IMG/VR virus record: IMGVR_UViG_3300022200_000019
Location: 62,001 to 126,000 of that record
Length of the DNA: 64,000 nt
Direction: 5' to 3' (one strand)
The notes beneath the pieces are model-generated. The model was not told where the DNA came from and did no database searches. It worked only from the letters and a program-made list of their open reading frames with translations. The translations under genes were made by a program, and so were the position numbers. Shown here piece after piece: positions 1-64,000 of the stretch (position 1 is the first letter of the stretch; every line of letters begins with the position of its first letter).

Positions 1-25
1 TTTATTTTGATGCCCACCTAAATGT

Positions 26-664
26 TTAGGAAGTTCTTTCATTACAATACTTTATCCATTGGTCTTTAGTGATATCAAGATACCAAGCACGCAGTGGTTT
101 TCCAACCTTCTCACCATTGGGTCGTTGATTTGAAAACCACGCAAATCCTTTCTCAAGTAACCATGATGTCGCCCACCGATCTCGTTTTGCAGTCCAGTTC
201 ATTTTCATAAACACTCGATTAGTGTAATTAAAGATATCGTTTAAGAAATATTCCCAATCGCCTGCGTCTTTGTCAAATGCTCGGTCAAATTCGGTGCGAG
301 TGGCAAAAATAATGTCATAGTGTTTTGGTAGATTCATCGGAGTTTGTGGATGAATCCATAATTCGTATCGATTAACACCTAATAAATCACAACATTCTTT
401 AAATAATCCGTCTTGTACATCAGTACAATCGCATTCGATTCCTCGTTCACGCAAAATAGCAGCAAGGACGCCAATTCCTGCTCCTATATCTAGCGCAGTT
501 TTAACATTATCAATTCCGCCGTTTCTACTGTTAGCATAGTCAACAACATGTTGTTTTTCTTCATAATACCAATCCCATTTACGTCCGTATTTTGCTCCTG
601 ACTGATATTTGTCAACTTCAAAACATCTTTTGATAACCGCTTGTTTATAATCGTCAAGTGTCAT
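26..664 (-). CDS. Class I SAM-dependent methyltransferase
   Basis: Motif I ALDIGAGIG followed by DCTDV and YDII; late-type ATAAATA 7 nt before the ATG. Confidence 0.7.
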   Translation of the reverse strand: MTLDDYKQAVIKRCFEVDKYQSGAKYGRKWDWYYEEKQHVVDYANSRNGGIDNVKTALDIGAGIGVLAAILRERGIECDCTDVQDGLFKECCDLLGVNRYELWIHPQTPMNLPKHYDIIFATRTEFDRAFDKDAGDWEYFLNDIFNYTNRVFMKMNWTAKRDRWATSWLLEKGFAWFSNQRPNGEKVGKPLRAWYLDITKDQWIKYCNERTS

Positions 665-674
665 GATGACTTAT

Positions 675-1481
675 TTATTGCCAATAAGGTTCTGCTCGGT
701 TGACCTTGAGATCTTTTGCCTTGCTACGACCAAGTTCTTTGCGTTTACCTTTTAAATGATCCAGATACGCACCCCACTCGGTATTAATGAGTGGATGCCC
801 TTCACCACCGTCTAAATGTGCTGACCAATCCTGGTTGTGCATTTCAGGCATACGTCCTCGAACAATATCAAAAACATAACTATCATGCCACTCTTTAAGT
901 GTAAAGATACCGTTTTCTGCATCTTCGTACATATGTTCAAAGTTTTCTAAAAACTTACTAGCATTTGCATGTTCTAAATTTATTGCGTATAAACCGCATT
1001 CGGTATACTTTTTGCCACGACCTAAATAACTCATATCATATTGTTCAGGAATCAAGCGTTTGATCGTCTGCATTGAAATTGGACTGTGGCAATAGTTATC
1101 GCCGTCCATCCATACAAGAATTCCATCCTTCACTTCTTCAGCACACGCAAAAATGGCATATACCTTGTGAGCAAATCTAATGGCATCCCATTTAAATGCT
1201 TTTTTGCCATCTTTGCGGTCTGTTCTTGAAGGATCGGTATCATTATGCCCAGTAGCACGAGGATCATTCTTCCAGCGTTCTTTAAACGCCACAAGTTTTG
1301 GACTTGCTGTATTTAAATTTCTAACAATCAAATTGGGTGCGCTTTCTGCAACATCAAAGCCTTCTGCGTACACATAGAGTGCAATTTCAGATGGCCAATT
1401 TTGGAGAAATGATTGAACCATACGCTTTCCATATAAGTCATATCCGTTTTTGTTAAATGTAGTAACTACTGTATATTGCAT
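675..1481 (-). CDS. GT-A type glycosyltransferase (nucleotide-diphospho-sugar transferase-like)
   Basis: KVYAI..LVWMDGD (DxD), WHDSYVFD, DHLKG; TATAAATA on the minus strand at 1488-1495. Confidence 0.6.
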   Translation of the reverse strand: MQYTVVTTFNKNGYDLYGKRMVQSFLQNWPSEIALYVYAEGFDVAESAPNLIVRNLNTASPKLVAFKERWKNDPRATGHNDTDPSRTDRKDGKKAFKWDAIRFAHKVYAIFACAEEVKDGILVWMDGDNYCHSPISMQTIKRLIPEQYDMSYLGRGKKYTECGLYAINLEHANASKFLENFEHMYEDAENGIFTLKEWHDSYVFDIVRGRMPEMHNQDWSAHLDGGEGHPLINTEWGAYLDHLKGKRKELGRSKAKDLKVNRAEPYWQ

Positions 1482-1494
1482 AATTAATATTTAT

Positions 1495-2331
1495 ATGGCG
1501 CAAAAGAGCATAGCATACTTTCCAAAACAGGTCGCACTCAATGGTTCTGGTGTACTCAAAGATTTTTTAAAAGGTGCGATTAAACACGGAATAGTTCCTG
1601 TGGAAAATAGCATGGATGCTGATTATGCTGTGATATGGTCTGTGCTCTGGAACGGCAAGATGACTGCAAACCAGCGTGTATATGAGCATTACAGGCATTT
1701 CAATAAACCGGTATTTGTAATTGATGTGGGCGCACTGCATCGTGAAGTTACTTGGAAAGTGGCACTCAATAACATCAATGCACACGGTTACTATGGTCAT
1801 GAACTGAATTTAGATCCAGATCGTCCGAAAACTCTGGGAATTAGTTTACGAACTCAAACCCGCAACAACGGCAAAATTTTAATTGCCGCGCAGCACCGCA
1901 GGAGCCAACAAGTCAAAGATGTTAACATTGAACAATGGACCAATCAGATGTACAATAAAATTACATCAATTACTGATCGACCAGTGGTAATACGCCCACA
2001 TCCCAGATGCAATCTTGATTTATATCGTTTGCCCATGGGAGCAGAAATCCAACAACCAGTTAAGATTCCCAACAGCTATGACAAATTTGATTTAGAATAT
2101 GATTGGTATGCCATTGTTAACTATAACAGTGGTCCAGGCATTCAGGGAGCTCTTAATGGATGTCACGTCATAGTAAATGATTCTAGTCTGGCATTTCCTG
2201 TGTCAACCACACTGGAAAATCCTGTTTATACTCCACGTGACGAATGGTTGATAAGTATAGCACACACTGAATATACTCGAGAAGAAATTAAACAAGGTTT
2301 ATGTCTAAAAAGGCTAGCAGAAAGGCTCTAG
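1495..2331 (+). CDS. GT-B type glycosyltransferase, capsule-polysaccharide-biosynthesis-like
   Basis: VVIRPHP and NSGPGIQGALNG motifs; ATG 1495 preferred to TTG 1450, which overlaps the divergent gene. Confidence 0.55.
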   Translation: MAQKSIAYFPKQVALNGSGVLKDFLKGAIKHGIVPVENSMDADYAVIWSVLWNGKMTANQRVYEHYRHFNKPVFVIDVGALHREVTWKVALNNINAHGYYGHELNLDPDRPKTLGISLRTQTRNNGKILIAAQHRRSQQVKDVNIEQWTNQMYNKITSITDRPVVIRPHPRCNLDLYRLPMGAEIQQPVKIPNSYDKFDLEYDWYAIVNYNSGPGIQGALNGCHVIVNDSSLAFPVSTTLENPVYTPRDEWLISIAHTEYTREEIKQGLCLKRLAERL

Positions 2332-3086
2332 ATGCACCACTGGTCCCGGATCCGCCTACAGTGTCTCAGCACAAAACAGGCGATCCTGTTGATTGTGCCT
2401 GTGTGATTCATGGATCATATTATTCATTTGATTATGTACACAAATTATACAATGGTCTGTGTCGTAACTTAACCAGATCAGTTCGTTTACATGTTTATAC
2501 TGAAGCTGAGCGCATTGTACCAGAACCATACATTCATCATGCATTAAAAAATCTGGAAGTGGAAGGACCCAAAAAAAGCTGGTGGTACAAAACACAACTG
2601 TTTGACAGTAATCAATTTTCTGGACAGTTGCTATATTTTGATCTTGATGTGGTTATTGTGGATAACATTGATTTTTTTACTGAACTTTCTACTGATTGTT
2701 TCTGGGGAATCAGAGATTTTAGATATCTGTTTAATAAAACACGACGCAATCTGAACAGCAGCATCATGTATTTTGACACACAGAAGTTCAATTATGTGTG
2801 GCAGCAGTTTATGACCAATCCTGCTGAACATATGCGTCGCCTACATGGTGATCAGGATTTTATTGATCGCGCGATCCCGCCCAACGATAAAAAGTTTTTT
2901 GATGAAGATCTGATAAAAAGCTGGCGGTGGCAACTGCTGGATGGTGGTTATGACGTCAAAAGCAGGCGTCATTATGAACCTGGATCTGGTACTAAAATTA
3001 CAACTCCGACCAGAGTCATGGTTTTTCATGGCAAACCTAAAATACACGAAGTAAATGACGCAATTATTCATAAATACTGGTGTTAA
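2301..3086 (+). CDS. GT8-like glycosyltransferase
   Basis: WWYK, YFDLDVVI (DxD), NSSIM, GDQDFI, FHGKPK motifs. Confidence 0.7.
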   Translation: MSKKASRKALDAPLVPDPPTVSQHKTGDPVDCACVIHGSYYSFDYVHKLYNGLCRNLTRSVRLHVYTEAERIVPEPYIHHALKNLEVEGPKKSWWYKTQLFDSNQFSGQLLYFDLDVVIVDNIDFFTELSTDCFWGIRDFRYLFNKTRRNLNSSIMYFDTQKFNYVWQQFMTNPAEHMRRLHGDQDFIDRAIPPNDKKFFDEDLIKSWRWQLLDGGYDVKSRRHYEPGSGTKITTPTRVMVFHGKPKIHEVNDAIIHKYWC

Positions 3087-3113
3087 CACAAAAACGTTTT
3101 TGGAGAAATAATA

Positions 3114-3644
3114 ATGGCAACACGTACAATTAAATTTCTAGGCAAAGCATACTCAGAATCAGGAGATGTTAGCCTTGAAGTCAGTATTAACGGAAATCAG
3201 GTACACAACGGCACAGTACTAACAAAATCACCAACCGGCACTGAAAACAAAGATGACCTTTATGAAATGTTTACTTTTAACATGGACAGTAGCGTTTCTG
3301 GAAACATCCCGGTTAGTATTGCAGTCAGTGGTGGCACGGCATATTTTGGTCTGCTTAATGGAAACTATTCTGGGTTTGAAGCAACCTACAACGAAGAAGG
3401 AACTATCACAACAATAACTGTTGCTCCAGAAGATTACTATAGAGATTTAAACAATAACACACCAGACAGCGATGGAAAGACTAACATTAACATTGATCCA
3501 GCAGATGGAGATAATCCATCACGCAATCCACTAGATGATGGCTATTATGGTGATTGGCATTATAGTATTCCGGACGGGTCTACGTTTACATGTGATTATT
3601 ACATCGATCCAGAGCTAGAAATTCTGGAAGTACCATCAGTATAA
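3114..3644 (+). CDS. Hypothetical protein, probably virion-associated
   Basis: GGAG RBS, CATAAATA at 3069-3076, beta-rich composition, followed by a terminator. Confidence 0.5.
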   Translation: MATRTIKFLGKAYSESGDVSLEVSINGNQVHNGTVLTKSPTGTENKDDLYEMFTFNMDSSVSGNIPVSIAVSGGTAYFGLLNGNYSGFEATYNEEGTITTITVAPEDYYRDLNNNTPDSDGKTNINIDPADGDNPSRNPLDDGYYGDWHYSIPDGSTFTCDYYIDPELEILEVPSV

Positions 3645-3678
3645 AATATTCAATAGTATTTCATAAAAATAATTTATT

Positions 3679-3707
3679 AATAGGGTCTAGACAGACCCTA
3701 TTTTTTT
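3679..3707 (+). terminator. Rho-independent terminator
   Basis: aatagggtct-agac-agaccctatt followed by a T-tract. Confidence 0.8.
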
Positions 3708-3741
3708 GACTATAATATGTGTATAGTTTATTACATACCGT

Positions 3742-3761
3742 TTGTTGCAAAAATACAACAA
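3742..3761. promoter_or_regulatory. Palindromic operator-like site upstream of an early promoter
   Basis: ttgttgca-aaaa-tacaacaa, 9 nt before TTGACA; near-identical copy at 53674-53693 with the same spacing. Confidence 0.65.
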
Positions 3762-3770
3762 AATCAAGTC

Positions 3771-3799
3771 TTGACAATTCTTGTACAATTGGGTATAAT
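3771..3799 (+). promoter_or_regulatory. Sigma70-type early promoter
   Basis: TTGACA-17-TATAAT, perfect consensus. Confidence 0.85.
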
Positions 3800-3839
3800 A
3801 AGCACTCATTCAACAACATAGCAAATATAGGAGTTTACT

Positions 3840-4859
3840 ATGAATGTGCGTATTTCTTATGGTACATATCGTGCAGACAACGGGTCTGTACAAGAAGTAC
3901 ACGACCAAATTTTCGAGTCAATTGCCCCTGTTAAACACGGCAAAAAAGGAGCATACATCACTGTGCGGCCCAATGACACAGTTAAATCACAGCGAGATAA
4001 AATCCGTGTAAAAGTTCAAGAACAAGATCTTGAATATCTGGATGCACCAGTTCTGGCACCAACAATTACACAAATTACAGAAACTGATGAACAAGTAATG
4101 GACCGCATTGAAACACGTTTTGGAGTTCTGGAAGACATGACCCGTGCAGCAATTAATAGCGACGTGCGTGCTATGATTGTAGTTGGTCCGCCAGGCGTGG
4201 GCAAGAGTTATGGAGTTCAAACTCAACTTGAAAAGAGCTCTATGTTTGATCGTCTTGCAGGCAGCAAAGTTAAGTACGAAGTTGTTAAGGGTGCTATGAC
4301 TCCAATTGGATTGTATGCTACGCTTTATAATCATGCCGACAAAGGAAACGTACTTGTATTTGACGATTGCGACAGTATTCTGCTTGATGATTTGTCACTG
4401 AATTTGCTTAAAGCGGCCCTTGATTCTGGGAAGAAGCGTACTATCCACTGGAATGCGGATAGCTCGCTACTGCGTCGTGAGGGTATCCCAGACCGCTTTG
4501 ATTTCCACGGCGCAGTAATTTTTATTACTAACCTGAAGTTTGACCATGTGCGCAGCAAGAAGTTGCAGGACCATTTGGAAGCACTGCAAAGTCGTTGCCA
4601 CTATATTGATTTAACTCTGGATACTATGCGTGATCGTTTGTTGCGAATCAAACAGATTCATCGCCGAGGTGACCTGTTTGAACACTACTTTTTTCAGGGC
4701 AACGAAGGAGATCAGGTAATTACATTTATGGAAGATAATCAGGATAAACTTCGTGAAATGAGCCTGCGCATGGCGCTTAAACTAGCAGACTTAATTAAGG
4801 TTAGTCCTGCACGCTGGAAAGATATGGCAGCAGTAACTTGCATGAAGAATAGTTATTAA
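3840..4859 (+). CDS. AAA+/P-loop ATPase
   Basis: Walker A GPPGVGKS, Walker B LVFDDCD, sensor FITN, ALQSR arginine finger; AGGAG RBS. Confidence 0.75.
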   Translation: MNVRISYGTYRADNGSVQEVHDQIFESIAPVKHGKKGAYITVRPNDTVKSQRDKIRVKVQEQDLEYLDAPVLAPTITQITETDEQVMDRIETRFGVLEDMTRAAINSDVRAMIVVGPPGVGKSYGVQTQLEKSSMFDRLAGSKVKYEVVKGAMTPIGLYATLYNHADKGNVLVFDDCDSILLDDLSLNLLKAALDSGKKRTIHWNADSSLLRREGIPDRFDFHGAVIFITNLKFDHVRSKKLQDHLEALQSRCHYIDLTLDTMRDRLLRIKQIHRRGDLFEHYFFQGNEGDQVITFMEDNQDKLREMSLRMALKLADLIKVSPARWKDMAAVTCMKNSY

Positions 4860-4860
4860 A

Positions 4861-5556
4861 ATGAGTTGGTTCATTGAAAAACCTACTATTTTAGGAATGC
4901 AGTTTAAAAATAAACTGCCAAGACCCTCAAAAACCGGTGTTGATTGGTTTTTATTTTCATACTTCTTAGAGAAGTTTAAGAACCAGCCGATGCTCGAAGT
5001 TGGAGTAGGTCAAGGTGGGAGTGCCTTAACAATGTTAAATTTTACAAAAAACTTAACAATAGTTGACTCATGGGAATATGGGTATTCAAGGGACGCATTT
5101 ATTGAATTAGCCAACAGCCATAAGTTATCATTTAATGAGATTGTGGTTAATTCACAAAATTTTATTCCAACAGAAATATATAGTTTTGTACATTTAGACG
5201 CAGATAAAGAATATAATAGCGTGATGCATACACTAGAGACAGTTAGTAATTATTGTACAGATATTATCTGTGTCGACGATTATTTACAATCGTTGTGGCC
5301 AGAAGTGTCATGGGCGGTAGATGACTGGGTAAAAACGTCAGGTTGGAAGAGGTTTTTTACAGGCAATCATCAAGTCTTTTTAAGTAAAAAAGCATACCCA
5401 ATTAAACAATTAATTGCAGATTTGCCGTTGATGAATAATAAAGAAGGATATCAACTGACTTATGGCAAACTTCCTCAAAATGAGTTTATTGATAACGGAC
5501 CATTAACATATACGTGGCACGAAGTACAACAACGGGAAAAGAGTTTAATACTCTAA
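4861..5556 (+). CDS. SAM-dependent methyltransferase (Methyltransf_24-like)
   Basis: LEVGVGQGGS, IVDSW, FVHLDADK, VDDY. Confidence 0.65.
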   Translation: MSWFIEKPTILGMQFKNKLPRPSKTGVDWFLFSYFLEKFKNQPMLEVGVGQGGSALTMLNFTKNLTIVDSWEYGYSRDAFIELANSHKLSFNEIVVNSQNFIPTEIYSFVHLDADKEYNSVMHTLETVSNYCTDIICVDDYLQSLWPEVSWAVDDWVKTSGWKRFFTGNHQVFLSKKAYPIKQLIADLPLMNNKEGYQLTYGKLPQNEFIDNGPLTYTWHEVQQREKSLIL

Positions 5557-5561
5557 GGTTT

Positions 5562-5646
5562 TAAACTAGAGAACACAATTGCTATGTTGAACTCCTAAGT
5601 TCTCTGGTTTATTTGGCGCAAGATGAAATACTCTTGCGCCTTTTTT
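5562..5646 (+). ncRNA. Candidate 3'-UTR-derived sRNA: hairpin with anti-SD loop plus terminator
   Basis: 13-bp stem 5562-5574/5599-5611, 24-nt loop containing TTGCTATGTTGAACTCCT, then terminator ggcgcaaga/tcttgcgcc plus T-tract. Confidence 0.5.
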
Positions 5647-5662
5647 ATTTTTGTGTTATAAT
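5634..5662 (+). promoter_or_regulatory. Sigma70-type promoter overlapping the terminator
   Basis: TTGCGC-17-TATAAT with TGn extension; ATG 6 nt downstream (leaderless). Confidence 0.6.
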
Positions 5663-5668
5663 ATTGTT

Positions 5669-6787
5669 ATGATTCGTAAAGTAATCGACAGAGAAACAGC
5701 ACACTTGTGGATGCGTGAGAATTTACGCTTTAGTCGTTATGATATTAACTTCGTAGAAAATGTTGCTCGTTTCATTAATGACAACCGCCCGCTTACTGTT
5801 AAACAGAACGATTTATGGGAAAAGATTGTTCATAAGTATCGTAAGCAGATTTATAACGAAAGTCAGAACACACTCACAGATGAAGATATCCTAGCCAAGC
5901 AGTGGCGCCAAGGCCCTGTAGAGTTTGATCCTAGTTACGCTCCGTTGTTGTGGATCGAAGATGATGTTATTAAACTTCGTTTTCCGTTTAACAAAGACGC
6001 AGTCGCTGACTTGCGTACAGTAATTCAAGATGCTGGTCACGATTATGGATTAATGATGTCTTCTGTACATCATGAGTATATTCACTGGGATAGAGACGAA
6101 CGTGTATGGCGTGGTACCGCGTATCCTACCTTAATTCGAGACTTGTACTATTATTCTAAAGATCATAATTTTACTATAGATAAATCAGTTCAAGACATAG
6201 TAGATAGCATTCCTGGAGATGAGTTTGATTGGCGCCCATACGCTGAGTTATATGGTGACAGCTATATGATTAGTAATTTAAGTCCTGGATTATTAAAAGC
6301 ATTGCCACCTAATGAGATTACTCTCAACGCCGTTAGAGATCTTGTCGGATTAGAAGTTACATTAAGTGATACACTACAAAGTTATGTGGCACAGAAATAT
6401 GGATACCATATTGGACGAATTGCTTGTCAACGCGAAGTACGCATTGATATGAACGATATCAAATTGGTCAAACAGTGGCTTAGAGAAACAGATAACGATA
6501 TCTTTGTTGTACATAAGCAGTATGCTGATTATGCTGAAAATTTTAAATTAGAACAACAAACACTTGTTCCTGAAAAGTTTGTGAGTTTAGCAGACTTCAG
6601 AAACACCGCTGGCGGCATTGGTGATTATCATGTGTTTAGCAAAGATGGCGACAACTATACATTAGATAACGGTGTTGATTGTGTAGTTTATATGCCCGGA
6701 ACAGCGTTTAATTACGAAGCACTTGCACACATTGCTAAAAAGGTTATTACAGTAGTAGAAGATGAAACAAGCACGATTAATAATTAA
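5669..6787 (+). CDS. Hypothetical protein upstream of the helicase
   Basis: Long ORF overlapping the next gene; in-frame ATG 5669 directly after the -10 box. Confidence 0.6.
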   Translation: MIRKVIDRETAHLWMRENLRFSRYDINFVENVARFINDNRPLTVKQNDLWEKIVHKYRKQIYNESQNTLTDEDILAKQWRQGPVEFDPSYAPLLWIEDDVIKLRFPFNKDAVADLRTVIQDAGHDYGLMMSSVHHEYIHWDRDERVWRGTAYPTLIRDLYYYSKDHNFTIDKSVQDIVDSIPGDEFDWRPYAELYGDSYMISNLSPGLLKALPPNEITLNAVRDLVGLEVTLSDTLQSYVAQKYGYHIGRIACQREVRIDMNDIKLVKQWLRETDNDIFVVHKQYADYAENFKLEQQTLVPEKFVSLADFRNTAGGIGDYHVFSKDGDNYTLDNGVDCVVYMPGTAFNYEALAHIAKKVITVVEDETSTINN

Positions 6788-8222
6788 AGACGAAGTGAAC
6801 GTCAAGATCGAAGGGTTGGAACTTTCAACCCGGCAAAAACTTGTAAACAAGTTCAAGTACGTTGTGCCACACGCACGTTATTTGCCAGCAGTTCGTCTTG
6901 GTCGGTGGGATGGTAAAGTAGCATTCTTCCAACTTGGTGGCAGCACATATGTTAACTTGTTGCCAGACATTGTTCCTATCTTAGCAGAATATAATTATGA
7001 TGTTGTAGTCGATGATCAACGTGATTATCGTACAGCGTTTGAGTTTGAACGTGTAGAAAAAGGTAGCTATTCGCACATTACTTGGCCTAAAGGTCATCCT
7101 GCTGAAGGACAGCCTGTTGAAATGCGTGATTACCAAATTGAAGTAGTTAATAACTTTCTGGAGAATCCACAGTCGCTACAAGAGATTGCTACAGGTGCCG
7201 GTAAAACCATCATGACAGCATCTCTGAGTCAGCGTGTTGAACAGTATGGACGATCGATTGTTATTGTACCTAACAAAAGTTTGGTAACGCAAACCGAAAA
7301 GGATTACATCAACATGCAATTAGACGTTGGCGTGTTTTATGGCGATCGTAAAGAGTTTGGTAAGACACATACTATTTGTACCTGGCAATCACTTAACTCG
7401 CTATTAAAAGCAACACGCAATCAGCAAGCGCCTATTACTATTGGCGAGTTTTTAGAAGATGTTGTTTGTGTTATTGTGGACGAAGTTCATCAGGCAAAAG
7501 CAGACGCACTTAAAACTCTACTTACAGGCCCAATGGCAAAGATTCCACTACGATGGGGTCTAACAGGAACCATTCCCAAAGAGGAGTTTGAGTTTCAGGC
7601 ACTTCATGTAAGTATCGGACCAGTGATTCACAGAATTGCTGCTACTGAATTACAAGAAAAAGGGGTGCTTGCTAATTGCCACGTTAATATTGTGCAGCTA
7701 CAAGATCATGCAGAGCATGCTAACTATCAAGCAGAACTTAAATTCTTGTTAAGCGATCAAGACAGATTAAATGTTATCGCACAAATGATTGAAGGTATTA
7801 ACGAGTCGGGTAATACACTTGTTCTGGTTGATCGTGTTAGTGCAGGCAATGATTTGGTGGAACGATTGGGTGATCGAGCAGTATTTGTGAGCGGTGCCAC
7901 AAAAGCAAAAGACAGACAAGATCATTATGATGAAGTTTCAGAAGCCGACAATAAAATTATTGTTGCAACGTATGGTGTTGCTGCCGTTGGCATTAATATT
8001 CCTCGTATTTTCAATCTTGTTCTTGTTGAGCCTGGCAAGTCTTTTGTTCGTGTTATTCAATCCATTGGCCGTGGCATACGAAAAGCACAAGATAAGGACC
8101 ATGTCCAGATATGGGACATAACGTCGACATGTAAGTTTGCTAAACGACATTTAACCAAGCGTAAAGCGTTTTATAAAGAAGCAAACTATCCGTTTACACA
8201 AGAAAAGTATGAGTGGAAATAG
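6762..8222 (+). CDS. uvsW: SF2 DNA helicase, T4 UvsW-like
   Basis: RDYQ Q-motif, ATGAGKT, DEVH, GLTGT, QSIGRG; N-terminal WDGK as in UvsW. Confidence 0.85.
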   Translation: MKQARLIIKDEVNVKIEGLELSTRQKLVNKFKYVVPHARYLPAVRLGRWDGKVAFFQLGGSTYVNLLPDIVPILAEYNYDVVVDDQRDYRTAFEFERVEKGSYSHITWPKGHPAEGQPVEMRDYQIEVVNNFLENPQSLQEIATGAGKTIMTASLSQRVEQYGRSIVIVPNKSLVTQTEKDYINMQLDVGVFYGDRKEFGKTHTICTWQSLNSLLKATRNQQAPITIGEFLEDVVCVIVDEVHQAKADALKTLLTGPMAKIPLRWGLTGTIPKEEFEFQALHVSIGPVIHRIAATELQEKGVLANCHVNIVQLQDHAEHANYQAELKFLLSDQDRLNVIAQMIEGINESGNTLVLVDRVSAGNDLVERLGDRAVFVSGATKAKDRQDHYDEVSEADNKIIVATYGVAAVGINIPRIFNLVLVEPGKSFVRVIQSIGRGIRKAQDKDHVQIWDITSTCKFAKRHLTKRKAFYKEANYPFTQEKYEWK

Positions 8223-8223
8223 G

Positions 8224-8252
8224 TTGCAATCAAAACTAAACTATACTATAAT
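8224..8252 (+). promoter_or_regulatory. Sigma70-type promoter (leaderless transcript)
   Basis: TTGCAA-17-TATAAT, ATG 6 nt downstream. Confidence 0.65.
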
Positions 8253-8258
8253 AATACT

Positions 8259-8762
8259 ATGAGAATTCACACACTAGACAATACAGCATACAACTTAGAC
8301 ACGCTACCGGAAGAAATTGATGATATGCGTTTTGCTATTCTTGATAATAGCGATCCTAACAATCCCGATTATTTTTACATTCCGTTAATCTTTTTAGAAT
8401 CATTTACAAGTCCGGCACTTGTACTAAAGATCGGTAATAAACAAATTAAGATGCCACTGGATTGGCAGGTGTTGATTGGAGAAGATGACTTAGGAGATTT
8501 AGAATCACTTCCGCTTACTAGTCTAAATGATCGCGACTTTAAGGTGTACCAGTATAATAGTTTAAGTTCATATGCACCTACATTCCTTCCGATTGAAATT
8601 GTAGATGTGTACAATGAAGTAAATTGGTATGCACCTAAATTAAAGAATGGACAATTCCTTGCTGTTCCACTAAGTGATGGTGAGAATCCAGAATGTGTAT
8701 ACTTTATTAAAGACGTATCCCGTAACTGCGAAGTAGTAGATTATAATAAAGCGTGGGGGTAA
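8259..8762 (+). CDS. Hypothetical phage protein
   Basis: ORF directly after a promoter, within the replication cluster. Confidence 0.6.
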   Translation: MRIHTLDNTAYNLDTLPEEIDDMRFAILDNSDPNNPDYFYIPLIFLESFTSPALVLKIGNKQIKMPLDWQVLIGEDDLGDLESLPLTSLNDRDFKVYQYNSLSSYAPTFLPIEIVDVYNEVNWYAPKLKNGQFLAVPLSDGENPECVYFIKDVSRNCEVVDYNKAWG

Positions 8763-8763
8763 T

Positions 8764-9201
8764 ATGAAAGACAACAACGTTACTGTAACAATGGTAGATA
8801 TCGAAGACGAAAATGGGAACCCAGTAACTATCACGGTTCCGTATAACTATGACGATTACGATGACTATACCATTAACACAGCAGGGTTAAATTGGGGCAA
8901 CATATCCCTTGGCGATGGTAAAAATATTTCCAATGGTATCCAAGTACACGGTGACAAAGGTACTTGGGACGTGGGAGATAGAATTAGAGAAATTGAACGT
9001 GTGTTAAATATTCCAGAACGTGATTATGACATGGAAGCACAACATCCAGAGCTAAAAGACCTTTATGAAAAACATATGCGTAAGATTGAAAAAGTATTAA
9101 AGAAATTACCAGCAGTGTCCGAATATGAACGCGAAGTAGAAAAGCATCGCATGTGGGATACATTAAAAGGTCCAGACAGGAACATCAATGGCGGCTCCTA
9201 A
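8764..9201 (+). CDS. Hypothetical protein
   Basis: ORF abutting both neighbours. Confidence 0.55.
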   Translation: MKDNNVTVTMVDIEDENGNPVTITVPYNYDDYDDYTINTAGLNWGNISLGDGKNISNGIQVHGDKGTWDVGDRIREIERVLNIPERDYDMEAQHPELKDLYEKHMRKIEKVLKKLPAVSEYEREVEKHRMWDTLKGPDRNINGGS

Positions 9202-9631
9202 ACTAGACATTTTTAAAATGCTTGCGGCAATGGATCGCAAGGATTATGATTTTTATGATAATCTAAGTGACGAAGAACGTAAAGGATTCAGTGCCTTTCT
9301 TGCGTTAAAATGGGGAGCCAGTGTAGAAGGTTCACGTGAAATTCAGCACTATTATCTAGCAGCAGCAAATCATTATTGTAACAAACATTGGTTTGAAATT
9401 AGCAGACATCCAAAATTACAATGGTTAGAACTTTGCGCAGCAAGTCCAGGCATCGGTCCACAAAGACATAAGTGGCTTGAAATGCAAAAGAAAGATAAAA
9501 AAGCCAACGAGCACGTTAAAAAGTTGACTAATTTATTTCCTAATGTTAAACTAAACGATATTGAAGTATTGTCTAAACTTGTTACTAAACGCGAAGTAGA
9601 TGACTACATTAAGCAGCACGGAACAGACTGA
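9188..9631 (+). CDS. T4 gp62-like clamp-loader small subunit (tentative)
   Basis: Pattern F..F...KW.....N......HPKLQW......RHKW resembles the gp62 family; replication context. Confidence 0.45.
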   Translation: MAAPKLDIFKMLAAMDRKDYDFYDNLSDEERKGFSAFLALKWGASVEGSREIQHYYLAAANHYCNKHWFEISRHPKLQWLELCAASPGIGPQRHKWLEMQKKDKKANEHVKKLTNLFPNVKLNDIEVLSKLVTKREVDDYIKQHGTD

Positions 9632-10304
9632 AACATATATCTGCCGATATTGTGAACGCGAGTTTAAACGCGAAAGCAGTCTTGCAGTACATGTCTGCGA
9701 GCAAAAAAAGCGGTTTCAAGAAAAAAACGAGCGTGGCGTGCAAATTGGATATCAAGCATATCTAAAGTTTTTTGAATATACACAAGGCTCAGCAAAGCTA
9801 AAAACATTTGACGATTTTGCTAGTAGTCCATACTATCGAGCGTTTGTTAAATTTGGACGCTATTGTGTATCTATTGGCGCTATTGATGTACCAAAATTTA
9901 TTGAGTATGTAGTTAAAAACAATAAAAAACTAGATCACTGGGCAAAAGATAGTATCTATCAAGAATACCTAATGAATTTGTTAGTAACTGAACGTGCTGA
10001 TCGTGCGCTAGTGCGAGCAATGGAATATAGTATTGCTTGGGGCGAAGAAAACAATGCTAATCCACAAGATGTAATTCGTTTTAATAACCCAAACCGTGTG
10101 TGTCAACTTGTTACAAAAGGTACACTTAGTCCTTGGGTAATATATAATTCATCTAGTGGAATGGACTTCTTGGGTAAACTAAACGAAGAACAACAAAAAA
10201 TTATCTGGGAATACATTTATCCAGAAACCTGGGAACGTATTTTTAGCAAATATATTGCCGATCAAGAATATGTAAAAGAAATGTTACGGCAGGCGGGATG
10301 GTAA
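9600..10304 (+). CDS. Zinc-finger protein
   Basis: YICRYCEREFKRESSLAVHVC C2H2/C2HC finger at the N-terminus. Confidence 0.6.
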   Translation: MTTLSSTEQTETYICRYCEREFKRESSLAVHVCEQKKRFQEKNERGVQIGYQAYLKFFEYTQGSAKLKTFDDFASSPYYRAFVKFGRYCVSIGAIDVPKFIEYVVKNNKKLDHWAKDSIYQEYLMNLLVTERADRALVRAMEYSIAWGEENNANPQDVIRFNNPNRVCQLVTKGTLSPWVIYNSSSGMDFLGKLNEEQQKIIWEYIYPETWERIFSKYIADQEYVKEMLRQAGW

Positions 10305-11441
10305 GTGAAGATAAATGTAAATGTAGTATCCGCTGATATATCAGTGCAAATAATTGACGCCTTTTATGCATATATACAATCAGGGCTCAATGAGCGCATA
10401 GCAGATTGGGACATTGATATTACGAATACACATAATGATGCAGCAGACGTTAATATTATATGGGCCAACAAAGATACAACCGTTAATATTAATGCAAATT
10501 ATTACGACATCGTAGTTATATCAAACGCAGGAGAACCAGTTACTGTATCGTCGTCTCTTATTCATAATATCTGGCAAAACAACAATGTATTTTTGGTATT
10601 TAATAGCCTACTTACACAAGATCATTCTTTATACAATAAAGTAATACCTTTTCTCGATGCCGCTCAACAATGTCGAGATTACTGGACTAGATATTTCTAT
10701 CCCCATTATCATATAGCTAACAAACTTAAAAAAATTCAGCGCAGTAAAGATTTAATTGCTATTAATGGTTTAAATAGAACAGTTAGACACTATTTTTTTA
10801 AATTGCTCAATGAAAAAACTAATATAAAAATATTAAAAAATATTTCTACTGATATCGTTAACACCAATCATTCTTATTGGGAGACCAAGGAGGATTTTGA
10901 ATTTCGTAATTATTTAGAAGAACAATATTCCAATGTCTTTGAACCAGAACCGGATTACAAGTATTACGATAACGCTAAACATATAGGTATTAATAATAAG
11001 TTTGGCAAAATTAATCCTGGATATGAATTATTACCAGAATATTTTGAATATAGGTGTATAATTTTTCCAGAGTCTTCATGGCAAAATAACGAGCTAGCAT
11101 TGACCGAAAAAGCACTTAAATGTTTTTATGCAGGATCTCTGCCATTTCCTATTGCCGGGGCAAATGTTAATTCATTATATAATAGCTTAGGTTTTGCAAC
11201 GGCGTGGAATTTGTTGCCTAAATATTTGCAATGTTTTGATAGCGAACAAGACCATTTTAAACGGATCGAACAACAAATTAACGCTTTAAAATGGTTTGAA
11301 GATAACGCTATGGTATTTCAAACAGCACAATATACTGAACTAACTAGACAAAATATGATTAATATGCTAACATATTCGCCGATAGAGTTTGGCATTCAAA
11401 AATTAATTAGGATTATTGATGAGCGCAGACGTAGACATTGA
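10305..11441 (+). CDS. GT10 (fucosyltransferase)-like glycosyltransferase, paralog 1
   Basis: IFPES...LTEKALKCFYAGSLPFPIAG...GF, shared with the 17237 and 47305 ORFs. Confidence 0.45.
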   Translation: MKINVNVVSADISVQIIDAFYAYIQSGLNERIADWDIDITNTHNDAADVNIIWANKDTTVNINANYYDIVVISNAGEPVTVSSSLIHNIWQNNNVFLVFNSLLTQDHSLYNKVIPFLDAAQQCRDYWTRYFYPHYHIANKLKKIQRSKDLIAINGLNRTVRHYFFKLLNEKTNIKILKNISTDIVNTNHSYWETKEDFEFRNYLEEQYSNVFEPEPDYKYYDNAKHIGINNKFGKINPGYELLPEYFEYRCIIFPESSWQNNELALTEKALKCFYAGSLPFPIAGANVNSLYNSLGFATAWNLLPKYLQCFDSEQDHFKRIEQQINALKWFEDNAMVFQTAQYTELTRQNMINMLTYSPIEFGIQKLIRIIDERRRRH

Positions 11442-11970
11442 CTTTGGTAACAGAGATGAAGTACTTAAACTTATCAAGCATGTTCCTGCACGACAACAAG
11501 ACCGCAAGCACAACTCTGGTGTATATGTAACACCAATCCCAACTGATCCTGTACATAATTGCGCAAGTATTGATTATAAGAAGGCAGAAGAGTTAGGTTA
11601 TTTCAAAATTGATTTTCTTAATGTTCACGTTTACGAACACATTAAAGATCAAGCACATTATGATCAGTTATTGGGTACAGAACCACCTTGGCACAGATTA
11701 CACGAACGAGAATTTGTAGAAAAGATTATACACATTAATAATTATGCTAATGTGTTGAAGCAATTAGATGTAAACACCATTCCAAGACTGGCAATGTTCC
11801 TAGCGATGATTCGTCCGGGTAAGAAACATTTAATTGGTAAGCCTTGGGCAGAAGTAGCAGAAACTATTTGGGATAAAACAGATGAAGGCTACACGTTCAA
11901 AAAATCGCATGCGGTTAGCTATGCGCATCTTGTAGCCTTACATATGAATAGTATAAATGAGAAATTTTAA
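11419..11970 (+). CDS. Miniaturised DNA polymerase III alpha (DnaE)-like protein
   Basis: DVDIDF, HNSGV, GYFKIDFL, IRPG, GYTFKKSHAVSYA in DnaE order within 183 aa. Confidence 0.75.
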   Translation: MSADVDIDFGNRDEVLKLIKHVPARQQDRKHNSGVYVTPIPTDPVHNCASIDYKKAEELGYFKIDFLNVHVYEHIKDQAHYDQLLGTEPPWHRLHEREFVEKIIHINNYANVLKQLDVNTIPRLAMFLAMIRPGKKHLIGKPWAEVAETIWDKTDEGYTFKKSHAVSYAHLVALHMNSINEKF

Positions 11971-12751
11971 CACTATTATTTTATATTTTTTGCCTTATTC
12001 TGGAGGAAATTTCTTAGGTTCATGCTTGCTACTTGACAACGAATGCATGTTACATAATTCAACTTTAATTGAGCTCGATTATACTGGAAAATTAGAATAT
12101 TTAAATAATCAACTTGACTTGGCTCTAGAGTATAGGCATTGGAATGATTTTAATCTAGGAAATGGGCAGCTTGGTATAGATTTTGATAAGTTTCTTAATA
12201 GTAATTTACCAGGCGGATACGCAAAAAACATAGTGCCGGTGTATCCTAAAAAAACTTGCGCGAGTATTCATAATTATGTGGAGTTAATGGTGTGTAAAAC
12301 GTTATATCCACATAACCAAGTTTTATTGTTTACTAATGCGGAAAATATAATTACCTCTCGCAACAAAATATCTTACAAATATCAATATAATACTAAGCTG
12401 TATTCTTATTGGCAAACTATTCGTGATTCTCAATGGCCTGACACTCCTCCGCATACACTTGATGAGTTTGAATTGCTACCAGAGCGTATTCGTACGGAAT
12501 TAATTGAGTGTTTTAATTCCGAAATTTTAAGATATTTAAATTATACCAAAGAGTTTTTAACCGAATGGAACTCGCAACCAGCAGATTTTAAAATTGATGT
12601 TAATTATATGTATTCGTCATTTGAGAATTTTTTTAATGTTTACACAGATGTTTGCAAATACTTGAATCTAGAAATTGCCAACAAAGACGATTTATCACTA
12701 TTATTCAATAAGTGGAAAAAGACCATCACTCAACTCGCCGAACAAGCGTAA
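11957..12751 (+). CDS. Hypothetical protein, possibly sulfotransferase-like
   Basis: N-terminal YFLPYSGGNFL PAPS-loop-like motif; AT-rich. Confidence 0.35.
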   Translation: MRNFNTIILYFLPYSGGNFLGSCLLLDNECMLHNSTLIELDYTGKLEYLNNQLDLALEYRHWNDFNLGNGQLGIDFDKFLNSNLPGGYAKNIVPVYPKKTCASIHNYVELMVCKTLYPHNQVLLFTNAENIITSRNKISYKYQYNTKLYSYWQTIRDSQWPDTPPHTLDEFELLPERIRTELIECFNSEILRYLNYTKEFLTEWNSQPADFKIDVNYMYSSFENFFNVYTDVCKYLNLEIANKDDLSLLFNKWKKTITQLAEQA

Positions 12752-13103
12752 TTGATTTACGCTTTTTACGATTCTTTGTTAAATCTGACAGACTTGTAAC
12801 TTGTCCTGAAATAACTTCTAAGTTTTTATTATTGAAGGTTTTTAAGTAAGGTTTAAAAATTTCCCAGTCGCTTTTTAAGAAGATGTTAATAGGGATAGTG
12901 TGATTACTTTCCCACCACCAAATCTCACCTAGTTCTAAGAACATTCTTTTTAGTTCTTCTTCAAGTATACTACCAAAATCATACATGGTAGTAACACTAG
13001 CGTCTTGGTTTAGTATGATACCAACGTGCTCATTTTCTGCATACCGAACTATCGACAAGAACGGGTATCTGTCTGTGATTTTATCAAATAGCTCAGTATC
13101 CAT
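12726..13103 (-). CDS. Hypothetical phage protein
   Basis: Clean ORF with WWWESN motif, divergent from 13124. Confidence 0.6.
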   Translation of the reverse strand: MDTELFDKITDRYPFLSIVRYAENEHVGIILNQDASVTTMYDFGSILEEELKRMFLELGEIWWWESNHTIPINIFLKSDWEIFKPYLKTFNNKNLEVISGQVTSLSDLTKNRKKRKSITLVRRVE

Positions 13104-13123
13104 AAATAGTATATAAAGGCTCC

Positions 13124-13867
13124 GTGTTTATGTATTCAACTTTAGCATATTTATACCAACAAACCCAGGTGGTGTTGTTATTGGACAACACTGGGGCCTA
13201 TCATAATGTGAGGTGGAATCCTGTGTACAGCAAGAACCTAAAAGCCAGCAAAGGCGTTGATAACGTTATCCTGTTTAGATTTTTAAATCAGGATCAAAAG
13301 CCAGTAGACATTACAGGACTAACATTTACTTGTCGTGTAATGAGTAGAGATGGTACAGAACTACTATTTGCTAGAGATTTAGAAACAGTTAGTGCTACAC
13401 GAGGACAAGCAAAACTTACTATTGTTGAATCAGACTTAGACAATGTACAATCTCAACTAGCAAATTATTCTATCACAGTAGACCGTTCAACACTTACAGA
13501 ACCTGTGTATGTAGACGATAATGCTGGAGCACGTGGCGTACTTTACATCGCTGATAGTGCTATGCCAGAGTTTGTAGCAAGTTCAGAAATAACTCTACCA
13601 AGTTTTACAGCAGGACAAACAAATTACAGTTCTGAATGGCAACCGGAACAGTATTTACAAACAGTACAATACACAAACAGTTCGTTTGTAGGTACTGTAA
13701 CTGTACAGGGATCGCCTACCGGAACAGAATGGTATGACTTGACTTCTGCTACGTTTAGCAGCGCAGACTCAAACACAAAATACATTAATGTAGAAGGCTT
13801 ACACAGCTATATGCGTTTAAAAGTTGATAGTACTAGTGGTACTGTTGGCAGCGTATATGTAAGATAA
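13124..13867 (+). CDS. Probable virion structural protein (BppU-like N-terminal region)
   Basis: FRFLNQDQKPVDITGLTF motif; CATAAATA upstream; alternative ATG at 13130. Confidence 0.5.
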   Translation: MFMYSTLAYLYQQTQVVLLLDNTGAYHNVRWNPVYSKNLKASKGVDNVILFRFLNQDQKPVDITGLTFTCRVMSRDGTELLFARDLETVSATRGQAKLTIVESDLDNVQSQLANYSITVDRSTLTEPVYVDDNAGARGVLYIADSAMPEFVASSEITLPSFTAGQTNYSSEWQPEQYLQTVQYTNSSFVGTVTVQGSPTGTEWYDLTSATFSSADSNTKYINVEGLHSYMRLKVDSTSGTVGSVYVR

Positions 13868-13875
13868 ATATTGAT

Positions 13876-14226
13876 ATGGCGCAAATTACTACACAACTTT
13901 TAGTTTCACAACAAACGCATCCAGGCGATAGCTCTGTTCAAACCGTAACTGGTTCTGCTGTTAAAGGCAACGGGTACTATGGACAGACCGACGGGCGTCA
14001 TACTGCGCTATTTTCTGTAACAGGATTTACTGGAACCATTACTATTCAAGGCAGTTTAGTTACGAGCCCAGGTTCTACAGACTGGGCAGACATTACTGTG
14101 TTTTCAGACGGCACAACACAAGAAGCCGGTAATACAGCAGTTAACTTTACCGGTAACTTTGTATGGCTACGTGCTGTAGTTGAATATACAGACGGCACAG
14201 TAAATTCAGTTCGCATTAACTACTAA
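13876..14226 (+). CDS. Probable virion protein, similar to the C-terminal domain of the preceding ORF
   Basis: FTGTITIQGS...WADI...GNFVWLRA versus FVGTVTVQGS...WYDL...GLHSYMRL. Confidence 0.55.
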   Translation: MAQITTQLLVSQQTHPGDSSVQTVTGSAVKGNGYYGQTDGRHTALFSVTGFTGTITIQGSLVTSPGSTDWADITVFSDGTTQEAGNTAVNFTGNFVWLRAVVEYTDGTVNSVRINY

Positions 14227-14239
14227 AATAATTACATAC

Positions 14240-14887
14240 ATGATTCGCAATATTGCCGCGTTTGGCGACAGTTGGATTCATGGTGATGAAATTGTACACC
14301 CAGATCCTAATGCCACCGAAAAAGAAAAACGTTTATACCGAGAAGAAAACTGTACTGTAGGACAGTTAGGAAAACTTCTTGGCGTAACTGTTGAAAATTA
14401 TGGTGTGAGTGGAAATAGCCTACAAGGTACAGTTTGGGAATTTTATCATTGGCTTAATGATGAACATAGACACACAGATGCTTCTCCGCAAGAAACACTA
14501 GTAGTAATAGGTTTAACAGAAGCAAGCCGCAATAGTTGGTGGAATTCGAATAATTTTGTACACAATCATATAATGCACGATCGCCATCCTTGGAATTCGT
14601 TTGTAAAACATCATTATATGTATAACGAAGACGAAACTGTTGAATGTATGCGTTATTGGGAAACCACTGAATTCTTTTATAATTGGTGTAATACAAATGC
14701 GGTTAAATTGTTAATGGTTAATGTATTTCCGCCGCCGTATTTGTCCAATTTAGTCACGAATCCGAGTTGGAATATGCGAGGCGAGGTATCTGGCGATATG
14801 CTTGCTCCGGGCAAACACGCAAATGAATCTGGATCAACACATTTAGCTAAACACTTGCAAATGTATGCAAAATCCATTATAATATAA
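14240..14887 (+). CDS. SGNH/GDSL hydrolase-like protein
   Basis: AFGDSW, NYGVSGNS, C-terminal KHANESG. Confidence 0.6.
   Translation: MIRNIAAFGDSWIHGDEIVHPDPNATEKEKRLYREENCTVGQLGKLLGVTVENYGVSGNSLQGTVWEFYHWLNDEHRHTDASPQETLVVIGLTEASRNSWWNSNNFVHNHIMHDRHPWNSFVKHHYMYNEDETVECMRYWETTEFFYNWCNTNAVKLLMVNVFPPPYLSNLVTNPSWNMRGEVSGDMLAPGKHANESGSTHLAKHLQMYAKSIII
14855..14883 (+). promoter_or_regulatory. Sigma70-type promoter for primase-helicase (leaderless)
   Basis: TTGCAA-17-TATAAT, GTG start 6 nt downstream. Confidence 0.6.
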
Positions 14888-14889
14888 CG

Positions 14890-15855
14890 GTGTTAAATGT
14901 ACTATCTTACATCAACGGAAAACGAAAAACCAACAGTTCCGGCTGGACTAGTTTTGATGCTCCGTGTTGCGTGCATAATGGAGAAACTGCCGACCGCAAA
15001 CAGCGCGGTGGCTTCAAATTCTCAAGCGATACAGATTGGAGCTATCACTGTTTCAACTGTGGCTATACTGCTAGTTTTACTCTCGGGTATCCAGTAAGTC
15101 ACAAAGCACACCGACTATTATCATGGATGGGTGTTCCAGATATTGAAATACACCGTTTAACACTCGATAGTTTAAAACACAAAAACATTAAGCAATTAAT
15201 TCGTGAACGACAACAAGAAGAAATACGAATTAGCTTTCCAGAAGTTGAACTACCAAAAACCGCACGACTAATTGACGACAACGACACACCTCTTTTAGAA
15301 TATTTGCGTGATAGAAGTATCGATCCATGGGCATATCCGTACATGACAGATATAGAACAAACACGCCCGGGTATTCTTATACCGTATACATACGATAACA
15401 CAGTTGTCGGTTGGACTACGAGATTTTTAGATGATCGAAAACCAAAATATCTAAACAATTGCTCTGCCGCAGGCTATGTGTTTGGAACAGATTTACAACA
15501 CGACGATTGGCAGATTGCTATTGCTGTTGAAGGCCAGTTTGACGCATTAAGTATAGATGGTGTTGCAATTACAACAAACAGAATTAGCGATACACAAGCA
15601 GCCGTATTAAGACGACTTAATAGAGAAATTGTAGTTGTGCCAGATCAGGATCGTGCAGGATTAGAACTCGTAAACGACGCAGTTAAATATGGCTTTAGTG
15701 TTAGTATCCCAGACTGGGACGCAGATGTAAAGGATGTTAATGACGCAGTAAAGCGTTACGGCAAATTGGCCACATTAATAAGTATTATTGAGAACAAGAA
15801 TTCAAGCAAGATCAAAATTGAGCTAGCACGAAAAGCTCTCGAACGGAAATTATGA
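14890..15855 (+). CDS. DNA primase (T4 gp61/DnaG-like)
   Basis: Zinc ribbon PCC..H...YHCFNCG; TOPRIM VEGQFDA, PDQD, KDVND. Confidence 0.85.
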   Translation: MLNVLSYINGKRKTNSSGWTSFDAPCCVHNGETADRKQRGGFKFSSDTDWSYHCFNCGYTASFTLGYPVSHKAHRLLSWMGVPDIEIHRLTLDSLKHKNIKQLIRERQQEEIRISFPEVELPKTARLIDDNDTPLLEYLRDRSIDPWAYPYMTDIEQTRPGILIPYTYDNTVVGWTTRFLDDRKPKYLNNCSAAGYVFGTDLQHDDWQIAIAVEGQFDALSIDGVAITTNRISDTQAAVLRRLNREIVVVPDQDRAGLELVNDAVKYGFSVSIPDWDADVKDVNDAVKRYGKLATLISIIENKNSSKIKIELARKALERKL

Positions 15856-17240
15856 AAGAATACACAGTAGACATACAAAAATTATTTCTAGAAATGATGC
15901 TGGCAGATGCACAAAGTTATGTGCGTGTGCAGAACATCTATAACGTAGATAACTTTGACCCAGGTTTACGTGAAGCAGCAACATTCATTAAAGAGCATAG
16001 TGACAAATACAAGACTATGCCAGAACTGGAACAACTTAATGCTGCGGTAGGAGCAAAACTAAAACCAATTCCGCCTGAAATGAAGGATGGACACTATGAT
16101 TGGTTTATGGACGAGTTTGAAAAGTTTACCAAGCGTCAAGAACTTGAGCGTGCTATTCTTAAAAGCGCAGATATGCTTGAAAAAGGTAACTTTGATCCAG
16201 TTGAAAAACTAATCAAAGACGCAGTACAGATTTCCTTACACAAAGACATGGGCACAGATTACTTTGATGATCCACGCACACGTCTAATGAATATTAAGTC
16301 CAATAATGGACAGGTTAGTACAGGCTGGCTTAACTTAGATCGTGCATTATATGGTGGATTTAACAGAGGTGAACTACAGATTTTTGCAGGTGGTTCGGGT
16401 TCGGGTAAATCCTTGTTTATGCAGAATTTAAGTGTAAACTGGGTAACTGCTGGACTCAATGGTGTGTATATTTCGCTAGAACTTTCTGAAGATTTATGCT
16501 CAATGCGTATTGACTCGATGATGACAAATACATCTAGCAAAGAAGTGTTTAAGGACATCGACAACGTCGAAATGAAAGTTAAGATGATGCAGAAGAAATC
16601 CGGTAAATTCCGTATTAAGTATATGCCAGCACAGAGTACAGTAAATGACATTCGCAGTTATATTAAAGAATTACAAATTCAAACTGGTGTTACTGTAGAC
16701 TTTTTGTGTATTGACTACCTGGACTTGTTAATGCCGGTAAGTGCTAAAGTTAGCCCAAGTGACTTGTTCGTTAAGGACAAGTATGTATCAGAAGAAATTC
16801 GTAACTTAGCAAAAGAATTAAATGTTATTATGGTAACTGCATCGCAGCTTAACCGATCTGCGGTAGAAGAAATCGAGTTCGATCACTCACACATTTCAGG
16901 TGGTATTTCAAAGATTAACACAGCAGACAACGTGTTTGGCATTTTTACAAGTAGAGCAATGCGTGAACGTGGACGCTATCAAATACAGTTAATGAAAACA
17001 CGTTCAAGTTCAGGAGTAGGCTCAAAGGTAGACTTGGAGTTTGATATTAATACGTTACGTATTTCAGATTGCGAACAATCTGAAGACAGCGCCATTCCGG
17101 GCACTGGCGGATTTAGTATGAGTAATATTAAGCCTGTTAGCAAAATGTCTAACACAGACGAAACACCTAAAGTGCAAGGCAATGTTGAAAGCGCAATGCT
17201 TAACAACTTGCTAAACAAGATGAAGAGCACTGGACAATGA
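15852..17240 (+). CDS. Replicative DnaB-like helicase (T4 gp41-like)
   Basis: GGSGSGKS, SLELSE, IDYLDL, TASQLNR, KTR. Confidence 0.9.
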   Translation: MKEYTVDIQKLFLEMMLADAQSYVRVQNIYNVDNFDPGLREAATFIKEHSDKYKTMPELEQLNAAVGAKLKPIPPEMKDGHYDWFMDEFEKFTKRQELERAILKSADMLEKGNFDPVEKLIKDAVQISLHKDMGTDYFDDPRTRLMNIKSNNGQVSTGWLNLDRALYGGFNRGELQIFAGGSGSGKSLFMQNLSVNWVTAGLNGVYISLELSEDLCSMRIDSMMTNTSSKEVFKDIDNVEMKVKMMQKKSGKFRIKYMPAQSTVNDIRSYIKELQIQTGVTVDFLCIDYLDLLMPVSAKVSPSDLFVKDKYVSEEIRNLAKELNVIMVTASQLNRSAVEEIEFDHSHISGGISKINTADNVFGIFTSRAMRERGRYQIQLMKTRSSSGVGSKVDLEFDINTLRISDCEQSEDSAIPGTGGFSMSNIKPVSKMSNTDETPKVQGNVESAMLNNLLNKMKSTGQ

Positions 17241-18286
17241 AAGTATTTGTATCTTTTTCACAAAGGAATTTATTATATGAATCGATTAGTAAAACTCAAG
17301 TTACCTCTAGAGAGCTAACGGGAAATATATTACATGTATGGGATGTTATTGACGATGCCACCATTGACAATATCTTTCAAGAATTTGGAACCCCAAAGTA
17401 TATATTCGTCGACAGCATGAGCCAATATAATTCGTCTTTGGATGTTGATGTTTATTCAGTTGATGCTTGGTTGGAAGCTGAGATTTTAAATTGGGAAAGA
17501 AATAAATTAGTAGTCGAAACAAGCCCCGTTGTAACCACGCATATTGCCAATTTCCAAATTAACAAAAAACAAATTAATAGATTTTTAGCAATAAAGTTGT
17601 GTGAAATTTTTAGTATCGATGTTAATTATACCTGGAGCGCAGTTGATAAAACATTTGATTTACAACACATTGTTCAAGAAAATCAAAACTTAAATGATAA
17701 TAATATTAACAAATACTGGGGGCAACTTCTATCTCCGATATCAAAATTCGAAAGAAAATGGGTAAACGTACATACCGATCACGATTTTTCTTCTTCAAGT
17801 GTAGAAGATTATGGTGGAAATTTAGAGGTATGGAATGCAGGTTTGAACGACATCATGTCAAGCACGGCGGTATCAATAATAACAGAAAGTGTTTGGACTC
17901 AAAAATGCGCTACCTTTACCGAAAAAACAGCGTTTTCGGTATTTGCACTTACATTTCCAATTTGGGTTGGGGGATACAATATGGCCACAGAATGGAAAAA
18001 GAAAGGATTTGATACATTTGATGACATTATTGATCATAGCTACGAAAGCATGCCAACTTTACTAGAGCGTTGCTTTTATGCGATTTATCTTAATCTAGAA
18101 ATACTAACGAATATTGAATTAACAAGTGCGCTAAGAAATAAACATATGGACCGATTAATTAAAAATCGAGATATGTTAACGTCAGAAAATTTAAAAAATT
18201 ATAATAGAAAGGTTATTAGTACTTGGCCAGAAGAACTTCAGCAGCCAGCATTAGAGTCGTTACACCGTTATTTAGAATTAAAATAA
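17237..18286 (+). CDS. GT10-like glycosyltransferase, paralog 2
   Basis: SIITES...FTEKT...FPIWVGG...GFDTFDDIIDHSYE. Confidence 0.45.
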   Translation: MKVFVSFSQRNLLYESISKTQVTSRELTGNILHVWDVIDDATIDNIFQEFGTPKYIFVDSMSQYNSSLDVDVYSVDAWLEAEILNWERNKLVVETSPVVTTHIANFQINKKQINRFLAIKLCEIFSIDVNYTWSAVDKTFDLQHIVQENQNLNDNNINKYWGQLLSPISKFERKWVNVHTDHDFSSSSVEDYGGNLEVWNAGLNDIMSSTAVSIITESVWTQKCATFTEKTAFSVFALTFPIWVGGYNMATEWKKKGFDTFDDIIDHSYESMPTLLERCFYAIYLNLEILTNIELTSALRNKHMDRLIKNRDMLTSENLKNYNRKVISTWPEELQQPALESLHRYLELK

Positions 18287-18310
18287 ATACGTTATAGAAA
18301 GAGATCCGCG

Positions 18311-18559
18311 ATGCAAAAACGCACACGAAGCATTCTTGAAGAATTAGAAAGTTTATATGTAGAGCGCGACCGCTCCCATTTGGTTGAAAGTCGTGCTAAT
18401 AATGTAATTTCTAGTGCTATTAGGCTAATGGAATTTATTGACTCTAATTATTCTGAAGAAGATGCTGAAGTATTAAACCGTAAACTATTAAATGCTATTC
18501 GGTCGCGGGATCCAAGAAAATTTGAACGGAGCCTTAAACGTACCGATGAAGATCAATGA
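18311..18559 (+). CDS. Hypothetical late protein
   Basis: ATAAATA upstream; helical ORF. Confidence 0.6.
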   Translation: MQKRTRSILEELESLYVERDRSHLVESRANNVISSAIRLMEFIDSNYSEEDAEVLNRKLLNAIRSRDPRKFERSLKRTDEDQ

Positions 18560-19499
18560 TATAGTTTCAAAATCAATAATTAATGAGCAATTTTATGGCT
18601 GGGGTGATATTGCTACGGCTGCTCGTTCATTTTTGCAAAATGTTGGCCAGGCAGGGATGACCCCCGCAGAGTTAAAAAGACGAATTACACAGGATCGTGG
18701 TGTTGGGCTGGCTGCCGACGGATTGCTGAATTGGTGGAAAGGTGTTGTGTACAGTCTCAAGCAAGCATATGGTGGAAAAAATCCTGTGCGCGATCGCGGC
18801 CATCTGGAAGAAATATTGGACAAAAAAGTCTATAATTCACCTGCCGAGGGAGGTATCGGGGCCAGCAGATCCAATGACAGAGTTAACACAGCATTCAAAC
18901 ACATTCTGGATTCTGGTGAACGACTGAGCAGTGGCTCAGTCAAGCAAGCATTTGTGACCATTGTGACCAACGCTATTGCAGTTAACATCAGTCCTGAAAT
19001 TGGTGTTTCCACCAAACCCACTAAACAGGATAAACAACAAGCAAAACTTGCTGATCATGAATATGGTGGACCAATTGAATCAACTACTCTGAAACCCGGG
19101 GACATTGTTAAAATCAAAAAGTTCAGAACTATGGACGACAACCGTAATCCAATCTTAATGATTAAGTATCAAAATCGATGGTACAAAGATGCTTCACCTG
19201 ACGACACCCCAGAAAATTTCGTAATTCTGCAGTCGGCACTTGGATCTGCAACATATCAGAATTATATCGAATCTTCATTTAACGAAGCATACAAACAGCA
19301 GCAAGCAGGCAGACTGAAACCAGCAATTGCGTTCAAAACAGGGCTAATATATACTGATAATCCTGGTACAGGATATATCATTCAAACCCCCACGCAGCAT
19401 CAGATCTGGCTGAAATCTCAGAAAGCAGACAGTGCTACAGACCCACAACCAGCACAAGCCGCTGGTGATCCTGATGATGCAGCAGGTACAGAAGTTTGA
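18546..19499 (+). CDS. Hypothetical protein, possibly head-packaged
   Basis: ATG 18546 gives MKINDIVSKSIINE, a propeptide-like N-terminus. Confidence 0.5.
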   Translation: MKINDIVSKSIINEQFYGWGDIATAARSFLQNVGQAGMTPAELKRRITQDRGVGLAADGLLNWWKGVVYSLKQAYGGKNPVRDRGHLEEILDKKVYNSPAEGGIGASRSNDRVNTAFKHILDSGERLSSGSVKQAFVTIVTNAIAVNISPEIGVSTKPTKQDKQQAKLADHEYGGPIESTTLKPGDIVKIKKFRTMDDNRNPILMIKYQNRWYKDASPDDTPENFVILQSALGSATYQNYIESSFNEAYKQQQAGRLKPAIAFKTGLIYTDNPGTGYIIQTPTQHQIWLKSQKADSATDPQPAQAAGDPDDAAGTEV

Positions 19500-19526
19500 T
19501 CATGCGCACGGTTTTTTTTAATTTTT

Positions 19527-19534
19527 TATAAATA
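19527..19534 (+). promoter_or_regulatory. T4-type late promoter
   Basis: TATAAATA upstream of an AGGAG RBS. Confidence 0.75.
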
Positions 19535-19565
19535 ATAGTAACAAAACAAATTAGGAGAATTTAAA

Positions 19566-19901
19566 ATGGCTTATTATACATCAACAGCTAAAACCCACCT
19601 AAGCAACGGCCTAGGTTCAAAGACTCGCATCGTTAGTGCTACTATCGGTGGCGGTATTTCTGAAGCAGCTCTAAAAGAACTGCTAGAACTAATGTCTGCT
19701 GGTGGTACTGCTGGTACTGACGATGCAGTAACTATCGCTGGTGTTGGTACTGCTACAGGTGCTGCATTTGACGCTGGTACAACTACTGTTGTTTACCTAG
19801 CCGTACAAGGTTCAGGTACACTAACTCCAGGTTCTAGCTACCGTGGTACTTCTTTCACAACTGCTCTAGTTTGTGACTTTGATGATCACCTAGCACCATA
19901 A
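19566..19901 (+). CDS. Probable abundant virion protein (decoration-type)
   Basis: Own late promoter, strong RBS, biased codons, Gly/Ala/Thr-rich, own terminator. Confidence 0.55.
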   Translation: MAYYTSTAKTHLSNGLGSKTRIVSATIGGGISEAALKELLELMSAGGTAGTDDAVTIAGVGTATGAAFDAGTTTVVYLAVQGSGTLTPGSSYRGTSFTTALVCDFDDHLAP

Positions 19902-19921
19902 GTTAATTATTAACTTATACG

Positions 19922-19950
19922 AAAAGCCCAGTTTCGCACTGGGCTTTTTT
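19922..19950 (+). terminator. Rho-independent terminator
   Basis: aaaagcccagt-ttcgc-actgggctttttt. Confidence 0.85.
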
Positions 19951-19968
19951 ATGACTGTTAAATACGCT

Positions 19969-20193
19969 ATGCATCACAATCCATTCACTGTTTATGAATC
20001 ACCCGACGGCGGTAAAACTGTATACCAACGTAGCATAGGGTCAACCGAACGCAGATTAGTAAAATCTGGTCAATATGACGAGTGGAATGGGTTTGCGCTT
20101 AGATACGACTGGGACGGTCTGGCAGAACGACACCCAGCAATACTGGAACAACTAGAACGATTAAAAGTATTGGCGGAGTTATGCAACAAATAA
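19969..20193 (+). CDS. Hypothetical protein
   Basis: VYESPDGGKTVYQR; ATG 4 nt after TTAAATA. Confidence 0.55.
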   Translation: MHHNPFTVYESPDGGKTVYQRSIGSTERRLVKSGQYDEWNGFALRYDWDGLAERHPAILEQLERLKVLAELCNK

Positions 20194-20591
20194 AAATATG
20201 CACAGCGTTTGATATAACACCCACTGGAGTCAACAGACCATTCCGCCATCAAAATTTACCAGCCAGAATTAATAATCTGCAAATTAACACCGTTGATGAA
20301 TGGAATCATTATCGACGCCAACACAGCAACTGGCAAACTGTGTTACAAATATTGTTGTTTAGAACTCAGCCTGTGCAAATGTCAGACATAACTGCACAAG
20401 ATAACGTCTGGTGCTTTACATTTGTGAATGAAACCACAGATGTTTTTTTATTAAATAATGACCCAGTGGGCGCACTAAAACAGGACTTTGAAGGAACACC
20501 CATCATAGTGGGTCTGGATGAAAAAACATCAGTGCTACCATATATACACACGCATGGTACAGATCAAAATATCTGGATTACTGAATTATGA
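20181..20591 (+). CDS. Hypothetical protein
   Basis: Coupled ORF in a late cluster. Confidence 0.55.
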   Translation: MQQIKICTAFDITPTGVNRPFRHQNLPARINNLQINTVDEWNHYRRQHSNWQTVLQILLFRTQPVQMSDITAQDNVWCFTFVNETTDVFLLNNDPVGALKQDFEGTPIIVGLDEKTSVLPYIHTHGTDQNIWITEL

Positions 20592-21049
20592 TTAACATAG
20601 ACAAGATAACCGAGAAAGTCAAACAATTCTTTGATCGTGAAGGATTACCACCCATTGTTCAAGATGGTGAATGTTACCATGTGCTGGGCAAGTACATGAT
20701 CAACCACACAAACCATGTGTATGAATTATATAAACATGATCAGTATGTGAACACAGTAGCATCCAGTGCAGTTGCACTCAGTTGGTGTATATTTGACAAT
20801 AAAAATGATTGGATGCACACACACCAGTTGTTAACAAATGATAAAAAAATTCAGGAATATCGTTTTCAGATCGAAAACAGGAAACGCATACTAAAAACTG
20901 CCAAAGATCCTGATGATCGTGAATGGTTGCTGATCAGAATTGCTGAAGATCTGGAACGTATGCGAGAGGCAAAACGCAATCTTGATAAAACTGTTAAATT
21001 GACTAAATATATTAAAATTAAGGGATTTAACGATTATGAATCTAGATGA
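20588..21049 (+). CDS. Hypothetical protein
   Basis: ATGA-coupled ORF. Confidence 0.55.
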   Translation: MINIDKITEKVKQFFDREGLPPIVQDGECYHVLGKYMINHTNHVYELYKHDQYVNTVASSAVALSWCIFDNKNDWMHTHQLLTNDKKIQEYRFQIENRKRILKTAKDPDDREWLLIRIAEDLERMREAKRNLDKTVKLTKYIKIKGFNDYESR

Positions 21050-21911
21050 TCTATCACCAGAGCTTAATGCACGCAAACTTTCAGAAGCATACAGTACCCA
21101 GTTTGGTCGCAAAGTAAATGTGTCCACAGTTACGCACGATGCTGCTGTAAAAATGTTGCATGAAACACGTGAACGTATTGCTGAAATTAAGAGCAGTCGT
21201 AGTGGACACTTCAGAGAAACCAATCCAACCTATCTAAAATTAATGTTTATGGAACAAGCTCTAAGTGCTAGAGTTGCAGAATCCCAACCAGAATCAAAGG
21301 TTAAAGTTATGAATTCAAAAGCAAAATATATGAATGCTGTTAAAACTGTAGCAGTTGGCGGTAAATTAACTGAAAGCGAACTAAAAGCTCTAGGTGTTAG
21401 CAAGAACTTATTGAGCGTTCTAGAAAGCCGCGATAGTGCTATTAAGTTTATGAGCAAGATTGTCGAAGCTAGCAAGTGCAAGAAAAAGAAAATGATGGAA
21501 GGTACGGAAGTAGATCAAGCGCAGGTTGTACTAGCAGCACAAGACATGGTTGATCAAGTTCAGAAGATGATCGAAAACATGACTGATCTAAAAGTTAAAG
21601 AACTACCAGCATTAGTTGATGGTATTAAAGGCGAGCAAGGTGTTGACGCTGCTGGCCAATTCCAAAGCACAGTTGATGGCGCATTACAAGGCTTAATTGA
21701 CGCACTAAGTGGTGCTAAAGGTGAACTAGAATCAGCAGTTGGTGTTATCACTGGTGAAGAAATGAGCGTACCGGGCGAAGAAGATATGGGCATGGGCGAC
21801 ATGGATATGGACGCTGAATTACCACCAGAACCAGAAATGGATATGGAACCTGAAATGCCTGAAGAAGAGCCAGGCGATGAACTAAGCAACTTAGGTCGGG
21901 AGCGCATCTAA
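21036..21911 (+). CDS. Probable head/scaffold-associated protein
   Basis: Helical, acidic Pro/Met-rich tail, several (L/V)xE sites. Confidence 0.45.
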   Translation: MNLDDLSPELNARKLSEAYSTQFGRKVNVSTVTHDAAVKMLHETRERIAEIKSSRSGHFRETNPTYLKLMFMEQALSARVAESQPESKVKVMNSKAKYMNAVKTVAVGGKLTESELKALGVSKNLLSVLESRDSAIKFMSKIVEASKCKKKKMMEGTEVDQAQVVLAAQDMVDQVQKMIENMTDLKVKELPALVDGIKGEQGVDAAGQFQSTVDGALQGLIDALSGAKGELESAVGVITGEEMSVPGEEDMGMGDMDMDAELPPEPEMDMEPEMPEEEPGDELSNLGRERI

Positions 21912-22270
21912 TGAACGAAATCTACACTATCTTACAAAACTTTAACAACGTTGCTAAACCAGTGGCAGAAGAAACTGTTACTGAAGCAGTTGAATTTGAT
22001 CCACAAGAATTTGAATACATCATGGATGAGATCGCAAATCTTGCAGATCAAGCTCTAGGAATGCTACCAGACGAAGAACGCCGCGCAGCCGAATATTATT
22101 GGCATAGACATATTTTAGGTGCTATTGGCGGAGATCACGGCGGTGATATCCTGGGCGGTAGTATGCACACGATGGCAAATTCGTTAACAAACGTAGCATA
22201 TAGCAGCGACGAAGATGAAGACGAAGCCTGGGAATCAATTGAACGCACAGCGCAAAATCTTCTAAAATAA
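21911..22270 (+). CDS. Hypothetical acidic protein
   Basis: TAATG-coupled ORF. Confidence 0.55.
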   Translation: MNEIYTILQNFNNVAKPVAEETVTEAVEFDPQEFEYIMDEIANLADQALGMLPDEERRAAEYYWHRHILGAIGGDHGGDILGGSMHTMANSLTNVAYSSDEDEDEAWESIERTAQNLLK

Positions 22271-22608
22271 TGAACATCCGCGATATCATCCGTGAAGCCG
22301 ACGGCGAAGAATTAGCAGCATTAGCTCAGTTCTTTGTTGGTCGTGCTGATGATGAAAACGCAGCAGGCGAAATCAGTGTAGATGCTTTTATGCAAATGGC
22401 TAGTAAGATGGGCATTAACATTGACCGCGATACACTACAATCAGCAGTTCAATCAGGCCAGTTTGGTGCTATTGCTGACATGAACGACGATAAAATCACA
22501 TTCAAAAGCAAAAAACAAGCAGAAGTAAATCCACAAAACATGAGCATGGATCATGCTAAAATGACCATGAAGCAAGCAGCAAAACGTGCAGCAAACAAAA
22601 GAAAATAA
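22270..22608 (+). CDS. Hypothetical protein
   Basis: TAATG-coupled; MNIRDIIRE N-terminus, basic C-terminus. Confidence 0.55.
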   Translation: MNIRDIIREADGEELAALAQFFVGRADDENAAGEISVDAFMQMASKMGINIDRDTLQSAVQSGQFGAIADMNDDKITFKSKKQAEVNPQNMSMDHAKMTMKQAAKRAANKRK

Positions 22609-22637
22609 TTGACAAATCTTGTATAGTGTTATATAAT
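22609..22637 (+). promoter_or_regulatory. Sigma70-type promoter with an overlapping 11-bp inverted repeat
   Basis: TTGACA-17-TATAAT; atagtgttata/tataacactat at 22623-22647. Confidence 0.75.
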
Positions 22638-22645
22638 ATAACACT

Positions 22646-23368
22646 ATGTCTAAATTAATAAAACGATACGATTATAAGAACCTATCTCGTGAACAAGTAG
22701 ACGGCAAACGTTTATATGCCACACCAGACGGCAGCAGAGTTCCTTCAGTAACTACTATCCTGGACAAGACTAAGCCTGCAGAAGCCAAACAAGCTCTCAT
22801 GGAGTGGAAAAAAAGAGTTGGTGTAGAAAAAGCACAACAGATCACCACAGAAGCTGCCAATCGTGGCACACGCATGCACACCTATCTGGAAAACTATGTG
22901 CTTACTGGCGAAATCAAAGACAAAGGAAGCAATCCGTTTGGTTGGGCCAGCCACGACATGGCACAGGAAGTAATTCACAAAGGTCTAATACATGCAGATG
23001 AATTCTGGGGTACGGAAGTTCCACTGTATTTTCCAGGCATCTATGCTGGAACCACAGACTGTGTGGGTGTGCATCAGGGTGCGCCAGCCATTCTGGACTT
23101 CAAACAATCCAACAAACCCAAGAAAACGGAATGGATCACAGATTACTTTTTGCAATTGGCCGCATACTCAGAAGCACACAACGAAGTGTATGGCACTAAA
23201 ATTAACAAAGGTGTCATCCTGATGTGTGTTCGCCCCACAGAATCAGAACCAGGAATCTACACCAAACCACCTGAATATCAGGAATGGATCATTGAAGGTT
23301 CAGAATTTGAACACTGGCGTAATGAATGGTGGAAACGAGTAGAACAGTTTTACATGGAGAAAAAATAA
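22646..23368 (+). CDS. PD-(D/E)XK exonuclease (RecB/Cas4-like phage exonuclease)
   Basis: PSVTTIL, RGTRMH, YAGTTD, LDFKQS, QLAAY. Confidence 0.8.
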   Translation: MSKLIKRYDYKNLSREQVDGKRLYATPDGSRVPSVTTILDKTKPAEAKQALMEWKKRVGVEKAQQITTEAANRGTRMHTYLENYVLTGEIKDKGSNPFGWASHDMAQEVIHKGLIHADEFWGTEVPLYFPGIYAGTTDCVGVHQGAPAILDFKQSNKPKKTEWITDYFLQLAAYSEAHNEVYGTKINKGVILMCVRPTESEPGIYTKPPEYQEWIIEGSEFEHWRNEWWKRVEQFYMEKK

Positions 23369-24063
23369 TGCCAATTCATTCTCCAGAATATAAATCTTTT
23401 TATAGAAAAACGAGAAGAAAAGTTTCGAGTTACAAATCAGAAAATGGAGAGTTTGTTGAATCTATTGCACACAATGATTTCATGGCATTGGAAAAGTGGA
23501 TGCGAAGTTTTACTACTGGAGGCTGTCCTAAAAAGAAAGATGTAGAATTAGCAAAACTTGAAATCAAAAACTTGCCAGAAAAATTACACGAGTATGCGTG
23601 GATGAGATTTGATGATTATAACAAGTTTCGTAAGATTTATCAACAGATACAATATCGCTGGAACGATATACAACAGAATAATTATAAAAAAAAGTTTAAT
23701 GAAGAGTTTAAATGGAGGCAACTAGCAAACGGAATCCTTAATCGACAAGAAAAAAAAGAAGTTGAAAAAGAGTGGACACAAGATAAATCTCTTTTAATAG
23801 AATATCTTAAAATGCTATATGAAAAACAAAATAAAATTTGTCCGCTATCTAAACAGCCAATGATTATTGAACGTAATTCTCCAAACTCTCCAAGTGTTGA
23901 CAGAATTGATAGTACCAAAGGATATATCAAGGGAAATATACAAATAACTTGTGTCTGGGCAAATAGAATGAAATTTGATTTGCCCATGGACGAGTTTAAA
24001 GATAAAATAGAAATTTTGCATAGATCATTTGAACAAGACGCAAAGCCTAACTCGTATAAATAG
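23368..24063 (+). CDS. Free-standing HNH-type (homing) endonuclease
   Basis: CPLS...SVDRIDSTKGYIKGNIQITCVWANRMK; ATG 23368 after GGAG. Confidence 0.65.
   Translation: MPIHSPEYKSFYRKTRRKVSSYKSENGEFVESIAHNDFMALEKWMRSFTTGGCPKKKDVELAKLEIKNLPEKLHEYAWMRFDDYNKFRKIYQQIQYRWNDIQQNNYKKKFNEEFKWRQLANGILNRQEKKEVEKEWTQDKSLLIEYLKMLYEKQNKICPLSKQPMIIERNSPNSPSVDRIDSTKGYIKGNIQITCVWANRMKFDLPMDEFKDKIEILHRSFEQDAKPNSYK
24055..24062 (+). promoter_or_regulatory. T4-type late promoter
   Basis: TATAAATA upstream of the tail gene. Confidence 0.7.
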
Positions 24064-24091
24064 TATAATAAATTAACTGGATCATAAACAC

Positions 24092-25714
24092 ATGGCTATT
24101 GTTCAAATTTCTCGCATAACTCACCGCAAAGGTTTATATGAAAATTTACCACAACTTGCAGGCGGTGAGCTTGGATGGGCCGTAGATGAACAGAAATTGT
24201 TCATTGGCAACGGAACCCTTGTAGATGGTGCGCCCATTGTTGGTAATACAGAAATCTTAACCGAACATTCTGATATTTTAAGCATTTTTAATTCTTATAC
24301 TTACAAGGGTGAAGTCGTAAGTCCCTTGGATGCAAATAGTAAAGCAGTGGTGGTGGTACAAACAGGGTCAACACCAACAAATCCTGTTACCAGAACAATC
24401 CAATCCAAGTTAGATGATTTTGCCAGTGTTAAAGACTTTGGAGCAGTCGGCGATGGTGTAGTGGACGACACTGATGCAATCAATCGTGCTCTTAACGAAC
24501 TGTTTACCAATCAAAACAACGAAGAAATACGTCGTAGTTTGTTTTTCCCAGCTGGTGTATATCTGATCACTGGAACAATATTAATTCCATCATATGCCAA
24601 AATTTATGGCGAAGGCAAGGAAAGCACAATTATTCGTTATACCAGTCCTGATAGTACCATTGAAGATTATGTGGTACGGACTGTGGATTCACTTCAACAG
24701 TCGGGTGTTAATATTGCTACTAATGGTGCAACTCGTCCGCAGTATATTGAAGTTTCATCCATGAGTTTTGAAACCACTGAACAAATGAATGTTTTATTGG
24801 TAGAAAAATCCATAGCTTGTAACTTTGACAGCGTGAGATTTGCTGGATCGCTGACACAAGACGAACTTCGAGACAATTTTGAAAATACATCTGCCATCAC
24901 TATTGTTAGCAGCAGCAGTCTGGTCACACAGGATATCATTTTTGATAAATGCACAACTACCGGTACTACCTATGGCATATACATCGATTACAATTGTGAA
25001 GGCATTACATTTAGCAATGGCAGAATGCAAGTACATTACCGCGGAGTATCACTGGGTGCTTCGCCTGTAAACTCTGGCCCCACTGGTGTGCGTATTTTTG
25101 CTACTATTTTTGATGATATTTTTGCCGAGGGTATTTACATTGGTAATGTAATTAACAATGTGAGTTCCATGAATTTGTACCTGGATGTTGGTAATCAGTT
25201 CAACGGTGCCGGTAACCCAGCAGTTTCAGTGATCAACATCAACAATGTAAACAACATCAGTTTTGGAGACATGTTTGCCAGAGATGACACTGATAATCTG
25301 AGTCAACCCAGAATTGAACTAAACGATCTGGGCGGTATTGCGTTTGACGGTGGTAAATCCATCAAATATGGAAATTACGAGCGTTCAGTCTCATTGATTG
25401 CTACACTTGCTGACAATGTGTCTACCCCATTGGCTATCAGTCATGAAGTTCTGGATATTGATTTGCTTTATGGGTTCAGAATTGAATATTCATTAACCAG
25501 AGATAGTTCAGCACGCACTGGTACTATCATTGTTGCTCCAGATCAGTCCGGATCAAACACTCCTATCTATAACGAGGATTATGTTGAGTCTGGAACAACC
25601 GGTGTGACTTTTACTATTTCACAAGTATCAGATAAATTATATCTGAATTATACTACTACCAGTACTGGACAAACTTGTAATTTAAATTACAGCGTTGTTA
25701 AATTCTTAAGATAA
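24092..25714 (+). CDS. Tail fibre/spike protein with pectate-lyase-like beta-helix
   Basis: LAGGELGWAVDEQKLFIGNG N-terminal anchor; SVKDFGAVGDGVVDDTDAINRA, FPAGVY. Confidence 0.75.
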   Translation: MAIVQISRITHRKGLYENLPQLAGGELGWAVDEQKLFIGNGTLVDGAPIVGNTEILTEHSDILSIFNSYTYKGEVVSPLDANSKAVVVVQTGSTPTNPVTRTIQSKLDDFASVKDFGAVGDGVVDDTDAINRALNELFTNQNNEEIRRSLFFPAGVYLITGTILIPSYAKIYGEGKESTIIRYTSPDSTIEDYVVRTVDSLQQSGVNIATNGATRPQYIEVSSMSFETTEQMNVLLVEKSIACNFDSVRFAGSLTQDELRDNFENTSAITIVSSSSLVTQDIIFDKCTTTGTTYGIYIDYNCEGITFSNGRMQVHYRGVSLGASPVNSGPTGVRIFATIFDDIFAEGIYIGNVINNVSSMNLYLDVGNQFNGAGNPAVSVININNVNNISFGDMFARDDTDNLSQPRIELNDLGGIAFDGGKSIKYGNYERSVSLIATLADNVSTPLAISHEVLDIDLLYGFRIEYSLTRDSSARTGTIIVAPDQSGSNTPIYNEDYVESGTTGVTFTISQVSDKLYLNYTTTSTGQTCNLNYSVVKFLR

Positions 25715-26133
25715 TGTGGGCCACTCGATATGATGATCGCCTGCTTGAATGGAGAAATCTCAGATCTGAATCTGTTATTCTTGATCTGGAACCAGCACTC
25801 ATACAAGTAGATACCTGGTGGCAACGTGCTCCATTATCCAATCGTTATCTGCACATGGATGAATATGAAAAATGGCCGCTTCCCTGGGATTTATTGGCAG
25901 ATGACATCTATGATGATCTTGCAAAGTGCCTGGGAATCTGTTATACTTTAATGCTATTAAAGCATCCAGATATTCAAACCATTGACATATTACAACTAGA
26001 AGACTTTTACGTTGTGGCAGTGAACAATGACTACATATTAAATTATATACCCAACGAAATAGTAAATAGAAATACAATTGATGGTTTCAAAATCAAAAGA
26101 TCGTTATCAAGCGACAACATAACACTAGAATAA
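25714..26133 (+). CDS. Hypothetical protein
   Basis: TAATG-coupled ORF, WPLPWDLL motif. Confidence 0.55.
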   Translation: MWATRYDDRLLEWRNLRSESVILDLEPALIQVDTWWQRAPLSNRYLHMDEYEKWPLPWDLLADDIYDDLAKCLGICYTLMLLKHPDIQTIDILQLEDFYVVAVNNDYILNYIPNEIVNRNTIDGFKIKRSLSSDNITLE

Positions 26134-26145
26134 CAAGAGGCAAAA

Positions 26146-28416
26146 ATGAGTGATATTACGGTGACCAAGCGTGACGGACGCAAGGAACTTCTTGACCTTG
26201 AAAAAATGCACAAGGTTGTATTTTGGGCAACAGAAAACATTACAGGTGTAAGTGCTTCAGAATTAGAATTAAAAAGCCACTTACAATTTTATCAAGGTAT
26301 TTCAACACCGGATATTCAAGAGACATTAATCAAAGCAGCAGCAGATCTAATCAGCGAAGAAACTCCTAATTATCAGTATGTTGCTGGCAGACTTATTTGC
26401 TACCACTTGCGCAAAGAAGTCTATGGCAACTTTAAGCCTTGGCACATCAGAAAGTTAGTAGATCAAAACGTAGAACTTGGCTTGTATGATCCAGAGCTTC
26501 CTGCATTATATGACAACGCAGAATGGGATTACATTAATTCGTTTATTAAACATGAACGGGACGAACATCTAACCTATGCTGCTATGGAACAAATGCGCGG
26601 CAAGTATCTTGTTCAAAACCGTGTAACTAAACAAATTTATGAAACACCACAAGTAGCATACGCACTTATTGCTGCTACACTATTTGCCGATCATCCACGA
26701 GATACTCGTATGCGCTGGGTCAAAGACTATTATGATGCAATTTCCACACATCAAGTAAGTCTGCCTACTCCTGTTATGGCAGGTGTGCGTACAAGTCAGC
26801 GTCAATTCAGTAGTTGTGTACTGATTGAAACAGACGACTCGTTAGACTCAATCAATGCAACTACCAGTTCGATTGTTAAGTATGTTTCACAGAAAGCAGG
26901 CATTGGTGTAGGTGCTGGTCGCATTCGCGCTATCAAGAGTCCTATTCGCAAGGGCGATGCGTATCACACGGGTGTTATTCCGTTCTATAAACTATTTCAA
27001 GCAGCAACACGCTCTTGTTCACAGGGTGGTGTGCGTAATGGCGCTGCTACACTATACTATCCTGTTTGGCATCTTGAAGTAGAAGATCTGCTGGTACTTA
27101 AAAACAACAAAGGTACAGACGATAATCGTGTACGTCATATGGATTACGGTGTACAGTTTAATAAGGTTATGTACGAACGCTTGTTGAACAATGATTATAT
27201 CACGCTATTTTCACCAAACGATGTTCCTGAGGTTTACGATGCATTCTTCGCAGATGTAGATTTATTCCGCGAGTTATATGAACGTGCAGAACGTAATACG
27301 CATATTCGTCGCAAACGTATTAAAGCAATGGACTTGTTTTCGCAGTTTGTTCAAGAGCGCAAAGACACAGGACGCATTTATCTAATGAATGTAGACCATG
27401 CTAACTCACACGGTGCGTTTGATCCTAAGGTAGCACCTGTTAAACAATCTAACCTATGTTGCGAAATTGACTTGCCAACTAAACCTTTAAATGATATTCA
27501 TGACGAAGAAGGTGAAATTGCGTTGTGTACATTAAGTGCTATTAATTGGGGTGCATTCAAGCAGCCAGAAGACATGCAACGTGCATGCGAGCTTGCAGTA
27601 CGCGGTTTAGATAATTTGCTGAGTTATCAAAATTATCCTATTATTGCAGCACAAATTGCGACAGAAGGTCGTCGCCCGCTTGGAGTTGGTATTATTAACT
27701 TAGCATATTGGTTGGCCAAGCATAATACAAACTATAGTGATCCAGACTTAAAATTAATTGATGCATGGGCACAACATTGGTCATATTATTTGATTAAAGC
27801 AAGTGCAGATTTAGCAGCAGAAAAGGGTGCTTGTCCTTGGTCAGATCAAACCAAATATCATCATGGTATTCTTCCGGTTGACACATATAAATCAGATGTT
27901 GACGAACTCGTTAAACACGTTGATGCAGTAGATTGGAAAGGTTTGCGTAAACAACTTAAAGAAACAGGAATTCGCAACAGTACACTAATGGCACTGATGC
28001 CAGCTGAAACTTCAGCACAGATTTCAAATGCTACAAATGGTGTGGAACCACCACGCAGTTATGTGTCAGTCAAACAATCCAAAGACGGTGTACTCAAGCA
28101 AGTGGTTCCAGAATTCCGCCATTTGAAAAACAAGTATGAGCTTCTCTGGGATCAAAAGTCTCCACTGGGTTATTTAAAGATCATGGCAGTACTACAAAAG
28201 TATATTGATCAGGGCATCTCTGTAAATACTTCATATAATCCACAGTTCTACGAAGATGAAAAGATTCCAATGAGCGAAATGTTACAACATATTCTATTCT
28301 TTTATAAAATGGGTGGAAAACAGTTGTACTATTTCAACACTTTCGACGGTCAGGGCGAAATTGACGTTAATAAGTTAACTGACGAAGATGATTCTTGCGA
28401 AAGTTGTAAAATTTGA
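26146..28416 (+). CDS. nrdA: Ribonucleotide reductase class Ia alpha subunit
   Basis: ATP cone VTKRDGR, SSCVLI, QGGVRNG, SNLCCEI, MPAETS, LYY, C-terminal CESCKI. Confidence 0.97.
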   Translation: MSDITVTKRDGRKELLDLEKMHKVVFWATENITGVSASELELKSHLQFYQGISTPDIQETLIKAAADLISEETPNYQYVAGRLICYHLRKEVYGNFKPWHIRKLVDQNVELGLYDPELPALYDNAEWDYINSFIKHERDEHLTYAAMEQMRGKYLVQNRVTKQIYETPQVAYALIAATLFADHPRDTRMRWVKDYYDAISTHQVSLPTPVMAGVRTSQRQFSSCVLIETDDSLDSINATTSSIVKYVSQKAGIGVGAGRIRAIKSPIRKGDAYHTGVIPFYKLFQAATRSCSQGGVRNGAATLYYPVWHLEVEDLLVLKNNKGTDDNRVRHMDYGVQFNKVMYERLLNNDYITLFSPNDVPEVYDAFFADVDLFRELYERAERNTHIRRKRIKAMDLFSQFVQERKDTGRIYLMNVDHANSHGAFDPKVAPVKQSNLCCEIDLPTKPLNDIHDEEGEIALCTLSAINWGAFKQPEDMQRACELAVRGLDNLLSYQNYPIIAAQIATEGRRPLGVGIINLAYWLAKHNTNYSDPDLKLIDAWAQHWSYYLIKASADLAAEKGACPWSDQTKYHHGILPVDTYKSDVDELVKHVDAVDWKGLRKQLKETGIRNSTLMALMPAETSAQISNATNGVEPPRSYVSVKQSKDGVLKQVVPEFRHLKNKYELLWDQKSPLGYLKIMAVLQKYIDQGISVNTSYNPQFYEDEKIPMSEMLQHILFFYKMGGKQLYYFNTFDGQGEIDVNKLTDEDDSCESCKI

Positions 28417-28426
28417 GGCAAAGAAA

Positions 28427-29557
28427 ATGAGTAAAACAGTATTCCCTACTAAAAATAGAAATCATTTAAAATCAACTGCTTTTTTAGATAAAAACGGCGG
28501 GGTTGGCTTACAGAGATACGAGTCTGTAAAGTACAAGCAATTCGATAAATTTACTGATAAGCAATTGGGATTCTTCTGGAGACCAGAAGAGGTAGACGTA
28601 TTGCGTGATGCTAAAGACTTTAAAGATCTCAACGAGCATGAACAACATATCTTTACATCTAACCTAAAGCGTCAGATTCTGCTAGATAGTGTACAAGGAC
28701 GTTCTCCTAACTTAGCATTGCTGCCTATTGTTAGTATTCCAGAACTTGAAACCTGGATCGAAACCTGGGCGTTTAATGAAACTATTCATAGCCGCAGTTA
28801 CACACACATTATTCGTAATATTTACAGCGATCCAAGCAAAGTGTTTGATGAATTATTAGATGTTAAAGAAATTTACGAAACAGCACAGAGTATTAGTCAA
28901 TATTATGACGACTTAATTGAAGCATCAACTTGGTATCAAATGTTAGGTGAAGGTAAACATAGAATTAACAATGATATTATTGACGTTGATTTATATGACA
29001 TTAAAAAGAAACTCTGGCTTGCTATCAATAGCGTAAACGCACTAGAAGGCGTTCGTTTCTATGTATCGTTTGCGTGTTCGTGGGCGTTTGCTGAACTTAA
29101 AAAGATGGAAGGCAATGCTAAAATCATTAAGTTAATCTGCCGAGACGAAAACCTGCATCTAGCAAGCACACAAACAATGATTAAGATTCTTCCAAAGGAT
29201 GATCCAGATTTTGCTAAAATTGCAGATGAATGCCGGGATGAAGTTGCACAAATGTTTGTTGATGTAGTCGAACAAGAAAAACGATGGGCAGATTATTTGT
29301 TTAAAGACGGGTCAATGATTGGACTTAATTCACAACTGCTCGTTGAGTATGTGGAATGGATTGCTAACAAACGTATGACAAGTTTAGGACTTGATACTCC
29401 ATATAAAGGTGGATCAAACCCACTACCTTGGACACAAAAATGGATTGCAGGTGGTGAAGTACAGGTGGCCCCACAGGAAACGGAAATTAGTTCATATGTT
29501 GTTGGTGGCACCAAACAAGACGTAACAGAAGATACATTCAAAGGATTCAGTTTATGA
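28427..29557 (+). CDS. nrdB: Ribonucleotide reductase class Ia beta subunit
   Basis: FFWRPEE, ETIHSRSY, EGVRFYVSF, RDENLH, VAPQETE; ATG 28427 after GAGG. Confidence 0.97.
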   Translation: MSKTVFPTKNRNHLKSTAFLDKNGGVGLQRYESVKYKQFDKFTDKQLGFFWRPEEVDVLRDAKDFKDLNEHEQHIFTSNLKRQILLDSVQGRSPNLALLPIVSIPELETWIETWAFNETIHSRSYTHIIRNIYSDPSKVFDELLDVKEIYETAQSISQYYDDLIEASTWYQMLGEGKHRINNDIIDVDLYDIKKKLWLAINSVNALEGVRFYVSFACSWAFAELKKMEGNAKIIKLICRDENLHLASTQTMIKILPKDDPDFAKIADECRDEVAQMFVDVVEQEKRWADYLFKDGSMIGLNSQLLVEYVEWIANKRMTSLGLDTPYKGGSNPLPWTQKWIAGGEVQVAPQETEISSYVVGGTKQDVTEDTFKGFSL

Positions 29558-29799
29558 TTAAAATTTATACAAAAACAACCTGCCCCTATTGTGACCAGGC
29601 AAAACAATTATTGGAAGCATTTGGATTCGAATACGAAACAATAAACATTGAGCAGAACGCCGATGCACGCACTTGGTTATTGGACCAAGGACATAAATCA
29701 GTACCGCAGCTTTATATTAAGGATAAGCTGTTAGAGGGCGGGTTTAATGGTCTGCAATCTGTGGGTAAAACCGGCGTACAACAATTATTAGAAGGTTAA
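29554..29799 (+). CDS. Glutaredoxin
   Basis: CPYC, SVPQ, GGF. Confidence 0.9.
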   Translation: MIKIYTKTTCPYCDQAKQLLEAFGFEYETINIEQNADARTWLLDQGHKSVPQLYIKDKLLEGGFNGLQSVGKTGVQQLLEG

Positions 29800-29800
29800 T

Positions 29801-30103
29801 ATGTTCGATTTAAAAACAGGCGAAATTTATAGTTTTAAAATGAATTCTGGAGAAGAAGTTGTGGGTAAAATCCAAACTCAAGGTGCAGATGAACTTGTGT
29901 TAGATCATGCGGTTAGTGTTGCAATGACCCCACAAGGTGTACAGATGATTCCCAGCATGTTTACTGCAAATCCGGCAGGAAAAATCACCATAAATACTAA
30001 GAATGTAACCATGGTATCTGAAACATCGGAAGATGTCATAGCAGCGTATACACAAGCTGTAACTGGAATTAGCACACCAAGCAAGAAGATTATTACAGGA
30101 TAA
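29801..30103 (+). CDS. Hypothetical phage protein
   Basis: KMNSGEEVVG motif typical of small T4-like proteins. Confidence 0.55.
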   Translation: MFDLKTGEIYSFKMNSGEEVVGKIQTQGADELVLDHAVSVAMTPQGVQMIPSMFTANPAGKITINTKNVTMVSETSEDVIAAYTQAVTGISTPSKKIITG

Positions 30104-30104
30104 T

Positions 30105-30392
30105 ATGCCACTAGTTGTTAGAATGGGAGATGTAAATTCAGCAGGAGGTGTTGCAACTTCCGGTGTCGTTACGGTTCTGGCTAATGGACGCCCTGTAGTC
30201 CCTCCAGGTACCAGTGTTACGCCACACACATGCTGCGGAGCAAAAGGGTGTGGTATTCATTGCGGCGCATCGACTACTATGGGTAGCCCTACTGTTTTAG
30301 CAGGCGGAATGCCGGTTGTATTTGTGGGTAGTCCAGACACGTGTGGGCATTCAAGAGCTACTGGTAGTCCAGATGTTATTGTGGGACTATAA
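30105..30392 (+). CDS. PAAR-domain baseplate spike tip protein (T4 gp5.4-like)
   Basis: VRMGD, TVLANGRP, H..C...H, CGH, GSPDV. Confidence 0.85.
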   Translation: MPLVVRMGDVNSAGGVATSGVVTVLANGRPVVPPGTSVTPHTCCGAKGCGIHCGASTTMGSPTVLAGGMPVVFVGSPDTCGHSRATGSPDVIVGL

Positions 30393-32338
30393 TGTATAAT
30401 ACACTAAGTCCGTTAATGTTGATCGCAGGAGAGGGGCTAATACAAAATACAGGCCTTGATATTAATGCGACACTTACATCTAGTATGAATAGTTATACTT
30501 CGTTAGATGTCGTTAGCGAGTATGCGGCAGCTATTTCTGCCGCAGAAGCAAACGAAGAAGTAATTGATCCAAGTACTAGTGTTAGCAACCAAGGTGTTCC
30601 TACTGCGTCGATTAATCAAATTAAAAGCTATACTGCAAGTTTATTTCCGTCAGTGAATAATACAATCCCAAGCGGAGTTAGTATTGGAAGCACAACAAAT
30701 AGATTTACAAGTCAACTTATTACACACGCAGATAATATTTTAGGAAACGGTGACCTAAGTAAATTTGTTATACAAATGTATACCGTGATGGCATATACGG
30801 TTAGCTCTGGCAGTTTTATTGATGCAGCCATTACTACAAACTCACAACTAGGTCCAACATTTTCTAATATGGACGAGCTTACCACAGGTAGTATCTCTAG
30901 TATCAGTTTAGCAACGGTTGAGTTCGGTACTGACTTAATTAATACAGGGTTGTTGATCGATTTAGACAAACTTAACACGTATGGAACACCGCATGCGTTA
31001 ATTGTTAAATTAGCAACACGTGGATTATTATCTTACATATCCGAAGAGCTAATTAACGCCGGTGTTAGCCCTACCGCACTAGCGACTAAAATTACTTCGT
31101 TAGCAACTAACGAAACATTGCCATTGATTATTCAGAAAAAGTGCTATGAAGCATTTAAAACTGTTACCGGCAATAAACTGACTACAATTAAATCAGCATT
31201 ACGAGTTAATATACCAAATGGTATCAATACCCTTGCTGATTTAATAGACACACGAAAGATTTTTCCAACATCTTATAAAACATTAACTAGTCCATATAAA
31301 ACTGGTTATAAAGCGATTTATATTGGCGAAAATTCTGTTAACGGATTATTTAAAAATCTAGGGAAAGATTATTATAGCATTTTGTCCACAGGATTGGCGG
31401 ACGCTAATGTAGCGATGCGCCGCGCTTTGCAACAAATTAAAAATGTTCAGAATTTAACCACTTCGCAATTGGGATCAGCAGTACGATTAATTCAAACAAA
31501 TTATGGGTTAAATTTAATTAATTCGCTTGACACTCCGCTTCCTTCTAGTGTATACTCGTATTATACATCAAGTTTTAGCAATGGATCAGGCTCAAATGGA
31601 CGTTATTATTTGAGCGACGGTATTGGGACTCCGGCAGGAATTACGCACAATGATGCATTTGCATCAATGAATACTACATTAACAACTTTAATTGCAAACG
31701 GAGCGTTAAATGGGCTACATGACGGAACATCAAACGGAGCATTTACTGTGCTTAAAGATGCACTAAACGGTGTTTACGGCATTCCGTATATTGACCCAAG
31801 CGATCCATTAATGAGCACTAATTTAGTTATACCGTCAGGCAAAGTTGGTGCAGGCACGTATACCACGTGGGCAAGTGCAATTACTGCTATTCTAAATGGA
31901 ACAACAACCGTTATTAATAGCATTAAAAGTGCATATCCTACTGAAACAGCAAGTGCTGATGCACAATTAACAGCATCAGCAGAACAGATTGAATTAGAGT
32001 TAGCCACACTAGCTAATGCGGGTGTAGTATTTGCTGATACGCCAAGCAGCAAACAGAGTATTCAGGGTATGGTACAGAACTTGCATACATATGCTATTCA
32101 AAATGAATATCGCGGGCCAGCAGAATTGCTGGAAAAAATGGCAGACATGAGTACACAAGCAGGGCAAGCATTAGTTGGTGCATTACGCGAAGGCCGCAAC
32201 ATTTCTGCGCTTAATACAATTGGCATTGGTATGGACAATGTTCCGATTACACCAACAGATCCCGCCGATGGAACTGGCGAGTTTACGGAAGCAATTTATT
32301 CAGTGGACGAAGCAATTGCTAACATTTCAACCAGCTGA
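30392..32338 (+). CDS. Large probable virion (baseplate/tail) protein
   Basis: Coupled to the PAAR gene; Ser/Thr/Ala-rich, 648 aa. Confidence 0.5.
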   Translation: MYNTLSPLMLIAGEGLIQNTGLDINATLTSSMNSYTSLDVVSEYAAAISAAEANEEVIDPSTSVSNQGVPTASINQIKSYTASLFPSVNNTIPSGVSIGSTTNRFTSQLITHADNILGNGDLSKFVIQMYTVMAYTVSSGSFIDAAITTNSQLGPTFSNMDELTTGSISSISLATVEFGTDLINTGLLIDLDKLNTYGTPHALIVKLATRGLLSYISEELINAGVSPTALATKITSLATNETLPLIIQKKCYEAFKTVTGNKLTTIKSALRVNIPNGINTLADLIDTRKIFPTSYKTLTSPYKTGYKAIYIGENSVNGLFKNLGKDYYSILSTGLADANVAMRRALQQIKNVQNLTTSQLGSAVRLIQTNYGLNLINSLDTPLPSSVYSYYTSSFSNGSGSNGRYYLSDGIGTPAGITHNDAFASMNTTLTTLIANGALNGLHDGTSNGAFTVLKDALNGVYGIPYIDPSDPLMSTNLVIPSGKVGAGTYTTWASAITAILNGTTTVINSIKSAYPTETASADAQLTASAEQIELELATLANAGVVFADTPSSKQSIQGMVQNLHTYAIQNEYRGPAELLEKMADMSTQAGQALVGALREGRNISALNTIGIGMDNVPITPTDPADGTGEFTEAIYSVDEAIANISTS

Positions 32339-32345
32339 TAATATT

Positions 32346-32654
32346 ATGATTACTTTTTTTAAAAAACTTTTTGCAATTATTTCTAGATTTGTAAAAAATA
32401 TTTTCAAACTTTTTGCAAATCAAATCCCGGGTATCTGTATTGAATGTGACGAACATGAAGTTTGTTGTGATACAAAAGATGTTCGTTACAGTAAAGCACA
32501 CATTACACACAAAGAAGCAGTTCGTTTAATGGCGCAGTACGGTATGAGTGCGGTTCATGATCCTAAAAAAGGATTATGGACAATTAAGTATCTAGATCAA
32601 CAAGTAACGTCTGATTCATTCCGCGAAGCGGTACAAGACATCAAAGTAGGTTAA
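32346..32654 (+). CDS. Hypothetical protein with amphipathic N-terminal helix
   Basis: In-frame ATG 32346: MITFFKKLFAIISRFVKNIFKLF; Cys cluster. Confidence 0.5.
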   Translation: MITFFKKLFAIISRFVKNIFKLFANQIPGICIECDEHEVCCDTKDVRYSKAHITHKEAVRLMAQYGMSAVHDPKKGLWTIKYLDQQVTSDSFREAVQDIKVG

Positions 32655-32655
32655 T

Positions 32656-33984
32656 ATGCCAGCGTCCTGGATCCATAAACTCAATGAGAGCAATAGTCGT
32701 ATCCATAAAGAAAAGGTTATCGAACAAGCAATAGCAGCACGCAAATTAGGAGACCAAACAGCAGAATGGTTTTTATTTGGTGCGTTTGCTGCGTATAGTC
32801 CATTTCTAACTTATAATGTTAAGAAAGTGCCTACTACAGAAGGGTTAGTCAACAGAGAAAACCCGTGGGTTGATTTTCGAAAGTTGTTAGCAAGTTTAAG
32901 CGATCGTAACGTTACCGGAAATGAAGCACATACTGAAATAGAGCGTATGTCTGAACGGTTTGATTCGGAACAATGGAATGATTTTTGTGCTCCTGTAATT
33001 CAAAAAGATCTGCGTGTAGGTGCTACATTAAAAACGTTTAACAAATATCTCAAAGGCACAGACCTAGAAATTCCTGTGTTTGAATGTCAGCTCGCTACTG
33101 ATAGTGCTAAACACGAAAGCAAGCTAACTGGCGATAAAATTCTACAACGCAAACTCGATGGTGTGCGTGTAATTGTTTTGTGCGTTCACGGTACCGTGCG
33201 TATCCACAGCCGCAATGGAAAACAGTTTGAAAACTTTAATCACATTATACCGCAAATACAAAAGGTAATGCCGGTTATTCAAAACGTCATGAGTACACCC
33301 AATTTTGTGCTCGATGGCGAAATGATGAGTGATGATTTTCAAACACTTATGAAGCAAGCACATCGCAAATATAATGCAGATGCTTCAGACAGTCGTTTCC
33401 ATATTTTCGACATTCTTAACTACGGTGGGTTTATTCAAGGTGTAAGTCGTGTAAAGCAGAGTGTACGCACAGATACATTGCGTGCGCTAAAAGGACGCAT
33501 TGAAGAACAACCAAATCTTCGAGTAGAACCTGATATGCGTGTTGATTTAAGCACAGGCCATGGCATAGATGTCATGCATCGTTATGCTGACGAATGCGTG
33601 TCACAAGGATACGAAGGAATTATGATCAAAGACGCTAATGCTCCATATGAGTGTAAGCGCACAACACATTGGCTTAAATGGAAGCCAAATATTACTGTTG
33701 ACCTGGAAGTAGTTGCAGTGGAAGAAGGCACAGGGCGTAACGAAGGTCGATTAGGCGCTCTTGTGTGCGAAGGAGTTGATGATGGTAAATCCATCAAAGT
33801 CAACGTGGGCAGCGGTCTTACTGACGCTGATCGTGATTCCTTTTGGAATTCCCGCAATGATATTATTGGCACTGTTGCCGAGGTCCGTGCGGATGCGGTT
33901 ACACAAAACCAGGATGGGTCGTATAGCTTGCGGTTCCCGCGGTTTGTGAGGTTTAGAGGGTTTGAGAAAGGAGAAAAGCTATAA
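32656..33984 (+). CDS. ATP-dependent DNA ligase
   Basis: KLDGVR, SRNG, LDGE, FDIL, EGIMIK, WLKWK, SLRFPRF. Confidence 0.92.
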   Translation: MPASWIHKLNESNSRIHKEKVIEQAIAARKLGDQTAEWFLFGAFAAYSPFLTYNVKKVPTTEGLVNRENPWVDFRKLLASLSDRNVTGNEAHTEIERMSERFDSEQWNDFCAPVIQKDLRVGATLKTFNKYLKGTDLEIPVFECQLATDSAKHESKLTGDKILQRKLDGVRVIVLCVHGTVRIHSRNGKQFENFNHIIPQIQKVMPVIQNVMSTPNFVLDGEMMSDDFQTLMKQAHRKYNADASDSRFHIFDILNYGGFIQGVSRVKQSVRTDTLRALKGRIEEQPNLRVEPDMRVDLSTGHGIDVMHRYADECVSQGYEGIMIKDANAPYECKRTTHWLKWKPNITVDLEVVAVEEGTGRNEGRLGALVCEGVDDGKSIKVNVGSGLTDADRDSFWNSRNDIIGTVAEVRADAVTQNQDGSYSLRFPRFVRFRGFEKGEKL

Positions 33985-34002
33985 AAACCTCATAAATATA
34001 CA

Positions 34003-35295
34003 ATGTTCTTGAATGTACTAACACTACTAACAGCATTAAGCGTTTCCGCTATTGCTATCTATTATAGTGTAGTTGGTTTGACTACTATTTTTGCTGCTAG
34101 TGTGATTCCAGTGGCAATTATGGGTACTGCGCTTGAAATTGCTAAACTTGTTACGGCAGTTTGGCTACACAAACACTGGCGCAATGCTATCTGGTGGCTA
34201 AAATCATATCTATCCATTGCTGTTGTTGTACTCATGTTTATTACAAGCATGGGTATTTTTGGTTTCCTCTCAAAATCACATATTGAACAAACGGCAGCAT
34301 CAGATGAGCAAACAGCTAAAATTGAATCAATTACTGGTACAATTACTCGTGGAGAAGCAAAAGTTGCTAGACTGCAAGGCGAAATTGATAAATTAAATTC
34401 TGGCACAGCAGATACACGTGTTGATACATTAATTGAACGTGAACAAAAAGAATTAGAACGTTTAACTGAGGTAGTTAATGCTGAAAAAGCGGTATTGCGC
34501 GAAGCGGCAGAAAAGAGTATTTCCGGTATTAATGGAAAGATCAATACAGCTCGAGCTGCAATGGAAGCAGAATTATCCAATACATTCTTTGGCAAAGATG
34601 CAGTACGCAAAAAGTTTGATGATACACAAGCAGAATACAACACAGAGATTCAAGGCATTCGCAGAAACTTAGAAGATAATCTAGCCAAAGTAGATACAAA
34701 ATACTCTCCGCAATTTACAGAAGTCAACGATCGCTTATCAAAATTAAAAGAACAATCAGAAGAGAAAACAGGGACAATTGAAACACGCATTGCTGCTATT
34801 GAAACACAGTTAACCGCAGTACAAAAGGAAGTCGACGACGCTCGTGAAAACAAAGCTGTATTAGAAAGTCAATTCCGCAAGTTAGAAGCAGAAGTTGGCC
34901 CTGTTAAGTATATTGCTGAATTTATTTACAGCTCGGAAGCAGATCGTAACTTGTTAGAAGAAGCTGTGCGTTGGGTTATTGTTACCATTATATTTGTATT
35001 TGACCCACTTGCTGTGTTATTATTAATAGCAAGTCAATACTCGTTTGAGATGGCACAATCTAAACGCAAAGAAAAGAACATAATAGAGCCAATAATTGAC
35101 ACATCCAGCGAACAAACTGCTACTGAAGAACTACCTATTGCAGATAGTGTTGATATTGATGATGTATGGAATGACGTTCCTGTAATAGAAGAAAAAGAAG
35201 AACCAAAACCTGCTGCCCTAAAAAAAAAAGAAGACGGCAAAGAAGAAAGCAGTAACAAAAAAGAAAAAAACAACAAAAAAGGAAGTAACCAATGA
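34003..35295 (+). CDS. Membrane protein with long coiled coil
   Basis: Three N-terminal TM segments, coiled coil, FVFDPLAVLLL TM; A10 run near the 3' end. Confidence 0.7.
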   Translation: MFLNVLTLLTALSVSAIAIYYSVVGLTTIFAASVIPVAIMGTALEIAKLVTAVWLHKHWRNAIWWLKSYLSIAVVVLMFITSMGIFGFLSKSHIEQTAASDEQTAKIESITGTITRGEAKVARLQGEIDKLNSGTADTRVDTLIEREQKELERLTEVVNAEKAVLREAAEKSISGINGKINTARAAMEAELSNTFFGKDAVRKKFDDTQAEYNTEIQGIRRNLEDNLAKVDTKYSPQFTEVNDRLSKLKEQSEEKTGTIETRIAAIETQLTAVQKEVDDARENKAVLESQFRKLEAEVGPVKYIAEFIYSSEADRNLLEEAVRWVIVTIIFVFDPLAVLLLIASQYSFEMAQSKRKEKNIIEPIIDTSSEQTATEELPIADSVDIDDVWNDVPVIEEKEEPKPAALKKKEDGKEESSNKKEKNNKKGSNQ

Positions 35296-35299
35296 GCAA

Positions 35300-35758
35300 G
35301 TGGACACAAACAAAGAGCCCTCACAAGACACGGAACAGACTACAGAAGAAAGCACTGGCCGCATTTCTACGGACGAAGAAGTAAAAGTTAGATTAACACG
35401 TGTAGGCGACGATTATATTTCTTATGACGGTAAAATGTATCGCGATCACGCACTAATAAAATCCCACCCAGAATTAAAATTAGATCTACAACACGAAGTT
35501 CAGTTTGGACTTAGATTTCCTGCAAAATCAAAAGAAGGTAGATTATTTTTACGGTCCGACCTAGAACCAACTAAATTATATAGAAGTAATGGAAAAACCT
35601 GGGATCCGCAAGATAAAAATATTCTAACAAACACAGCATATTCAACTGAATATATTGACATGTTAGTCGACAAAATTGCAAGTGGTGATTATAATCCAGA
35701 GCTTTTAAACGTAATCGAAAAACAAAAGATACAAGAAAAAATAGCAAACGACTTATAG
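35300..35758 (+). CDS. Hypothetical protein; possibly the frameshift-fused C-terminus of the 34003 ORF
   Basis: GTG start without a clear RBS; frame is open back to the A10 run at 35220. Confidence 0.5.
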
Positions 35759-35759
35759 T

Positions 35760-36959
35760 ATGTCACAAACAAATACAGAAACAAGTATTAACGAATGTAG
35801 TTTTTGCGGTAAAGCAAAGGAAGAAGTAGTCAAACTTATCGTCGGCGATGGTGTTAGTATTTGTAATAACTGCGTAGAGTTTTGTGTTGAGTTATTAGAA
35901 GAAGAAAAACCTATTAATAAACAAAAACACGAAGCAAAAGATATTGATCCAGTGGAACTTAAAGAGTATTTAGATCAGTTTGTCATTGGGCAGGAGCAAG
36001 CCAAGATGGTGTTAAGTGTTGCTGTTGCTAATCATTATAAACGTATCAACAAAAAAGGTGATGTTAAAGTTGATAAAAGTAATGTATTATTACTTGGCCC
36101 CACCGGGTCAGGTAAAACGTTACTTGCTAAGTCAATTGCTGAATATTTAGACGTACCATTTGCTATTGCTGATGCTACATCATTAACAGAAGCAGGCTAC
36201 GTAGGGGACGATGTTGAAGTATTAATTAGCCGTTTACTACAAAATGCAAATGGCGATGTAGAACGTGCGCAACGTGGTATTGTGTTCGTTGATGAAATTG
36301 ATAAAATTTCACGCAAGTCCGAATCTGCTAGCGTAACACGAGATGTATCTGGTGAGGGCGTGCAACAAGCATTACTTAAAATGGTAGAAGGCACGGTTGT
36401 GCGTGTTCCTAATACCGGCAATAGAAAACACCCAGCCGGAGAAATGACCGAAGTTGATACCAAAAACATTTTGTTCATTGCTGCTGGTGCATTTGTTGGA
36501 TTAGATGAAATTCTTAAAAAGCGTGTACAGGGTGCTGGTATCGGATTTGGAGCAGATGTTAATCGTGTTGATACTACTAAAGTCGACCTATTGCCAGCAG
36601 ATTTAATCAAGTTTGGACTTATCCCAGAATTTGTAGGACGGTTTGCTAGTTTTGCTTTTGTACAAGAACTTTCTCGTGAAGACATGGTATATATTTTAAC
36701 TAGTGTTGAAAACAGTCTATTGCGTCAATTTGAATATTTGTTTAAGTGTAATGAAGTTGAATTAGAATTTGATCCAGAAGCATTGTTGTTAGTTGTAGAT
36801 AAAACAATTGAACAAAAAACTGGCGCACGTGGATTGCGAGCAGAATTAGAGAAGGTATTGTTGCCGCATATGTTTAATTTAGTGCGCTATCACAAAAATA
36901 ATATAAAAAATGTGGTTATTTCTAGGGATTTAATAAATACACCTATAGCATTATTATAA
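35760..36959 (+). CDS. clpX: ATP-dependent Clp protease ATPase subunit ClpX
   Basis: CSFCGK..CNNC zinc domain, [41 protein letters not shown] loop. Confidence 0.95.
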
Positions 36960-36962
36960 ATA
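36955..36962 (+). promoter_or_regulatory. T4-type late promoter (leaderless rpsU)
   Basis: TATAAATA 6 nt before the ATG. Confidence 0.7.
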
Positions 36963-36968
36963 CACTCG

Positions 36969-37202
36969 ATGATCAAACCAAAAGGCACAAAAGTATACGT
37001 AAAAGACGGCAATGTTGAAAAAGCATTGCGTAAACTAAAAAAGAAAGTACAGCGAGGCAACGTACTTCAAGAAGTTAAAGAACGTCAAAGTTACGTACAA
37101 CCATCACAAAAACGTAAAGCCGCTAAAGAAGCAGCAAAGCGACGTTGGGCAAAACACGTTCGTTCGCAAGAATTACCAGTAAAACCTCGCGGTAAGTGGT
37201 AG
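36969..37202 (+). CDS. rpsU: Ribosomal protein bS21
   Basis: VKDGNVEKALRKLKKK...EVKERQSYVQPSQKRK..K.AA.RR. Confidence 0.88.
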   Translation: MIKPKGTKVYVKDGNVEKALRKLKKKVQRGNVLQEVKERQSYVQPSQKRKAAKEAAKRRWAKHVRSQELPVKPRGKW

Positions 37203-37203
37203 A

Positions 37204-37815
37204 TTGGATCCAAACGTTTATTACTTTACCGGGTATAACGAAAAAACCGGAAATTGTAAATTTTTCTATGTGCCGATTCCTAAAAATGGAAGCACGTCAA
37301 TTCCATATATACTTCCAGAATCAACTTTAATTATTAGCAATGAAGATGAAATTTTATTAGATGCTACAGCACTAATTATTCTTCGGGATCCAATTGAACG
37401 TTGGTTTTCTGGGATTGCTCAATTTTATCATGCTGAAAGATTTAATAACAAATTTTTAAAAGATGATTTATTAGATTCAATATATAATCGTGCAATTAAT
37501 GACATTGCGTTAGACCCCCATACATATATACAAACAAGTTTTTTTAAAGATATACAATGTCAAGGACATATATTTTTTTATATGCTTGATAAATTTAAAA
37601 CCAACTCAAAGAAATGGCGAGCGAAAAATAACATTCACTTTCATTTTGACAAATGGGAGAATTTAAATAATTCAAAAAGTTCAATAACAAAAATTAAAAT
37701 GATTAACTATCTAAAACAACGAGTTACAGCTCAGGATTTAAAAAAAATACGTGATTATTACGCCGACGATTATTTGATTATTAATCTTGTAAAAGAATTG
37801 ACAAAATATTCTTAG
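37204..37815 (+). CDS. Sulfotransferase family 2-like protein
   Basis: IPKNGSTS (5'-PSB), LRDPIERWFS (3'-PB), YYADDY. Confidence 0.65.
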   Translation: MDPNVYYFTGYNEKTGNCKFFYVPIPKNGSTSIPYILPESTLIISNEDEILLDATALIILRDPIERWFSGIAQFYHAERFNNKFLKDDLLDSIYNRAINDIALDPHTYIQTSFFKDIQCQGHIFFYMLDKFKTNSKKWRAKNNIHFHFDKWENLNNSKSSITKIKMINYLKQRVTAQDLKKIRDYYADDYLIINLVKELTKYS

Positions 37816-37826
37816 TTTGTTATAAT
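37798..37826 (+). promoter_or_regulatory. Sigma70-type promoter of hsp20 (late ATAAATA also at 37833-37839)
   Basis: TTGACA-17-TATAAT. Confidence 0.8.
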
Positions 37827-37843
37827 ACAAGGATAAATAATAT

Positions 37844-37907
37844 TGTAGACGCCAGGGTTGGGTCTACATACAAAAATAGACTTGCTTAATTTAAGGAGAC
37901 TAACATG
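37844..37907 (+). promoter_or_regulatory. ROSE-like RNA thermometer
   Basis: 5' hairpin tgtagac/gtctaca, then CTTGCTTA-att-TAAGGAG pairing the SD with a bulged G. Confidence 0.65.
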
Positions 37908-38336
37908 ACAAATCTATCTACATTCGACTTCTCACCTCTTAACCGTAGCGCCATTGGCATTGACCGCCTAATGAGTCATATGGTTCGTAACTTTGAATCT
38001 ACACAGCAGGACAACTATCCTCCATACAATATTGTTGAAGATAGTGAAAATGAGTTCACACTCGAAATTGCTGTTGCTGGTTTTAAGAAAGGTGATATCT
38101 CAATTACTTCACAAGACGGACAGCTAACTGTTTCTGGTGAAAAACAAGCGGAAGATACTCGCAAGTACACCTGGAACAAAATTGCTACACGCAAGTTCAG
38201 CCGTTCGTTCACATTAGGTGAATACGTTGAAGTAACCGGTGCTTCTCAAGAAGATGGCATTCTTTCTATTAAGTTAGAACGCATTGTTCCAGAAGCAATG
38301 AAGCCAAAAACTATTGCTATTGACTACAAAGGGTAA
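37905..38336 (+). CDS. Small heat shock protein Hsp20 (IbpA-like)
   Basis: NYPPYNI, LEIAVAGF, LTVSG, FSRSFTL, DGILSI, PEAMKPKTIAI. Confidence 0.93.
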   Translation: MTNLSTFDFSPLNRSAIGIDRLMSHMVRNFESTQQDNYPPYNIVEDSENEFTLEIAVAGFKKGDISITSQDGQLTVSGEKQAEDTRKYTWNKIATRKFSRSFTLGEYVEVTGASQEDGILSIKLERIVPEAMKPKTIAIDYKG

Positions 38337-38353
38337 TATAATGCAGTAACAGG

Positions 38354-38379
38354 ATAGGGAGGGTAATCCTCCCTATTTT
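38354..38379 (+). terminator. Rho-independent terminator
   Basis: atagggagg-gtaat-cctccctat-ttt. Confidence 0.7.
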
Positions 38380-38403
38380 GTTAAATATTAGTATAACAGG
38401 AGA

Positions 38404-38718
38404 ATGGATTTGTCTACTCAAGTTGAAACCAGAACAAGAATCAAGCCAAACATTGCACTGCAAGAACCGCCTATGTTTAAGGTAATCTACCTAAATGATG
38501 AACAAACCAGTATGCAGTTTGTTATTGATAGCCTTGTAGACTTTTTTGATTATGCACCTATTAGTGCTGAAAAGATCACAGAAGATATTCATGTACAAGG
38601 CTCAGCAGTTGTAGCAGTGTTGCCATACGAAATGGCAGAACAAAAAGGCATTGAAGTAACCGTAAGTGCTCGCAGCAACGGTTATCCACTACAAGTCAAG
38701 CTAGAACCCGAAGAATAA
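38404..38718 (+). CDS. clpS: ClpAP adaptor ClpS
   Basis: PPMFKVIYLNDEQTSMQFV..IHVQG.AVVAV..YEMAEQK..YPL. Confidence 0.9.
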   Translation: MDLSTQVETRTRIKPNIALQEPPMFKVIYLNDEQTSMQFVIDSLVDFFDYAPISAEKITEDIHVQGSAVVAVLPYEMAEQKGIEVTVSARSNGYPLQVKLEPEE

Positions 38719-38721
38719 CAC

Positions 38722-39087
38722 ATGTATATTATCGTTGGCGAAGATGCTGCCTCACAGGTAGATACCAAATATCTGGTTTTTGAATTAGATACCATTCTTT
38801 ATAATAAAAATGAAGCCCCACTTAAAAGTTATTGTGTTGTTGACAATGAACATGTTCCCTTAATTGAGGTTAATCGAATCGGTGAACTACAAGAACTACA
38901 TCAAAATTTAATTAAAAATTATCATAAACGTAACTGGAATTTTTGCTTACAAGCAATTGAACATCTGAAAGGAAAATTTCGTGGCGAATTAGATACATTT
39001 TATGATGATTTGGAAAAACGCTGCTCGGTATTTCAACAATTCGAACCGCCCGCAAACTGGACTGGTGTTTACGATAAGACCAAGTAA
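38722..39087 (+). CDS. Stand-alone homolog of the C-terminal region of the CHASE2 adenylate cyclase
   Basis: ELHQNL..YHKRNW..LKGKFRGELDTFY..RC..NWTG aligns with cyclase ELHNNM..YKERDF..LKGEFDGQMDKYY..RC..SWNG. Confidence 0.65.
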   Translation: MYIIVGEDAASQVDTKYLVFELDTILYNKNEAPLKSYCVVDNEHVPLIEVNRIGELQELHQNLIKNYHKRNWNFCLQAIEHLKGKFRGELDTFYDDLEKRCSVFQQFEPPANWTGVYDKTK

Positions 39088-39117
39088 TATACGCCGTTTA
39101 TCATCATAAAACCCCTA

Positions 39118-39125
39118 TATAAATA
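39118..39125 (+). promoter_or_regulatory. T4-type late promoter of the curli module
   Basis: TATAAATA upstream of csgF. Confidence 0.7.
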
Positions 39126-39152
39126 CTAGGACAAGTAGAATGGGGGTTCAAC

Positions 39153-39644
39153 TTGAAAAGCAACGACGATGGCCTTGCGGCTATTGTAGCAATTATTCTA
39201 ACAGTAATCTTTGTACTGTTTACATTTAAAGCAGAGGCAGGTGAGTTAACTCACCAGTTTCATAGTCCTGCGTTCAGCGGCAATGGGTATAGTACCCACG
39301 TCCTAACTATAGATCAGTTAGAACAACAACGTAAGCAGAAAATAAAAGACGACGAACAAGCCGCTATTGATAAAGCAGAACGAGACGCTAAATCAACTAA
39401 TATCTACAAGTTTAAGAACAACTTAGAAAGTCGTGTTTACGCACAACTATCTAAGCAAATTGCAGACGCTCTTTTTGGCGAAAGCAGTAATTTAGCAGAC
39501 ACAAGTTGGTCGGAAGTAGAAACCCCATTCGGTGATACCATTAAATGGAAACGTGAGAACGATATTGTATATGTTGAAATATACGATAGCAATGGCGATT
39601 TAGCCTCTGAGTTCCAGACACCGGTTGGGGATTTCGCATTTTGA
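39153..39644 (+). CDS. csgF: Curli assembly protein CsgF-like
   Basis: Signal/TM segment ending AEA, then GELTHQFHSPAFSG (cf. CsgF GTMTFQFRNPNFGG); adjacent to csgG. Confidence 0.75.
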   Translation: MKSNDDGLAAIVAIILTVIFVLFTFKAEAGELTHQFHSPAFSGNGYSTHVLTIDQLEQQRKQKIKDDEQAAIDKAERDAKSTNIYKFKNNLESRVYAQLSKQIADALFGESSNLADTSWSEVETPFGDTIKWKRENDIVYVEIYDSNGDLASEFQTPVGDFAF

Positions 39645-40483
39645 CACGCTTAATTCTACTACTACTCGCTGCTGGTATACTTGGAGGGTGCGTAGCAAAC
39701 CCGCCTAAACAGTACGAACCCCCATCTCGAATTGTAACTCACGTTGAAGGATTTATGGATATCCCGCCTCCTAGTGGCGGTAAACTTGTTGCGGCTGTAT
39801 ATGGTTTTCAAGATAAAACTGGACAGCGTAAACCCTCTGACAAACTTGCGAATATTAGTTACGCAGTAACGCAAGGTGCTGAAGTATGGGTTATTAAAGC
39901 CCTCAAGGAAGTGGGCGGAGGAGAATGGTTTAGAGTTGTAGAGCGTGTTGGATTAGACAATTTAACAAAAGAGCGTCAAATTATCCGACAAGCACGTCAG
40001 CAAGTTAATGACGAAACACCTCTTAAACCAATGCTGTTTGCTGGTGTGTTAGTTGAAGGAGCCATCACTGGTTACGACTCTAACACGTTAACCGGCGGAG
40101 CAGGAGCCAGATACTTAGGTATTGGTCCAAGCACAGAATACCGCCAGGATGTGGTAACTGTGAGTATGCGGTTAATAAGCGTTCAAAGTGGAGAAGTCTT
40201 ACTTAATACAAGTGTTACTAAAACTATTGTTAGTTTTGGCGATCACGTAAGTTTGTTCCGGTTTATTGATATGGGAACAAAGGCACTTGAGCTAGAATCA
40301 GGAACCACTGAAAACGAGCCGGTGAACTATGCTGTTCGTGTAGCAATCGAACAATGTGTAGTTGAACTGGTTAAAGATGGCGAACGCATAGGTATTTGGT
40401 CATATAAGACTCACGAAGAAGGAGCCAATGATACTAAAGAAGAAGTAAAGACGGATGAAAACTCCGTGCGTGGAGAAAAATAA
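39641..40483 (+). CDS. csgG: Curli secretion channel lipoprotein CsgG
   Basis: Lipobox LGGC; VYGFQDKTGQRKP, AVTQGA, WFRVVER.GLDNLTKERQIIR, GGAGARYLGIG, YRQDVVTV. Confidence 0.93.
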   Translation: MTRLILLLLAAGILGGCVANPPKQYEPPSRIVTHVEGFMDIPPPSGGKLVAAVYGFQDKTGQRKPSDKLANISYAVTQGAEVWVIKALKEVGGGEWFRVVERVGLDNLTKERQIIRQARQQVNDETPLKPMLFAGVLVEGAITGYDSNTLTGGAGARYLGIGPSTEYRQDVVTVSMRLISVQSGEVLLNTSVTKTIVSFGDHVSLFRFIDMGTKALELESGTTENEPVNYAVRVAIEQCVVELVKDGERIGIWSYKTHEEGANDTKEEVKTDENSVRGEK

Positions 40484-41172
40484 TGCGCAAAATATTATAT
40501 GTCCTATTAGGACTTTGGAGTTCAACAGTATTTGCCAGTGACGTGTATATTGATCAAGCAGGTTCAAGTACAACTATTGATATTACACAAACTGGTTCAA
40601 GCAACGAAGTTAGCGGCGACGCTGGCACTACAACTGCGGCAAGTGTAGATGGTACAGGTATTGACTTGGACATTACACAAATTGGTTCAAGCAACATAGC
40701 AGAAATTAACTTAGATACTGCTACAAGTGCTGACGTAGAATATACTGCTACAGGTAGTGATAACTTGTTTGACATTTATGTTAATGGTGGTTCCTCAAAT
40801 ACTGCTACAGTAAACGTTACTGGTGACAGCAACGAAGTAACAATTTGTGGAACCAATGGAGCAGCAAACTCAGCAGCAGGCTTTGCTACTATTACAAGTT
40901 CGGGCATAACTACTGCTGGAACAACTTGCTCAACAGGCATTGCGAGTAATGGTAACACTAATACTGTTACTGCGTATGGCGACTATAACTTAGTTAACAT
41001 TGAGCAAGGAGCAGGTGTTGGTGGATCAACTAACACAGTTACCATTGGCACAGCACTAGCAGGCGGCGATAACAACGTTGTAAACATTGTACAGGATAAC
41101 TTGGAAGCAAATACCGTAACATTAACAGTTGACGGTAGCAGCAACCGTGTCAATATTTTACAAGATAACTAA
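40483..41172 (+). CDS. Curlin-repeat protein (CsgA/CsgB-like)
   Basis: Signal peptide, then repeats of the IxQxGxxN type (YIDQAGSS, ITQTGSSN, ITQIGSSN, IVQDN). Confidence 0.75.
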   Translation: MRKILYVLLGLWSSTVFASDVYIDQAGSSTTIDITQTGSSNEVSGDAGTTTAASVDGTGIDLDITQIGSSNIAEINLDTATSADVEYTATGSDNLFDIYVNGGSSNTATVNVTGDSNEVTICGTNGAANSAAGFATITSSGITTAGTTCSTGIASNGNTNTVTAYGDYNLVNIEQGAGVGGSTNTVTIGTALAGGDNNVVNIVQDNLEANTVTLTVDGSSNRVNILQDN

Positions 41173-42262
41173 TTTCCTACTGATAGGGTTGTTCTCAGTA
41201 TCAGCCCTGGCAGCAATAGGAACTATCACAGAGCAACAGGGTCCTGATGCTCAACTTAAACGCGACAGTGAAACTATAGTTGCTCGCAAAGGCACTGGTC
41301 TTGAAATGGATGACGAAGTAAGAACGGCAGCAACTAAACTTAATTTAACATTTGAAGATGATACAAAGGTAGCAATGACTGAACAAAGTGTATTGCTTAT
41401 TGATGACTTTGTTTACGATCCCAATGCTAAAACTGGCAAACTAGCGATGCAAGTAGCAATGGGCACAGTTCGTTATGCGTCAGGCGGCATTGCTAAGAAC
41501 AACAGAGAAAACGTTCGTATGCGCACACCAACAGCAACCATATCAGTACGCGGTACTGACTTTGCTATGGTTGTAGACGAAGTTGGCCGTAGTCTAGTAA
41601 CATTACTCCCCAGTTGTCCAGACTTTGGTTTAGTAGAAAACAAAGATGATGAAGAAAAATGTCCAGTTGGTGAGATTATGGTAAGCACAGATGCTGGGTA
41701 TGTATTAATGAATCAAGCATACCAAACTACAATTGTAGCAAGTGCGTTACAAGAGCCAACGAAACCCAAAATTTTAGACGATAAGCCAACATTAAACAAC
41801 TTGCTTATTATTTCGCCACCGCCTCAATTCCCACGTGGGTTTGACTCAGCAGAAGAAGAAGCACAACAAGTTACATTCTTAGATGCTGACTTGTTAGAGT
41901 TTGATGACTTAGCACAGGATTTATTAGCAGACGATAGTTTAGAGCAAAATGACTTGGATCAAGATAAACTAGAAGGCGAGTTTTTAGATGACATGTTAAT
42001 GATGTTATTAGATCCGGGATTGGATGACGCACTCAAAGAACGTGATGGTGTATTGCCGACCTTAGCAGATTATCCTTGGGTAAAAGGTTATTACAACGAA
42101 CAAGAAATTACAGTTTATTCTGAACGCCCACCACACATTGCGGAAATTAAAACAACTCGCGATACAGACGCAGATGTAGTTATTACGCAGGACGGTGTAA
42201 AAGCAACTATTATTGAGAACGGAGGCGGCAATGTTATTATCAACATTACGCAAACTCAGTAG
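41129..42262 (+). CDS. Exported FecR-domain protein with acidic linker and curlin-like C-terminal strand
   Basis: Signal peptide; DEVRT..FEDDT..GTVRYASG..RTPTATISVRGTDF; ends GGGNVIINITQTQ. Confidence 0.75.
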   Translation: MTVAATVSIFYKITNFLLIGLFSVSALAAIGTITEQQGPDAQLKRDSETIVARKGTGLEMDDEVRTAATKLNLTFEDDTKVAMTEQSVLLIDDFVYDPNAKTGKLAMQVAMGTVRYASGGIAKNNRENVRMRTPTATISVRGTDFAMVVDEVGRSLVTLLPSCPDFGLVENKDDEEKCPVGEIMVSTDAGYVLMNQAYQTTIVASALQEPTKPKILDDKPTLNNLLIISPPPQFPRGFDSAEEEAQQVTFLDADLLEFDDLAQDLLADDSLEQNDLDQDKLEGEFLDDMLMMLLDPGLDDALKERDGVLPTLADYPWVKGYYNEQEITVYSERPPHIAEIKTTRDTDADVVITQDGVKATIIENGGGNVIINITQTQ

Positions 42263-43571
42263 TCTATTATTCTTATTTGCTACAACTGTGTGGGCAGATA
42301 GTGTTCTCATCATTCACCAAAACTACTCCAGTGTTCATTCCAATGTCGGCGGACGTCTAACTAACGAAGGGCATACGGTAACTTACTCTACATCAGAAGT
42401 AAATGCTAGTACTATTGCCAACTACAATCAAGTTTGGGACGTAAGGTATAGTTCGCTGTCAAGCACACAGGCATCAGTGTATGACACGTTTGTTCAGAAT
42501 GGAGGATTCTTATACTTAGTAACAGAGAATCCAAGTTGTTGCGGTACACGAAATAGTGCTGTTGCTTCAATGATATCTAATATGGGCGGCGGCAGTGGAT
42601 TAACGATTGGTGGAAGTGCTGGTTCAACTTCAAACAATATCACACAGGTTAATACAACTTATATGACTGCTTTGTCATCAGGAACTTATATTACATTTGC
42701 CGCAGGTAGTAACATCACAAACTATGGCAACGGACAATGGTTGTTCAAAGATAGCATTGGTAGAGTTGGCGGCGTTATGTGGGTAGGCAATGCTGGAAAC
42801 TTGTCACAAGGGTACTCGGGCACGGTAGTCACGGTTGCTGACATCAACTGGTTAGATGCTACTCGTTTTACAGGAACAAACATCACAGCCTTAGACGATA
42901 TTATCGCAGGTATTGTTGCTGGTACCGTATCAGGTACTATCAGTGGAAGTGGAAACACTGGCGGCGGAGCAGCCGCAACACCTGTGTACAGTTCAGGCAT
43001 AACAGCCGCACAAACCCTAAGAAGAAATGCATTCACAGGAACAGGTGCGGAGATAAATGCTGATATCAACGGTAGTAACAATGATGTTTATATACATCAA
43101 GCAGGAACGCATTATATAGAACTTGGGATAGTAGGAAGTTCAAATACAGTTAACTTAGAGCAAGCATCAACTCAAGTAGGAATCATACATTACGCAGAGA
43201 CAGATATCATCGGCGATAGCAATACATTAGATTTGATACAATCCGGTGATGGCAATAAAACAGCATTTATTACAGTAACAGGTGATAACAATATAGCAGA
43301 TATCGCACAGCGCGATAGCGGACAGCATTATCTACAACTTGATTTAATAGGTGGTGGTCATGATGCCACTGTAGTACAAGAAGGTACAGGCAATCACGCA
43401 GCCACAGTAGAGTTAACAAACTCGGGTGGAGCCTGGACATTTGGGTTGACACAATCAGGCAGTACGGATAAAGAATATAGTTTACCGCACTCAATGAGTG
43501 ACGGTAGCACAACAAGCGGAACGTGTTATGTAGCAGCAGGATGCTCGTTAACAGTCATACAAAGTGATTAA
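42231..43571 (+). CDS. Curlin-repeat protein with N-terminal globular passenger domain
   Basis: GGAGG RBS, signal peptide, about 200-aa alpha/beta domain, Gly linker, C-terminal GxxN.V.I.Q repeats. Confidence 0.7.
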   Translation: MLLSTLRKLSSLLFLFATTVWADSVLIIHQNYSSVHSNVGGRLTNEGHTVTYSTSEVNASTIANYNQVWDVRYSSLSSTQASVYDTFVQNGGFLYLVTENPSCCGTRNSAVASMISNMGGGSGLTIGGSAGSTSNNITQVNTTYMTALSSGTYITFAAGSNITNYGNGQWLFKDSIGRVGGVMWVGNAGNLSQGYSGTVVTVADINWLDATRFTGTNITALDDIIAGIVAGTVSGTISGSGNTGGGAAATPVYSSGITAAQTLRRNAFTGTGAEINADINGSNNDVYIHQAGTHYIELGIVGSSNTVNLEQASTQVGIIHYAETDIIGDSNTLDLIQSGDGNKTAFITVTGDNNIADIAQRDSGQHYLQLDLIGGGHDATVVQEGTGNHAATVELTNSGGAWTFGLTQSGSTDKEYSLPHSMSDGSTTSGTCYVAAGCSLTVIQSD

Positions 43572-43614
43572 CTCTGTATATTTCTAACTGTTTGATTAAT
43601 AATAAATATCTTTA

Positions 43615-44025
43615 ATGAAAAAATTGGTGTGTGCGGCACTTGCTGTATACTGCTTAAATGTTACAGCACACAGTCGCGATGATTATGAATACATAAACTG
43701 GAATTCATTTCGTGTTTATGAAGAAATAGAAAAACGCCCAAAACTTGATGTTTTTGCTGGGCATAGTGTTGGTTTTGGTTACACACAAAAGTATAATCAA
43801 ATTGATACACTTGTTGTAGGCGAAGTAGGTGGCGCTCATAGCCGCTGGCTAGGCCCTAGAACTCAATTATACACAGAAGCAAATGTAGCAACAGACTTGT
43901 TTACAGAAGCAAAAGTAAACATCAATCATTTTAACAACAAATATTCAGTTACAAGATTTGTTCTACGCAAAGACAACACTGACCAAGGTGGCTTTGTTGG
44001 ATTTGGTTATATGCGTCGTTTTTGA
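43615..44025 (+). CDS. Small exported protein, possible outer-membrane beta-barrel
   Basis: Signal peptide, alternating beta pattern, C-terminal GFVGFGYMRRF. Confidence 0.45.
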   Translation: MKKLVCAALAVYCLNVTAHSRDDYEYINWNSFRVYEEIEKRPKLDVFAGHSVGFGYTQKYNQIDTLVVGEVGGAHSRWLGPRTQLYTEANVATDLFTEAKVNINHFNNKYSVTRFVLRKDNTDQGGFVGFGYMRRF

Positions 44026-44039
44026 CACTAAATATCCGT

Positions 44040-46082
44040 ATGAAGAAACTACTGAGTCCATGGTGGGCATTGATTACCTTATTTGTTCTCACGGCTGTAT
44101 TTTTACAACGTCCTAACTTTACTGAAAGTATCAAATTAAATTACTTTGACACACTTATTACTAGTAGAGAAGCAGTAGACAATAACATTTATATTGTTAA
44201 TATTGACGAAGCCGCACTAGAGAAATATGGTCAGTATCCTTTTCCACGTAACATTTACGGCGACATTATCAAAGACATTTACAATCGTGGCGCTGGATTA
44301 GTTATTTGGAATATTATGATGCCGGAAGCAGATCGCTTTGGCGGAGATGAACAGTTAGCAGGAGTTATGACTGAATTTCCTGTTATATTAGCAAGCCGCC
44401 CCTCTGTCAAAAATAAAAATGTTCCAATGCAACCGGCATCAAATACAATCAATGCACAGTATGTGGATCAGTTATTTCCTTATCCAGGTATTATTTCAAA
44501 TATTCCAGAACTTGAACAAGTAGCAGTAGGCTCTGGTATTGTTTCAACTGAACCTGAAATCGATGGCGTTAACAGAAGATTACCAGCACTTGCTGTGGTT
44601 GGTGATTTGGTGTATCCAGGTATTGCTCTTGAAACACTTCGTGTTATTGCAGGACAACCTAGTTTTGATGTTAAACTAGCACCTAATGGTATTGATAAAT
44701 TTAGAATACGTGGTCACGGACCTATTGCTACAGATGAAATGGGACGTATTTGGATTGATTGGGCACAGCGTAGCAAACAGGTTAGCGTAATCAATATGCC
44801 TGCAGACTTTGGCGGCGCAGTAGTTATCGTAGATGTGACTGCGGCAGGCATTGCTAACCCTGTTCCTACAGCGTTAGGAGCAAAATTTCCCGGTGAAGTT
44901 CACTCAGCAATGCTAGGAACAATGTTTAATAAAACAAATATTCAACGTCCATACTGGGCAGATACATTTGAAATTCCTGCGGCATTTTTAGCAGGACTAT
45001 TATTAATTTTAGTATCACGTTGGACCTGGCTAGGACTAGGATTAACTGTTGTGCTTGGCGGTGCTGTTGTCCCTGCGTCAATGTATATGTTTGACACAGA
45101 ACTATTTTTGTTAGACGCAACAGGTCCTCTTGCAATTATTGTCCTTGTGGCATTACACACATACGGTATTAAATTTGTACGTGAGTTCTTAGAAAAGCAA
45201 GCAATCAAGAAACAGTTTGCCGGTTACTGCTCACCGGAAGTTGTTCGTTTATTACAAGAAAACCCGGATCTTATTAAGAAGGGTGTTAAGAAAGACGTAA
45301 GTGTTATGTTCTCAGATTTGCGCGGCTTTACTCCAATTGGCGAACACTTTGGCGCAGACGTTAAAGGTTTAGGAGATTATATGAATGGCTATATGGATGC
45401 TATTACGCAGCCTATCCTAAATCACAACGGTATGGTTATTAAGTATGTAGGTGACGCAAGCATGCACATACAAGGTGCGCCTATTGAAGATGACAGACAC
45501 GCATACAACATTGTCGAAACAGGCTTACAAATGTTAGACGCTGTTGACGCTTATACACGAGAAGCAGAAGCACGTGGTTTGCCACCAGCAGCAATGGGTT
45601 TCGGCATTAACTCAGGCGAAGGCTTTATTGGTGAAATGGGCAGCACAGCAAGACACAGTTATGACATCTTAGGCGATATGGTTTCAACAGCGGCTCGATT
45701 AGAAGCACGTTGTAAAGCATATGGTGTGCTATGTATCATTGGCGCAGAAACATACAACAGAACAGCGGATGACTTCTTCTACTTATATCTGGACAATTTA
45801 CAACCAAAAGGCAAAACAGTAGCAGATTTCATTTATACAGCGTTACGCATCAAAGGAAATATCACGGACTATGGCACTGCACGTGAGTTACATAATAATA
45901 TGCATCAAGCATATAAAGAAAGAGATTTTGATAAAGCAATTGGTATGTGCATGGGCCTGAAAGGTGAATTTGACGGGCAAATGGACAAATATTATAAAAT
46001 GTGGATTGAACGTTGCGAATTAATGAAGACCATGAAATTAGATAAGAGCTGGAATGGCGAGTGGATTGCTAACGAAAAATAA
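44040..46082 (+). CDS. CHASE2-domain class III adenylate cyclase
   Basis: IVNIDEAALEKYGQYPFPR (CHASE2), three TMs, FSDLRGFT, KYVGDA, GINSG, YDILGDMVSTAARLE; ATG 44040 follows CTAAATA. Confidence 0.92.
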   Translation: MKKLLSPWWALITLFVLTAVFLQRPNFTESIKLNYFDTLITSREAVDNNIYIVNIDEAALEKYGQYPFPRNIYGDIIKDIYNRGAGLVIWNIMMPEADRFGGDEQLAGVMTEFPVILASRPSVKNKNVPMQPASNTINAQYVDQLFPYPGIISNIPELEQVAVGSGIVSTEPEIDGVNRRLPALAVVGDLVYPGIALETLRVIAGQPSFDVKLAPNGIDKFRIRGHGPIATDEMGRIWIDWAQRSKQVSVINMPADFGGAVVIVDVTAAGIANPVPTALGAKFPGEVHSAMLGTMFNKTNIQRPYWADTFEIPAAFLAGLLLILVSRWTWLGLGLTVVLGGAVVPASMYMFDTELFLLDATGPLAIIVLVALHTYGIKFVREFLEKQAIKKQFAGYCSPEVVRLLQENPDLIKKGVKKDVSVMFSDLRGFTPIGEHFGADVKGLGDYMNGYMDAITQPILNHNGMVIKYVGDASMHIQGAPIEDDRHAYNIVETGLQMLDAVDAYTREAEARGLPPAAMGFGINSGEGFIGEMGSTARHSYDILGDMVSTAARLEARCKAYGVLCIIGAETYNRTADDFFYLYLDNLQPKGKTVADFIYTALRIKGNITDYGTARELHNNMHQAYKERDFDKAIGMCMGLKGEFDGQMDKYYKMWIERCELMKTMKLDKSWNGEWIANEK

Positions 46083-46382
46083 TTAAGGGTGGAAATTACC
46101 TTGGAAACAATGGCGTATTTCGTGCCCAAATATTTCGTGTGAAGTATGCTTATTTGTGTAAACAACACATGATTTGCCATCTATCGACACAGTAGCACAG
46201 CCTAACCACCCATCATATCTGTACGGTAATCCAACCTTTTCGCAATGCTCTGTAATATCGCCAGCAGTAATCCAGGTGATAGTTATTGACTGTGAATCTG
46301 GTTTTTGAACGAATTGAACATCCTGACCAGCGTAAGCCATTGAAGATAAACAAAATATAGTAGGTATAATTACCTTTCTCAT
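46083..46382 (-). CDS. Small exported protein with HExxH motif
   Basis: Signal peptide, GHEIRHC; ATAAATA 6 nt before the ATG. Confidence 0.55.
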   Translation of the reverse strand: MRKVIIPTIFCLSSMAYAGQDVQFVQKPDSQSITITWITAGDITEHCEKVGLPYRYDGWLGCATVSIDGKSCVVYTNKHTSHEIFGHEIRHCFQGNFHP

Positions 46383-46391
46383 CTAATTTAT

Positions 46392-46775
46392 TTATTTCTT
46401 AGATGGAGGATTATTAACTGCTGCTTTTTCTGCTTGTCTGTGTAAGTTCTTTTCTTGTACTTTAGTTTGGTCGAACTGCTTACTAATTGAAGCATACTGA
46501 TCAACGATTGCTTGAGCATCTTCTTCTTTGATTTGGCCGTGTTTACCGTAGTATTCTAATACTATGCTTAACTTGGTGTTTAAGCGAATCATGTCATTAT
46601 CTAACATGCGGATACGGTCTACTAGAGCAATAAGTGTTTTCTTTGTATCGCCGATAACCGGATCAATTTCGTCGGTTACCCAACGCCATATAAAATACAC
46701 AAAATATCCAAGACCCATTGCGGCAATAACTGGAAAGCCGTATTCATTGATCGCTTGTACAATATCGTTAGGCAT
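46392..46775 (-). CDS. Single-TM coiled-coil membrane protein (YvrJ/BhlA-like GFP motif)
   Basis: YGFPVIAAMGLGYFVYF, then RIRMLDNDMIRL; paralog of 46993. Confidence 0.6.
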   Translation of the reverse strand: MPNDIVQAINEYGFPVIAAMGLGYFVYFIWRWVTDEIDPVIGDTKKTLIALVDRIRMLDNDMIRLNTKLSIVLEYYGKHGQIKEEDAQAIVDQYASISKQFDQTKVQEKNLHRQAEKAAVNNPPSKK

Positions 46776-46863
46776 ACAGTACTCCTACTAAAAAGCCAAC
46801 TATTAGGCCAGCAACAAATCCGGTTGCTAACAGTAATGTAAAATCACAACATTCTTTGTTCAT
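46768..46863 (-). CDS. 31-aa glycine-zipper membrane peptide (not in ORF track)
   Basis: MNKECCDFTLLLATGFVAGLIVGFLVGVLYA; ATGA-coupled upstream, overlaps the next start. Confidence 0.6.
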   Translation of the reverse strand: MNKECCDFTLLLATGFVAGLIVGFLVGVLYA

Positions 46864-47000
46864 CTTCCTAGCATAGTCCCAATAAAAATACCAAGCATAA
46901 TACCTAGTGTAAACCCAATACCGCCGTATAACCTACGCATCGGTGCTTCTAGTTTATTTTGTGCTTCTAGATAAGCAAGTGTTGCTTGATGTTTAATCAC
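46860..47000 (-). CDS. 46-aa glycine-zipper membrane peptide (not in ORF track)
   Basis: GTG start; ...RRLYGGIGFTLGIMLGIFIGTMLGR; fills the gap exactly with overlapping start and stop. Confidence 0.55.
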   Translation of the reverse strand: MIKHQATLAYLEAQNKLEAPMRRLYGGIGFTLGIMLGIFIGTMLGR

Positions 47001-47271
47001 GCCGTGCGTCTTCCTTGCCTTCGTTAGCAGCGAGTCTATCTACATTTGGTCGTACACCAATTACATGACTCATAAGTGCGTCAATTTTAACTAAATCATT
47101 GTTCATTGTTTGAACACGGTTGTCCAATGCGTGAATAATGCCTTTAACACCGTTTACGTCACCGGTTACACCGGCTAAGATAAACTTAACTGTTAATAAT
47201 ACAAAATATCCTGCCGCCAATGCGCCGGCAATTGGAAAACCAACTTCACCAACTATTGCTAAAAAATCCAT
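46993..47271 (-). CDS. Single-TM coiled-coil membrane protein (YvrJ/BhlA-like GFP motif)
   Basis: VGFPIAGALAAGYFVLL, then RVQTMNNDLVKI; GGAG RBS; TATAAATA on the minus strand at 47302-47309. Confidence 0.65.
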   Translation of the reverse strand: MDFLAIVGEVGFPIAGALAAGYFVLLTVKFILAGVTGDVNGVKGIIHALDNRVQTMNNDLVKIDALMSHVIGVRPNVDRLAANEGKEDARRD

Positions 47272-47304
47272 ATAAACTCCCGTTATATGCTATGTTAACT
47301 TTAT

Positions 47305-48615
47305 TTATATGCAGATATCAAAAAGGTGCGGATAGGTTTTAATAATTTGATCAGCAAACGCAGGCTGCGTATTTTTTAAATGAGTTAAAATGCTTAAAAT
47401 ATCTTTTTTTGTATTAGGTAAAATTTTTCCAGTTTGCCGATATAAAAAATCTATTTGTTTAAACCGATTAACGTTTAATTCTCTACTATTTTGTTCTTCT
47501 AGTGCATTAGACATGTTTTGGTGTAATTCTTCAAGAATTTGCTGTTCAAACTTATCGCTGTAGAAATGACGGTGATTATGCTCGACTATTTGTTTTGCTT
47601 TGTTGAGTAAATTATTAAATTTATCAATTGGTAGGCTGCTTATTGTATGTATTAATTCTATGATTTTTTGATGCCTAACTTTAGAGTCTGCGATGTTATC
47701 ATAGCTCTCATCCCACAATGACTCAAATGTTTTAAATCCGTAATGTCTGAGATATTTCAAGCTACCAGGCCCCGCAAATAGTATGAAAGGCTGCTTCATA
47801 ACCATGGGTTTAAAAACTTTTTCAGTTAAATGAATTTTTTCGGTATCAAATAATGTTTCTAACACAATTTGTATCTGAAAGTTTTTGCAATCGTTTGGGT
47901 CAATTATAGCACTTGCGTCACTGCCGTGCTCATTTTTGGCTAGGTTCCAGGACAAAAAAATCTGTTGATTCGTTATTTGTTGTTGCATTGTTGGTTGTAT
48001 TTCGAAATAAACTTCGTTAGATACAGGCAACAAGTCATTTAATACATTGTAACGATACGCTCGTGTTCCGGTACAATCTCTGGAATACATTCCAAAACGT
48101 TGTGCATGATTGTTATTTTCCATGTCGTAATGTTTCCAATGTCTAAACCAATCTCTGCTGATTAAACCATGATAAAAATAATAGCAAGAAATAAAACCAT
48201 GGCGCTCAAGTAATTTAATCTCGTTGCTGTTTAATTCGCTATGACCGATGATTGAAGAATTAATGGTTGACAACATCATTATAAATTGTTTAAACTTTGA
48301 TAAATTTTCTGTATAAAGGTCATAGGCTTCTTGATCAAACCATTTTATTCTATTTTTTGAAATTGAGCTTTTGTCAATTTCAAATAATTCAAAATTTAAA
48401 GGTTCTTGGTCTAGCAAGTATATTCTACCATATAACCAATTGTGATTTAAATTATCGGTTTTATGCCTATGTATTTCTTCGTCACATAATGCAACCATAT
48501 TCCATAAATTTCGATTACCATGTTGGTTAAATGCATATACAAAGTTTTTGTTATTTTTATTTGGCCAACCATACTTGTGTGTTAAATAGTCATAAAAATT
48601 ATTAACGGAGAACAT
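47305..48615 (-). CDS. GT10-like glycosyltransferase, paralog 3
   Basis: IVLET...LTEKVFKPMVMKQPFILFAG..SL..L..YGFKTF..WDESYD. Confidence 0.5.
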   Translation of the reverse strand: MFSVNNFYDYLTHKYGWPNKNNKNFVYAFNQHGNRNLWNMVALCDEEIHRHKTDNLNHNWLYGRIYLLDQEPLNFELFEIDKSSISKNRIKWFDQEAYDLYTENLSKFKQFIMMLSTINSSIIGHSELNSNEIKLLERHGFISCYYFYHGLISRDWFRHWKHYDMENNNHAQRFGMYSRDCTGTRAYRYNVLNDLLPVSNEVYFEIQPTMQQQITNQQIFLSWNLAKNEHGSDASAIIDPNDCKNFQIQIVLETLFDTEKIHLTEKVFKPMVMKQPFILFAGPGSLKYLRHYGFKTFESLWDESYDNIADSKVRHQKIIELIHTISSLPIDKFNNLLNKAKQIVEHNHRHFYSDKFEQQILEELHQNMSNALEEQNSRELNVNRFKQIDFLYRQTGKILPNTKKDILSILTHLKNTQPAFADQIIKTYPHLFDICI

Positions 48616-48618
48616 ATT

Positions 48619-49875
48619 TTGAAACCTACTATTGCGTTTATTGGATTAGGAAAATTGGGATTAGACTGTGCTGAAGTTTTTGCCACTAAGTACGAAACAT
48701 GTGGTTACGATATTTACCCACGAACTAGCAACAGTGTGAAAGTTTATGAGACTGTGGAAGAAACTGTGGGGGCAGCAGATTGGATTTTTATTGCGGTACC
48801 AACGCCACATTCAATGTGTTATGATGGTTCAGTACCAAGTGCGCACCTGGAGCCAAAAGACTTCGGGTATGATGATGTTAAAAATGTATTAACACAAATC
48901 AATGAATATGCGGATGCAAGCAAGAATATTGTATTAATTTCTACAGTACTTCCAGGCACAACACGTCGTGAGTTCGATCATCTACTAAATAATCATACAT
49001 TGATTTATAATCCATATTTGATTGCTATGGGTAGCGTAAAATGGGACATGGTAAATCCAGAAATGGTTATTATTGGCAGTAAAGACGGCAATGATCCACG
49101 TGTAGCTGAACTCATTGAAATTTATAAGCCTCTTATGGAGAACAATCCCCGTTACGAAACGGGCACATGGGAGGAAGCAGAAGGTATTAAGATTTTCTAT
49201 AATACTTATATTAGTGCTAAAATTGGTATTGCTAACATGATTCAAGACTTTGCTATGAAGATTGGCAATATGAATGTTGATGTAGTAACAGAAGCACTAG
49301 CAAACGCACGTATTCGTTTACAATCACCAAAATACATGACTGCTGGCATGGGCGATGCAGGTGCTTGCCACCCACGTGATAATATTGCACTACGCTGGTT
49401 AGCACAAGAGTATGATTTAGGTTATGACATGTTCTCAACTATCATGGGCGCACGTGAAATTCAAGCAAAGAATATGGCTAACTTCTTAGTAGCACAAGCA
49501 GAAAGTGAAGGTATTAATACAGTTGCTATTCACGGTAAAGCATATAAGCCTAATGTAGAGTATACCATTGGTTCATATTCAACGCTAGTAGGTCATTATG
49601 TAGCAGAAGCAGGTTTACCTGTTGTTTATTTAGACCCACTGGCAGATAACAAAACTGATGTTGTTGATACATTAGATGAACCTGTGGTATTATTGCTAGC
49701 ACACAATCGTCAAATTACATATGGCTATGTGACAGAATTCTCAAATGATGATTTGACTGATGGCTTCTATACAAATATCCCAGCAGGTTCAGTAATTGTT
49801 GATCCGTGGAGAGACATAGATGTTAATAACGAGGATTATAAAGTAGTACATTATGGCAATACCAGAAATCAGTAA
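48619..49875 (+). CDS. UDP-glucose/GDP-mannose dehydrogenase family protein
   Basis: GLGKLG Rossmann motif, IAVPTP, STVLPGT, K..YN, GACHPRD catalytic Cys, AYKPN. Confidence 0.88.
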   Translation: MKPTIAFIGLGKLGLDCAEVFATKYETCGYDIYPRTSNSVKVYETVEETVGAADWIFIAVPTPHSMCYDGSVPSAHLEPKDFGYDDVKNVLTQINEYADASKNIVLISTVLPGTTRREFDHLLNNHTLIYNPYLIAMGSVKWDMVNPEMVIIGSKDGNDPRVAELIEIYKPLMENNPRYETGTWEEAEGIKIFYNTYISAKIGIANMIQDFAMKIGNMNVDVVTEALANARIRLQSPKYMTAGMGDAGACHPRDNIALRWLAQEYDLGYDMFSTIMGAREIQAKNMANFLVAQAESEGINTVAIHGKAYKPNVEYTIGSYSTLVGHYVAEAGLPVVYLDPLADNKTDVVDTLDEPVVLLLAHNRQITYGYVTEFSNDDLTDGFYTNIPAGSVIVDPWRDIDVNNEDYKVVHYGNTRNQ

Positions 49876-50389
49876 AGGATTTATGTGGGTTGCGGGCCAT
49901 GTTGACCCCTGGTGGGATAAAATGCATCGCGGATTAAACTATCATCGCGAACCATTTAATAATCCTGCAGATACAGAAATGTGGCGCAAAATGGGATTTA
50001 CACATGAGCATTTCACTGGCGAAATGTACGACATGAAAAATCCAGAACCACCTTGGATGAATATGAAAAAATTCCAAGAAGTGTTTAATTTCGAGCATTT
50101 GTCTTGGAGTTTCTATAAAATGACACCCGGTGTAATTTTACCAGAGCATGTAGATACATTTAGTAGGTTTAAGAAGATTCACAATACAAAAGGTAAAACT
50201 GTTGTTCGTGCGTTAGTAATGATGGAAGACTGGCAACAAGGACATTACCTAGACATGGATGGCAAAGCAATCACAGATTGGAAAGCAGGCGATTATGCTA
50301 TCTGGACAGAACGTTGTCCCCATACTGCTGCTAATATTGGCAGTACTGATCGTTATACACTACAGCTAACTGGATTAGTTACACTATGA
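49853..50389 (+). CDS. 2OG-Fe(II)/cupin dioxygenase (Asp beta-hydroxylase-like)
   Basis: PGVILPEHVD (HxD), HTAANIG..DRYTLQLTG. Confidence 0.7.
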   Translation: MAIPEISKGFMWVAGHVDPWWDKMHRGLNYHREPFNNPADTEMWRKMGFTHEHFTGEMYDMKNPEPPWMNMKKFQEVFNFEHLSWSFYKMTPGVILPEHVDTFSRFKKIHNTKGKTVVRALVMMEDWQQGHYLDMDGKAITDWKAGDYAIWTERCPHTAANIGSTDRYTLQLTGLVTL

Positions 50390-51309
50390 AAATTCACTCC
50401 TATAACGAATGGGATCCTTTGAAATCTATTGTTGTCGGGACCGCTAATAATGCTAACTGGCCAGGATACGATCCTGTATTTTCAAAAGAAATGGCAGACG
50501 CACCCTGGAAGGAAACACCAGCACCAAATGGACCTGTAGAACAATGGATCATAGATGAAGCAAATGAAGACCTGCAAGGGTTATGCGATATTCTAGAACA
50601 GGCCGGGGTAACGGTGTTGCGTCCAAGAGATATGGACTTTCCTAACTTAGGTGGCATGTATAATTATTGCCCGCGAGACCGCTGGCTAATTGCAGGCGAC
50701 ACAGTTGTAGACCCTGTTATGATGTATCCGGCACGTGACATGGAACGAGAAGCATACGAGGATATATTACCTAACTGTATGCCTTGTCGTTTACGCATGC
50801 CGCGGGGTAGAGGTATGGTGCTAGATGCTGCTAATATTACACGGCTAGGCGATACTTGGCTTATGTTAGAATCTGCTTCAGGCAACAGAGATGCATATGC
50901 ATGGCTGCAAATTCAATTTCCTGAAATTAACATTGAACTTGTAAATTTTTACGCAGGCGTGCATATTGATAGCACAATTTCACCCGTTCGGGAAGGACTT
51001 GTTATTGTTAATGGCCATCGTGTTAAACCAGAACAATTACCACAAACATTAAAAGATTGGGATATCATCTGGGTCAACGATGTTGTTCCTCAATCATTCC
51101 ATAATTACCCCTATGCAAGCAAATGGATTGCGATAAATACACTAAGTATCAACCCTAACACAATCATTGTAGATGCTGCTCAAACAGAGTTACACCGTGA
51201 ACTTGAAAAGCGTGGGGTTACAGTTGTTCCGCATACACTGAGACATTCACGAACACTTGGTGGCGGATTTCACTGCGTTACACTAGACTTATGGAGAGAA
51301 CATGCTTAA
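50386..51309 (+). CDS. Amidinotransferase (glycine/inosamine-phosphate amidinotransferase family)
   Basis: SYNEWDPLK, NYCPRD, DAAN, HIDST, GGGFHCVTLD. Confidence 0.85.
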   Translation: MKIHSYNEWDPLKSIVVGTANNANWPGYDPVFSKEMADAPWKETPAPNGPVEQWIIDEANEDLQGLCDILEQAGVTVLRPRDMDFPNLGGMYNYCPRDRWLIAGDTVVDPVMMYPARDMEREAYEDILPNCMPCRLRMPRGRGMVLDAANITRLGDTWLMLESASGNRDAYAWLQIQFPEINIELVNFYAGVHIDSTISPVREGLVIVNGHRVKPEQLPQTLKDWDIIWVNDVVPQSFHNYPYASKWIAINTLSINPNTIIVDAAQTELHRELEKRGVTVVPHTLRHSRTLGGGFHCVTLDLWREHA

Positions 51310-52591
51310 TACTGCTGATCTAGAACAATTAGTTCGCGACCAAGTTGCTAAATCAGTTAATGACGAAATCATCGGGCTATTAGATAGTGCAGATTGGCTA
51401 AACACCGTCGAAGCATCGATTATTGACTATGCACAACGGCGTGTAGTTGCTAAATTTAGCAATGCTGAATCAATGGCTCAAATTTTAAGCACAGTCGAAA
51501 CGTCAGTGAAAAACTTGTTTGAAAAAGGTAGCATTAAAAGTATTAAAGACTTAGTTAGTGAAGAAGCAATTCAAACAGTTATTAACAGCGAGCTTAACAA
51601 TAGTATTGGAACATATGTAGAAAAGTTATTTGCTGACAGTGAATGGGTTTCGAATGTTCGCAATAATGCAGTTGCACATTTTCTACGCAGTTTAGAAAAA
51701 GACTTAAAAGCAGTTAATATTAATCAGCTAGTTAATGAAAATGTCGAAAAACTATTTAAAGAATACGCAAAAACAATTCAATTTAACGGCATTGACGATA
51801 AGTCAACTGCAACGGAATTAACCGTGATGCCTGGCATGGTTGTGGCTGAAAATGATTTTGCAGCAAACACAATTCAGGCAGTTAAAAGTGTAACATCAGA
51901 AGACATTTTTGTGCATGGTTCGTTAATTGTGAAAGGGTCAGTTAACACTGATGGGTCTGCATGGGGAAGTTTAAAAGCATCAATTGAAAATAAAGTAATT
52001 GAAATATTTGACAGGGATTTTAAAAAAGCACTAGTCGATAGTGTTTTAGATATTGCTAGCAAACAGGGTATTGAATTTAATGAGGTTAAAATCAATGGAA
52101 TGCCAGTTCTGTCAGGATCTACTCTGAGTCCGGCTGTAACTGCGTCCGGCTTGCAAACTGTGGGCAATTTAAAAGAATTAACTGTGCTCGGGGAGGCTGA
52201 TTTTAATAACACCGTGTTTGTCGCAAACAAACGACTAGGCATCAATACTCGAGAGCCCAATAGTGTACTAAGTATCTGGGACGAAGAATGTGAAGTGTCT
52301 ATTGGTAAACATTCTGAGCAGACATCATTTATTGGATCAACCAGAAAACAAAATTTAAAAATTGGCGTCAACAATAAAGGTGCAATTACTATTGATACCA
52401 CCGGACTAGTAACCATCGAGCAATTGCGAGTAGGCAAACAACGTATTAGTCATGGTTCTGAGATTCCGGGGTATTCTGGCAGCAAAGGGGATATTGTTTT
52501 TAACATCAATGTTAGTCCCAAAAGTCCAGTATTTGCTTGGATGTGTGTGGGCGGATTTAATTGGATAGCCCTTGGAGCAAGTGTTTCTTAA
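51302..52591 (+). CDS. Hypothetical protein, probably virion-associated
   Basis: Helical N-terminal half; fibre-like SGLQTVGNLKELTV, RLGINT, KGDIVFN..WMC. Confidence 0.45.
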   Translation: MLNTADLEQLVRDQVAKSVNDEIIGLLDSADWLNTVEASIIDYAQRRVVAKFSNAESMAQILSTVETSVKNLFEKGSIKSIKDLVSEEAIQTVINSELNNSIGTYVEKLFADSEWVSNVRNNAVAHFLRSLEKDLKAVNINQLVNENVEKLFKEYAKTIQFNGIDDKSTATELTVMPGMVVAENDFAANTIQAVKSVTSEDIFVHGSLIVKGSVNTDGSAWGSLKASIENKVIEIFDRDFKKALVDSVLDIASKQGIEFNEVKINGMPVLSGSTLSPAVTASGLQTVGNLKELTVLGEADFNNTVFVANKRLGINTREPNSVLSIWDEECEVSIGKHSEQTSFIGSTRKQNLKIGVNNKGAITIDTTGLVTIEQLRVGKQRISHGSEIPGYSGSKGDIVFNINVSPKSPVFAWMCVGGFNWIALGASVS

Positions 52592-53142
52592 TGAATGTTT
52601 GTTGGGCTTTATCGCAGGACACTCCTGCTGGTGTTGTCTCTCATGATGTATTAACCAGCGTAGCACCAATTTGGGGACCACTGTCAAAATGGCGTGAATA
52701 TCAATGCGATAATACTATTTGCTATGACTTAAAAGAAGCTAAACAAATGATTAACCGCGCATTTCACGCAGTTACACACTTTTATGTTCCAAAAAGTTTT
52801 TATATTGACTTAGGACGTCCAGTTGGCGTCAGGATGTTTGAAGGCGAATTCAAAGATAATGCTATTGCCAATAAAGAAGACATTATCTTAATGAATTTAG
52901 TTGCTAACCATGATATTGTGTTAATGTTGGGTTTTGATTTAAGTCCCGTGGATAATGATATTGACCCACTGGAACAGCGTTTTGAAAAAGCATACAGACA
53001 TAATATTAAAACTATTATAAAAGATAATCCAAACACACAATTTGTTCTAGTTAACTACGAGAAAGATTTAGCAGAAAATTTTGAAGATTTAGATAATCTA
53101 ACAATTGACACGGTCGAATCGGTAGTTGAGTTACTCATATAA
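52591..53142 (+). CDS. Hypothetical protein
   Basis: TAATG-coupled start at 52591; IVLMLGFD motif. Confidence 0.5.
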   Translation: MNVCWALSQDTPAGVVSHDVLTSVAPIWGPLSKWREYQCDNTICYDLKEAKQMINRAFHAVTHFYVPKSFYIDLGRPVGVRMFEGEFKDNAIANKEDIILMNLVANHDIVLMLGFDLSPVDNDIDPLEQRFEKAYRHNIKTIIKDNPNTQFVLVNYEKDLAENFEDLDNLTIDTVESVVELLI

Positions 53143-53170
53143 AAAGCGGGCCAATGGCCCGCTTTGTTTT
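53143..53170. terminator. Bidirectional terminator between convergent genes
   Basis: aaagcgggcc-aat-ggcccgcttt. Confidence 0.8.
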
Positions 53171-53185
53171 TGGAAATAATTCGAA

Positions 53186-53560
53186 TTATTTCTTTTTCTT
53201 AGGTGCTACTTTCTTCTTTTTAACAACAGTTTTCTTTTTAACAACAGTCTTCTTCTTTGGTGTTGATTTTTTCTTAGTAGTTGCTTTCTTAACAGCAGTC
53301 TTAGCCTTGCCCATAGCGACTTTTGCGTCTTTGGCAGTTACTTTGCCGTCACCGTCAACATCTGCAATCTTCTTAGCAGTAGCAGTTGCCTTAGCAGCTA
53401 CTTCTTCGACTTTAGCTTTTGCTTCTGTGCCTAGTACCTTAAGGTCTGCGGCATCTACTTTGCCATCATTGTTCAAGTCGAGACCAGTGCCTTTTTCGCG
53501 AACAATTGAATAAACCAAATATGCTGCGATCGCCACAGCAACAATAATGATAATTTCCAT
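53186..53560 (-). CDS. Membrane-anchored protein with two Dx[DN]xDG loops and a Lys-rich tail
   Basis: N-terminal TM; DLNNDGKVDAAD, DVDGDGKVTAKD; KKKTVVKKK tail; GGAG RBS. Confidence 0.7.
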   Translation of the reverse strand: MEIIIIVAVAIAAYLVYSIVREKGTGLDLNNDGKVDAADLKVLGTEAKAKVEEVAAKATATAKKIADVDGDGKVTAKDAKVAMGKAKTAVKKATTKKKSTPKKKTVVKKKTVVKKKKVAPKKKK

Positions 53561-53673
53561 TTTTAATCTCCGTTATAACGTGCAAATATTTATATTCATT
53601 ATATGCGTATATTAAAAAAAATATATAGAAAATTTAATAAAATATTGGTAAATTTAATAAAAATTACCTGTAA

Positions 53674-53693
53674 TTGTTGTAAAAATACAACAA
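53674..53693. promoter_or_regulatory. Palindromic operator-like site
   Basis: Perfect ttgttgta-aaaa-tacaacaa, 9 nt before TTGACA. Confidence 0.65.
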
Positions 53694-53702
53694 AATTAAT
53701 GC

Positions 53703-53732
53703 TTGACAAACCGCGCAAAAACATCATATACT
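53703..53732 (+). promoter_or_regulatory. Sigma70-type promoter (leaderless)
   Basis: TTGACA-18-TATACT; ATG 53739 6 nt downstream. Confidence 0.7.
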
Positions 53733-53738
53733 ATGCAT

Positions 53739-54179
53739 ATGAAAGTAAGAGAACTAGCACGAGCAATGAGTAAGCCTGTTCCGGGCAAGGACGACTATTG
53801 GCGTAATCTCTACTTTCCTAGCCGACACAAGATCACTCGTACATACAACGCACTGAACAAACTTATTTTTAATAATAAACTTAATCCTTGCAAGATTGTA
53901 ACCAAGTCGTTGTCCAACGCTTGGGCATTTGCCTATCAAGAACCTGGATTTCGCACAGAGATTCATCTTAATGGTCGTTATCCTTGTGAGCAATATTTTA
54001 TTGCTGTGTTAGGGCACGAAATGGTACACCAATGGCAATGGGATGTTGAGGCTCCAATTCGACGCAAACAAGGTCTAAAAGAGCGCACAGGGCATGGTAT
54101 AAACTTCTACGAATGGAAGGATATATTTGAATATCATGATATCCATTTTGGAAGGACTATTCCACATTATCATAAATGA
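53739..54179 (+). CDS. SprT-like zinc metalloprotease
   Basis: YNALNKLIFNNKL, LGHEMVHQWQ, HGINF. Confidence 0.8.
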   Translation: MKVRELARAMSKPVPGKDDYWRNLYFPSRHKITRTYNALNKLIFNNKLNPCKIVTKSLSNAWAFAYQEPGFRTEIHLNGRYPCEQYFIAVLGHEMVHQWQWDVEAPIRRKQGLKERTGHGINFYEWKDIFEYHDIHFGRTIPHYHK

Positions 54180-54442
54180 GTTGGATATCGCTACCGGACC
54201 CTATACGATCTTCATGCTATAATTGTAAGCATTTAGAGTTTACAGAAGAATGGATTACATGTTATCCTTGGGAAGTTGGTCTAGGACATGCAAGCCATTC
54301 GCAAGGTGCTTTTTTAAAATGGCCCGGTGATGCCCATTGCAGTATTCATAATCGAATTGCATCTAATGCATTAATGTGCATGGAATTTGAACATAAATCC
54401 GGATACTCTCACTGGAGTCTTCACCAAAAATATAGACAATAA
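54176..54442 (+). CDS. Hypothetical Cys/His-rich protein
   Basis: ATGA-coupled; CYNCKH. Confidence 0.5.
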   Translation: MSWISLPDPIRSSCYNCKHLEFTEEWITCYPWEVGLGHASHSQGAFLKWPGDAHCSIHNRIASNALMCMEFEHKSGYSHWSLHQKYRQ

Positions 54443-54461
54443 TCAGCGAAACATATATAAT
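54433..54461 (+). promoter_or_regulatory. Sigma70-type promoter (leaderless)
   Basis: TAGACA-17-TATAAT, ATG 5 nt downstream. Confidence 0.65.
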
Positions 54462-54466
54462 AACAT

Positions 54467-54844
54467 ATGTTCGCAATAGGCGATATACACATGGATCAAG
54501 ATCCACCCAAGAAACCTAATATGGAACGAGACATTAGGCGCTCGTGGCACATTTGCGACAAAATTGAACAAAATGCTGAATATGCGCAACGGATGTATGC
54601 TGCCTTGTGTAACACAGAATGGGGCAAAGCAGATTTATTTGAACGCATCAAAGGAACAACATGGGCCTGCTCTTGGCGCTATGCAGGAGAACTTGTTGCT
54701 AATATAGGCAACAGAAACGAGGATTATTTGGACTATTATTGTTCCGGAGGTGAAGGACACGTAGACGATGAAATACGTGAAGATTTAAAATCAATAGGGT
54801 GGGTATTGGTATCTGCACCCACTACATTAGAAGACTTTATTTAA
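54467..54844 (+). CDS. Hypothetical phage protein
   Basis: YAALCN..W.CSWRYAG..DYLDYYCSG. Confidence 0.6.
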   Translation: MFAIGDIHMDQDPPKKPNMERDIRRSWHICDKIEQNAEYAQRMYAALCNTEWGKADLFERIKGTTWACSWRYAGELVANIGNRNEDYLDYYCSGGEGHVDDEIREDLKSIGWVLVSAPTTLEDFI

Positions 54845-54856
54845 ACGAGAAAAGCA

Positions 54857-55801
54857 ATGACAATTACTGTGTTTGTTGGTGATAACGATGAAATTATTGC
54901 AACAAAGGCTAAAGAATACGATAGCAATGCGTATCTGTTGCATACTAAAAACTTTGAGGAATTTTTAAGATTAGATCCGGAATCTAACGTTACTGTGTAT
55001 ACAGCACTTAGTGATTTACCAAAAATAACTACCGAACGAGCTGTAATTTACGAAGTCTTAACAAAAGCTGATAATATCTATTATATTGAACCTAACCAAT
55101 GGAGCGATGACATTGGAAGTTTTCAATTGGTTGGTCAAAAATATTTAACAGAGTTTTTTCTATACATGAGTCATAGAGAAAAACATAATGTCAAAAATCT
55201 AATTCTAGATGCCTATATTGATAATAACTATATTAAATTAAAAGATTATAGAAAGTCAGATACTCCTAACTTGTTTGTAGCTGGGTGTAGTTGTACTGCG
55301 GGAGTAGGTGTTGACAATCATGAGAAGTTTTCTAGTCTAATTTCTAAAGAAATTAATATGCCTTTAGTAAATTTAGCAAAAGAGGGAAGTTCTATTGAAT
55401 TTGCGGCAGATCAGATTCTAAGATCAGATGTTAGAGAACACGACATTATTATTTGGGGATTGACTCAGGAAATGCGTTTTGTTAAATGGGAAAACAACCA
55501 AGCAATTGGTGGAAACTGGACTAGCAAAGAACATTTGTTTGATGAAACCCATTTGTATAAATCAATAATTAGTGTGCACCAGGTTGTTAACTTTTGTAGG
55601 AAAGTTGGAGCAAAATTAATTTTATTACCATTAATTTCAACCGAGCGCCTTCGATTACTTTTGTCAAACATTGATGAGTATTATGAAAGACCATATCAAA
55701 CTAAGCCCATTGATTATGGAACAGATCATATTCATGCTGGACCAAAACAGCACCGTAATATTGCAGATTTTTGTTTAAACATTATTAATAAAGAGAAATA
55801 A
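54857..55801 (+). CDS. SGNH hydrolase-like protein
   Basis: [25 protein letters not shown]. Confidence 0.55.
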
Positions 55802-55802
55802 T

Positions 55803-56426
55803 ATGCCACATTTAGTACCGATTGTAGTAGAAAACACAAGCAAAGGCGAGCGCAGTTATGACATTTACAGCCGCTTGCTTAAAGAACGAATTGTAATGCT
55901 AGACACAGAAGTTAACCAGCATTCAGCGAGCCTAATTGTAGCACAGTTGCTATTCTTAGAATCAGAAGATCCGGACAAGGATATTAACTTTTATATTAAC
56001 AGTCCAGGCGGGTCAGTAACAGCAGGACTGTCAATTTATGATACAATGCAATACATTAAATGTGATGTGCGTACTATTGTAATGGGCCAAGCAGCGTCAA
56101 TGGGCAGTTTTCTGGCACAAGCAGGTGCATCAGGCAAACGTATTGTACTCCCAGAATCACGCACGATGATTCATCGTGTAAGTTCGGGAACCCCGGGCAC
56201 TTCCGGATCAGTTCACGTACAAGAGCTGGAATTTGAAGACATGAAGCGCAGCTTGGATGAAGCAAAGCGTCTAAACAAGCGTCTAGTCGAGTTGTATGTA
56301 AAGCACAACAGCAAGGGCAAAAACTACGACGAGCTGTACGAAACTATGAAATTTGACACTTTTCTGAGTGCTCAGGATGCGGTAGAATTTGGGCTTGCAG
56401 ACGAAGTTGCGGAGCCTAGAAAATAA
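55803..56426 (+). CDS. clpP: ATP-dependent Clp protease proteolytic subunit ClpP
   Basis: [29 protein letters not shown] (Ser), MIH (His), DTF (Asp). Confidence 0.96.
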
Positions 56427-57713
56427 ATGTCTCTAAAAGACACATTTTGTCCTAGTCCGTGGTTTCACATGCGAATCAATAATGGAGGACATTATGAATT
56501 TTGTCGATGGGCTGTAAAAACCAAGGAAAGAAACGAAACTCCAAATATTACAGAAGTTGATCCGGAAACTTTCTTTCGGGACAATATGAAATCAATACGA
56601 AGTCGTATGGTTAATGGAGATGTTATTAACGAATGTGCAGAATGTATGTTAGTTGATAAACACAAAAAAGTTTCCGGAAGGCAACGCCAGTTATTAAAAA
56701 TCGGAGTGCAAATTGAAAATTTTGAAAAAAGTTTATTAAGCAGCACATGGATCAATCAATTTACCCCTGACGGAAGTACAGACCTGTTACCTGTTGATTG
56801 GCAAATCGACTTGGGTAATTTTTGTAATGCGTCCTGCATTTTTTGTACTCCTGTATCAAGTTCAAAAATTGCATCTGAGTGGAAAAAGTTGGGATTTATC
56901 GAAACACTACCAAAAAATTCATGGTGCGATGACGAAAAAAGTCTTTCAACATTTATAGATTTACTAATAAAAACTCCAAATCTAAGATATCTTCATTTTA
57001 TTGGAGGCGAAACATTAATTACACCGGCATACAAAAAAATATTAGAGGCGTTAGTTGCTGCTGGACAGCAAAATTTGACCATTGGATTCACTACAAATTT
57101 AACAGTTTGGGATGAATCCATTATTAATTTAATGTCAAAGTTTGATAGTATTAATGTTGGATTAAGCATCGAGACATTACATCCAGTTAACGATTACGTA
57201 AGATATCCTTCGAAAATCGAAGAGGTAAAATCAACACTAGATAAATGGGTAGAAGTGATATCTAAGTATGATTGGTTGGCACAAATACGTATAACTCCAA
57301 CTGTATTTACTGTTGGTTATTTGGATTCAATTTATGATTATGCATTAACAAATAACGTATCAATTGAAAGTTGTAATTTCCTGAATGAACCGGCATATAT
57401 GAGACCGTCGGTACTTCCGGAGTCGTTGCGTCATGATGCAATAGATAAACTTACGTCGTGGATTTGTAAGCATGAAACTACTATTATTAATAATAATAGT
57501 AATATTATTAATACTAGGAATCCAAACACGTACAAGGATCAATTAATCCAAGATGCAAAAAGTTATGTTAATTATTTAACTAACGAAGCATACGAAACCG
57601 ATCGATCATCAGATTTGATTAAATTTATTAAAACTGTTGAAAAAAATAGAAATAACTCAATTTTAGATTATTTGCCTGAATATGAAGAATTTTTACGAGC
57701 TGCTGGATACTAA
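56427..57713 (+). CDS. Radical SAM protein with N-terminal SPASM/twitch-like Cys cluster
   Basis: CNASCIFC, FIGGETL, FTTN; N-terminal CPSPW..C..CAEC. Confidence 0.8.
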   Translation: MSLKDTFCPSPWFHMRINNGGHYEFCRWAVKTKERNETPNITEVDPETFFRDNMKSIRSRMVNGDVINECAECMLVDKHKKVSGRQRQLLKIGVQIENFEKSLLSSTWINQFTPDGSTDLLPVDWQIDLGNFCNASCIFCTPVSSSKIASEWKKLGFIETLPKNSWCDDEKSLSTFIDLLIKTPNLRYLHFIGGETLITPAYKKILEALVAAGQQNLTIGFTTNLTVWDESIINLMSKFDSINVGLSIETLHPVNDYVRYPSKIEEVKSTLDKWVEVISKYDWLAQIRITPTVFTVGYLDSIYDYALTNNVSIESCNFLNEPAYMRPSVLPESLRHDAIDKLTSWICKHETTIINNNSNIINTRNPNTYKDQLIQDAKSYVNYLTNEAYETDRSSDLIKFIKTVEKNRNNSILDYLPEYEEFLRAAGY

Positions 57714-58122
57714 TCCAACAATAGAACTTATTCTTGAATTAGAAGTTATTAATCATAACGGCGACCCTGTTATTGAAGTATTTTTAAATAACGAGAGAAT
57801 TTATGGGAAATATCCGTTAACAAGTTTCCGCAGAATTTATACTAGGTTGGGTTTATTGGAACCTGTTAAACTAGAAATATCAATGAGCAATAAACAATAT
57901 AATTCTAAACAAGAAACTGCAATTAATATTAAAAACTTTTTTATTGATGATATTAATATAATCCCAACTTATAATCATCTGATAGATTATCAAAACGATC
58001 ATAATATAAACACTAAAACAAATTATCTTGGATATAATGGTACTTGGACACTAGATATCAACCGTCCGTTTTACCAATGGTTACACCAAGCAACTGGTCA
58101 AGGCTGGTTACTTGAGCCATAA
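57682..58122 (+). CDS. Hypothetical protein
   Basis: ORF overlapping the end of the radical SAM gene. Confidence 0.5.
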   Translation: MKNFYELLDTNPTIELILELEVINHNGDPVIEVFLNNERIYGKYPLTSFRRIYTRLGLLEPVKLEISMSNKQYNSKQETAINIKNFFIDDINIIPTYNHLIDYQNDHNINTKTNYLGYNGTWTLDINRPFYQWLHQATGQGWLLEP

Positions 58123-58154
58123 AAATTTTTTATGAAAAAAATTCAAAAAAGTAG

Positions 58155-58270
58155 TAGACATACCAAAAAATAGATTGTATAATACACATATTGCTCAAGG
58201 AAATCCTGTAGCAAGATTTTTGAAAAATTGTTAACAAAGTGGTTGACAAGGTTTCAAAAACGTGTATAAT
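58155..58270 (+). promoter_or_regulatory. Tandem sigma70-type early promoters
   Basis: TAGACA-17-TATAAT (58155-58183) and TTGACA-16-TATAAT (58243-58270). Confidence 0.75.
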
Positions 58271-58340
58271 ACACGAACATGTTTAGATATTAAGCATGGT
58301 GATAATTTTAACTTTTAACCTTTTATAAGGAATTTTGAAA

Positions 58341-58586
58341 ATGGCACTTATTAAGCTCTCAACTTCACAGAACCGTTTCCTCCACGATCATCTGCGTGGC
58401 ACCGGTCGCTCACTTACCGCAGCACAAGCTCGTGCAACCTATGGCATTCAGAACATTCGTGCTCGCATGACCGAACTGCGCCACAAGGGTCTGGTTGTAC
58501 GCACTGAAAAGAATACCGCTGGCCATACGGCTTACAGTATCTCAGCTCGTGACATTTGTGGTTCACGTGCTAAGGCATCGGTCTAA
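58341..58586 (+). CDS. Small winged-helix DNA-binding protein
   Basis: SLTAAQARATYGIQNIRARMTELRHKGLVV..Y; AAGGA RBS. Confidence 0.65.
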   Translation: MALIKLSTSQNRFLHDHLRGTGRSLTAAQARATYGIQNIRARMTELRHKGLVVRTEKNTAGHTAYSISARDICGSRAKASV

Positions 58587-58663
58587 CTTACAGTTATAGT
58601 AACTTGACATGCCTCCTTTGTTAGGTTAGACCAAAATACAGGGGCTCTTCGGAGCCCCTTTTT
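58580..58663 (+). ncRNA. Candidate 3'-UTR-derived sRNA: hairpin with anti-SD loop plus terminator
   Basis: Stem ggtctaactta/taggttagacc, loop ending GCCTCCTT, then aggggctc-TTCG-gagcccct-tttt. Confidence 0.5.
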
Positions 58664-58689
58664 AATAATCTTGTATCTGGAGTCTTATC

Positions 58690-59046
58690 ATGGAATTCTC
58701 ACTTACCTGGGCAGATCTTCTGAGTATCTTTGCAGGTTACATTGCCGTGCGCTGGTTGATGAAATCGGTCAAAGTAGATGTAATATACAAATATGGTGCT
58801 GATGATATCGAAGAGATCGAAGAAGAAATCATTGAAGCAGTAGATGCAAAACATATTCGTATGCGTGTTGAACGTGAGTGCGGAACACTGCTTGCTTATG
58901 ATGTACACACAAATGCATTTGTGGCGCAAGGACATACCTGGGACGAACTGGGAGAAAACTTCCAGGATCGCTATCCAGAACGCATTGGTTGGGTTATGCC
59001 CGAACGTGATGGTGACCCACATCGTATGATTCCAAACGCCAAATAA
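58690..59046 (+). CDS. Hypothetical membrane-anchored protein
   Basis: GGAG RBS, N-terminal TM. Confidence 0.6.
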   Translation: MEFSLTWADLLSIFAGYIAVRWLMKSVKVDVIYKYGADDIEEIEEEIIEAVDAKHIRMRVERECGTLLAYDVHTNAFVAQGHTWDELGENFQDRYPERIGWVMPERDGDPHRMIPNAK

Positions 59047-59055
59047 GGAAATATT

Positions 59056-59283
59056 ATGGAACTTCGTAATCTTGTACCCGAACAAAAAATTTCAGTTAAA
59101 ATTGCCAATTGGACACACAAAACTACTATTCAAGAATATTCACACATAATTGCTGATCCCAGATATATTGAATCTGTGAGCCAAGGGTTACAATCACTCG
59201 ATGATGGTCTGGAAGATACGATTAACCTGGTGGGTGTTTCTGGTTTTTGGAATGGTATTGAAACGTCAATCGATCTGATCTGA
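59056..59283 (+). CDS. Hypothetical protein
   Basis: AAGGA RBS. Confidence 0.5.
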   Translation: MELRNLVPEQKISVKIANWTHKTTIQEYSHIIADPRYIESVSQGLQSLDDGLEDTINLVGVSGFWNGIETSIDLI

Positions 59284-59311
59284 TACGTAAATACCTTGAC
59301 CAAAGGATTTT

Positions 59312-59833
59312 ATGGGGAAAGGATTAGAGACATTAATTGCAGTATCCAGGGCTCGTGATCCTGATCAGGATGCTCAGTACACTAGCAAATATACAGTTGC
59401 AAAAAGGATAAACTCAACATGTGCTTTGCCTGGTTGTACTGAACATCTGACGCTCTACAAGGGACCTGGTAGCAGGTTGCTTTGCAGAACACATCAGTTG
59501 CGTATGCGAGAATACGGTGGACCCGGTAGACTGGATCGCAAATGGAGTTTCTGGAAAAAAGACTATTGTGAAGAATGCGGCCATAATCCCAAGGACAACA
59601 GTCAACTAGCCCATCTGGATGAACCACTCAGAAGCACGCTGGCAAACATGATGCTGCATGTGGATCATGTTAATGCTGCTGGCAAAGACAAATATTCAAA
59701 TACCGACGTTAATCATCGAGATAACCTGCGTACATTGTGCATGGAATGTCACGCAATAAAAACATTACTGGGCGGAGATCACTGGAAAGACAGCTTCCAT
59801 TCAAATGAATCTGACAACGAAACAAATAACTGA
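59312..59833 (+). CDS. HNH endonuclease
   Basis: CEECG, LHVDHV, NHRDNLRTLCMECHAIKT. Confidence 0.8.
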   Translation: MGKGLETLIAVSRARDPDQDAQYTSKYTVAKRINSTCALPGCTEHLTLYKGPGSRLLCRTHQLRMREYGGPGRLDRKWSFWKKDYCEECGHNPKDNSQLAHLDEPLRSTLANMMLHVDHVNAAGKDKYSNTDVNHRDNLRTLCMECHAIKTLLGGDHWKDSFHSNESDNETNN

Positions 59834-60548
59834 CCGTATTGATTACAATACTCGATTGGCGCTAAATGCCATAAATTCAGGCCAGTCTATTTTTTGCATA
59901 TTGCCTTTCGTCAAAGTGGTTGATTATGATAATCTGCTGCATGGTAACAAAATTATCAGAAACATCAACGACATAATTCCAGCAATCATGTTGGGTCTGT
60001 TGCCAGCAGTTGCCCGTCATGGTTATGATGCCGTAGGCATCGAGGATGATGAAATAATTGAATATGAACTTAAAATTTCATCTTTTAACACCCAACAAGT
60101 ATGGTCTGGTTCACGGGGTGCCTTATACATTGGTCTGGAAAATACGCCTGCACGCAGAGTACGCCTTGTTTCTTATTTGTGCGGTTCATTCAACATTAAC
60201 AGTGACGCTTGTCGAGAGTCAAAAAACAGAAAAACCATCCTATTAGTGGCTAATGAATCTTTGCCACCTGAAGAGTTGTTTGTTGATGCATATGAATTAT
60301 CAGGCAATGTTGTCATGAAATATCTGAACAAATCACTTAATTCAATACGCACTATTAAATTGGGTACATTTTTGAATTATGGCAACCCCAAAACAGGTAT
60401 TGTGCCATTTATTGGATGGCACAGGCATTATAGAGATCTGGAACAGATTGTTGAAAACTACGAAGATTGGAAATACCATCAGGGTAACGATTATCGGTTG
60501 GAAAACCTGTCGCTATCTGACGCTAAACAAACCGAATTGCAACTGTAA
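59805..60548 (+). CDS. Hypothetical protein, possibly PD-(D/E)XK nuclease-like
   Basis: GYDAV...EYELK motif. Confidence 0.4.
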   Translation: MNLTTKQITDRIDYNTRLALNAINSGQSIFCILPFVKVVDYDNLLHGNKIIRNINDIIPAIMLGLLPAVARHGYDAVGIEDDEIIEYELKISSFNTQQVWSGSRGALYIGLENTPARRVRLVSYLCGSFNINSDACRESKNRKTILLVANESLPPEELFVDAYELSGNVVMKYLNKSLNSIRTIKLGTFLNYGNPKTGIVPFIGWHRHYRDLEQIVENYEDWKYHQGNDYRLENLSLSDAKQTELQL

Positions 60549-60551
60549 TCG

Positions 60552-60580
60552 TTGACAATCAGCAAACATGCTGTTATAGT
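60552..60580 (+). promoter_or_regulatory. Sigma70-type promoter of uvsE
   Basis: TTGACA-17-TATAGT with TGn. Confidence 0.7.
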
Positions 60581-60622
60581 GTTTGCAGTTACAAAATCCA
60601 TACAAACTTATCTACAAACACT

Positions 60623-61627
60623 ATGACAGGTAAAATTGGTTTTGCATGTAAATATATGCATCCTGATCAAACACAAAAGAAAAAACTTTTGGAAGAAATT
60701 CAGCGGCCGTTAAACACACGTGGAACTACAGTTGCGTGGCTTAACAGACAAACCCGAGAAGTCGCCGAGGAACGCATGTGGGACATTATGGTCCACAACA
60801 CAAACTCAATACAGAGACTTGTTGAATATGTTGGAAGTTTATCCGAACAATATCGAATGGTTCGGCTTGGATCAGATATACTCCCTATGTATACTGAGCC
60901 TACTTGGTCTTACTTTTGGCGCAAGAGTGATGTTATTGAATACGTCGCTCGAGCGTTTAGTACAGTGGGCGATACAGCAAGGCAGCTTGGTGTTCGTCTC
61001 TCATTTCATCCTGGTCAGTTTACTGTGCTGGCAAGCGATCGCGATGATGTTGTAAATAAGAGTATAGACGAGTTCGAATATCACGTTGACATGGCTCGTT
61101 GGATGGGCTATGGACAACAGTGGCAAGACTTCAAGATTAATGTACATATCGCGGGCAAGCGAGGCCCACAAGGTATCATTGACGTTTTACCCAGACTATC
61201 ATCCGAGGCACGAAACACTCTTACAATCGAAAATGACGAAATGTCCTGGGGAATCGACGCAAGCCTCGAGCTTGCAAAACACGTTGCTTTGGTGCTCGAC
61301 ATTCACCACCACTGGGTCGCTACAGGTGAATATATTTTACCAACCGATGATCGATACTTACGTATAGTTGATTCGTGGCGTGGGGTGCGTCCTGTAATTC
61401 ACTACTCGGTTTCCCGTGAAGATTTGCTATTAGGGCATGATCCGGATGTGCTGCCCGATTTGGAAGCACTATTAGCTCAAGGTTACAAAAAAGCAAAATT
61501 GCGAGCACACTCGGATATGATGTGGAATCGTGCGTGTAATCGCTGGGCACTGCAATTTTTAGATACAGCGGACATTATGGTAGAAAGCAAGTTTAAAAAT
61601 CTTGCAAGTCAAAACATAAATATATAA
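60623..61627 (+). CDS. uvsE: UV damage endonuclease UvsE
   Basis: IGFAC, RLGSD, RLSFHPGQFTVLAS, IENDE, LVLDIHHH, HYS, AHSD, MVESK.K. Confidence 0.92.
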   Translation: MTGKIGFACKYMHPDQTQKKKLLEEIQRPLNTRGTTVAWLNRQTREVAEERMWDIMVHNTNSIQRLVEYVGSLSEQYRMVRLGSDILPMYTEPTWSYFWRKSDVIEYVARAFSTVGDTARQLGVRLSFHPGQFTVLASDRDDVVNKSIDEFEYHVDMARWMGYGQQWQDFKINVHIAGKRGPQGIIDVLPRLSSEARNTLTIENDEMSWGIDASLELAKHVALVLDIHHHWVATGEYILPTDDRYLRIVDSWRGVRPVIHYSVSREDLLLGHDPDVLPDLEALLAQGYKKAKLRAHSDMMWNRACNRWALQFLDTADIMVESKFKNLASQNINI

Positions 61628-62272
61628 ATGAAACTTGTTGAAGAATTACGCTGGTACATGAATATACTAACTGAAACTGATAACATCAATCAGGGCGTTA
61701 GCGATAATCTTGGTTTGATTAAGGGTGTATTTTCCTCTCAAGGTGTAGATTGGGTAGAACCGTACTTAACAACCGAAGGTGCAATTAATCGACGCGAAGT
61801 TGGTAACCACCGTGGACTGTATTGGATTTGGCCTGAAATTAATTTTTATTTTGGCAAAGCAGCAACTAACACAGTAATTGGGCGGCACAGAACACATCGT
61901 CTAAAACTTGATGTTAATCTATCAGGATTGTACGGTCCACCTGGTGAAAAGAAAGAACCAAAAAACACTTTCCCAGAAGGTTGGAAAGAAGCAGTCTGCA
62001 AGTACATTATTGGTGGATGCCCACAGATTCCCAGCCATTGGGAAAAAGCCACCCATCCAACAGATCCCAACCAGAAAAAATGGGTCAAACCAGGAGTATT
62101 AGATTTTCCTGTTAAACATGTGGTGGATGTGGATAAATTGCCTGTTCTAGTTTGGGATCTAGATCATTTAGATGCAAAAACCATATCAAAATTAGAAGAT
62201 CTGATCAATGTCACCATCTGGCCGTACGCAAATTCAGGCACTTATCGCCGTAGAAAGCAACAAAATCAGTAA
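61628..62272 (+). CDS. GIY-YIG-like nuclease (tentative)
   Basis: GLYWI..FYFGKA...R..H; CATAAATA 5 nt before the ATG. Confidence 0.45.
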   Translation: MKLVEELRWYMNILTETDNINQGVSDNLGLIKGVFSSQGVDWVEPYLTTEGAINRREVGNHRGLYWIWPEINFYFGKAATNTVIGRHRTHRLKLDVNLSGLYGPPGEKKEPKNTFPEGWKEAVCKYIIGGCPQIPSHWEKATHPTDPNQKKWVKPGVLDFPVKHVVDVDKLPVLVWDLDHLDAKTISKLEDLINVTIWPYANSGTYRRRKQQNQ

Positions 62273-62276
62273 CTTA
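62263..62276 (+). repeat. 14-bp motif, inverted copy at 63016-63029
   Basis: aaatcagtaactta versus the reverse complement aaatcaatgactta (12/14). Confidence 0.55.
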
Positions 62277-62338
62277 GGCGCATAAATTTTACTAATAGGG
62301 CCATAAAAACTTTCATCAAAAAATATGATTTTTTTGGG

Positions 62339-62366
62339 TTGACGTATCCTGATGAATTGCTATCAT
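62339..62366 (+). promoter_or_regulatory. Sigma70-type early promoter
   Basis: TTGACG-16-TATCAT with TGn; A/T tracts upstream. Confidence 0.6.
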
Positions 62367-62404
62367 ACGCTTACTGTAAACAACAGCAACAAGGAGCACA
62401 TAGC

Positions 62405-62551
62405 ATGGACTACTACAACTTTGATGACGAAAACCAAATCGTAGACACCCTGGACTACGTAGATGTCGACAACTACTTCACCGATGACTACAATGCTGAT
62501 GAAGCAGAGTGGTCAGACGATGACTTTGATGTTCTTTCTTTTGACGCTTAA
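62405..62551 (+). CDS. 48-aa extremely acidic early protein
   Basis: AAGGAG RBS; 18 D/E, no K/R/H. Confidence 0.7.
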   Translation: MDYYNFDDENQIVDTLDYVDVDNYFTDDYNADEAEWSDDDFDVLSFDA

Positions 62552-62565
62552 TCAGGAGTTCAAAA

Positions 62566-63018
62566 ATGGGTACTCGCAGCATGATTGCACAGATCACAGC
62601 AGACGCTAACAATAACGTAGTAATCAAAAGTGTATACTGCCACTGGGATGGCTACCTGGAACACAACGGACGCATTCTTAACGAGTTTTACCAGGATCGC
62701 AGCCGTGTAGCAGAACTACTTGAGCAGGGCGATATGAGCTCATTGGGTGCGCAGATTGGTGAAAAGCATGATTTTGATGAGCGTGTAGATGCTCAAGAAT
62801 GGAAGGACACTCGCTGTACTTTTTATAAGCGTGATCGCGGCGAAGACAACGTTGATGCCCGCAAGTTCACTACTACTGATGAACTGCTTGAATACTTTGA
62901 AGAATCCTGGTGCGAGTACTTGTATCTTCAGGATTTTGACGGTGTGTGGCACGTAATTGATCGCTATCACAACAACGACTTGGTAGAACTTGCAGAGGCG
63001 TTTAACCAGGCTGCGTAA
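62566..63018 (+). CDS. Hypothetical early phage protein
   Basis: MGTRS...YCHWDGY...EYLY; AGGAG RBS. Confidence 0.7.
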   Translation: MGTRSMIAQITADANNNVVIKSVYCHWDGYLEHNGRILNEFYQDRSRVAELLEQGDMSSLGAQIGEKHDFDERVDAQEWKDTRCTFYKRDRGEDNVDARKFTTTDELLEYFEESWCEYLYLQDFDGVWHVIDRYHNNDLVELAEAFNQAA

Positions 63019-63070
63019 GTCATTGATTTGGGGCTTATAGACCCATAAAAAACTTTTGTGCAAACAGTGG

Positions 63071-63099
63071 TTGACTGTTTTGGCGAAATTGAGTACACT
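63071..63099 (+). promoter_or_regulatory. Sigma70-type early promoter
   Basis: TTGACT-17-TACACT. Confidence 0.65.
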
Positions 63100-63130
63100 A
63101 TGCACATAGTTTAACAACAAGGAGTGAACA

Positions 63131-63412
63131 ATGTACACAGTAGAAGTATACAAAGTAGACGGTCGTATCAAGAAGACCAAGGCTAACCCTAACGGTGAGC
63201 GTTTGGTTCGCAAAGTCGACCACAGCACCGCAGACCGTACGGCAGTTGAAGCTGTTTATGATTCTAAATTTCCTACTGCTAAAGGTTATCGTTATGAAAT
63301 CCACGAAACTTATGTAACTCGTAAAAACATGATGAATGGCAAGGAATTTCAAGAGCGTTACGATACACCGCACTATTGTTCACCTAGTTCAGAAGCATAC
63401 TGGAGCATGTAA
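63131..63412 (+). CDS. Hypothetical early phage protein
   Basis: AAGGAG RBS; ends DTPHYCSPSSEAYWSM. Confidence 0.7.
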   Translation: MYTVEVYKVDGRIKKTKANPNGERLVRKVDHSTADRTAVEAVYDSKFPTAKGYRYEIHETYVTRKNMMNGKEFQERYDTPHYCSPSSEAYWSM

Positions 63413-63413
63413 G

Positions 63414-63584
63414 ATGATTATTCAAGAATACGAAATGGGCGAAACTGTAGAATACATGGGTCGCATCTGGGAAGTTGCTCAGTACGTAGAAGAGCAGCAT
63501 TTGGTAGAACTTGTAGACTGGGATAGCCAAACAACTGAGTGGGCACCAGCAGAACAAATTGCAGCATGTGATTTTGGATACTAA
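63414..63584 (+). CDS. Small acidic hypothetical protein
   Basis: In-frame ATG 63414 immediately after the previous stop. Confidence 0.5.
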   Translation: MIIQEYEMGETVEYMGRIWEVAQYVEEQHLVELVDWDSQTTEWAPAEQIAACDFGY

Positions 63585-63594
63585 GGAGTTAACT

Positions 63595-63831
63595 ATGGAA
63601 ACTTACACTGAAACTTACAAGGGCCGGGAGTATACTGTATATCATGGCTCACCTTTTGATCGCGGTGCTGCTGATTCATATTATGGACGTGGGCGTGATC
63701 CGCACTATTATCCAAACGGTTCATACAACGGCGAACCAGTAGTAGTACTCACAGCAGAAGAGCTTGACGCATACAATGCTGGTTTTGATCATAACGAACT
63801 TGTACTTCGTGACTTTAAGGATTGGGGTTAA
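63595..63831 (+). CDS. Hypothetical early phage protein
   Basis: AAGGAG RBS; HGSPFDRGAADSYYGR. Confidence 0.65.
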   Translation: METYTETYKGREYTVYHGSPFDRGAADSYYGRGRDPHYYPNGSYNGEPVVVLTAEELDAYNAGFDHNELVLRDFKDWG

Positions 63832-63832
63832 C

Positions 63833-64000
63833 ATGAACGTGACCTTGCATTGTACAGACAAGGACCAAAATGTTGAGGCGGAAATACTAAATCGACGTGA
63901 TGGGGAATTCCTAGAAGTAGTAATTAATCGATCTATTAAGGTTAAACTACAATACAACAAGTCTAACCGAGTTTATGTTGGTTCTGCCGCTGGACTAGAA
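63833..64000 (+). CDS. Hypothetical protein, truncated by the window end
   Basis: MNVTLHCTDKDQ...YVGSAAGLE, open to the edge. Confidence 0.5.
   Translation, partial: MNVTLHCTDKDQNVEAEILNRRDGEFLEVVINRSIKVKLQYNKSNRVYVGSAAGLE

Follow-up and report, generated by a model that had tools for sequence, protein, structure and literature searches.

A phage contig of ~213 kb that occurs in freshwater and estuarine metagenomes carries a cassette encoding a curli-type secretion channel, curlin-repeat proteins, a secreted FecR-domain protein and a CHASE2 adenylate cyclase. Sequence and synteny show the FecR-fold protein and the cyclase to be obligatory partners of the csgFG and curlin genes. The best-supported reading of these sequences is a putative relay from the envelope to cAMP: at a late stage of infection, the cassette probably signals the condition of the envelope by means of cAMP. 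In its full form, to which we attach about an even chance, this proposal holds that phages install a late-expressed, envelope-spanning module in Gram-negative hosts, in which FecR and CHASE2 would convert the secretion or fibre state into cAMP.

In the window (the whole stretch of 64,000 nucleotides that was analysed), the genes follow one another in the order csgF, csgG, curlin 1, FecR-domain protein, curlin 2, a 136-aa ORF and the CHASE2 cyclase, with neighbours overlapping or abutting (Table 1). Both the ORFs and the domain profile searches agree with the content (csgF, csgG, curlins, FecR and CHASE2 cyclase) listed in a first-pass annotation of this DNA. That annotation also let the module, with its late promoter, start at 38722. 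The TATAAATA motif is at 39118, 28 nt upstream of the TTG start of csgF, and not ahead of 38722. Since the motif is directly upstream of csgF, orf121 (38722-39087), with which the annotated interval opens, falls outside the unit; none of the related loci contains a homologue of it. A second TATAAATA, on the minus strand (47309-47302), precedes orf92, orf127 and orf99, three ORFs that lay inside the interval of the first-pass annotation and were unnamed there. The motif is not enriched across the window (8 observed vs 7.2 expected). Its placement is enriched in the relatives, where it heads csgF in 24/124 cases and s92 in 30/104, compared with 0-2% for internal genes and a background of 1.6%. 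No RNA runs containing this phage are listed.

Table 1. Features of the cassette, with positions in the window
Feature	Position	Strand	Evidence or remark
TATAAATA late-promoter-like motif, T4-type	39118..39125	+	heads csgF operon
csgF (163 aa, TTG start)	39153..39644	+	Pfam CsgF PF10614 8e-14; signal peptide (hydropathy)
csgG (280 aa)	39641..40483	+	Pfam CsgG PF03783 2e-50; lipoprotein, LGGC lipobox
Curlin-repeat protein 1 (229 aa)	40483..41172	+	Curlin_rpt 9e-7; signal peptide
FecR-domain protein (377 aa from an uncertain start codon)	41129..42262	+	Pfam FecR PF04773 7e-9
Curlin-repeat protein 2 (~446 aa from ATG 42231)	42213/42231..43571	+	Curlin_rpt 8e-11; signal peptide
Orphan ORF (136 aa)	43615..44025	+	signal-peptide-like N-terminus; variable slot between curlin 2 and cyclase
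CHASE2 class III adenylate cyclase	44022..46082, likely start ATG 44040	+	PF05226 CHASE2 4e-30; PF00211 Guanylate_cyc 2e-15
s127 (127 aa), small membrane protein	46392..46775	-	phrog_18771 1e-29
s92 (92 aa), s127 paralogue	46993..47271	-	phrog_18771 4e-30; synteny
TATAAATA late-promoter-like motif	47302..47309	-	heads s92-s127(-orf99) unit

One argument for a functional unit is the company that these genes keep. The secreted FecR-domain protein and the CHASE2 receptor share one operon in the window, and this linkage is kept in viral loci. Of the viral contigs found via CsgG, 53/53 encode FecR, 35/36 the cyclase and 32/34 s92/s127. When viral loci were seeded with the cyclase, each of the 41 that had sufficient flanking sequence contained the full gene set. 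Overall, a synteny survey has revealed that csgFG, FecR and the cyclase stay linked in over 100 viral loci, with three different gene orders (architectures A, B and C), and in one cellular copy, found on Caulobacteraceae MAG contigs with housekeeping-gene surroundings and next to a CpdA/SpdA-like phosphodiesterase. As FecR and the cyclase are thus co-conserved with csgFG, the refutation that the first-pass annotation had itself proposed, a lack of such co-conservation, fails, and its view that the locus is more than an adhesin cassette is supported. By contrast, its small barrel-like protein does not hold up as an NsrA-like core part, because the 136-aa ORF is an orphan in a variable, unconserved slot; this ORF has no Pfam, NCBIfam or PHROG match and no homologue in related loci, and a single relative, 93% identical, was found among 5.8 billion proteins.

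On sequence grounds, CsgG and CsgF are identified as the outer-membrane type VIII secretion (curli) channel. Cassette CsgG matches the E. coli CsgG structures at 1e-54, and its NCBIfam CsgG match (3e-56) scores 191 bits, not reaching the equivalog cut-off of 505 bits. At the constriction, the Asn of E. coli CsgG is retained, while the Phe is replaced by Ile and the Tyr by Ser. Aligned by eye, the mature N-terminus of CsgF resembles the segment with which E. coli CsgF binds CsgG, and phmmer gave no match between the solved CsgF structure and the cassette protein. When the window ORFs were searched by phmmer with E. coli queries, a test of low sensitivity, CsgG alone was matched and none of CsgE, CsgC, CsgD, CsgA and CsgB was recognisable, in line with the earlier remark that csgE and csgD cannot be recognised in the window. 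Nor do the cassette proteins match the Pfam families of CsgE, CsgC and CsgD.

The predicted fibre substrates of this channel are one or two curlin-repeat proteins. Curlin 1, whose family is found in every related locus, is the candidate fibre subunit. In curlin 2, the repeats are confined to the C-terminal 190 aa and an N-terminal extension of ~260 aa matches no family; its own family covers 72 loci, with lengths from 105 to 813 aa. No CsgB-type nucleator has been identified in the cassette. Curlin-repeat proteins with signal peptides, together with a complete CsgG/CsgF pair, favour the published interpretation of these genes as an adhesin cassette (PMC7029224, PMC9599517). According to it, the fibres would make host cells clump ('sibling capture') or keep superinfecting phages out, and an independent regulator formed by FecR and the cyclase would sense something unrelated, for instance iron or a nutrient, merely regulating host physiology or fibre production. 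We consider this rather unlikely, since no clumping was seen in cultures of the phage Melnitz (PMC9004378), an observation that also counts against the relay. Moreover, the cassette has no transcription factor, and the FecR protein does not have the make-up of an iron regulator.

In the FecIRA system, the anti-sigma regulator FecR carries an N-terminal cytoplasmic anti-sigma domain and a TM helix that precede its periplasmic FecR domain. The cassette protein was rejected as a regulator of this type, because it starts with a signal-peptide-like sequence directly followed by the FecR fold, lacking both the anti-sigma domain and the TM segment. Hydropathy indicates a cleavable signal-peptide-like N-terminus and no membrane anchor. 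Neither FecI (the ECF sigma factor) nor FecA (the TonB-dependent transducer) is found among the cassette genes of the window or the cassette families of related loci, which also counts against the adhesin and iron-sensing interpretation. After the signal peptide, the protein consists of a FecR fold (~30-215), an acidic Leu-rich linker (~220-300) and a C-terminal six-strand domain (~310-377). The fold of the FecR/PupR C-terminal signalling domain is identified by PF04773 and by a Foldseek search with the predicted structure (AF2 pLDDT 86), whose best PDB match is the PupR CCSSD (6ovk_R, E 4e-4; 4m0n, 3e-3). To our knowledge, all solved proteins with this type of fold function in the periplasm, where their counterpart is a channel or receptor of the outer membrane.

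The C-terminal part of this protein may link it to the fibre system. The C-terminal domain, which has no fold match in the PDB, terminates in a curlin-like I-x-I-x-Q motif, and such a terminal motif is shared by 92/98 FecR proteins and 72/110 curlins, compared with 6.6% of all ORFs. Although Pfam Curlin_rpt does not detect the tail, hhalign aligns it with the curlin C-terminus over 33 columns (score 23.5, P 2.9e-5; controls <=12.5). Across 98 FecR sequences the linker has a median net charge of -9.5 and a maximum of 0, being never net positive. The cellular curli-linked FecR copies also have the curlin-like tail, and the FecR proteins adjacent to CHASE2 in bacteria lack it. An acidic linker and a C-terminal domain with a curlin-like end are confined to curli-linked FecR proteins. 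This tail and the fixed position of the gene between two curlins point to a physical coupling to the fibre system, contrary to what the adhesin interpretation assumes. In the relay that we favour, the FecR-fold protein would be the coupler between the curli system and the cyclase: through its linker and C-terminal domain it would be attached to curlin subunits, to the fibre or to the CsgG/CsgF channel, while its FecR domain would contact the CHASE2 domain that the cyclase exposes to the periplasm, in the manner of the many bacterial FecR-like/CHASE2 gene pairs.

A related explanation, differing from the relay only in the site of coupling, is periplasmic quality control, in which FecR would bind unsecreted curlin, replace the missing CsgE/CsgC and signal overload to the cyclase, and nothing outside the cell would be reported. 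A FecR protein with a signal peptide, a curlin-like tail and no membrane anchor would suit this role, and CsgE and CsgC are not recognisable in such cassettes (low-sensitivity phmmer; PMC9599517). Nevertheless, the FecR protein shows no similarity to CsgE or CsgC, and we judge this explanation to be quite improbable.

The receiving end of the proposed relay is a membrane-bound cyclase, consisting of TM1, a periplasmic CHASE2 domain (~24-306), three TM segments (~307-380), the cytoplasmic cyclase domain and a C-terminal extension of ~90 aa; the hydropathy segments 3-23 and 307-380 fit this architecture. Among 83 curli-linked cyclases, which form their own clade (support 96/99), no variation is seen in the two metal-binding Asp, the substrate Lys or the Arg. 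In the type found in the window (59/83), Ser replaces the transition-state Asn, a change that goes together with an Asp in the substrate position and counts against the relay. HTVC008M-type and bacterial cyclases combine Thr/Ser at the substrate position with Asn. According to the relay model, cAMP synthesis in the cytoplasm would depend, late in infection, on how secretion is proceeding or on the condition of the surface fibre. A weak test for cNMP-binding or CRP-like genes, which could receive the cyclase output, found none in the window or in phage loci; a host protein is the probable effector.

Two further genes, s92 and s127 (46392-47271), are assigned by their sequences and synteny to the cassette, with their own TATAAATA upstream. 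Homologues of s127 adjoin the cassette in nearly all related loci, and the pair, predicted to be two small paralogous inner-membrane proteins, accompanies the cassette in phages. An N-terminal hydrophobic helix with a GFP motif is followed in s127 by a coiled-coil-like tail. No Pfam family matched either protein. Judging from their position, they probably correspond to the published 'HK' genes ahead of csgF; an assignment as histidine kinases was discarded, as no HisKA or HATPase_c match was obtained even at E <=10 and the proteins have only 92 and 127 aa.

A role in lysis timing, put forward for Melnitz (PMC9004378), would have the CsgG/CsgF pore permeabilise the envelope when infection ends, possibly with s92/s127 acting as holin-like proteins, while FecR, CHASE2 and cAMP tune the timing. 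The late-promoter motifs at both transcription units are consistent with it, as is the fact that s92 and s127 are small proteins with an N-terminal TM segment; of the named families, YvrJ and the holin family BhlA come nearest to them, albeit weakly. However, the resemblance stays under any reliable threshold: the PHROG holin match has an E of 0.005 over only 18 residues, and the atlas leads YvrJ and Holin_BhlA score 0.84-0.85, below the reliable range. In addition, the cellular copy has neither s92 nor s127 and no lysis context, and an outer-membrane pore would leave the conserved signal-peptide curlins unexplained. A lysis-timing device is for these reasons given a low probability.

Cassettes of this type have already been described in marine phages, and the freshwater copy adds another example. 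The viral T8SS cluster is known from HTVC008M-type myophages, HTVC023P-type podophages and the Methylophilales phage Melnitz (PMC7029224, PMC9004378, PMC9599517), and a 2022 paper (PMC9599517) describes the cassette with both FecR and the cyclase; the first-pass annotation mentioned the curli genes reported in SAR11 myophages such as HTVC008M, but not the published FecR and cyclase genes of this cluster. The pelagiphage cluster contains the same families, in the order small membrane proteins, csgF, csgG, curlin, FecR, second curlin and adenylate cyclase, and CsgE and CsgD are missing in both. Unlike that cluster, the freshwater copy has its s92/s127 pair behind the cyclase in inverted orientation (architecture B) and an orphan gene in the variable slot, and its proteins are only 35-55% identical to those of the marine isolates. 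In published work on the viral cluster, FecR was taken for an iron regulator, and no mention was made of the CHASE2 domain, of the pairing of FecR with CHASE2 in bacteria or of the curlin-like tail of FecR.

With the curli system of E. coli and Salmonella (csgBAC-csgDEFG), the cassette shares a closely related CsgG, a similar mature N-terminus of CsgF and secreted curlin-repeat substrates. It differs in the partly altered constriction and in having no recognisable CsgE, CsgC or CsgD, and it adds FecR, the cyclase and s92/s127. Another likeness is found in the retention module of the RTX adhesins LapA and MpIBP (PDB 5ix9). The N-terminal half of the FecR domain superposes on 5ix9 with a TM-score of 0.73 (normalised to 5ix9) and an rmsd of 1.2 A over 63 columns with 24% identity, although the sequence match is marginal (profile E 0.041). 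Both begin with a folded N-terminal module, continue with a flexible linker and end in a part of surface type. Secretion takes place by a T1SS/TolC-like system in LapA/MpIBP and by the T8SS in the cassette, which has no LapG or LapD; that the FecR protein might thread through CsgG like an RTX retention module is pure inference from this analogy.

A parallel to the proposed sensory half comes from bacteria without curli. A CHASE2 protein is adjacent in 12 of ~68 bacterial FecR loci, with no csgFG or curlins nearby, and such FecR-like/CHASE2 pairs are also found in the literature (PMC9239204, PMC5192318, PMC5498481). They include the Campylobacterota cluster of CHASE2 cyclase, PDE, FecR and TPR proteins, the LysM-FecR and CHASE2 kinase of Burkholderia, and cyaD1-smc02177-spdA of S. 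meliloti, with which the cellular curli-linked copy shares a CpdA/SpdA-like phosphodiesterase. In these pairs the FecR partners are short (~230-290 aa), with neither the acidic linker nor the curlin-like C-terminal domain. All CHASE2 cyclases characterised so far respond to a protein from outside the cell, which activates them via an outer-membrane beta-barrel (PMC13001267), a precedent for the proposed relay. The NsrA - CyaD1/D2/K - Clr pathway of S. meliloti resembles the cassette in its CHASE2 adenylate cyclase; its barrel is NsrA, whereas that of the cassette is CsgG, and no Clr/CRP gene was found for the latter (a weak test). The CHASE2 and cyclase domains of the cassette are homologous to those of the bacterial FecR-CHASE2 loci, and common to both is a FecR-domain protein with a signal peptide adjoining a CHASE2 receptor.

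The gene content assigned to the cassette in the first-pass annotation is correct: the ORFs and domains are as described, and the plus-strand genes abut or overlap. All the proteins encoded by these genes, other than the cyclase, hold a signal peptide at the N terminus or, in CsgG, a lipobox. The cyclase exhibits the classical layout of a TM segment, a periplasmic CHASE2 domain, three further TM segments and the cyclase domain. The N-terminal ~260 residues of the second curlin-repeat protein carry no family assignment. The window is enclosed in a large phage contig of 212,917 bp, IMGVR_UViG_3300022200_000019, and its cyclase gene is identical at 100% to that record. Elsewhere around the cassette are encoded a ribonucleotide reductase, a DNA ligase, helicases of the DnaB type and of other kinds, and a tail-spike-like protein. 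No tRNA or Rfam family was matched in the window. DNA nearly identical to that of this phage occurs in freshwater metagenomes, with partial matches in estuary and marine samples; no near-identical or close relative of the window was found at the DNA level in the GenBank phage collection, and no RNA-seq runs containing this phage are listed. Directly 5' of the cassette host-like genes of proteostasis and translation stand in a row (35760-38718, plus strand), identified by reading their translations; in L007, one of the related loci, Hsp20 and ClpS homologues likewise precede the cassette.

Features of the window and of related loci (handles beginning with L) discussed in the text
Feature	Position	Strand	Remark
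ClpX	35760-36959	+	just upstream of the cassette
Ribosomal protein S21	36969-37202	+	TATAAATA at 36955
Hsp20-like protein	37905-38336	+	
ClpS-like protein	38404-38718	+	
orf121	38722-39087		
TATAAATA	39118		28 nt ahead of the csgF start
csgF; csgG; curlin-repeat protein; FecR-domain protein; second curlin; 136-aa ORF; CHASE2 plus cyclase	39153-46082	+	genes in this order
136-aa ORF	43615-44025	+	
orf99	46083-46382	-	99 aa, 9 nt downstream of s127
s127	46392-46775	-	phrog_18771
s92	46993-47271	-	phrog_18771
TATAAATA, second copy	47309	-	heads three minus-strand genes
L008, divided cyclase	4825-6663		
L011, cellular cassette	5776-13085		
L096, variable slot	7306-8127		
L102, variable slot	7959-9907		
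L153, variable slot	13980-14492		

A search seeded with the cyclase recovered 41 viral loci, on contigs of up to 372 kb, and the entire set of genes was present wherever the flank sufficed. A second search took CsgG as its seed and gave matches in more than 587 viral contigs of IMG/VR, 80 of which were kept for the counts. Of these, 53 extend for 3 kb or more downstream, and all 53 carry FecR; 36 extend for 9.5 kb or more, and 35 of them carry the cyclase. The pair s92/s127 was present in 32/34. The proposal that FecR and the cyclase belong with csgFG has thus survived the comparison that the first-pass annotation had named as able to refute it. These genes constitute a single conserved module whose parts all lie outside the cytoplasm, the exceptions being the cyclase domain and, possibly, the s92 and s127 tails. 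A rival reading, aggregation fibres with an unrelated regulator, is considered unlikely. The linkage is preserved in three architectures. In the first, present in the pelagiphage HTVC008M and in the Methylophilales phage Melnitz, the order is s92-s127-csgF-csgG-curlin-FecR-curlin-cyclase on one strand; in the second, that of the window, s127 and s92 are convergent and downstream of the cyclase; in the third, csgF-csgG-curlin-FecR-s92-s127 is convergent with the cyclase.

The cassette occurs in eight viral contigs of jumbo size (215-372 kb; L104, L107, L116, L117, L121, L160, L175 and L193) and also in genomes of pelagimyophage size (~140 kb), and it therefore spans more phages and hosts than the published work on pelagiphages would suggest. 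A FecR-seeded search of bacterial genomes yielded 12 loci with the complete cassette, most of which look to be phage sequence binned with MAGs from many phyla: they carry s92/s127, and in some of them homologues of the window's ligase, Hsp20 or ClpS are encoded. The more than 587 IMG/VR contigs matched through CsgG, and a published survey in which the cassette was found at all 65 GOV2.0 stations, place it among the most widespread multi-gene additions of aquatic phages to their hosts.

The small proteins s92 and s127 are paralogues, and their family is of unknown function. Each of them holds an N-terminal hydrophobic helix with a G-F/L-P motif followed by a coiled-coil-like tail, and in almost all related loci homologues lie beside the cassette; judged by this neighbourhood, the cassette is larger than first described and includes both. 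From their position, they probably correspond to the genes labelled "histidine kinase" that were described in front of csgF (PMC9599517). A search of both proteins for Pfam families and for a kinase domain returned none. Their closest named look-alikes are YvrJ and BhlA-type holins, with scores too low for reliance, and a pore for lysis timing, with s92/s127 acting in a holin-like manner, is accordingly regarded as quite improbable.

A copy of TATAAATA, the motif that had been read as a late promoter ahead of the module, heads csgF; orf121, which had been included behind it, therefore lies upstream of the motif, and no counterpart of this ORF was found in any related locus compared. The second copy heads three small genes. 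Across related loci, the exact motif heads csgF in 24/124 cases and s92 in 30/104, compared with 0-2% at internal cassette genes and a background of 1.6%, and it is not enriched across the window as a whole. This placement fits two putative co-regulated late transcription units. The third small gene, orf99, lies in the same transcription unit as s127. Its product exhibits a signal-peptide-like N terminus and overlapping HExxH-type motifs near the C terminus; it has a weak PHROG match only (6e-5, to a family of unknown function), and no homologues in related cassettes.

The small barrel-like protein of 136 aa, which the first-pass annotation had counted as part of the module, has to be removed from it. 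It is an orphan, with one close relative in 5.8 billion proteins and no homologues in the related loci, and its place, between the second curlin and the cyclase, is a variable slot. Its orphan status and lack of conservation rule out an analogue of the outer-membrane barrel NsrA. In other phages this slot holds mutually unrelated cargo genes, among them genes for an LpxH/YfcE-like metallophosphoesterase in 8 loci, for a GT4 glycosyltransferase in 7, and for a RimK-like ATP-grasp ligase and a NifU-like protein in 3 each.

In an alignment of 83 curli-linked cyclases, both metal-binding Asp residues, the substrate Lys, the Arg and the flanking Gly/Asp are invariant. Two further active-site positions, which in the window fall within the motifs SYDILGD and MVSTAARLE, covary strictly: 59 sequences (including the window and Melnitz) combine an Asp at the substrate position with a Ser replacing the transition-state Asn, and 24 (including HTVC008M) combine Thr/Ser with the canonical Asn, as do all eight of the bacterial ones. 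The Ser/Asp type may represent a compensated variant of the active site. Because the catalytic residues are conserved, the alignment argues for a predicted active and ATP-specific enzyme, the Ser variant being a candidate for such activity. As for a downstream receptor, a phmmer search of the phage loci with E. coli CRP, a weak test, gave no match. In L008, a related locus, the cyclase is divided into two adjacent ORFs (a CHASE2 part, and the end of CHASE2 plus the cyclase), which points to a frameshift or stop codon, or else to misassembly.

Two contigs from Caulobacteraceae MAGs (L011 and L012), unlike most of the full-cassette loci found by the FecR-seeded search, carry csgF, csgG, two curlins, FecR and the CHASE2 cyclase without s92/s127. 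This cellular cassette is flanked by housekeeping genes, namely those for methylmalonyl-CoA mutase, acyl-CoA dehydrogenase, an amidohydrolase, DsbA and TetR, none of which matched PHROG, and directly upstream of it is encoded a CpdA/SpdA-like cyclic-nucleotide phosphodiesterase. The metallophosphoesterase of the variable slot, being LpxH/YfcE-like, is unrelated to that enzyme, and its interpretation as a cAMP phosphodiesterase was rejected. In the cyclase tree, the curli-linked enzymes form one clade (support 96/99), and the Caulobacteraceae cyclase falls within the phage clade, beside that of L013 (support 100/100, with a midpoint root and a long branch). By this nesting, the cellular cassette provisionally looks secondarily acquired and not ancestral.

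The AF2 model of the FecR protein, built with 84 sequences (pLDDT 86), comprises a confident FecR fold (residues 30-215), a linker of low confidence (220-300) and a confident six-strand domain (310-377). Its best match in the PDB is the C-terminal signalling domain of PupR (6ovk, 4e-4). Since an anti-sigma domain and a TM helix are missing from the protein, and FecI and FecA from the cassette, it is not a FecR orthologue, and the reading as an "iron regulator" is not supported. The N-terminal half of the FecR domain can be superimposed on 5ix9 (TM-score 0.73 normalised to 5ix9, rmsd 1.2 A, 24% identity), and a profile search places the similarity at family positions 25-93 (E 0.041). The structure 5ix9 is the retention module that plugs a TolC-like pore in the MpIBP/LapA adhesins (PMC5550230, bioRxiv 10.1101/198937). 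Both modules thus look related, by fold and weakly by sequence, a relation on which no statement was found in the cited literature. The C-terminal domain was discarded as the region matching 5ix9: modelled separately (pLDDT 93), it has no structural match in the PDB.

The acidic linker carries a net positive charge in none of 98 family members (median -9.5, maximum 0); in the window it holds 23 Asp/Glu and 2 Lys/Arg among 81 residues. The last strand-loop-strand of the C-terminal domain aligns with the curlin C terminus (hhalign score 23.5, P 2.9e-5), whereas the controls (a reversed template, 30 column shuffles and five unrelated C termini) score at most 12.5. A terminal hydrophobic-x-hydrophobic-x-Gln motif is present in 92/98 FecR proteins and 72/110 first curlins, compared with 6.6% of all ORFs. 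Pfam Curlin_rpt does not detect the FecR tail. The C-terminal domain as a whole is not shared with the curlins, because its profile, searched against 1.84 billion representatives, recovered nothing beyond members of the FecR family, whole or in fragments, and two repetitive false positives; the likeness to curlins is confined to the terminal strand-loop-strand.

Most likely, the FecR-fold protein would link CHASE2 to the curli pore or to the fibre, so that cAMP made late in infection would report on the state of secretion or of the fibre at the surface. Periplasmic quality control of the curlins is considered rather improbable. A more specific form of the coupling, which we hold to be quite doubtful, is that the FecR-fold protein acts as a trans-envelope tether running from CHASE2 through CsgG/CsgF to the fibre and signalling mechanically. 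The N-terminal domain would stay in the periplasm against CHASE2, because it would be too large for the CsgG constriction and related to the TolC-plugging retention module; the acidic linker of ~85 residues would thread the CsgG/CsgF channel, modelled as positively charged in Melnitz (PMC9004378); and the curlin-like C-terminal domain would be incorporated into the surface fibre. Pulling, loading or loss of the fibre would be transmitted mechanically to the cyclase, and thereby the infected cell could convert cell contact, aggregation or phage adsorption into cAMP. If the FecR-fold protein does couple pore or fibre to the cyclase, the reason why phages carry curli genes would be explained, phages would be able to equip infected cells with a new surface-to-cytoplasm sense, and six to eight genes would provide a self-contained and tractable system in which to work out FecR-like/CHASE2 signalling.

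The csgFG part of the cluster was described in 2020 and 2022 (PMC7029224, PMC9004378), the cluster including FecR, the cyclase and the "HK" was described in 2022 in pelagiphage podoviruses and myoviruses (PMC9599517), and the annotation of Melnitz already lists a "FecR domain protein" and an "adenylate/guanylate cyclase"; the locus of the window therefore adds to this cluster a new and divergent member, carried by a large phage of freshwater. The term "CHASE" does not occur in PMC9599517. Absent from the earlier papers on the cluster appear to be the assignment of CHASE2 and its connection with the FecR/CHASE2 pairs of bacteria, the FecR tail specific to curli, the finding that the small proteins are not kinases, the three architectures that preserve the linkage, the cellular cassette beside a phosphodiesterase gene, and the covarying active site. 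Two misleading labels, "iron regulator" and "histidine kinase", are cleared by the present analysis.

CHASE2 is a common bacterial sensor domain for which, to our knowledge, neither ligand nor mechanism has been established. Among ~68 more distant bacterial FecR-domain loci, a CHASE2 protein, usually a cyclase, is directly adjacent in 12, and none of these 12 holds csgG or csgF. Their FecR proteins are short and lack the tail, which cellular curli-linked copies keep, and this addition is therefore curli-specific. In Campylobacterota, a CHASE2 cyclase, a phosphodiesterase, a FecR-domain protein and a TPR protein are encoded together (PMC9239204); in Burkholderiales and Pseudomonas, a LysM-FecR protein adjoins a CHASE2 kinase (PMC5192318); and in the cyaD1 region of S. 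meliloti, the FecR-domain protein SMc02177 is among the cAMP/Clr-regulated target genes (PMC5498481). The only CHASE2 cyclases that have been characterised are activated by an extracellular protein via the outer-membrane barrel NsrA (PMC13001267).

What the first reader, a model, noticed from the sequence alone, without database searches (positions are those of the whole stretch)
41129..42262. The FecR protein and both curlins share a C-terminal curlin-type strand (Gln at -3)
Seen: the three consecutive exported proteins end ..NRVNILQDN, ..NVIINITQTQ and ..CSLTVIQSD. The FecR protein has a long acidic linker (DDLAQDLLADDSLEQNDLDQD) between the FecR domain and this tail. Inference: the tail could enter the CsgG pore or cap the curlin beta-solenoid while the FecR domain stays periplasmic, physically tethering the fibre to the cyclase sensor.
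Basis: inference. Interest (0 to 1): 0.6.

Follow-up and report, generated by a model that had tools for sequence, protein, structure and literature searches.

The report
Phage FecR protein with curlin-like tail
In a marine T4-like phage's curli-fibre gene cluster, the protein annotated as an iron regulator (FecR) ends in a conserved fibre-subunit-like repeat, so it is more likely a part of the fibre machinery that may connect it to a neighbouring signalling enzyme.

Summary
In this T4-like phage record, curlin-1, the FecR protein and curlin-2 end NRVNILQDN, NVIINITQTQ and CSLTVIQSD. No other ORF of 100 aa or more in the window has this ending.

The FecR tail is conserved. Its terminal Gln is the only invariant residue among 51 diverse C-terminal domains, though it sits at -3 or -2 depending on clade. 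Profile comparison aligns the last 31 residues end to end with the last repeat of phage curlin-1 (score 29.8; shuffled controls at most 12.7). Pfam's curlin model does not detect it.

The protein has three parts:
- a FecR/PupR-like periplasmic domain with an invariant Cys pair, whose first half resembles the LapA/MpIBP retention plug;
- an acidic linker of fixed length (68-81 aa);
- a confident six-strand C-terminal domain with no solved-structure match.

CsgF, CsgG, curlins, this protein and a CHASE2 cyclase sit together in all 80 viral loci examined and in phages HTVC008M and Melnitz. Predicted docking of the C-domain on curlin-1 got weak support only (0.35 vs 0.00).

The cluster, including FecR and the cyclase, is already published (PMC9599517). 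I did not find the curlin-like tail and three-part architecture described. Tethering through CsgG and signalling to the cyclase remain untested.

The parts
39153..39644 (+). CsgF homolog (163 aa)
   Evidence: Pfam PF10614, E 8.4e-14
39641..40483 (+). CsgG lipoprotein pore (280 aa; LGGC lipobox)
   Evidence: Pfam PF03783, E 1.9e-50
40483..41172 (+). Curlin-1 (229 aa), signal peptide plus curlin-type repeats; ends NRVNILQDN
   Evidence: Pfam Curlin_rpt 29.1 bits; family alignment A3
41147..42262 (+). FecR-domain protein, 371 aa from GTG 41147 (377 aa from TTG 41129). The start overlaps the end of curlin-1 and the end overlaps the start of curlin-2.
41147..41212 (+). Signal peptide (residues 1-22, ...SVSALA|AIG)
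   Evidence: Read from the sequence and alignment A1; no signal-peptide predictor was run
41213..41761 (+). FecR/PupR-CCSSD-like beta domain (about residues 23-205) with invariant Cys157 and Cys172
   Evidence: Pfam PF04773 36.4 bits. AF2 pLDDT 80-89. 6ovm_R Z 14.6, 4m0h_A Z 13.2, 5ix9 Z 10.6 over residues 22-96. Cys invariance.
41762..42040 (+). Acidic, mostly disordered linker. The core (residues 227-298) is 72 aa here.
   Evidence: pLDDT under 50. In 182 homologs: length 68-81 aa (median 71), 27% D/E, median net charge -15.
42041..42259 (+). C-terminal six-strand beta domain (residues 299-371)
   Evidence: AF2 on A2: pLDDT 91, pTM 0.77. No PDB match. Atlas shape matches are viral clusters only.
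42167..42259 (+). Curlin-type repeat (last 31 residues, ...DADVVITQDGVKATIIENGGGNVIINITQTQ) with the invariant terminal Gln
   Evidence: hhalign against the last repeat of curlin-1: score 29.8, P 1.5e-4; 100 column-shuffled controls reach at most 12.7. The terminal Gln is the only invariant column in A2.
42231..43571 (+). Curlin-2 (446 aa from ATG 42231): a non-curlin N-terminal domain, then curlin repeats, then C-x(4-6)-C before the last strand; ends CSLTVIQSD
   Evidence: Pfam Curlin_rpt 28.8 bits at residues 334-366
43615..44025 (+). 136-aa exported ORF ending ...GFGYMRRF (OMP-like). Autotransporter beta-domain proteins hold this position in related phages.
   Evidence: no Pfam hit
44022..46082 (+). 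CHASE2 sensor plus class III adenylate/guanylate cyclase (686 aa)
   Evidence: Pfam PF05226 E 3.8e-30 and PF00211 E 1.7e-15; sits with the cluster in related phages
38722..39087 (+). 121-aa ORF upstream of CsgF, paralogous to the C-terminal ~65 residues of the cyclase
   Evidence: BLASTP E 3e-10; similar ORFs precede CsgF in other loci

Best explanation
The ORF encodes a conserved core component of the phage-borne curli (type VIII secretion) module, not an iron regulator. It is an exported three-part adaptor.

(1) A disulfide-containing FecR/PupR-like beta domain, which most likely stays in the periplasm.
(2) An acidic, largely disordered linker of fixed length (about 70 residues).
(3) A small C-terminal beta domain whose last ~30 residues are a curlin-type repeat, equivalent to the final repeat of the neighbouring curlin-1. 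It carries the Q...G...N...Q signature residues and an invariant terminal Gln.

Proposed mechanism: the curlin-like module docks on curlin subunits or a fibre end by the strand-on-strand stacking that joins curlin repeats. It would act as an anchor or nucleator, or as a cap. The FecR domain would be the periplasmic partner of the CHASE2 sensor of the co-encoded cyclase, as suggested by FecR-CHASE2 gene pairs in bacteria. Curli export or assembly in the infected cell would thereby be coupled to cyclic-nucleotide signalling.

Shown here: the architecture, its conservation, the similarity to curlin repeats, and the synteny.
Inferred: binding to curlin, the topology, and the link to the cyclase.
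For: - Tail conservation: 120 of 120 close homologs, 80 viral loci down to about 40% identity, and phages HTVC008M and Melnitz. The terminal Gln is the only invariant column in 51 diverse C-domains.
- Curlin likeness: hhalign of the tail profile against the phage curlin-1 profile scores 29.8 (P 1.5e-4), aligned end to end with the last repeat. Column-shuffled controls average 9.0, sd 1.5, max 12.7; the reversed control scores 12.6. Other curlin-1 and curlin-2 repeats score 23-24. The last 10 residues up to Q are 4.1/10 identical in register between FecR and curlin-1 tails.
- Structure: the N-domain matches PupR CCSSD (Z 14.6) and the LapA/MpIBP retention module 5ix9 (Z 10.6, rmsd 2.0 A, 71 of 76 residues). 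The C-domain has pLDDT 91.
- Linker length is 68-81 aa in 182 homologs, and Cys157/Cys172 are invariant.
- Synteny: CsgF-CsgG-curlin-FecR in all 80 loci, with overlapping genes. A CHASE2 cyclase lies nearby, including in all 5 large contigs where it first seemed absent.
- FecR-domain/CHASE2 operons are documented in Burkholderiales and P. aeruginosa (PMC5192318).
- Docking of the C-domain on curlin-1: ipSAE 0.35 vs best control 0.00, 'weak support'.
- The record has no STN domain, TonB-dependent receptor or CsgE.
Against: - Pfam Curlin_rpt does not detect the tail in any of 10 diverse homologs, even at E up to 10.
- AF2 folds the tail as part of a compact six-strand domain, so it may not be free to stack on a fibre.
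- The complex prediction is only 'weak support'. The tool states that such a pass is more often wrong than right unless the guess was likely beforehand. The three runs agree in only 17% or more of their contacts, and one run scored 0.19.
- Excess similarity of tails from the same phage over shuffled pairings is marginal (169 of 5000 shuffles reach the observed score).
- No FecR-CHASE2 contact was tested.
- The curlins also carry conserved Cys pairs, so a disulfide alone does not prove periplasmic retention.
- The record is only 61% complete, so the absence of STN, TonB receptor or CsgE genes is provisional.
Confidence: 0.45

Rival explanations
1. Periplasmic chaperone, gate or cap that stands in for the missing CsgE/CsgC/CsgH. 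The whole protein stays in the periplasm. Its curlin-like C-domain binds unpolymerised curlins, blocking premature amyloid formation or handing them to CsgG. The FecR domain reports the substrate load to the CHASE2 cyclase.
For: - No CsgE in the record; PMC9599517 notes that phage clusters lack CsgE, CsgC and CsgD.
- The curlin-like repeat could cap subunits.
- Genes overlap with both curlins, which suggests coupled production.
- The FecR fold and invariant Cys pair point to a periplasmic protein.
Against: - There is no sequence or fold similarity to CsgE, CsgC or CsgH; Pfam finds only FecR, and the C-domain has no PDB match.
- A linker held at about 70 residues is not obviously needed by a soluble chaperone.
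Confidence: 0.25
2. The resemblance has no function in curli assembly. The protein is only the periplasmic accessory of the CHASE2 cyclase (or an iron-related regulator, as PMC9599517 proposes). Its C-domain is an independent fold that never contacts curlins.
For: - Pfam's curlin model misses the tail.
- The C-domain is predicted as a self-contained fold.
- The complex support is weak.
- FecR-CHASE2 pairs exist without any curli genes.
Against: - The profile match lies far above composition-matched shuffles and is in end-to-end register.
- The invariant residues are the ones that define curlin repeats.
- The full-length architecture was found only beside CsgG and curlins.
- The record has no STN or TonB-dependent receptor partner, and the protein has no anti-sigma domain.
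Confidence: 0.15
3. The shared C-terminal strand (phi-x-phi-x-Q plus 0-2 polar residues) is a targeting or recognition signal for this CsgG/CsgF variant. It marks all three proteins as substrates, and the FecR protein is fully or partly exported. Export could proceed C-terminus first, leaving the FecR domain as a plug.
For: - All three exported proteins share the ending in three divergent phages.
- The first half of the N-domain resembles a retention plug used by adhesins that are exported C-terminus first.
- The linker length is fixed.
Against: - In E. coli the curli secretion signal is N-terminal (the N22 segment of CsgA; established knowledge).
- For the curlins, the ending is explained simply as the end of the last repeat.
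- Some curlin-1 homologs lack the Q altogether (...NITTGN).
Confidence: 0.1
4. The protein is a fully secreted minor fibre subunit. The curlin repeat inserts it into the fibre, and the FecR domain is displayed outside the cell as a binding module, as the N-terminal domain of curlin-2 may be.
For: Curlin-2 shows the same logic: a variable non-curlin N-terminal domain followed by C-terminal curlin repeats.
Against: - FecR/PupR CCSSD domains are periplasmic in the characterised systems (established knowledge).
- The invariant Cys pair would fold the domain before it reaches the narrow CsgG constriction.
- The tight association with the CHASE2 sensor, which faces the periplasm.
Confidence: 0.07

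Closest known systems
Phage-encoded T8SS/curli cluster of pelagiphages (PMC9599517; PMC7029224; cultured phages HTVC008M and Melnitz)
   Same: Same gene set and order: small ORF, CsgF, CsgG, curlin, FecR, curlin, CHASE2 cyclase. The window protein is 46-47% identical to the HTVC008M and Melnitz proteins over the FecR domain. The FecR protein and the cyclase were already listed as cluster members.
   Different: Those papers treat FecR as an iron-dependent regulator. Text searches of PMC9599517 found no mention of a C-terminal domain or curlin-like repeat in it. PMC9004378 states that Melnitz lacks csgA/B. The present record is a larger T4-like phage: at least 213 kb at 61% completeness, with relatives of 329-349 kb.
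Curlin subunits CsgA/CsgB (Pfam PF07012 Curlin_rpt)
   Same: The last ~30 residues carry the strand-turn-strand pattern with Q, G, N/G and terminal Q. They align with the last repeat of phage curlin-1.
   Different: There is one repeat rather than five or more. It is embedded in a six-strand domain and fused to a FecR domain. The Pfam model does not detect it.
FecR/PupR anti-sigma regulators (cell-surface signalling)
   Same: Pfam FecR domain, and a fold match to the PupR C-terminal cell-surface signalling domain (Z 14.6).
   Different: There is a signal peptide in place of the cytoplasmic anti-sigma domain and transmembrane helix. The record has no STN-bearing TonB-dependent transducer. The neighbour is a CHASE2 cyclase.
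FecR-domain protein plus CHASE2 sensor operons (Burkholderia 'BiofilmReg', P. aeruginosa PA4035/4036 type; PMC5192318)
   Same: An exported FecR-domain protein is encoded next to a CHASE2-domain membrane sensor.
   Different: There the accessory protein carries LysM and the sensor is a histidine kinase. Here it carries a curlin-like domain and the sensor is a cyclase.
Retention module of LapA/MpIBP type 1-secreted adhesins (PDB 5ix9)
   Same: Residues 22-96 superpose on 5ix9 (Z 10.6, rmsd 2.0 A). The layout is also alike: folded periplasmic domain, flexible linker, surface-exposed repeats.
   Different: The secretion system differs (T1SS/TolC-like pore vs CsgG). No LapG site was examined. Threading through CsgG is untested.

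Membership tests
Pfam FecR domain (PF04773) | Score above the gathering cut-off and the FecR/PupR CCSSD fold | tested here: met
   36.4 bits vs cut-off 24; 6ovm_R Z 14.6 and 4m0h_A Z 13.2
FecR-type anti-sigma regulator (FecIRA cell-surface signalling) | N-terminal cytoplasmic anti-sigma domain plus a transmembrane helix | tested here: not met
   The N-terminus is a cleavable-type signal peptide followed directly by the FecR domain; Pfam finds no other domain
FecR-type anti-sigma regulator (FecIRA cell-surface signalling) | Partner TonB-dependent transducer with an STN domain | tested here: not met
   The 213-kb record has no STN and no TonB_dep_Rec match. The record is 61% complete, and host genes were not examined.
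Curlin repeat (PF07012) | Match to the Pfam Curlin_rpt model | tested here: not met
   No Curlin_rpt hit in 10 diverse tails at E up to 10. The neighbouring phage curlins themselves reach only about 29 bits.
Curlin repeat (PF07012) | Strand-turn-strand unit with conserved Q, G, N and terminal Q, related to true curlin repeats | tested here: met
   hhalign against phage curlin-1: 29.8 (P 1.5e-4) vs shuffles at most 12.7; other repeats score 23-24. Q57, G69 and I74 are nearly invariant and Q78 is invariant.
Curlin repeat (PF07012) | Incorporation into, or templating of, the curli beta-solenoid | tested here: inconclusive
   Complex of the C-domain with curlin-1: ipSAE 0.35 vs best control 0.00, 'weak support', no interface reported
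Phage T8SS (curli) module | Sits with CsgF, CsgG, curlin(s) and the CHASE2 cyclase in phage genomes | tested here: met
   80 of 80 viral loci plus HTVC008M and Melnitz; own record has T4-type gp23
CsgE / CsgC / CsgH accessory proteins | Sequence or fold similarity to these families | tested here: not met
   Pfam gives only FecR. The record has no CsgE. The C-domain has no PDB match with Z of 5 or more. CsgC and CsgH were not searched for specifically.
LapA-type retention module | Fold of the periplasmic plug domain | tested here: met
   5ix9: Z 10.6, rmsd 2.0 A, 71 of 76 residues aligned, 22% identity
LapA-type retention module | Chain threaded through the outer-membrane pore; T1SS export; LapG cleavage site | not testable with these tools
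   The cluster has no T1SS. Topology needs experiment.

The most novel reading that the evidence does not exclude
The protein is a pore-threaded anchor, a curli counterpart of the LapA retention mechanism. The disulfide-locked FecR domain plugs CsgG from the periplasm. The fixed-length acidic linker runs through the CsgG/CsgF channel. The C-terminal curlin-like domain sits outside and nucleates or holds the fibre. Occupancy of, or load on, this tether is read by the CHASE2 cyclase, so the infected cell's cyclic-nucleotide level reports fibre assembly or attachment.
Probability: 0.15. Interest if true: 0.8.

Novelty: new variant of a known kind. Interest (0 to 1): 0.55.

Why it matters
Curli clusters are among the most widespread accessory modules of marine pelagiphages. 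PMC9599517 detected them at all 65 GOV2.0 ocean stations, yet their function is unknown. The hosts of the cultured phages (SAR11, OM43) have no curli genes of their own.

The cluster's 'FecR' has been read as an iron regulator. If it is instead a curlin-tagged adaptor, three things follow:
- The phage module contains a fibre-linked component with no counterpart in the E. coli curli system.
- There is a rationale for why a CHASE2 cyclase always travels with the cluster.
- There are concrete experiments (tail deletion, Gln substitution, polymerisation assays) that could be run with the cultured phages Melnitz and HTVC008M.

It would also be one more example of a FecR-like domain working with a CHASE2 sensor, a domain whose ligand is still unknown.

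Tried and rejected
- Pfam scan of 10 diverse tails at E up to 10: no Curlin_rpt hit.
- Foldseek against the PDB and VIA-align against 48,161 chains with the C-domain model: nothing above Z 3.8 and no curli fibril match.
- ESM Atlas feature search of the C-domain: no usable hit. The Atlas shape search returned only viral clusters. Two of them (234-237 aa 'hypothetical proteins') could be either curlins or FecR fragments and could not be resolved.
- PDB sequence search with the A1 profile: nothing meaningful.
- Complex prediction of curlin-1 with the C-domain: 'weak support' only (ipSAE 0.35, best control 0.00).
- Co-variation of FecR and curlin-1 tails within the same phage: marginal (169 of 5000 shuffles reach the observed BLOSUM mean; identity not significant).
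- Search for cellular full-length homologs. The genome-contig hits with the full architecture sit in MAGs of unrelated taxa. The one contig checked that had a match carries T4 gp23 on the same contig as the cluster, so it is a phage contig. The other MAG checked (G006) had no gp23 match, so its origin is unresolved. In 300 sampled genomes of one class only the FecR domain was found.
- megablast of the region against the phage collection: no match.
- Considered and rejected: the iron-regulator reading, because there is no anti-sigma domain, STN or TonB receptor.
- Not used: the large representative-protein search (the claim does not rest on absence of relatives), the sequencing-run tools, and any non-standard genetic code.
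Full report
**What the window is.** The window is bases 62001-126000 of a 212,917-bp IMG/VR virus record that CheckV rates 61% complete. It carries phage replication and nucleotide-metabolism genes and a tail-spike-like protein. The record encodes a T4-type gp23 major capsid protein (E 6.6e-99). Related contigs with the same cluster reach 329-349 kb, and one has terminal repeats and is rated 100% complete. So this is a large T4-like marine phage.

**The observation.** All genes below are on the + strand, with Pfam results.
- CsgF, 39153-39644 (PF10614, E 8.4e-14).
- CsgG, 39641-40483 (PF03783, E 1.9e-50).
- Curlin-1, 40483-41172 (Curlin_rpt, 29.1 bits).
- FecR-domain protein, 41129 or 41147 to 42262 (PF04773, 36.4 bits, cut-off 24).
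- Curlin-2, 42213 or 42231 to 43571 (Curlin_rpt, 28.8 bits).
- A 136-aa exported ORF, 43615-44025.
- CHASE2 plus class III cyclase, 44022-46082.

The ending [IVL]x[IVL]xQx[DNQ] occurs in these 3 of the window's 90 ORFs of 100 aa or more and nowhere else. Q at -3 occurs in 5 of 70 + strand ORFs, against a Q frequency of 3.8%. The literal observation is correct and is not chance.

**Conservation.** The word-based protein search returned 3971 relatives. The best 120 are 50-99% identical and 355-385 aa long, and all end ...G.VNI.QDG..A.....GG..V.INITQ.Q. At least 590 IMG/VR contigs encode a relative. In the 80 loci fetched, at 39-66% identity, the order CsgF-CsgG-curlin-FecR is kept, usually with overlapping genes, and is followed by a second curlin and/or other exported proteins and the cyclase. 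Five large contigs seemed to lack the cyclase. All five have one CHASE2 protein close to the cluster, either on the other strand or about 10 kb away.

Two cultured Kyanoviridae phages carry the same cluster: Pelagibacter phage HTVC008M and Methylophilales phage Melnitz. Their three C-termini are DIDIIQRD / AITINQTN / SATVTQN and DIDISQTD / EVTIIQIN / AVSVTQN.

The '-3' register is not general. In 182 non-redundant FecR homologs the terminal-strand Q is followed by two residues in 127 and by one in 51, and many curlin-2 proteins end ...VVRQ. In an alignment of 51 diverse C-terminal domains, that Gln is the only invariant column.

**Is the tail curlin-like?** A profile of 173 FecR C-termini was compared by hhalign with a profile of 73 phage curlin-1 proteins. 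The score was 29.8 (P 1.5e-4). The last 31 residues aligned end to end with the last repeat of curlin-1. One hundred column-shuffled versions of the curlin-1 alignment gave a mean of 9.0, sd 1.5 and a maximum of 12.7, and the reversed alignment gave 12.6. A few shuffled runs printed format errors, so the control count is approximate. The tail also matches an N-terminal curlin-1 repeat (24.0) and curlin-2 repeats (23-24).

In register, the ten residues ending at the terminal Q are 4.1/10 identical between FecR and curlin-1 tails. Both follow G-x(3,4)-phi-x-phi-x-Q. The nearly invariant residues (Q57, G69, I74) and the invariant Q78 of the 80-residue domain are the kinds of residue that define curlin repeats (the comparison with the E. 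coli consensus S-X5-Q-X-G-X-G-N-X-A-X3-Q rests on my own knowledge).

Against this, Pfam's Curlin_rpt model detects none of 10 diverse tails. I therefore call the tail a curlin-type repeat by profile similarity to phage curlins, not a Pfam family member.

**Architecture.** AlphaFold2 on a 44-sequence alignment gives three parts (residues numbered from the GTG start at 41147).
- A well-predicted N-terminal beta domain, residues 22-200.
- A low-confidence stretch from about residue 205 to 296 (pLDDT mostly below 50).
- A well-predicted six-strand C-terminal domain, pLDDT 85-90.

*N-terminal domain.* It matches the PupR C-terminal cell-surface signalling domain (6ovm_R: Z 14.6, rmsd 2.8 A, 136 residues aligned) and a Parabacteroides anti-sigma factor (4m0h_A: Z 13.2). 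Its first half (residues 22-96) matches 5ix9 (Z 10.6, rmsd 2.0 A, 71 of 76 residues). The next unrelated row has Z 4.8. 5ix9 is the N-terminal domain of the Marinomonas ice-binding adhesin. It served as the template for the LapA retention module, which stays in the periplasm while the chain threads the outer-membrane pore.

*Linker.* The core is 68-81 residues in 182 homologs (median 71), with 27% Asp+Glu and a median net charge of -15. Two cysteines in the FecR domain are invariant.

*C-terminal domain.* Folded alone from 51 sequences, it gives pLDDT 91 and pTM 0.77. It has no convincing match among solved structures: best Z 3.8, and no Foldseek match at E 0.001 or better. Its shape recurs only in viral ESM-Atlas clusters.

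**Distribution.** Full-length relatives found in the genome collection lie in MAGs of unrelated taxa. The Luteolibacter MAG contig carries T4 gp23 on the same contig as the cluster, so it is a phage contig; the Caulobacteraceae MAG (G006) had no gp23 match, so its origin is unresolved. In 300 sampled genomes of the class of one such MAG, every other match covers only the FecR domain. That domain often lies near the N-terminus of very large ORFs. As far as I searched, the three-part architecture was found only on phage contigs or on MAG contigs of unresolved origin.

**Binding test.** The verdict was 'weak support'. The median ipSAE was 0.35 (runs 0.36, 0.19, 0.35) against a best control of 0.00. 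Partner pLDDT was at least 78, and the runs agreed in at least 17% of their contacts. The tool's calibration says the mark was reached by 58 of 80 solved complexes and 2 of 110 mismatched pairs, but a pass at 0.60 or under is more often wrong than right unless the guess was likely beforehand. This raises my odds only slightly.

**What is already known.**
- PMC7029224 described CsgF, CsgG and three further genes in pelagimyophages.
- PMC9599517 identified CsgA/B-like fibre genes, FecR, an adenylate cyclase and a small 'histidine kinase' in podo- and myovirus pelagiphages. It reported transcripts and world-wide occurrence, and discussed FecR as an iron-dependent regulator. Text searches of that paper for 'C-terminal', 'C-terminus' and 'curlin' found nothing about a curlin-like domain in FecR.
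- PMC9004378 stated that Melnitz lacks csgA/B, although its GenBank record annotates two curlin-repeat proteins and a FecR-domain protein.
- FecR-domain genes next to CHASE2 sensors are documented in Burkholderiales and P. aeruginosa (PMC5192318).

So the cluster and its membership are known. I did not find the domain architecture of the FecR protein, or its curlin-type C-terminus, described.

**Interpretation.** The iron-regulator reading fits poorly. There is no anti-sigma domain and no transmembrane anchor (a signal peptide takes their place). The record has no STN domain and no TonB-dependent receptor, with the caveat that it is incomplete and host genes were not examined.

The best-supported reading is an adaptor. 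A curlin-type module can stack on curlin subunits or a fibre end. It is joined by a fixed-length acidic linker to a periplasmic FecR domain, which is the likely partner of the CHASE2 sensor.

The data cannot decide between three versions of this:
- The whole protein stays in the periplasm as a cap, chaperone or substrate sensor, replacing the missing CsgE.
- The terminal strand acts as a shared recognition signal.

A purely coincidental resemblance remains possible but is disfavoured by the shuffle controls, the end-to-end register and the exclusive association with curli genes.

**Limits.** There was no signal-peptide predictor, no access to model coordinates, one complex job only, and no experimental data.

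Noticed in passing
window 38722-39087 (+): A 121-aa ORF just upstream of CsgF is a paralog of the last ~65 residues of the CHASE2 cyclase (BLASTP E 3e-10). Similar small ORFs precede CsgF in L025, L026, L051, L061 and L068. It is probably the gene that PMC9599517 calls a histidine kinase. Pfam finds no domain in it.
   Followed up: partly
window 43615-44025 (+): A 136-aa ORF with a signal peptide ends ...GFGYMRRF, an outer-membrane-protein-like terminal Phe. The same position holds autotransporter beta-domain proteins (PF03797) in L004 and L005, and large proteins ending ..KGF or ..YRF in other phage loci.
   Followed up: partly
window 42231-43571 (+); L008 7058-8383: Curlin-2 has a non-curlin N-terminal domain of about 270 aa, followed by curlin repeats. 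That domain differs between this phage and HTVC008M. A conserved C-x(4-6)-C sits just before the last strand. It looks like a cargo domain carried on a curlin module.
   Followed up: no
window 35760-38718 (+); L002 and L005: ClpX, ribosomal protein S21, Hsp20 and ClpS genes lie directly upstream of the curli cluster. Related phages add IMPDH, heme oxygenase and a ferredoxin-dependent bilin reductase in the same block.
   Followed up: no
L122-L132 (genomes G230, G095, G269, G104, G272 and others): In sampled genomes of one bacterial class, the FecR-like domain often lies within a few hundred residues of the start of very large open frames, up to about 6900 aa. This recalls the retention modules of giant adhesins.
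   Followed up: partly
L089-L098 (genome contigs): Full-length homologs found in 'genomes' of Rhodobacteraceae, Legionellales, Flavobacteriaceae, Pirellulales, Luteolibacter and others sit in curli-cluster contigs. The Luteolibacter contig also carries T4 gp23, so at least that one is a phage contig binned into a MAG.
   Followed up: partly
G002 and G004 (contigs of L051 and L083): T4-like phage records of 329 kb (terminal repeats, 100% complete) and 349 kb (97% complete) carry the same curli/FecR/CHASE2 module. The module is therefore not confined to the ~140-150 kb pelagimyophages described in the literature.
   Followed up: no
L007 (Melnitz MZ577097 52015-54809): The published description of Melnitz says it lacks csgA/csgB, but its GenBank record annotates two curlin-associated repeat proteins flanking the FecR-domain protein.
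   Followed up: yes

What the first reader, a model, noticed from the sequence alone, without database searches (positions are those of the whole stretch)
58580..58663. Second hairpin RNA of the same architecture with a CCUCCU anti-SD loop (candidate sRNA 2)
Seen: directly after the winged-helix gene, which has tandem strong promoters, an 11-13-bp stem encloses a ~26-nt loop ending GCCTCCTT. A short spacer and a UUCG terminator follow. The layout is the same as at 5562, but the sequence is unrelated apart from CTCCT at the 3' side of the loop. Its complement TAACAAAGGAGGCA resembles the nrdA RBS (TAACAAGAGGCA, 26131-26142), and nrdB also uses GAGGCA. Inference: a family of phage anti-SD RNAs mimicking the 16S rRNA 3' end, aimed at phage or host mRNAs.
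Basis: partly seen in the sequence, partly recalled or inferred. Interest (0 to 1): 0.72.

Follow-up and report, generated by a model that had tools for sequence, protein, structure and literature searches.

The report
Conserved anti-SD hairpin ending phage transcripts
An uncultured freshwater giant phage ends two of its most strongly promoted transcripts with a conserved RNA hairpin that displays a copy of the ribosome's own mRNA-docking sequence (CCUCC), so it probably interferes with how ribosomes find messages, but it is a tail on ordinary mRNAs, not a separate small-RNA gene, and its function is untested.

Summary
Bases 58580-58632 fold into a hairpin whose 5' arm contains the stop codon of a winged-helix gene. 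CCUCCU stays unpaired in its loop, and a UUCG intrinsic terminator follows. Relatives from metagenomes keep the stem through compensatory changes. All wobble pairs are U.G on the + strand, so the sense RNA is the functional form. The 5' half of the loop is unalignable, but the 3' half (UUGACAU...CCUCC) changes more slowly than synonymous codon sites. The element at 5562 is conserved in the same way: five compensatory pairs, an invariant loop GUUGAACUCC, and a tandem duplicate in one relative. These are the only two units in the 213-kb contig with the tandem TAGACA/TTGACA promoter design. CUCC/CCUC is also enriched in pre-terminator 3'UTRs of distant homologues of the winged-helix gene. The phage encodes ribosomal protein bS21, which sits next to the 16S anti-SD.

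There is no own promoter, so this is an mRNA 3' end, not a free-standing sRNA gene. nrdA/nrdB are not conserved targets. No extended target exists in the phage genome. No pairing with the unit's own or the downstream SD is conserved.

Best reading (about 0.35): an anti-SD RNA module that pairs with GGAG-type ribosome-binding sites. It matches no Rfam family.

The parts
58155..58183 (+). Promoter P1 of the winged-helix unit (TAGACA-17-TATAAT)
   Evidence: 11/12 consensus match. A tandem promoter pair is kept in relatives.
58243..58270 (+). Promoter P2 (TTGACA-16-TATAAT), 88 bp after P1
   Evidence: 12/12 match.
58341..58586 (+). Winged-helix gene (81 aa); SD UAAGGA at 58326-58331; stop TAA at 58584-58586
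   Evidence: Pfam HTH_39 E 5e-10; 34 homologues; AlphaFold model pLDDT 87.
58580..58593 (+). 5' arm of hairpin 1; contains the last codons and the stop codon of the gene
   Evidence: Pairs conserved with compensatory changes.
58594..58617 (+). Loop. The 5' half is variable. The 3' half is conserved: UUGACAU 58604-58610, CCUCC 58612-58616.
   Evidence: Alignment A3. The conserved 29-nt block (58604-58632, loop 3' half plus 3' arm) is 92% identical pairwise against 79% at third codon positions. Unpaired probability >= 0.96.
58601..58610 (+). Alternative 5' arm (UAACUUGACA), a near-repeat of the first arm. It can pair with 58620-58629 when the first arm is covered, leaving a 9-nt loop UGCCUCCUU.
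   Evidence: Kept in the window, L014 and L015; weakened in L016 and L018; not evident in other subclades.
58618..58632 (+). 3' arm of hairpin 1 (non-coding, conserved)
58640..58663 (+). Intrinsic terminator: 8-bp stem, UUCG loop, U tract
   Evidence: stem conserved with one compensatory pair.
58690..60548 (+). Four downstream genes (118, 75, 173 and 247 aa) with no >= 11/12 promoter before 60552. They probably depend on read-through of the terminator.
   Evidence: The same tight spacing is found in relatives.
3688..3799 (+). Tandem promoters of the sister unit (TAGACA-17-TATAAT at 3688-3716; TTGACA-17-TATAAT at 3771-3799)
   Evidence: This is the only other such pair in the contig.
5562..5611 (+). 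Sister hairpin: arms 5562-5574 and 5599-5611; loop 5575-5598 with invariant GUUGAACUCC at 5586-5595. The upstream stop codon is at 5554-5556.
   Evidence: Conserved in L280-L284 with 5 compensatory pairs. In the relatives the stop codons lie inside the 5' arm.
5615..5646 (+). Intrinsic terminator of the sister unit
36969..37202 (+). Phage gene for a ribosomal protein bS21 homologue (77 aa). This is context: bS21 lies beside the 16S anti-SD.
   Evidence: PF01165 E 6.3e-17, 59 bits, above the curated cut-off.

Best explanation
The element is the structured 3' end of a very strongly promoted, probably early, phage mRNA. A hairpin starts at the stop codon. Its loop keeps a 16S-rRNA-tail-like pyrimidine motif (CCUCC, CUCCU or CCUC) single-stranded just before the 3' arm, and an intrinsic terminator follows. 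The proposed mechanism is that the exposed motif base-pairs with GGAG/GAGG-type Shine-Dalgarno sequences and so competes with 30S subunits for ribosome-binding sites. The active form would be either the abundant full-length transcript or a 3' fragment cut out of it. Two such modules per genome, and two in tandem in one relative, would add binding sites.

Shown here: the RNA structure, its conservation, the accessibility and conservation of the motif, the shared design of the two units, and the absence of an own promoter.

Inferred: that the motif acts by pairing with SD sequences, that it acts in trans, and that the targets are host or phage mRNAs.
For: 1. The fold is stable and non-random.
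2. The stem is conserved: 99.5% of cells are paired. The covariation score is 0.232 against 0.167 in shuffles (0 of 500 reach it) and at most 0.127 in slid controls. There are compensatory C-G<->U-A changes, and every wobble is U.G on the + strand.
3. The loop 5' half is unalignable. The 29-nt block from UUGACA to the end of the 3' arm is 92% identical pairwise, against 79% at third codon positions of the adjacent gene.
4. The variants CCUCCUU, ACCUCCU, CACUCCU and CACCUC-UUA are all pieces of the 16S tail. One subclade shifts from CUCC to CCUC, which keeps SD complementarity.
5. CUCCU is unpaired in both alternative folds.
6. The 5562 hairpin is independently conserved, with 5 compensatory pairs and invariant GUUGAACUCC. 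It is duplicated in tandem in L284.
7. A descriptor for the shared design hits only these two locus types in 1.04 Mb of related DNA: 29 hits on the + strand against 1 on the - strand.
8. Both units, and only these two, have the TAGACA/TTGACA tandem promoter pair.
9. In distant homologues of the winged-helix gene, 13 of 25 dereplicated long 3'UTRs carry CUCC/CCUC, against 4.8 +/- 1.8 in shuffles. The reverse motif GGAG/GAGG occurs in only 3. Some are 7-nt loops YYGCUCC on covarying stems.
10. The phage encodes bS21, the protein that contacts the SD-anti-SD helix (PMC9723584).
Against: - There is no direct evidence of expression as a discrete RNA. Only one 165-nt metatranscriptome contig (58462-58626, depth 2.4) exists, and it continues from the CDS.
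- No extended complementary site exists anywhere in the 213-kb contig.
- The start-region scan gives no outstanding target.
- A 4-8-nt anti-SD would also hit the phage's own SDs. About 37% of crude gene starts have an SD, against 12% at random positions.
- About 60% of homologues of the winged-helix gene have only a plain terminator.
- The conserved UUGA[A/C] next to the motif, and the stop codon inside the 5' arm, are not explained by simple SD pairing.
- The host is unknown, so host targets cannot be examined.
Confidence: 0.35

Rival explanations
1. A cis-acting 3'-end control element coupled to translation termination. A ribosome reaching the stop codon in the 5' arm melts the hairpin. The refolded RNA, or a protein bound to it, then sets mRNA stability, translation of its own message (a 5'-3' UTR contact as in icaR), or read-through of the terminator into the promoter-less downstream genes.
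For: - The stop codon lies inside or within 6 nt of the 5' arm in both element types, behind at least three different upstream genes.
- A second copy of the 5' arm inside the loop gives an alternative hairpin when the first arm is masked.
- Genes 58690-60548 have no strong promoter of their own.
- In subclade 1 the 3' arm plus motif can pair with UAACCU...AAGGA of the unit's own 5'UTR.
- The motif travels with the winged-helix gene across distant phages that have different downstream genes.
- Precedent: the icaR 3'UTR anti-SD motif (PMC3868564).
Against: - The 5'-3' pairing is absent in L015 and in subclades 2 and 3, and z-scores are not significant.
- The SD of the winged-helix gene is UAAGGA throughout the family and does not covary with the loop.
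- The downstream SD does not covary either.
- No alternative pairing between the hairpin and the terminator arms was found beyond 4-5 bp.
- The 5562 unit and most distant homologues are followed by a promoter, so read-through is not needed there.
- The alternative arm is weak or absent outside subclade 1 (and inspection of A3).
Confidence: 0.25
2. A protein-binding RNA that imitates the 3' tail of 16S rRNA, or simply presents a specific loop. It would recruit or titrate a factor that normally handles that tail or the hairpin: phage or host bS21, Era, a 16S-end nuclease or toxin, S1, or the winged-helix protein itself.
For: - The motif plus flanks resembles the 16S end. UUGACAU-ACCUCCUUU in L016 matches ...ACCUCCUU, and GAUCCCUCC / GAUCGCUCC occur in distant clades.
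- A conserved UUGA[A/C] beside CUCC is easier to explain by protein or tertiary recognition than by SD pairing.
- The phage carries bS21.
- Repeated identical loops occur in distant clades (GUAGUG loops) and in L284, as is typical of protein-binding hairpins.
Against: - The match to GAUCACCUCC with up to 2 errors is only about 2-fold enriched: 13/124 UTRs against 21/372 background windows.
- The change from CUCC to CCUC in one subclade fits pairing better than a fixed protein site.
- The winged-helix fold gives no hint of RNA binding.
Confidence: 0.15
3. An ordinary pre-terminator stabilising hairpin that protects the 3' end or spaces the terminator from the terminating ribosome. The CUCC motif would have no function of its own.
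For: About half of the + strand terminators in this contig are preceded by some hairpin directly after a stop codon. No target or partner was found.
Against: - The other pre-terminator hairpins have short loops and no shared loop motif.
- The loop 3' half is under stronger constraint than synonymous sites while the 5' half drifts freely.
- The motif recurs in two unrelated hairpins, in a tandem duplicate and in distant lineages.
Confidence: 0.15
4. A DNA-level or minus-strand feature: an operator or promoter (the TTGACA in the loop), a small mobile inverted repeat, or a mini-ORF with its own SD on the minus strand (AAGGAGG-C-ATG).
For: The minus strand reads as an SD followed by ATG TCA in most relatives. 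TTGACA equals the -35 consensus.
Against: - The minus-strand ORFs are 4-15 codons long and not conserved, and the SD-ATG spacing is 1 nt in subclade 1.
- A terminator that also works on the minus strand blocks entry, and no good minus-strand promoter exists.
- No -10 element follows TTGACA at 16-18 bp (TAGACC / AATTAG).
- All wobble pairs are U.G on the + strand, which would be A.C mismatches on the other strand.
- There are only two copies in 213 kb.
Confidence: 0.03

Closest known systems
icaR mRNA 3'UTR anti-SD motif of Staphylococcus aureus (PMC3868564)
   Same: A C/U-rich anti-SD-like motif sits in the 3'UTR of a short mRNA for a small DNA-binding regulator. It is proposed to act by pairing with an SD.
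   Different: In icaR an extended 3'UTR-5'UTR duplex covers the gene's own SD. Here the complementarity to the unit's own SD is 3-5 bp and is not conserved. Here too the motif sits in a hairpin loop at the stop codon next to a terminator, the element is phage-borne, and it occurs behind unrelated genes.
sRNAs of Firmicutes with C-rich loops, such as RNAIII and RsaE/RoxS (from general knowledge)
   Same: Hairpin loops expose UCCC/CUCC-type motifs that pair with SD sequences, and several loops can cooperate. The tandem copy in L284 is comparable.
   Different: Those are independent genes with their own promoters. This element is the tail of an mRNA, has one loop per unit, and its 5' arm is coding.
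3'UTR-derived sRNAs of enterobacteria, such as CpxQ, SroC and RaiZ (from general knowledge)
   Same: The element shares the terminator of the parent mRNA. The conserved seed-like block lies just upstream of the terminator, while sequence further 5' drifts.
   Different: No processing site, 5' end or chaperone dependence is known here. The seed would be a generic anti-SD, not a gene-specific sequence.
Lambda nut / HK022 put antitermination RNAs (from general knowledge)
   Same: A structured RNA lies just before a terminator that precedes promoter-less genes, next to a small basic early regulator gene.
   Different: There is no boxA (GCUCUUUA) or boxB-like pentaloop. The 5562 unit and most distant homologues are followed by promoters.
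3' tail of 16S rRNA (GAUCACCUCCUUA)
   Same: The loop carries 4-8 nt identical to the tail: CCUCCUU in the window and ACCUCCUUU in L016/L018.
   Different: The motif is presented inside a hairpin loop of an mRNA. The similarity beyond the CCUCC core is statistically weak.

Membership tests
Intrinsic (Rho-independent) terminator | G+C-rich stem, short loop, 3' U tract | tested here: met
   58640-58663: 8 bp, UUCG loop, 5 U. Conserved in relatives.
Any Rfam family | Score at or above the family's gathering threshold | tested here: not met
   No hit in the window at gathering thresholds. The best sub-threshold match over the element (58586-58674) is Atu_C8, 20 bits against a 50-bit threshold; no match in 58100-58720 exceeds 23 bits or reaches its threshold. 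Nothing but tRNAs in 20 homologous loci.
Independent trans-encoded sRNA gene | Own promoter upstream of the RNA | tested here: not met
   No promoter-like site lies between the CDS and the hairpin. TATAGT at 58595-58600 has no -35 and is not conserved. The 5' arm is coding.
3'UTR-derived (processed) sRNA | Shares the mRNA's terminator; seed block upstream of it is more conserved than its surroundings | tested here: met
3'UTR-derived (processed) sRNA | Defined 5' end from processing; accumulates as a discrete species | not testable with these tools
   Only one low-depth metatranscriptome contig spans the CDS and hairpin.
3'UTR-derived (processed) sRNA | Identifiable complementary target(s) | tested here: inconclusive
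   No extended site in the phage contig. nrdA ranks 36/687. The host is unknown. There is no exact 22-nt match in the 185,579 species-representative bacterial and archaeal genomes.
icaR-type 5'-3' UTR anti-SD interaction | Anti-SD-like motif in the 3'UTR | tested here: met
   CCUCC at 58612-58616, unpaired.
icaR-type 5'-3' UTR anti-SD interaction | Extended, conserved complementarity to the gene's own SD region | tested here: not met
   Present only in subclade 1. z-scores range from -2.4 to +1.3 across homologues. The gene's own SD, UAAGGA, is invariant while the loop varies.
nut/put-type antitermination RNA | boxA consensus plus boxB hairpin, or two-stem put fold | tested here: not met
   No GCUCUUUA is present. 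There is a single hairpin with a large loop.
nut/put-type antitermination RNA | Lies upstream of a terminator that gates promoter-less genes | tested here: inconclusive
   True for 58580 and its close relatives. Not true for 5562 or for most distant homologues.
One family with the 5562 element | Detectable sequence/structure homology | tested here: not met
   Covariance model R1 does not find 5562. The pairwise alignment shows no similarity beyond short motifs.
One family with the 5562 element | Same design: stop-codon-proximal stem, loop ending UUGA[A/C]-N0-8-CUCC, terminator, tandem promoters | tested here: met

The most novel reading that the evidence does not exclude
The hairpins are mimics of the 16S rRNA 3' tail and belong to a phage programme that rewires translation initiation, together with the phage-encoded bS21. 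Made in large amounts from the strongest early promoters, they would mask strong SD sites on host mRNAs or titrate a factor that handles the 16S tail (bS21, Era, or a tail-directed nuclease or toxin). Initiation would then shift towards phage messages with weak or no SD. Examples are the apparently leaderless gene right after the 5562 element and the SD-less bS21 gene.
Probability: 0.12. Interest if true: 0.85.

Novelty: new variant of a known kind. Interest (0 to 1): 0.6.

Why it matters
Regulatory RNAs of phages are poorly charted, and none is known that carries a conserved copy of the ribosome's anti-SD at the end of early mRNAs. If the loop really competes for ribosome-binding sites or for a factor of the 30S platform, it would be a small RNA-based route to host translation shut-off or to timing of phage gene expression. 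It would sit in a lineage that also carries its own bS21. That combination would make the long-standing question of why phages encode bS21 more testable. Even at the minimum, the work defines two covariation-supported RNA motifs absent from Rfam. It also shows that homologues of one winged-helix early gene are recurrently followed by structured RNA.

Tried and rejected
- Close or distant DNA and protein matches of the locus in 50,697 deposited phage genomes: none.
- Single-protein searches in IMG/VR, and an exact-pattern search for the element: none.
- Relatives were reached only through the 5.8-billion-protein index and the alignment-based scans.
- Rfam at gathering and at permissive thresholds: nothing.
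- nrdA/nrdB as targets: rejected.
- A phage gene whose start region is complementary to the whole loop (SD + ATGTCAA): none. The only SD + ATGTCAA site lies in a spurious antisense ORF.
- An exact 22-nt complement in the 185,579 species-representative bacterial and archaeal genomes: none.
- Host clue from winged-helix homologues in bacterial genomes: a single hit, in a MAG contig, which carries only a 4-bp stop-codon hairpin and no motif.
- Pairing of the loop with the unit's own 5'UTR/SD: not conserved.
- Pairing with the downstream SD, the terminator arm, or the hairpin between P1 and P2: only 4-5 bp and not conserved (inspection).
- An internal promoter for a separate sRNA: none conserved.
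- The minus-strand mini-ORF and the promoter reading of TTGACA: rejected (see rivals).
- Covariance model of the 58580 type: it finds only generic hairpin-plus-terminator sites elsewhere, not 5562.
- Extended 16S-tail mimicry (GAUCACCUCC): only weakly enriched.
- RegA and RegB homologues in the contig: none found, but the control genomes were silent too, so this is uninformative.
- Distant homologues of the gene upstream of 5562: different context, uninformative.
- RNA-seq: one low-depth contig only.
- Fold search of the winged-helix protein: generic winged-helix matches only.

Full report
WHAT IS THERE

The window is bases 62001-126000 of a single 212,917-bp metagenomic phage contig. It has 39% G+C, comes from freshwater, and CheckV estimates it at 61% complete.

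At 58580-58663 the + strand folds into two hairpins, with MFE -33 kcal/mol and z = -4.8.
- The first hairpin pairs 58580-58593 with 58618-58632.
- Its 5' arm holds the last codons and the TAA stop (58584-58586) of an 81-aa winged-helix gene (Pfam HTH_39; AlphaFold model pLDDT 87, generic winged-helix matches only).
- The loop contains UUGACAU (58604-58610) and CCUCC (58612-58616). CUCCU has an unpaired probability of at least 0.96.
- After a 7-nt spacer comes an 8-bp UUCG terminator with a U tract.
- The gene has two near-consensus sigma-70 promoters 88 bp apart.
- The four genes after the terminator have no strong promoter until 60552.

IS IT MORE THAN CHANCE?

CCTCC occurs only 19 times on the + strand of the contig and CCTCCTT twice. 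A contig-wide terminator scan finds a long-stem, large-loop hairpin before a terminator only here and at 5562. The stronger argument is comparative.

No deposited phage genome matches the locus. The protein index gave 34 homologues of the winged-helix protein, and contig look-ups and alignment-based scans gave about 170 loci.

Eleven distinct sequences from three subclades (80-98% protein identity) keep the hairpin and the terminator (A3).
- 99.5% of stem cells are paired. Two pairs of hairpin 1 and one terminator pair switch C-G<->U-A.
- The covariation score exceeds all 500 shuffles and all slid controls.
- Every wobble pair is U.G on the + strand, so the selected structure is that of the sense RNA.
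- Within the loop, the 5' half cannot be aligned even between close relatives.
- The block from UUGACA to the end of the 3' arm is 92% identical pairwise, against 79% at third codon positions of the adjacent gene.
- The motif reads GCCUCCUUU, UCCUCCUUU, ACCUCCUCU, CACUCCUCA, UACUCCUCU and CACCUCUUA. These are always 4-7 letters of the 16S tail CACCUCCUUA.

THE SISTER ELEMENT

The 5562 hairpin could not be judged from the gene upstream of it. Relatives of that gene are either identical or too distant. Anchoring on the downstream 372-aa gene gave five relatives at 66-92% identity.
- All carry the hairpin, with five compensatory stem pairs and an invariant loop decamer GUUGAACUCC.
- One relative (L284) has two copies in tandem, with different stems and the same loop motif.
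- The upstream genes differ, yet in the four distinct relatives (L280, L281, L283, L284) their stop codons lie inside the 5' arm. In the window the stop is 6 nt before the arm.

The two element types share no alignable sequence, but they share a design:
- a stem next to a stop codon;
- a loop ending in UUGA[A/C], 0-8 nt, then CUCC, just before the 3' arm;
- a short spacer and a strong terminator.

A descriptor for this design hits only these two locus types in 1.04 Mb of related phage DNA: 29 hits on the + strand and 1 on the - strand. The two units are also the only ones in the contig with a TAGACA-17-TATAAT promoter followed 83-88 bp later by a TTGACA-16/17-TATAAT promoter.

DISTANT HOMOLOGUES

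Of 124 distinct 3' regions of winged-helix homologues, 52 have a plain terminator within 25 nt of the stop. The scan found no terminator in 41, and 31 have at least 25 nt before one.
- Among 25 dereplicated regions with at least 25 nt before the terminator, 13 carry CUCC/CCUC on the sense strand.
- Shuffles give 4.8 +/- 1.8, and the reverse motif occurs in only 3.
- Examples are GUCGCCUCCUUUAAG (L025) and GAUCC[C/U]UCC in a large loop (L078, L129).
- Another group has 7-nt loops YYGCUCC on five different, covarying stems.
- A G+C-rich clade has a larger conserved RNA instead.

None of these matches Rfam.

WHAT IT IS NOT

It is not a free-standing sRNA gene.
- No promoter precedes it and its 5' arm is coding.
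- The only RNA evidence is a 165-nt metatranscriptome contig at depth 2.4. It runs from the CDS into the hairpin.

It is not aimed at nrdA/nrdB in any conserved way.
- The nrdA start region ranks 36 of 687.
- GAGGCA is not enriched.
- The base 5' of CCUCC varies between relatives.
- nrdB uses UAAGGA in most relatives.

No site complementary to the whole loop exists in the contig or, as an exact 22-mer, in the 185,579 species-representative bacterial and archaeal genomes.

Pairing with the unit's own 5'UTR, as in the icaR precedent (PMC3868564), exists in subclade 1 only and is not significant overall. The gene's own SD is UAAGGA throughout the family and does not follow the loop. A minus-strand mini-ORF, a promoter reading of TTGACA and a mobile repeat are all contradicted (see rivals).

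HOW IT MOST LIKELY WORKS

The shown facts are a sense-strand RNA hairpin under selection. Its only conserved single-stranded letters are an anti-SD-like pentamer plus UUGA. It sits at the end of the two most strongly promoted units.

The simplest activity of such a loop is pairing with GGAG/GAGG of ribosome-binding sites, as C-rich loops of known sRNAs do. The shift from CUCC to CCUC in one subclade keeps that complementarity. I therefore favour an anti-SD RNA module acting on other messages, either as the mRNA tail or as a processed 3' fragment (confidence 0.35).

The main rival is a cis-acting, termination-coupled element (0.25).
- The stop codon in the 5' arm is conserved behind different genes.
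- A ribosome there must melt the stem.
- In subclade 1 a second copy of the arm inside the loop then forms a smaller hairpin with a 9-nt CCUCC loop.
- The downstream genes need read-through.

Against this rival, I found no conserved alternative pairing with the terminator or with any SD.

A protein-binding 16S-tail mimic (0.15) would explain the conserved UUGA. It is made more interesting by a phage bS21 gene at 36969-37202. bS21 contacts the SD-anti-SD helix (PMC9723584; PMC7797042). Similarity to the tail beyond the core is only weakly enriched, however.

A merely structural hairpin (0.15) does not explain the pattern of constraint.

COMPARISON AND NOVELTY

The closest known things are:
- the icaR 3'UTR anti-SD motif;
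- sRNAs with C-rich loops;
- 3'UTR-derived sRNAs;
- nut/put RNAs, which share only the position before a terminator.

The element fails the defining tests for an independent sRNA gene, for an icaR-type duplex, for nut/put and for every Rfam family. It meets those for an intrinsic terminator, and it shows the conservation pattern of a 3'UTR seed. I rate it a new variant of a known kind: a phage 3'-end RNA module with an anti-SD loop. Two covariation-supported instances exist, and the function is still open.

Noticed in passing
window 36969-37202 (+): The phage encodes a 77-aa homologue of ribosomal protein bS21 (PF01165, E 6e-17). It lies directly after a ClpX-like gene (35760-36959). No SD precedes its ATG.
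   Followed up: partly
window 5650-5671; L280-L284 about 30 nt before the 372-aa gene: The 372-aa gene after the 5562 terminator has an extended -10 promoter (TGTTATAAT) ending 6-8 nt before its ATG and no SD. It is probably translated from a leaderless mRNA. The arrangement is conserved in five relatives.
   Followed up: partly
L284:1041-1143: There are two tandem copies of the 5562-type hairpin, with different stems and the same loop motif GUUGAACUCC, before a single terminator.
   Followed up: yes
L011:3241-3361, L032, L041, L047, L049, L052, L057, L035, L096, L098, L109 (alignment A5): In a G+C-rich clade the winged-helix gene is followed by a conserved structured RNA of about 110 nt: GAUCGCUCCU, one to three hairpins with GUAGUG loops, and a long hairpin with 9 compensatory pairs and a UGCUG[G/U]GAAGCA tip. 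No U tract follows and there is no Rfam match.
   Followed up: partly
L030, L044, L053/55/60/63/70, L067, L077, 22-30 nt after the stop of the winged-helix gene: These loci carry hairpins with a 7-nt loop YYGCUCC on five different, mutually compensating stems, next to hairpins with GGUAGUGU loops.
   Followed up: partly
window 58191-58221: Between promoters P1 and P2 lies a small hairpin (UUGCU...AGCAA) followed by a U run. It could be a short P1 transcript or an attenuator. It is conserved in some relatives (L014, L018, L004), with a variable loop. The sister unit has a comparable hairpin at about 3734-3757.
   Followed up: no
window 58303-58324: The 5'UTR of the winged-helix gene carries three tandem copies of UAA[U/C][U/C]UUU. 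These resemble the two alternative 5' arms of the hairpin and are complementary to its 3' arm. The repeats are conserved across the close clade.
   Followed up: partly
genome-wide; e.g. window 19900-19950, 53131-53197; contig 20600-20700, 35850-35950: About half of the + strand intrinsic terminators of this phage are preceded by a separate A+U-rich hairpin right after the stop codon. Several terminators look bidirectional.
   Followed up: no
L186-L188:2230-2330: A tRNA-like cloverleaf lies directly after the distant homologue of the methyltransferase-like gene that precedes the 5562 element. No hairpin element is present there.
   Followed up: no
L198:1737-1790 (MAG labelled Fischerella, 15-kb contig): This is the only winged-helix homologue found in the 185,579 species-representative bacterial and archaeal genomes. 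Its stop codon sits in a minimal GGUC-UAAUUAG-GACC hairpin before a terminator, with the same outer base pairs as the window's stem but no large loop. The contig is probably a phage contig binned with the MAG.
   Followed up: partly
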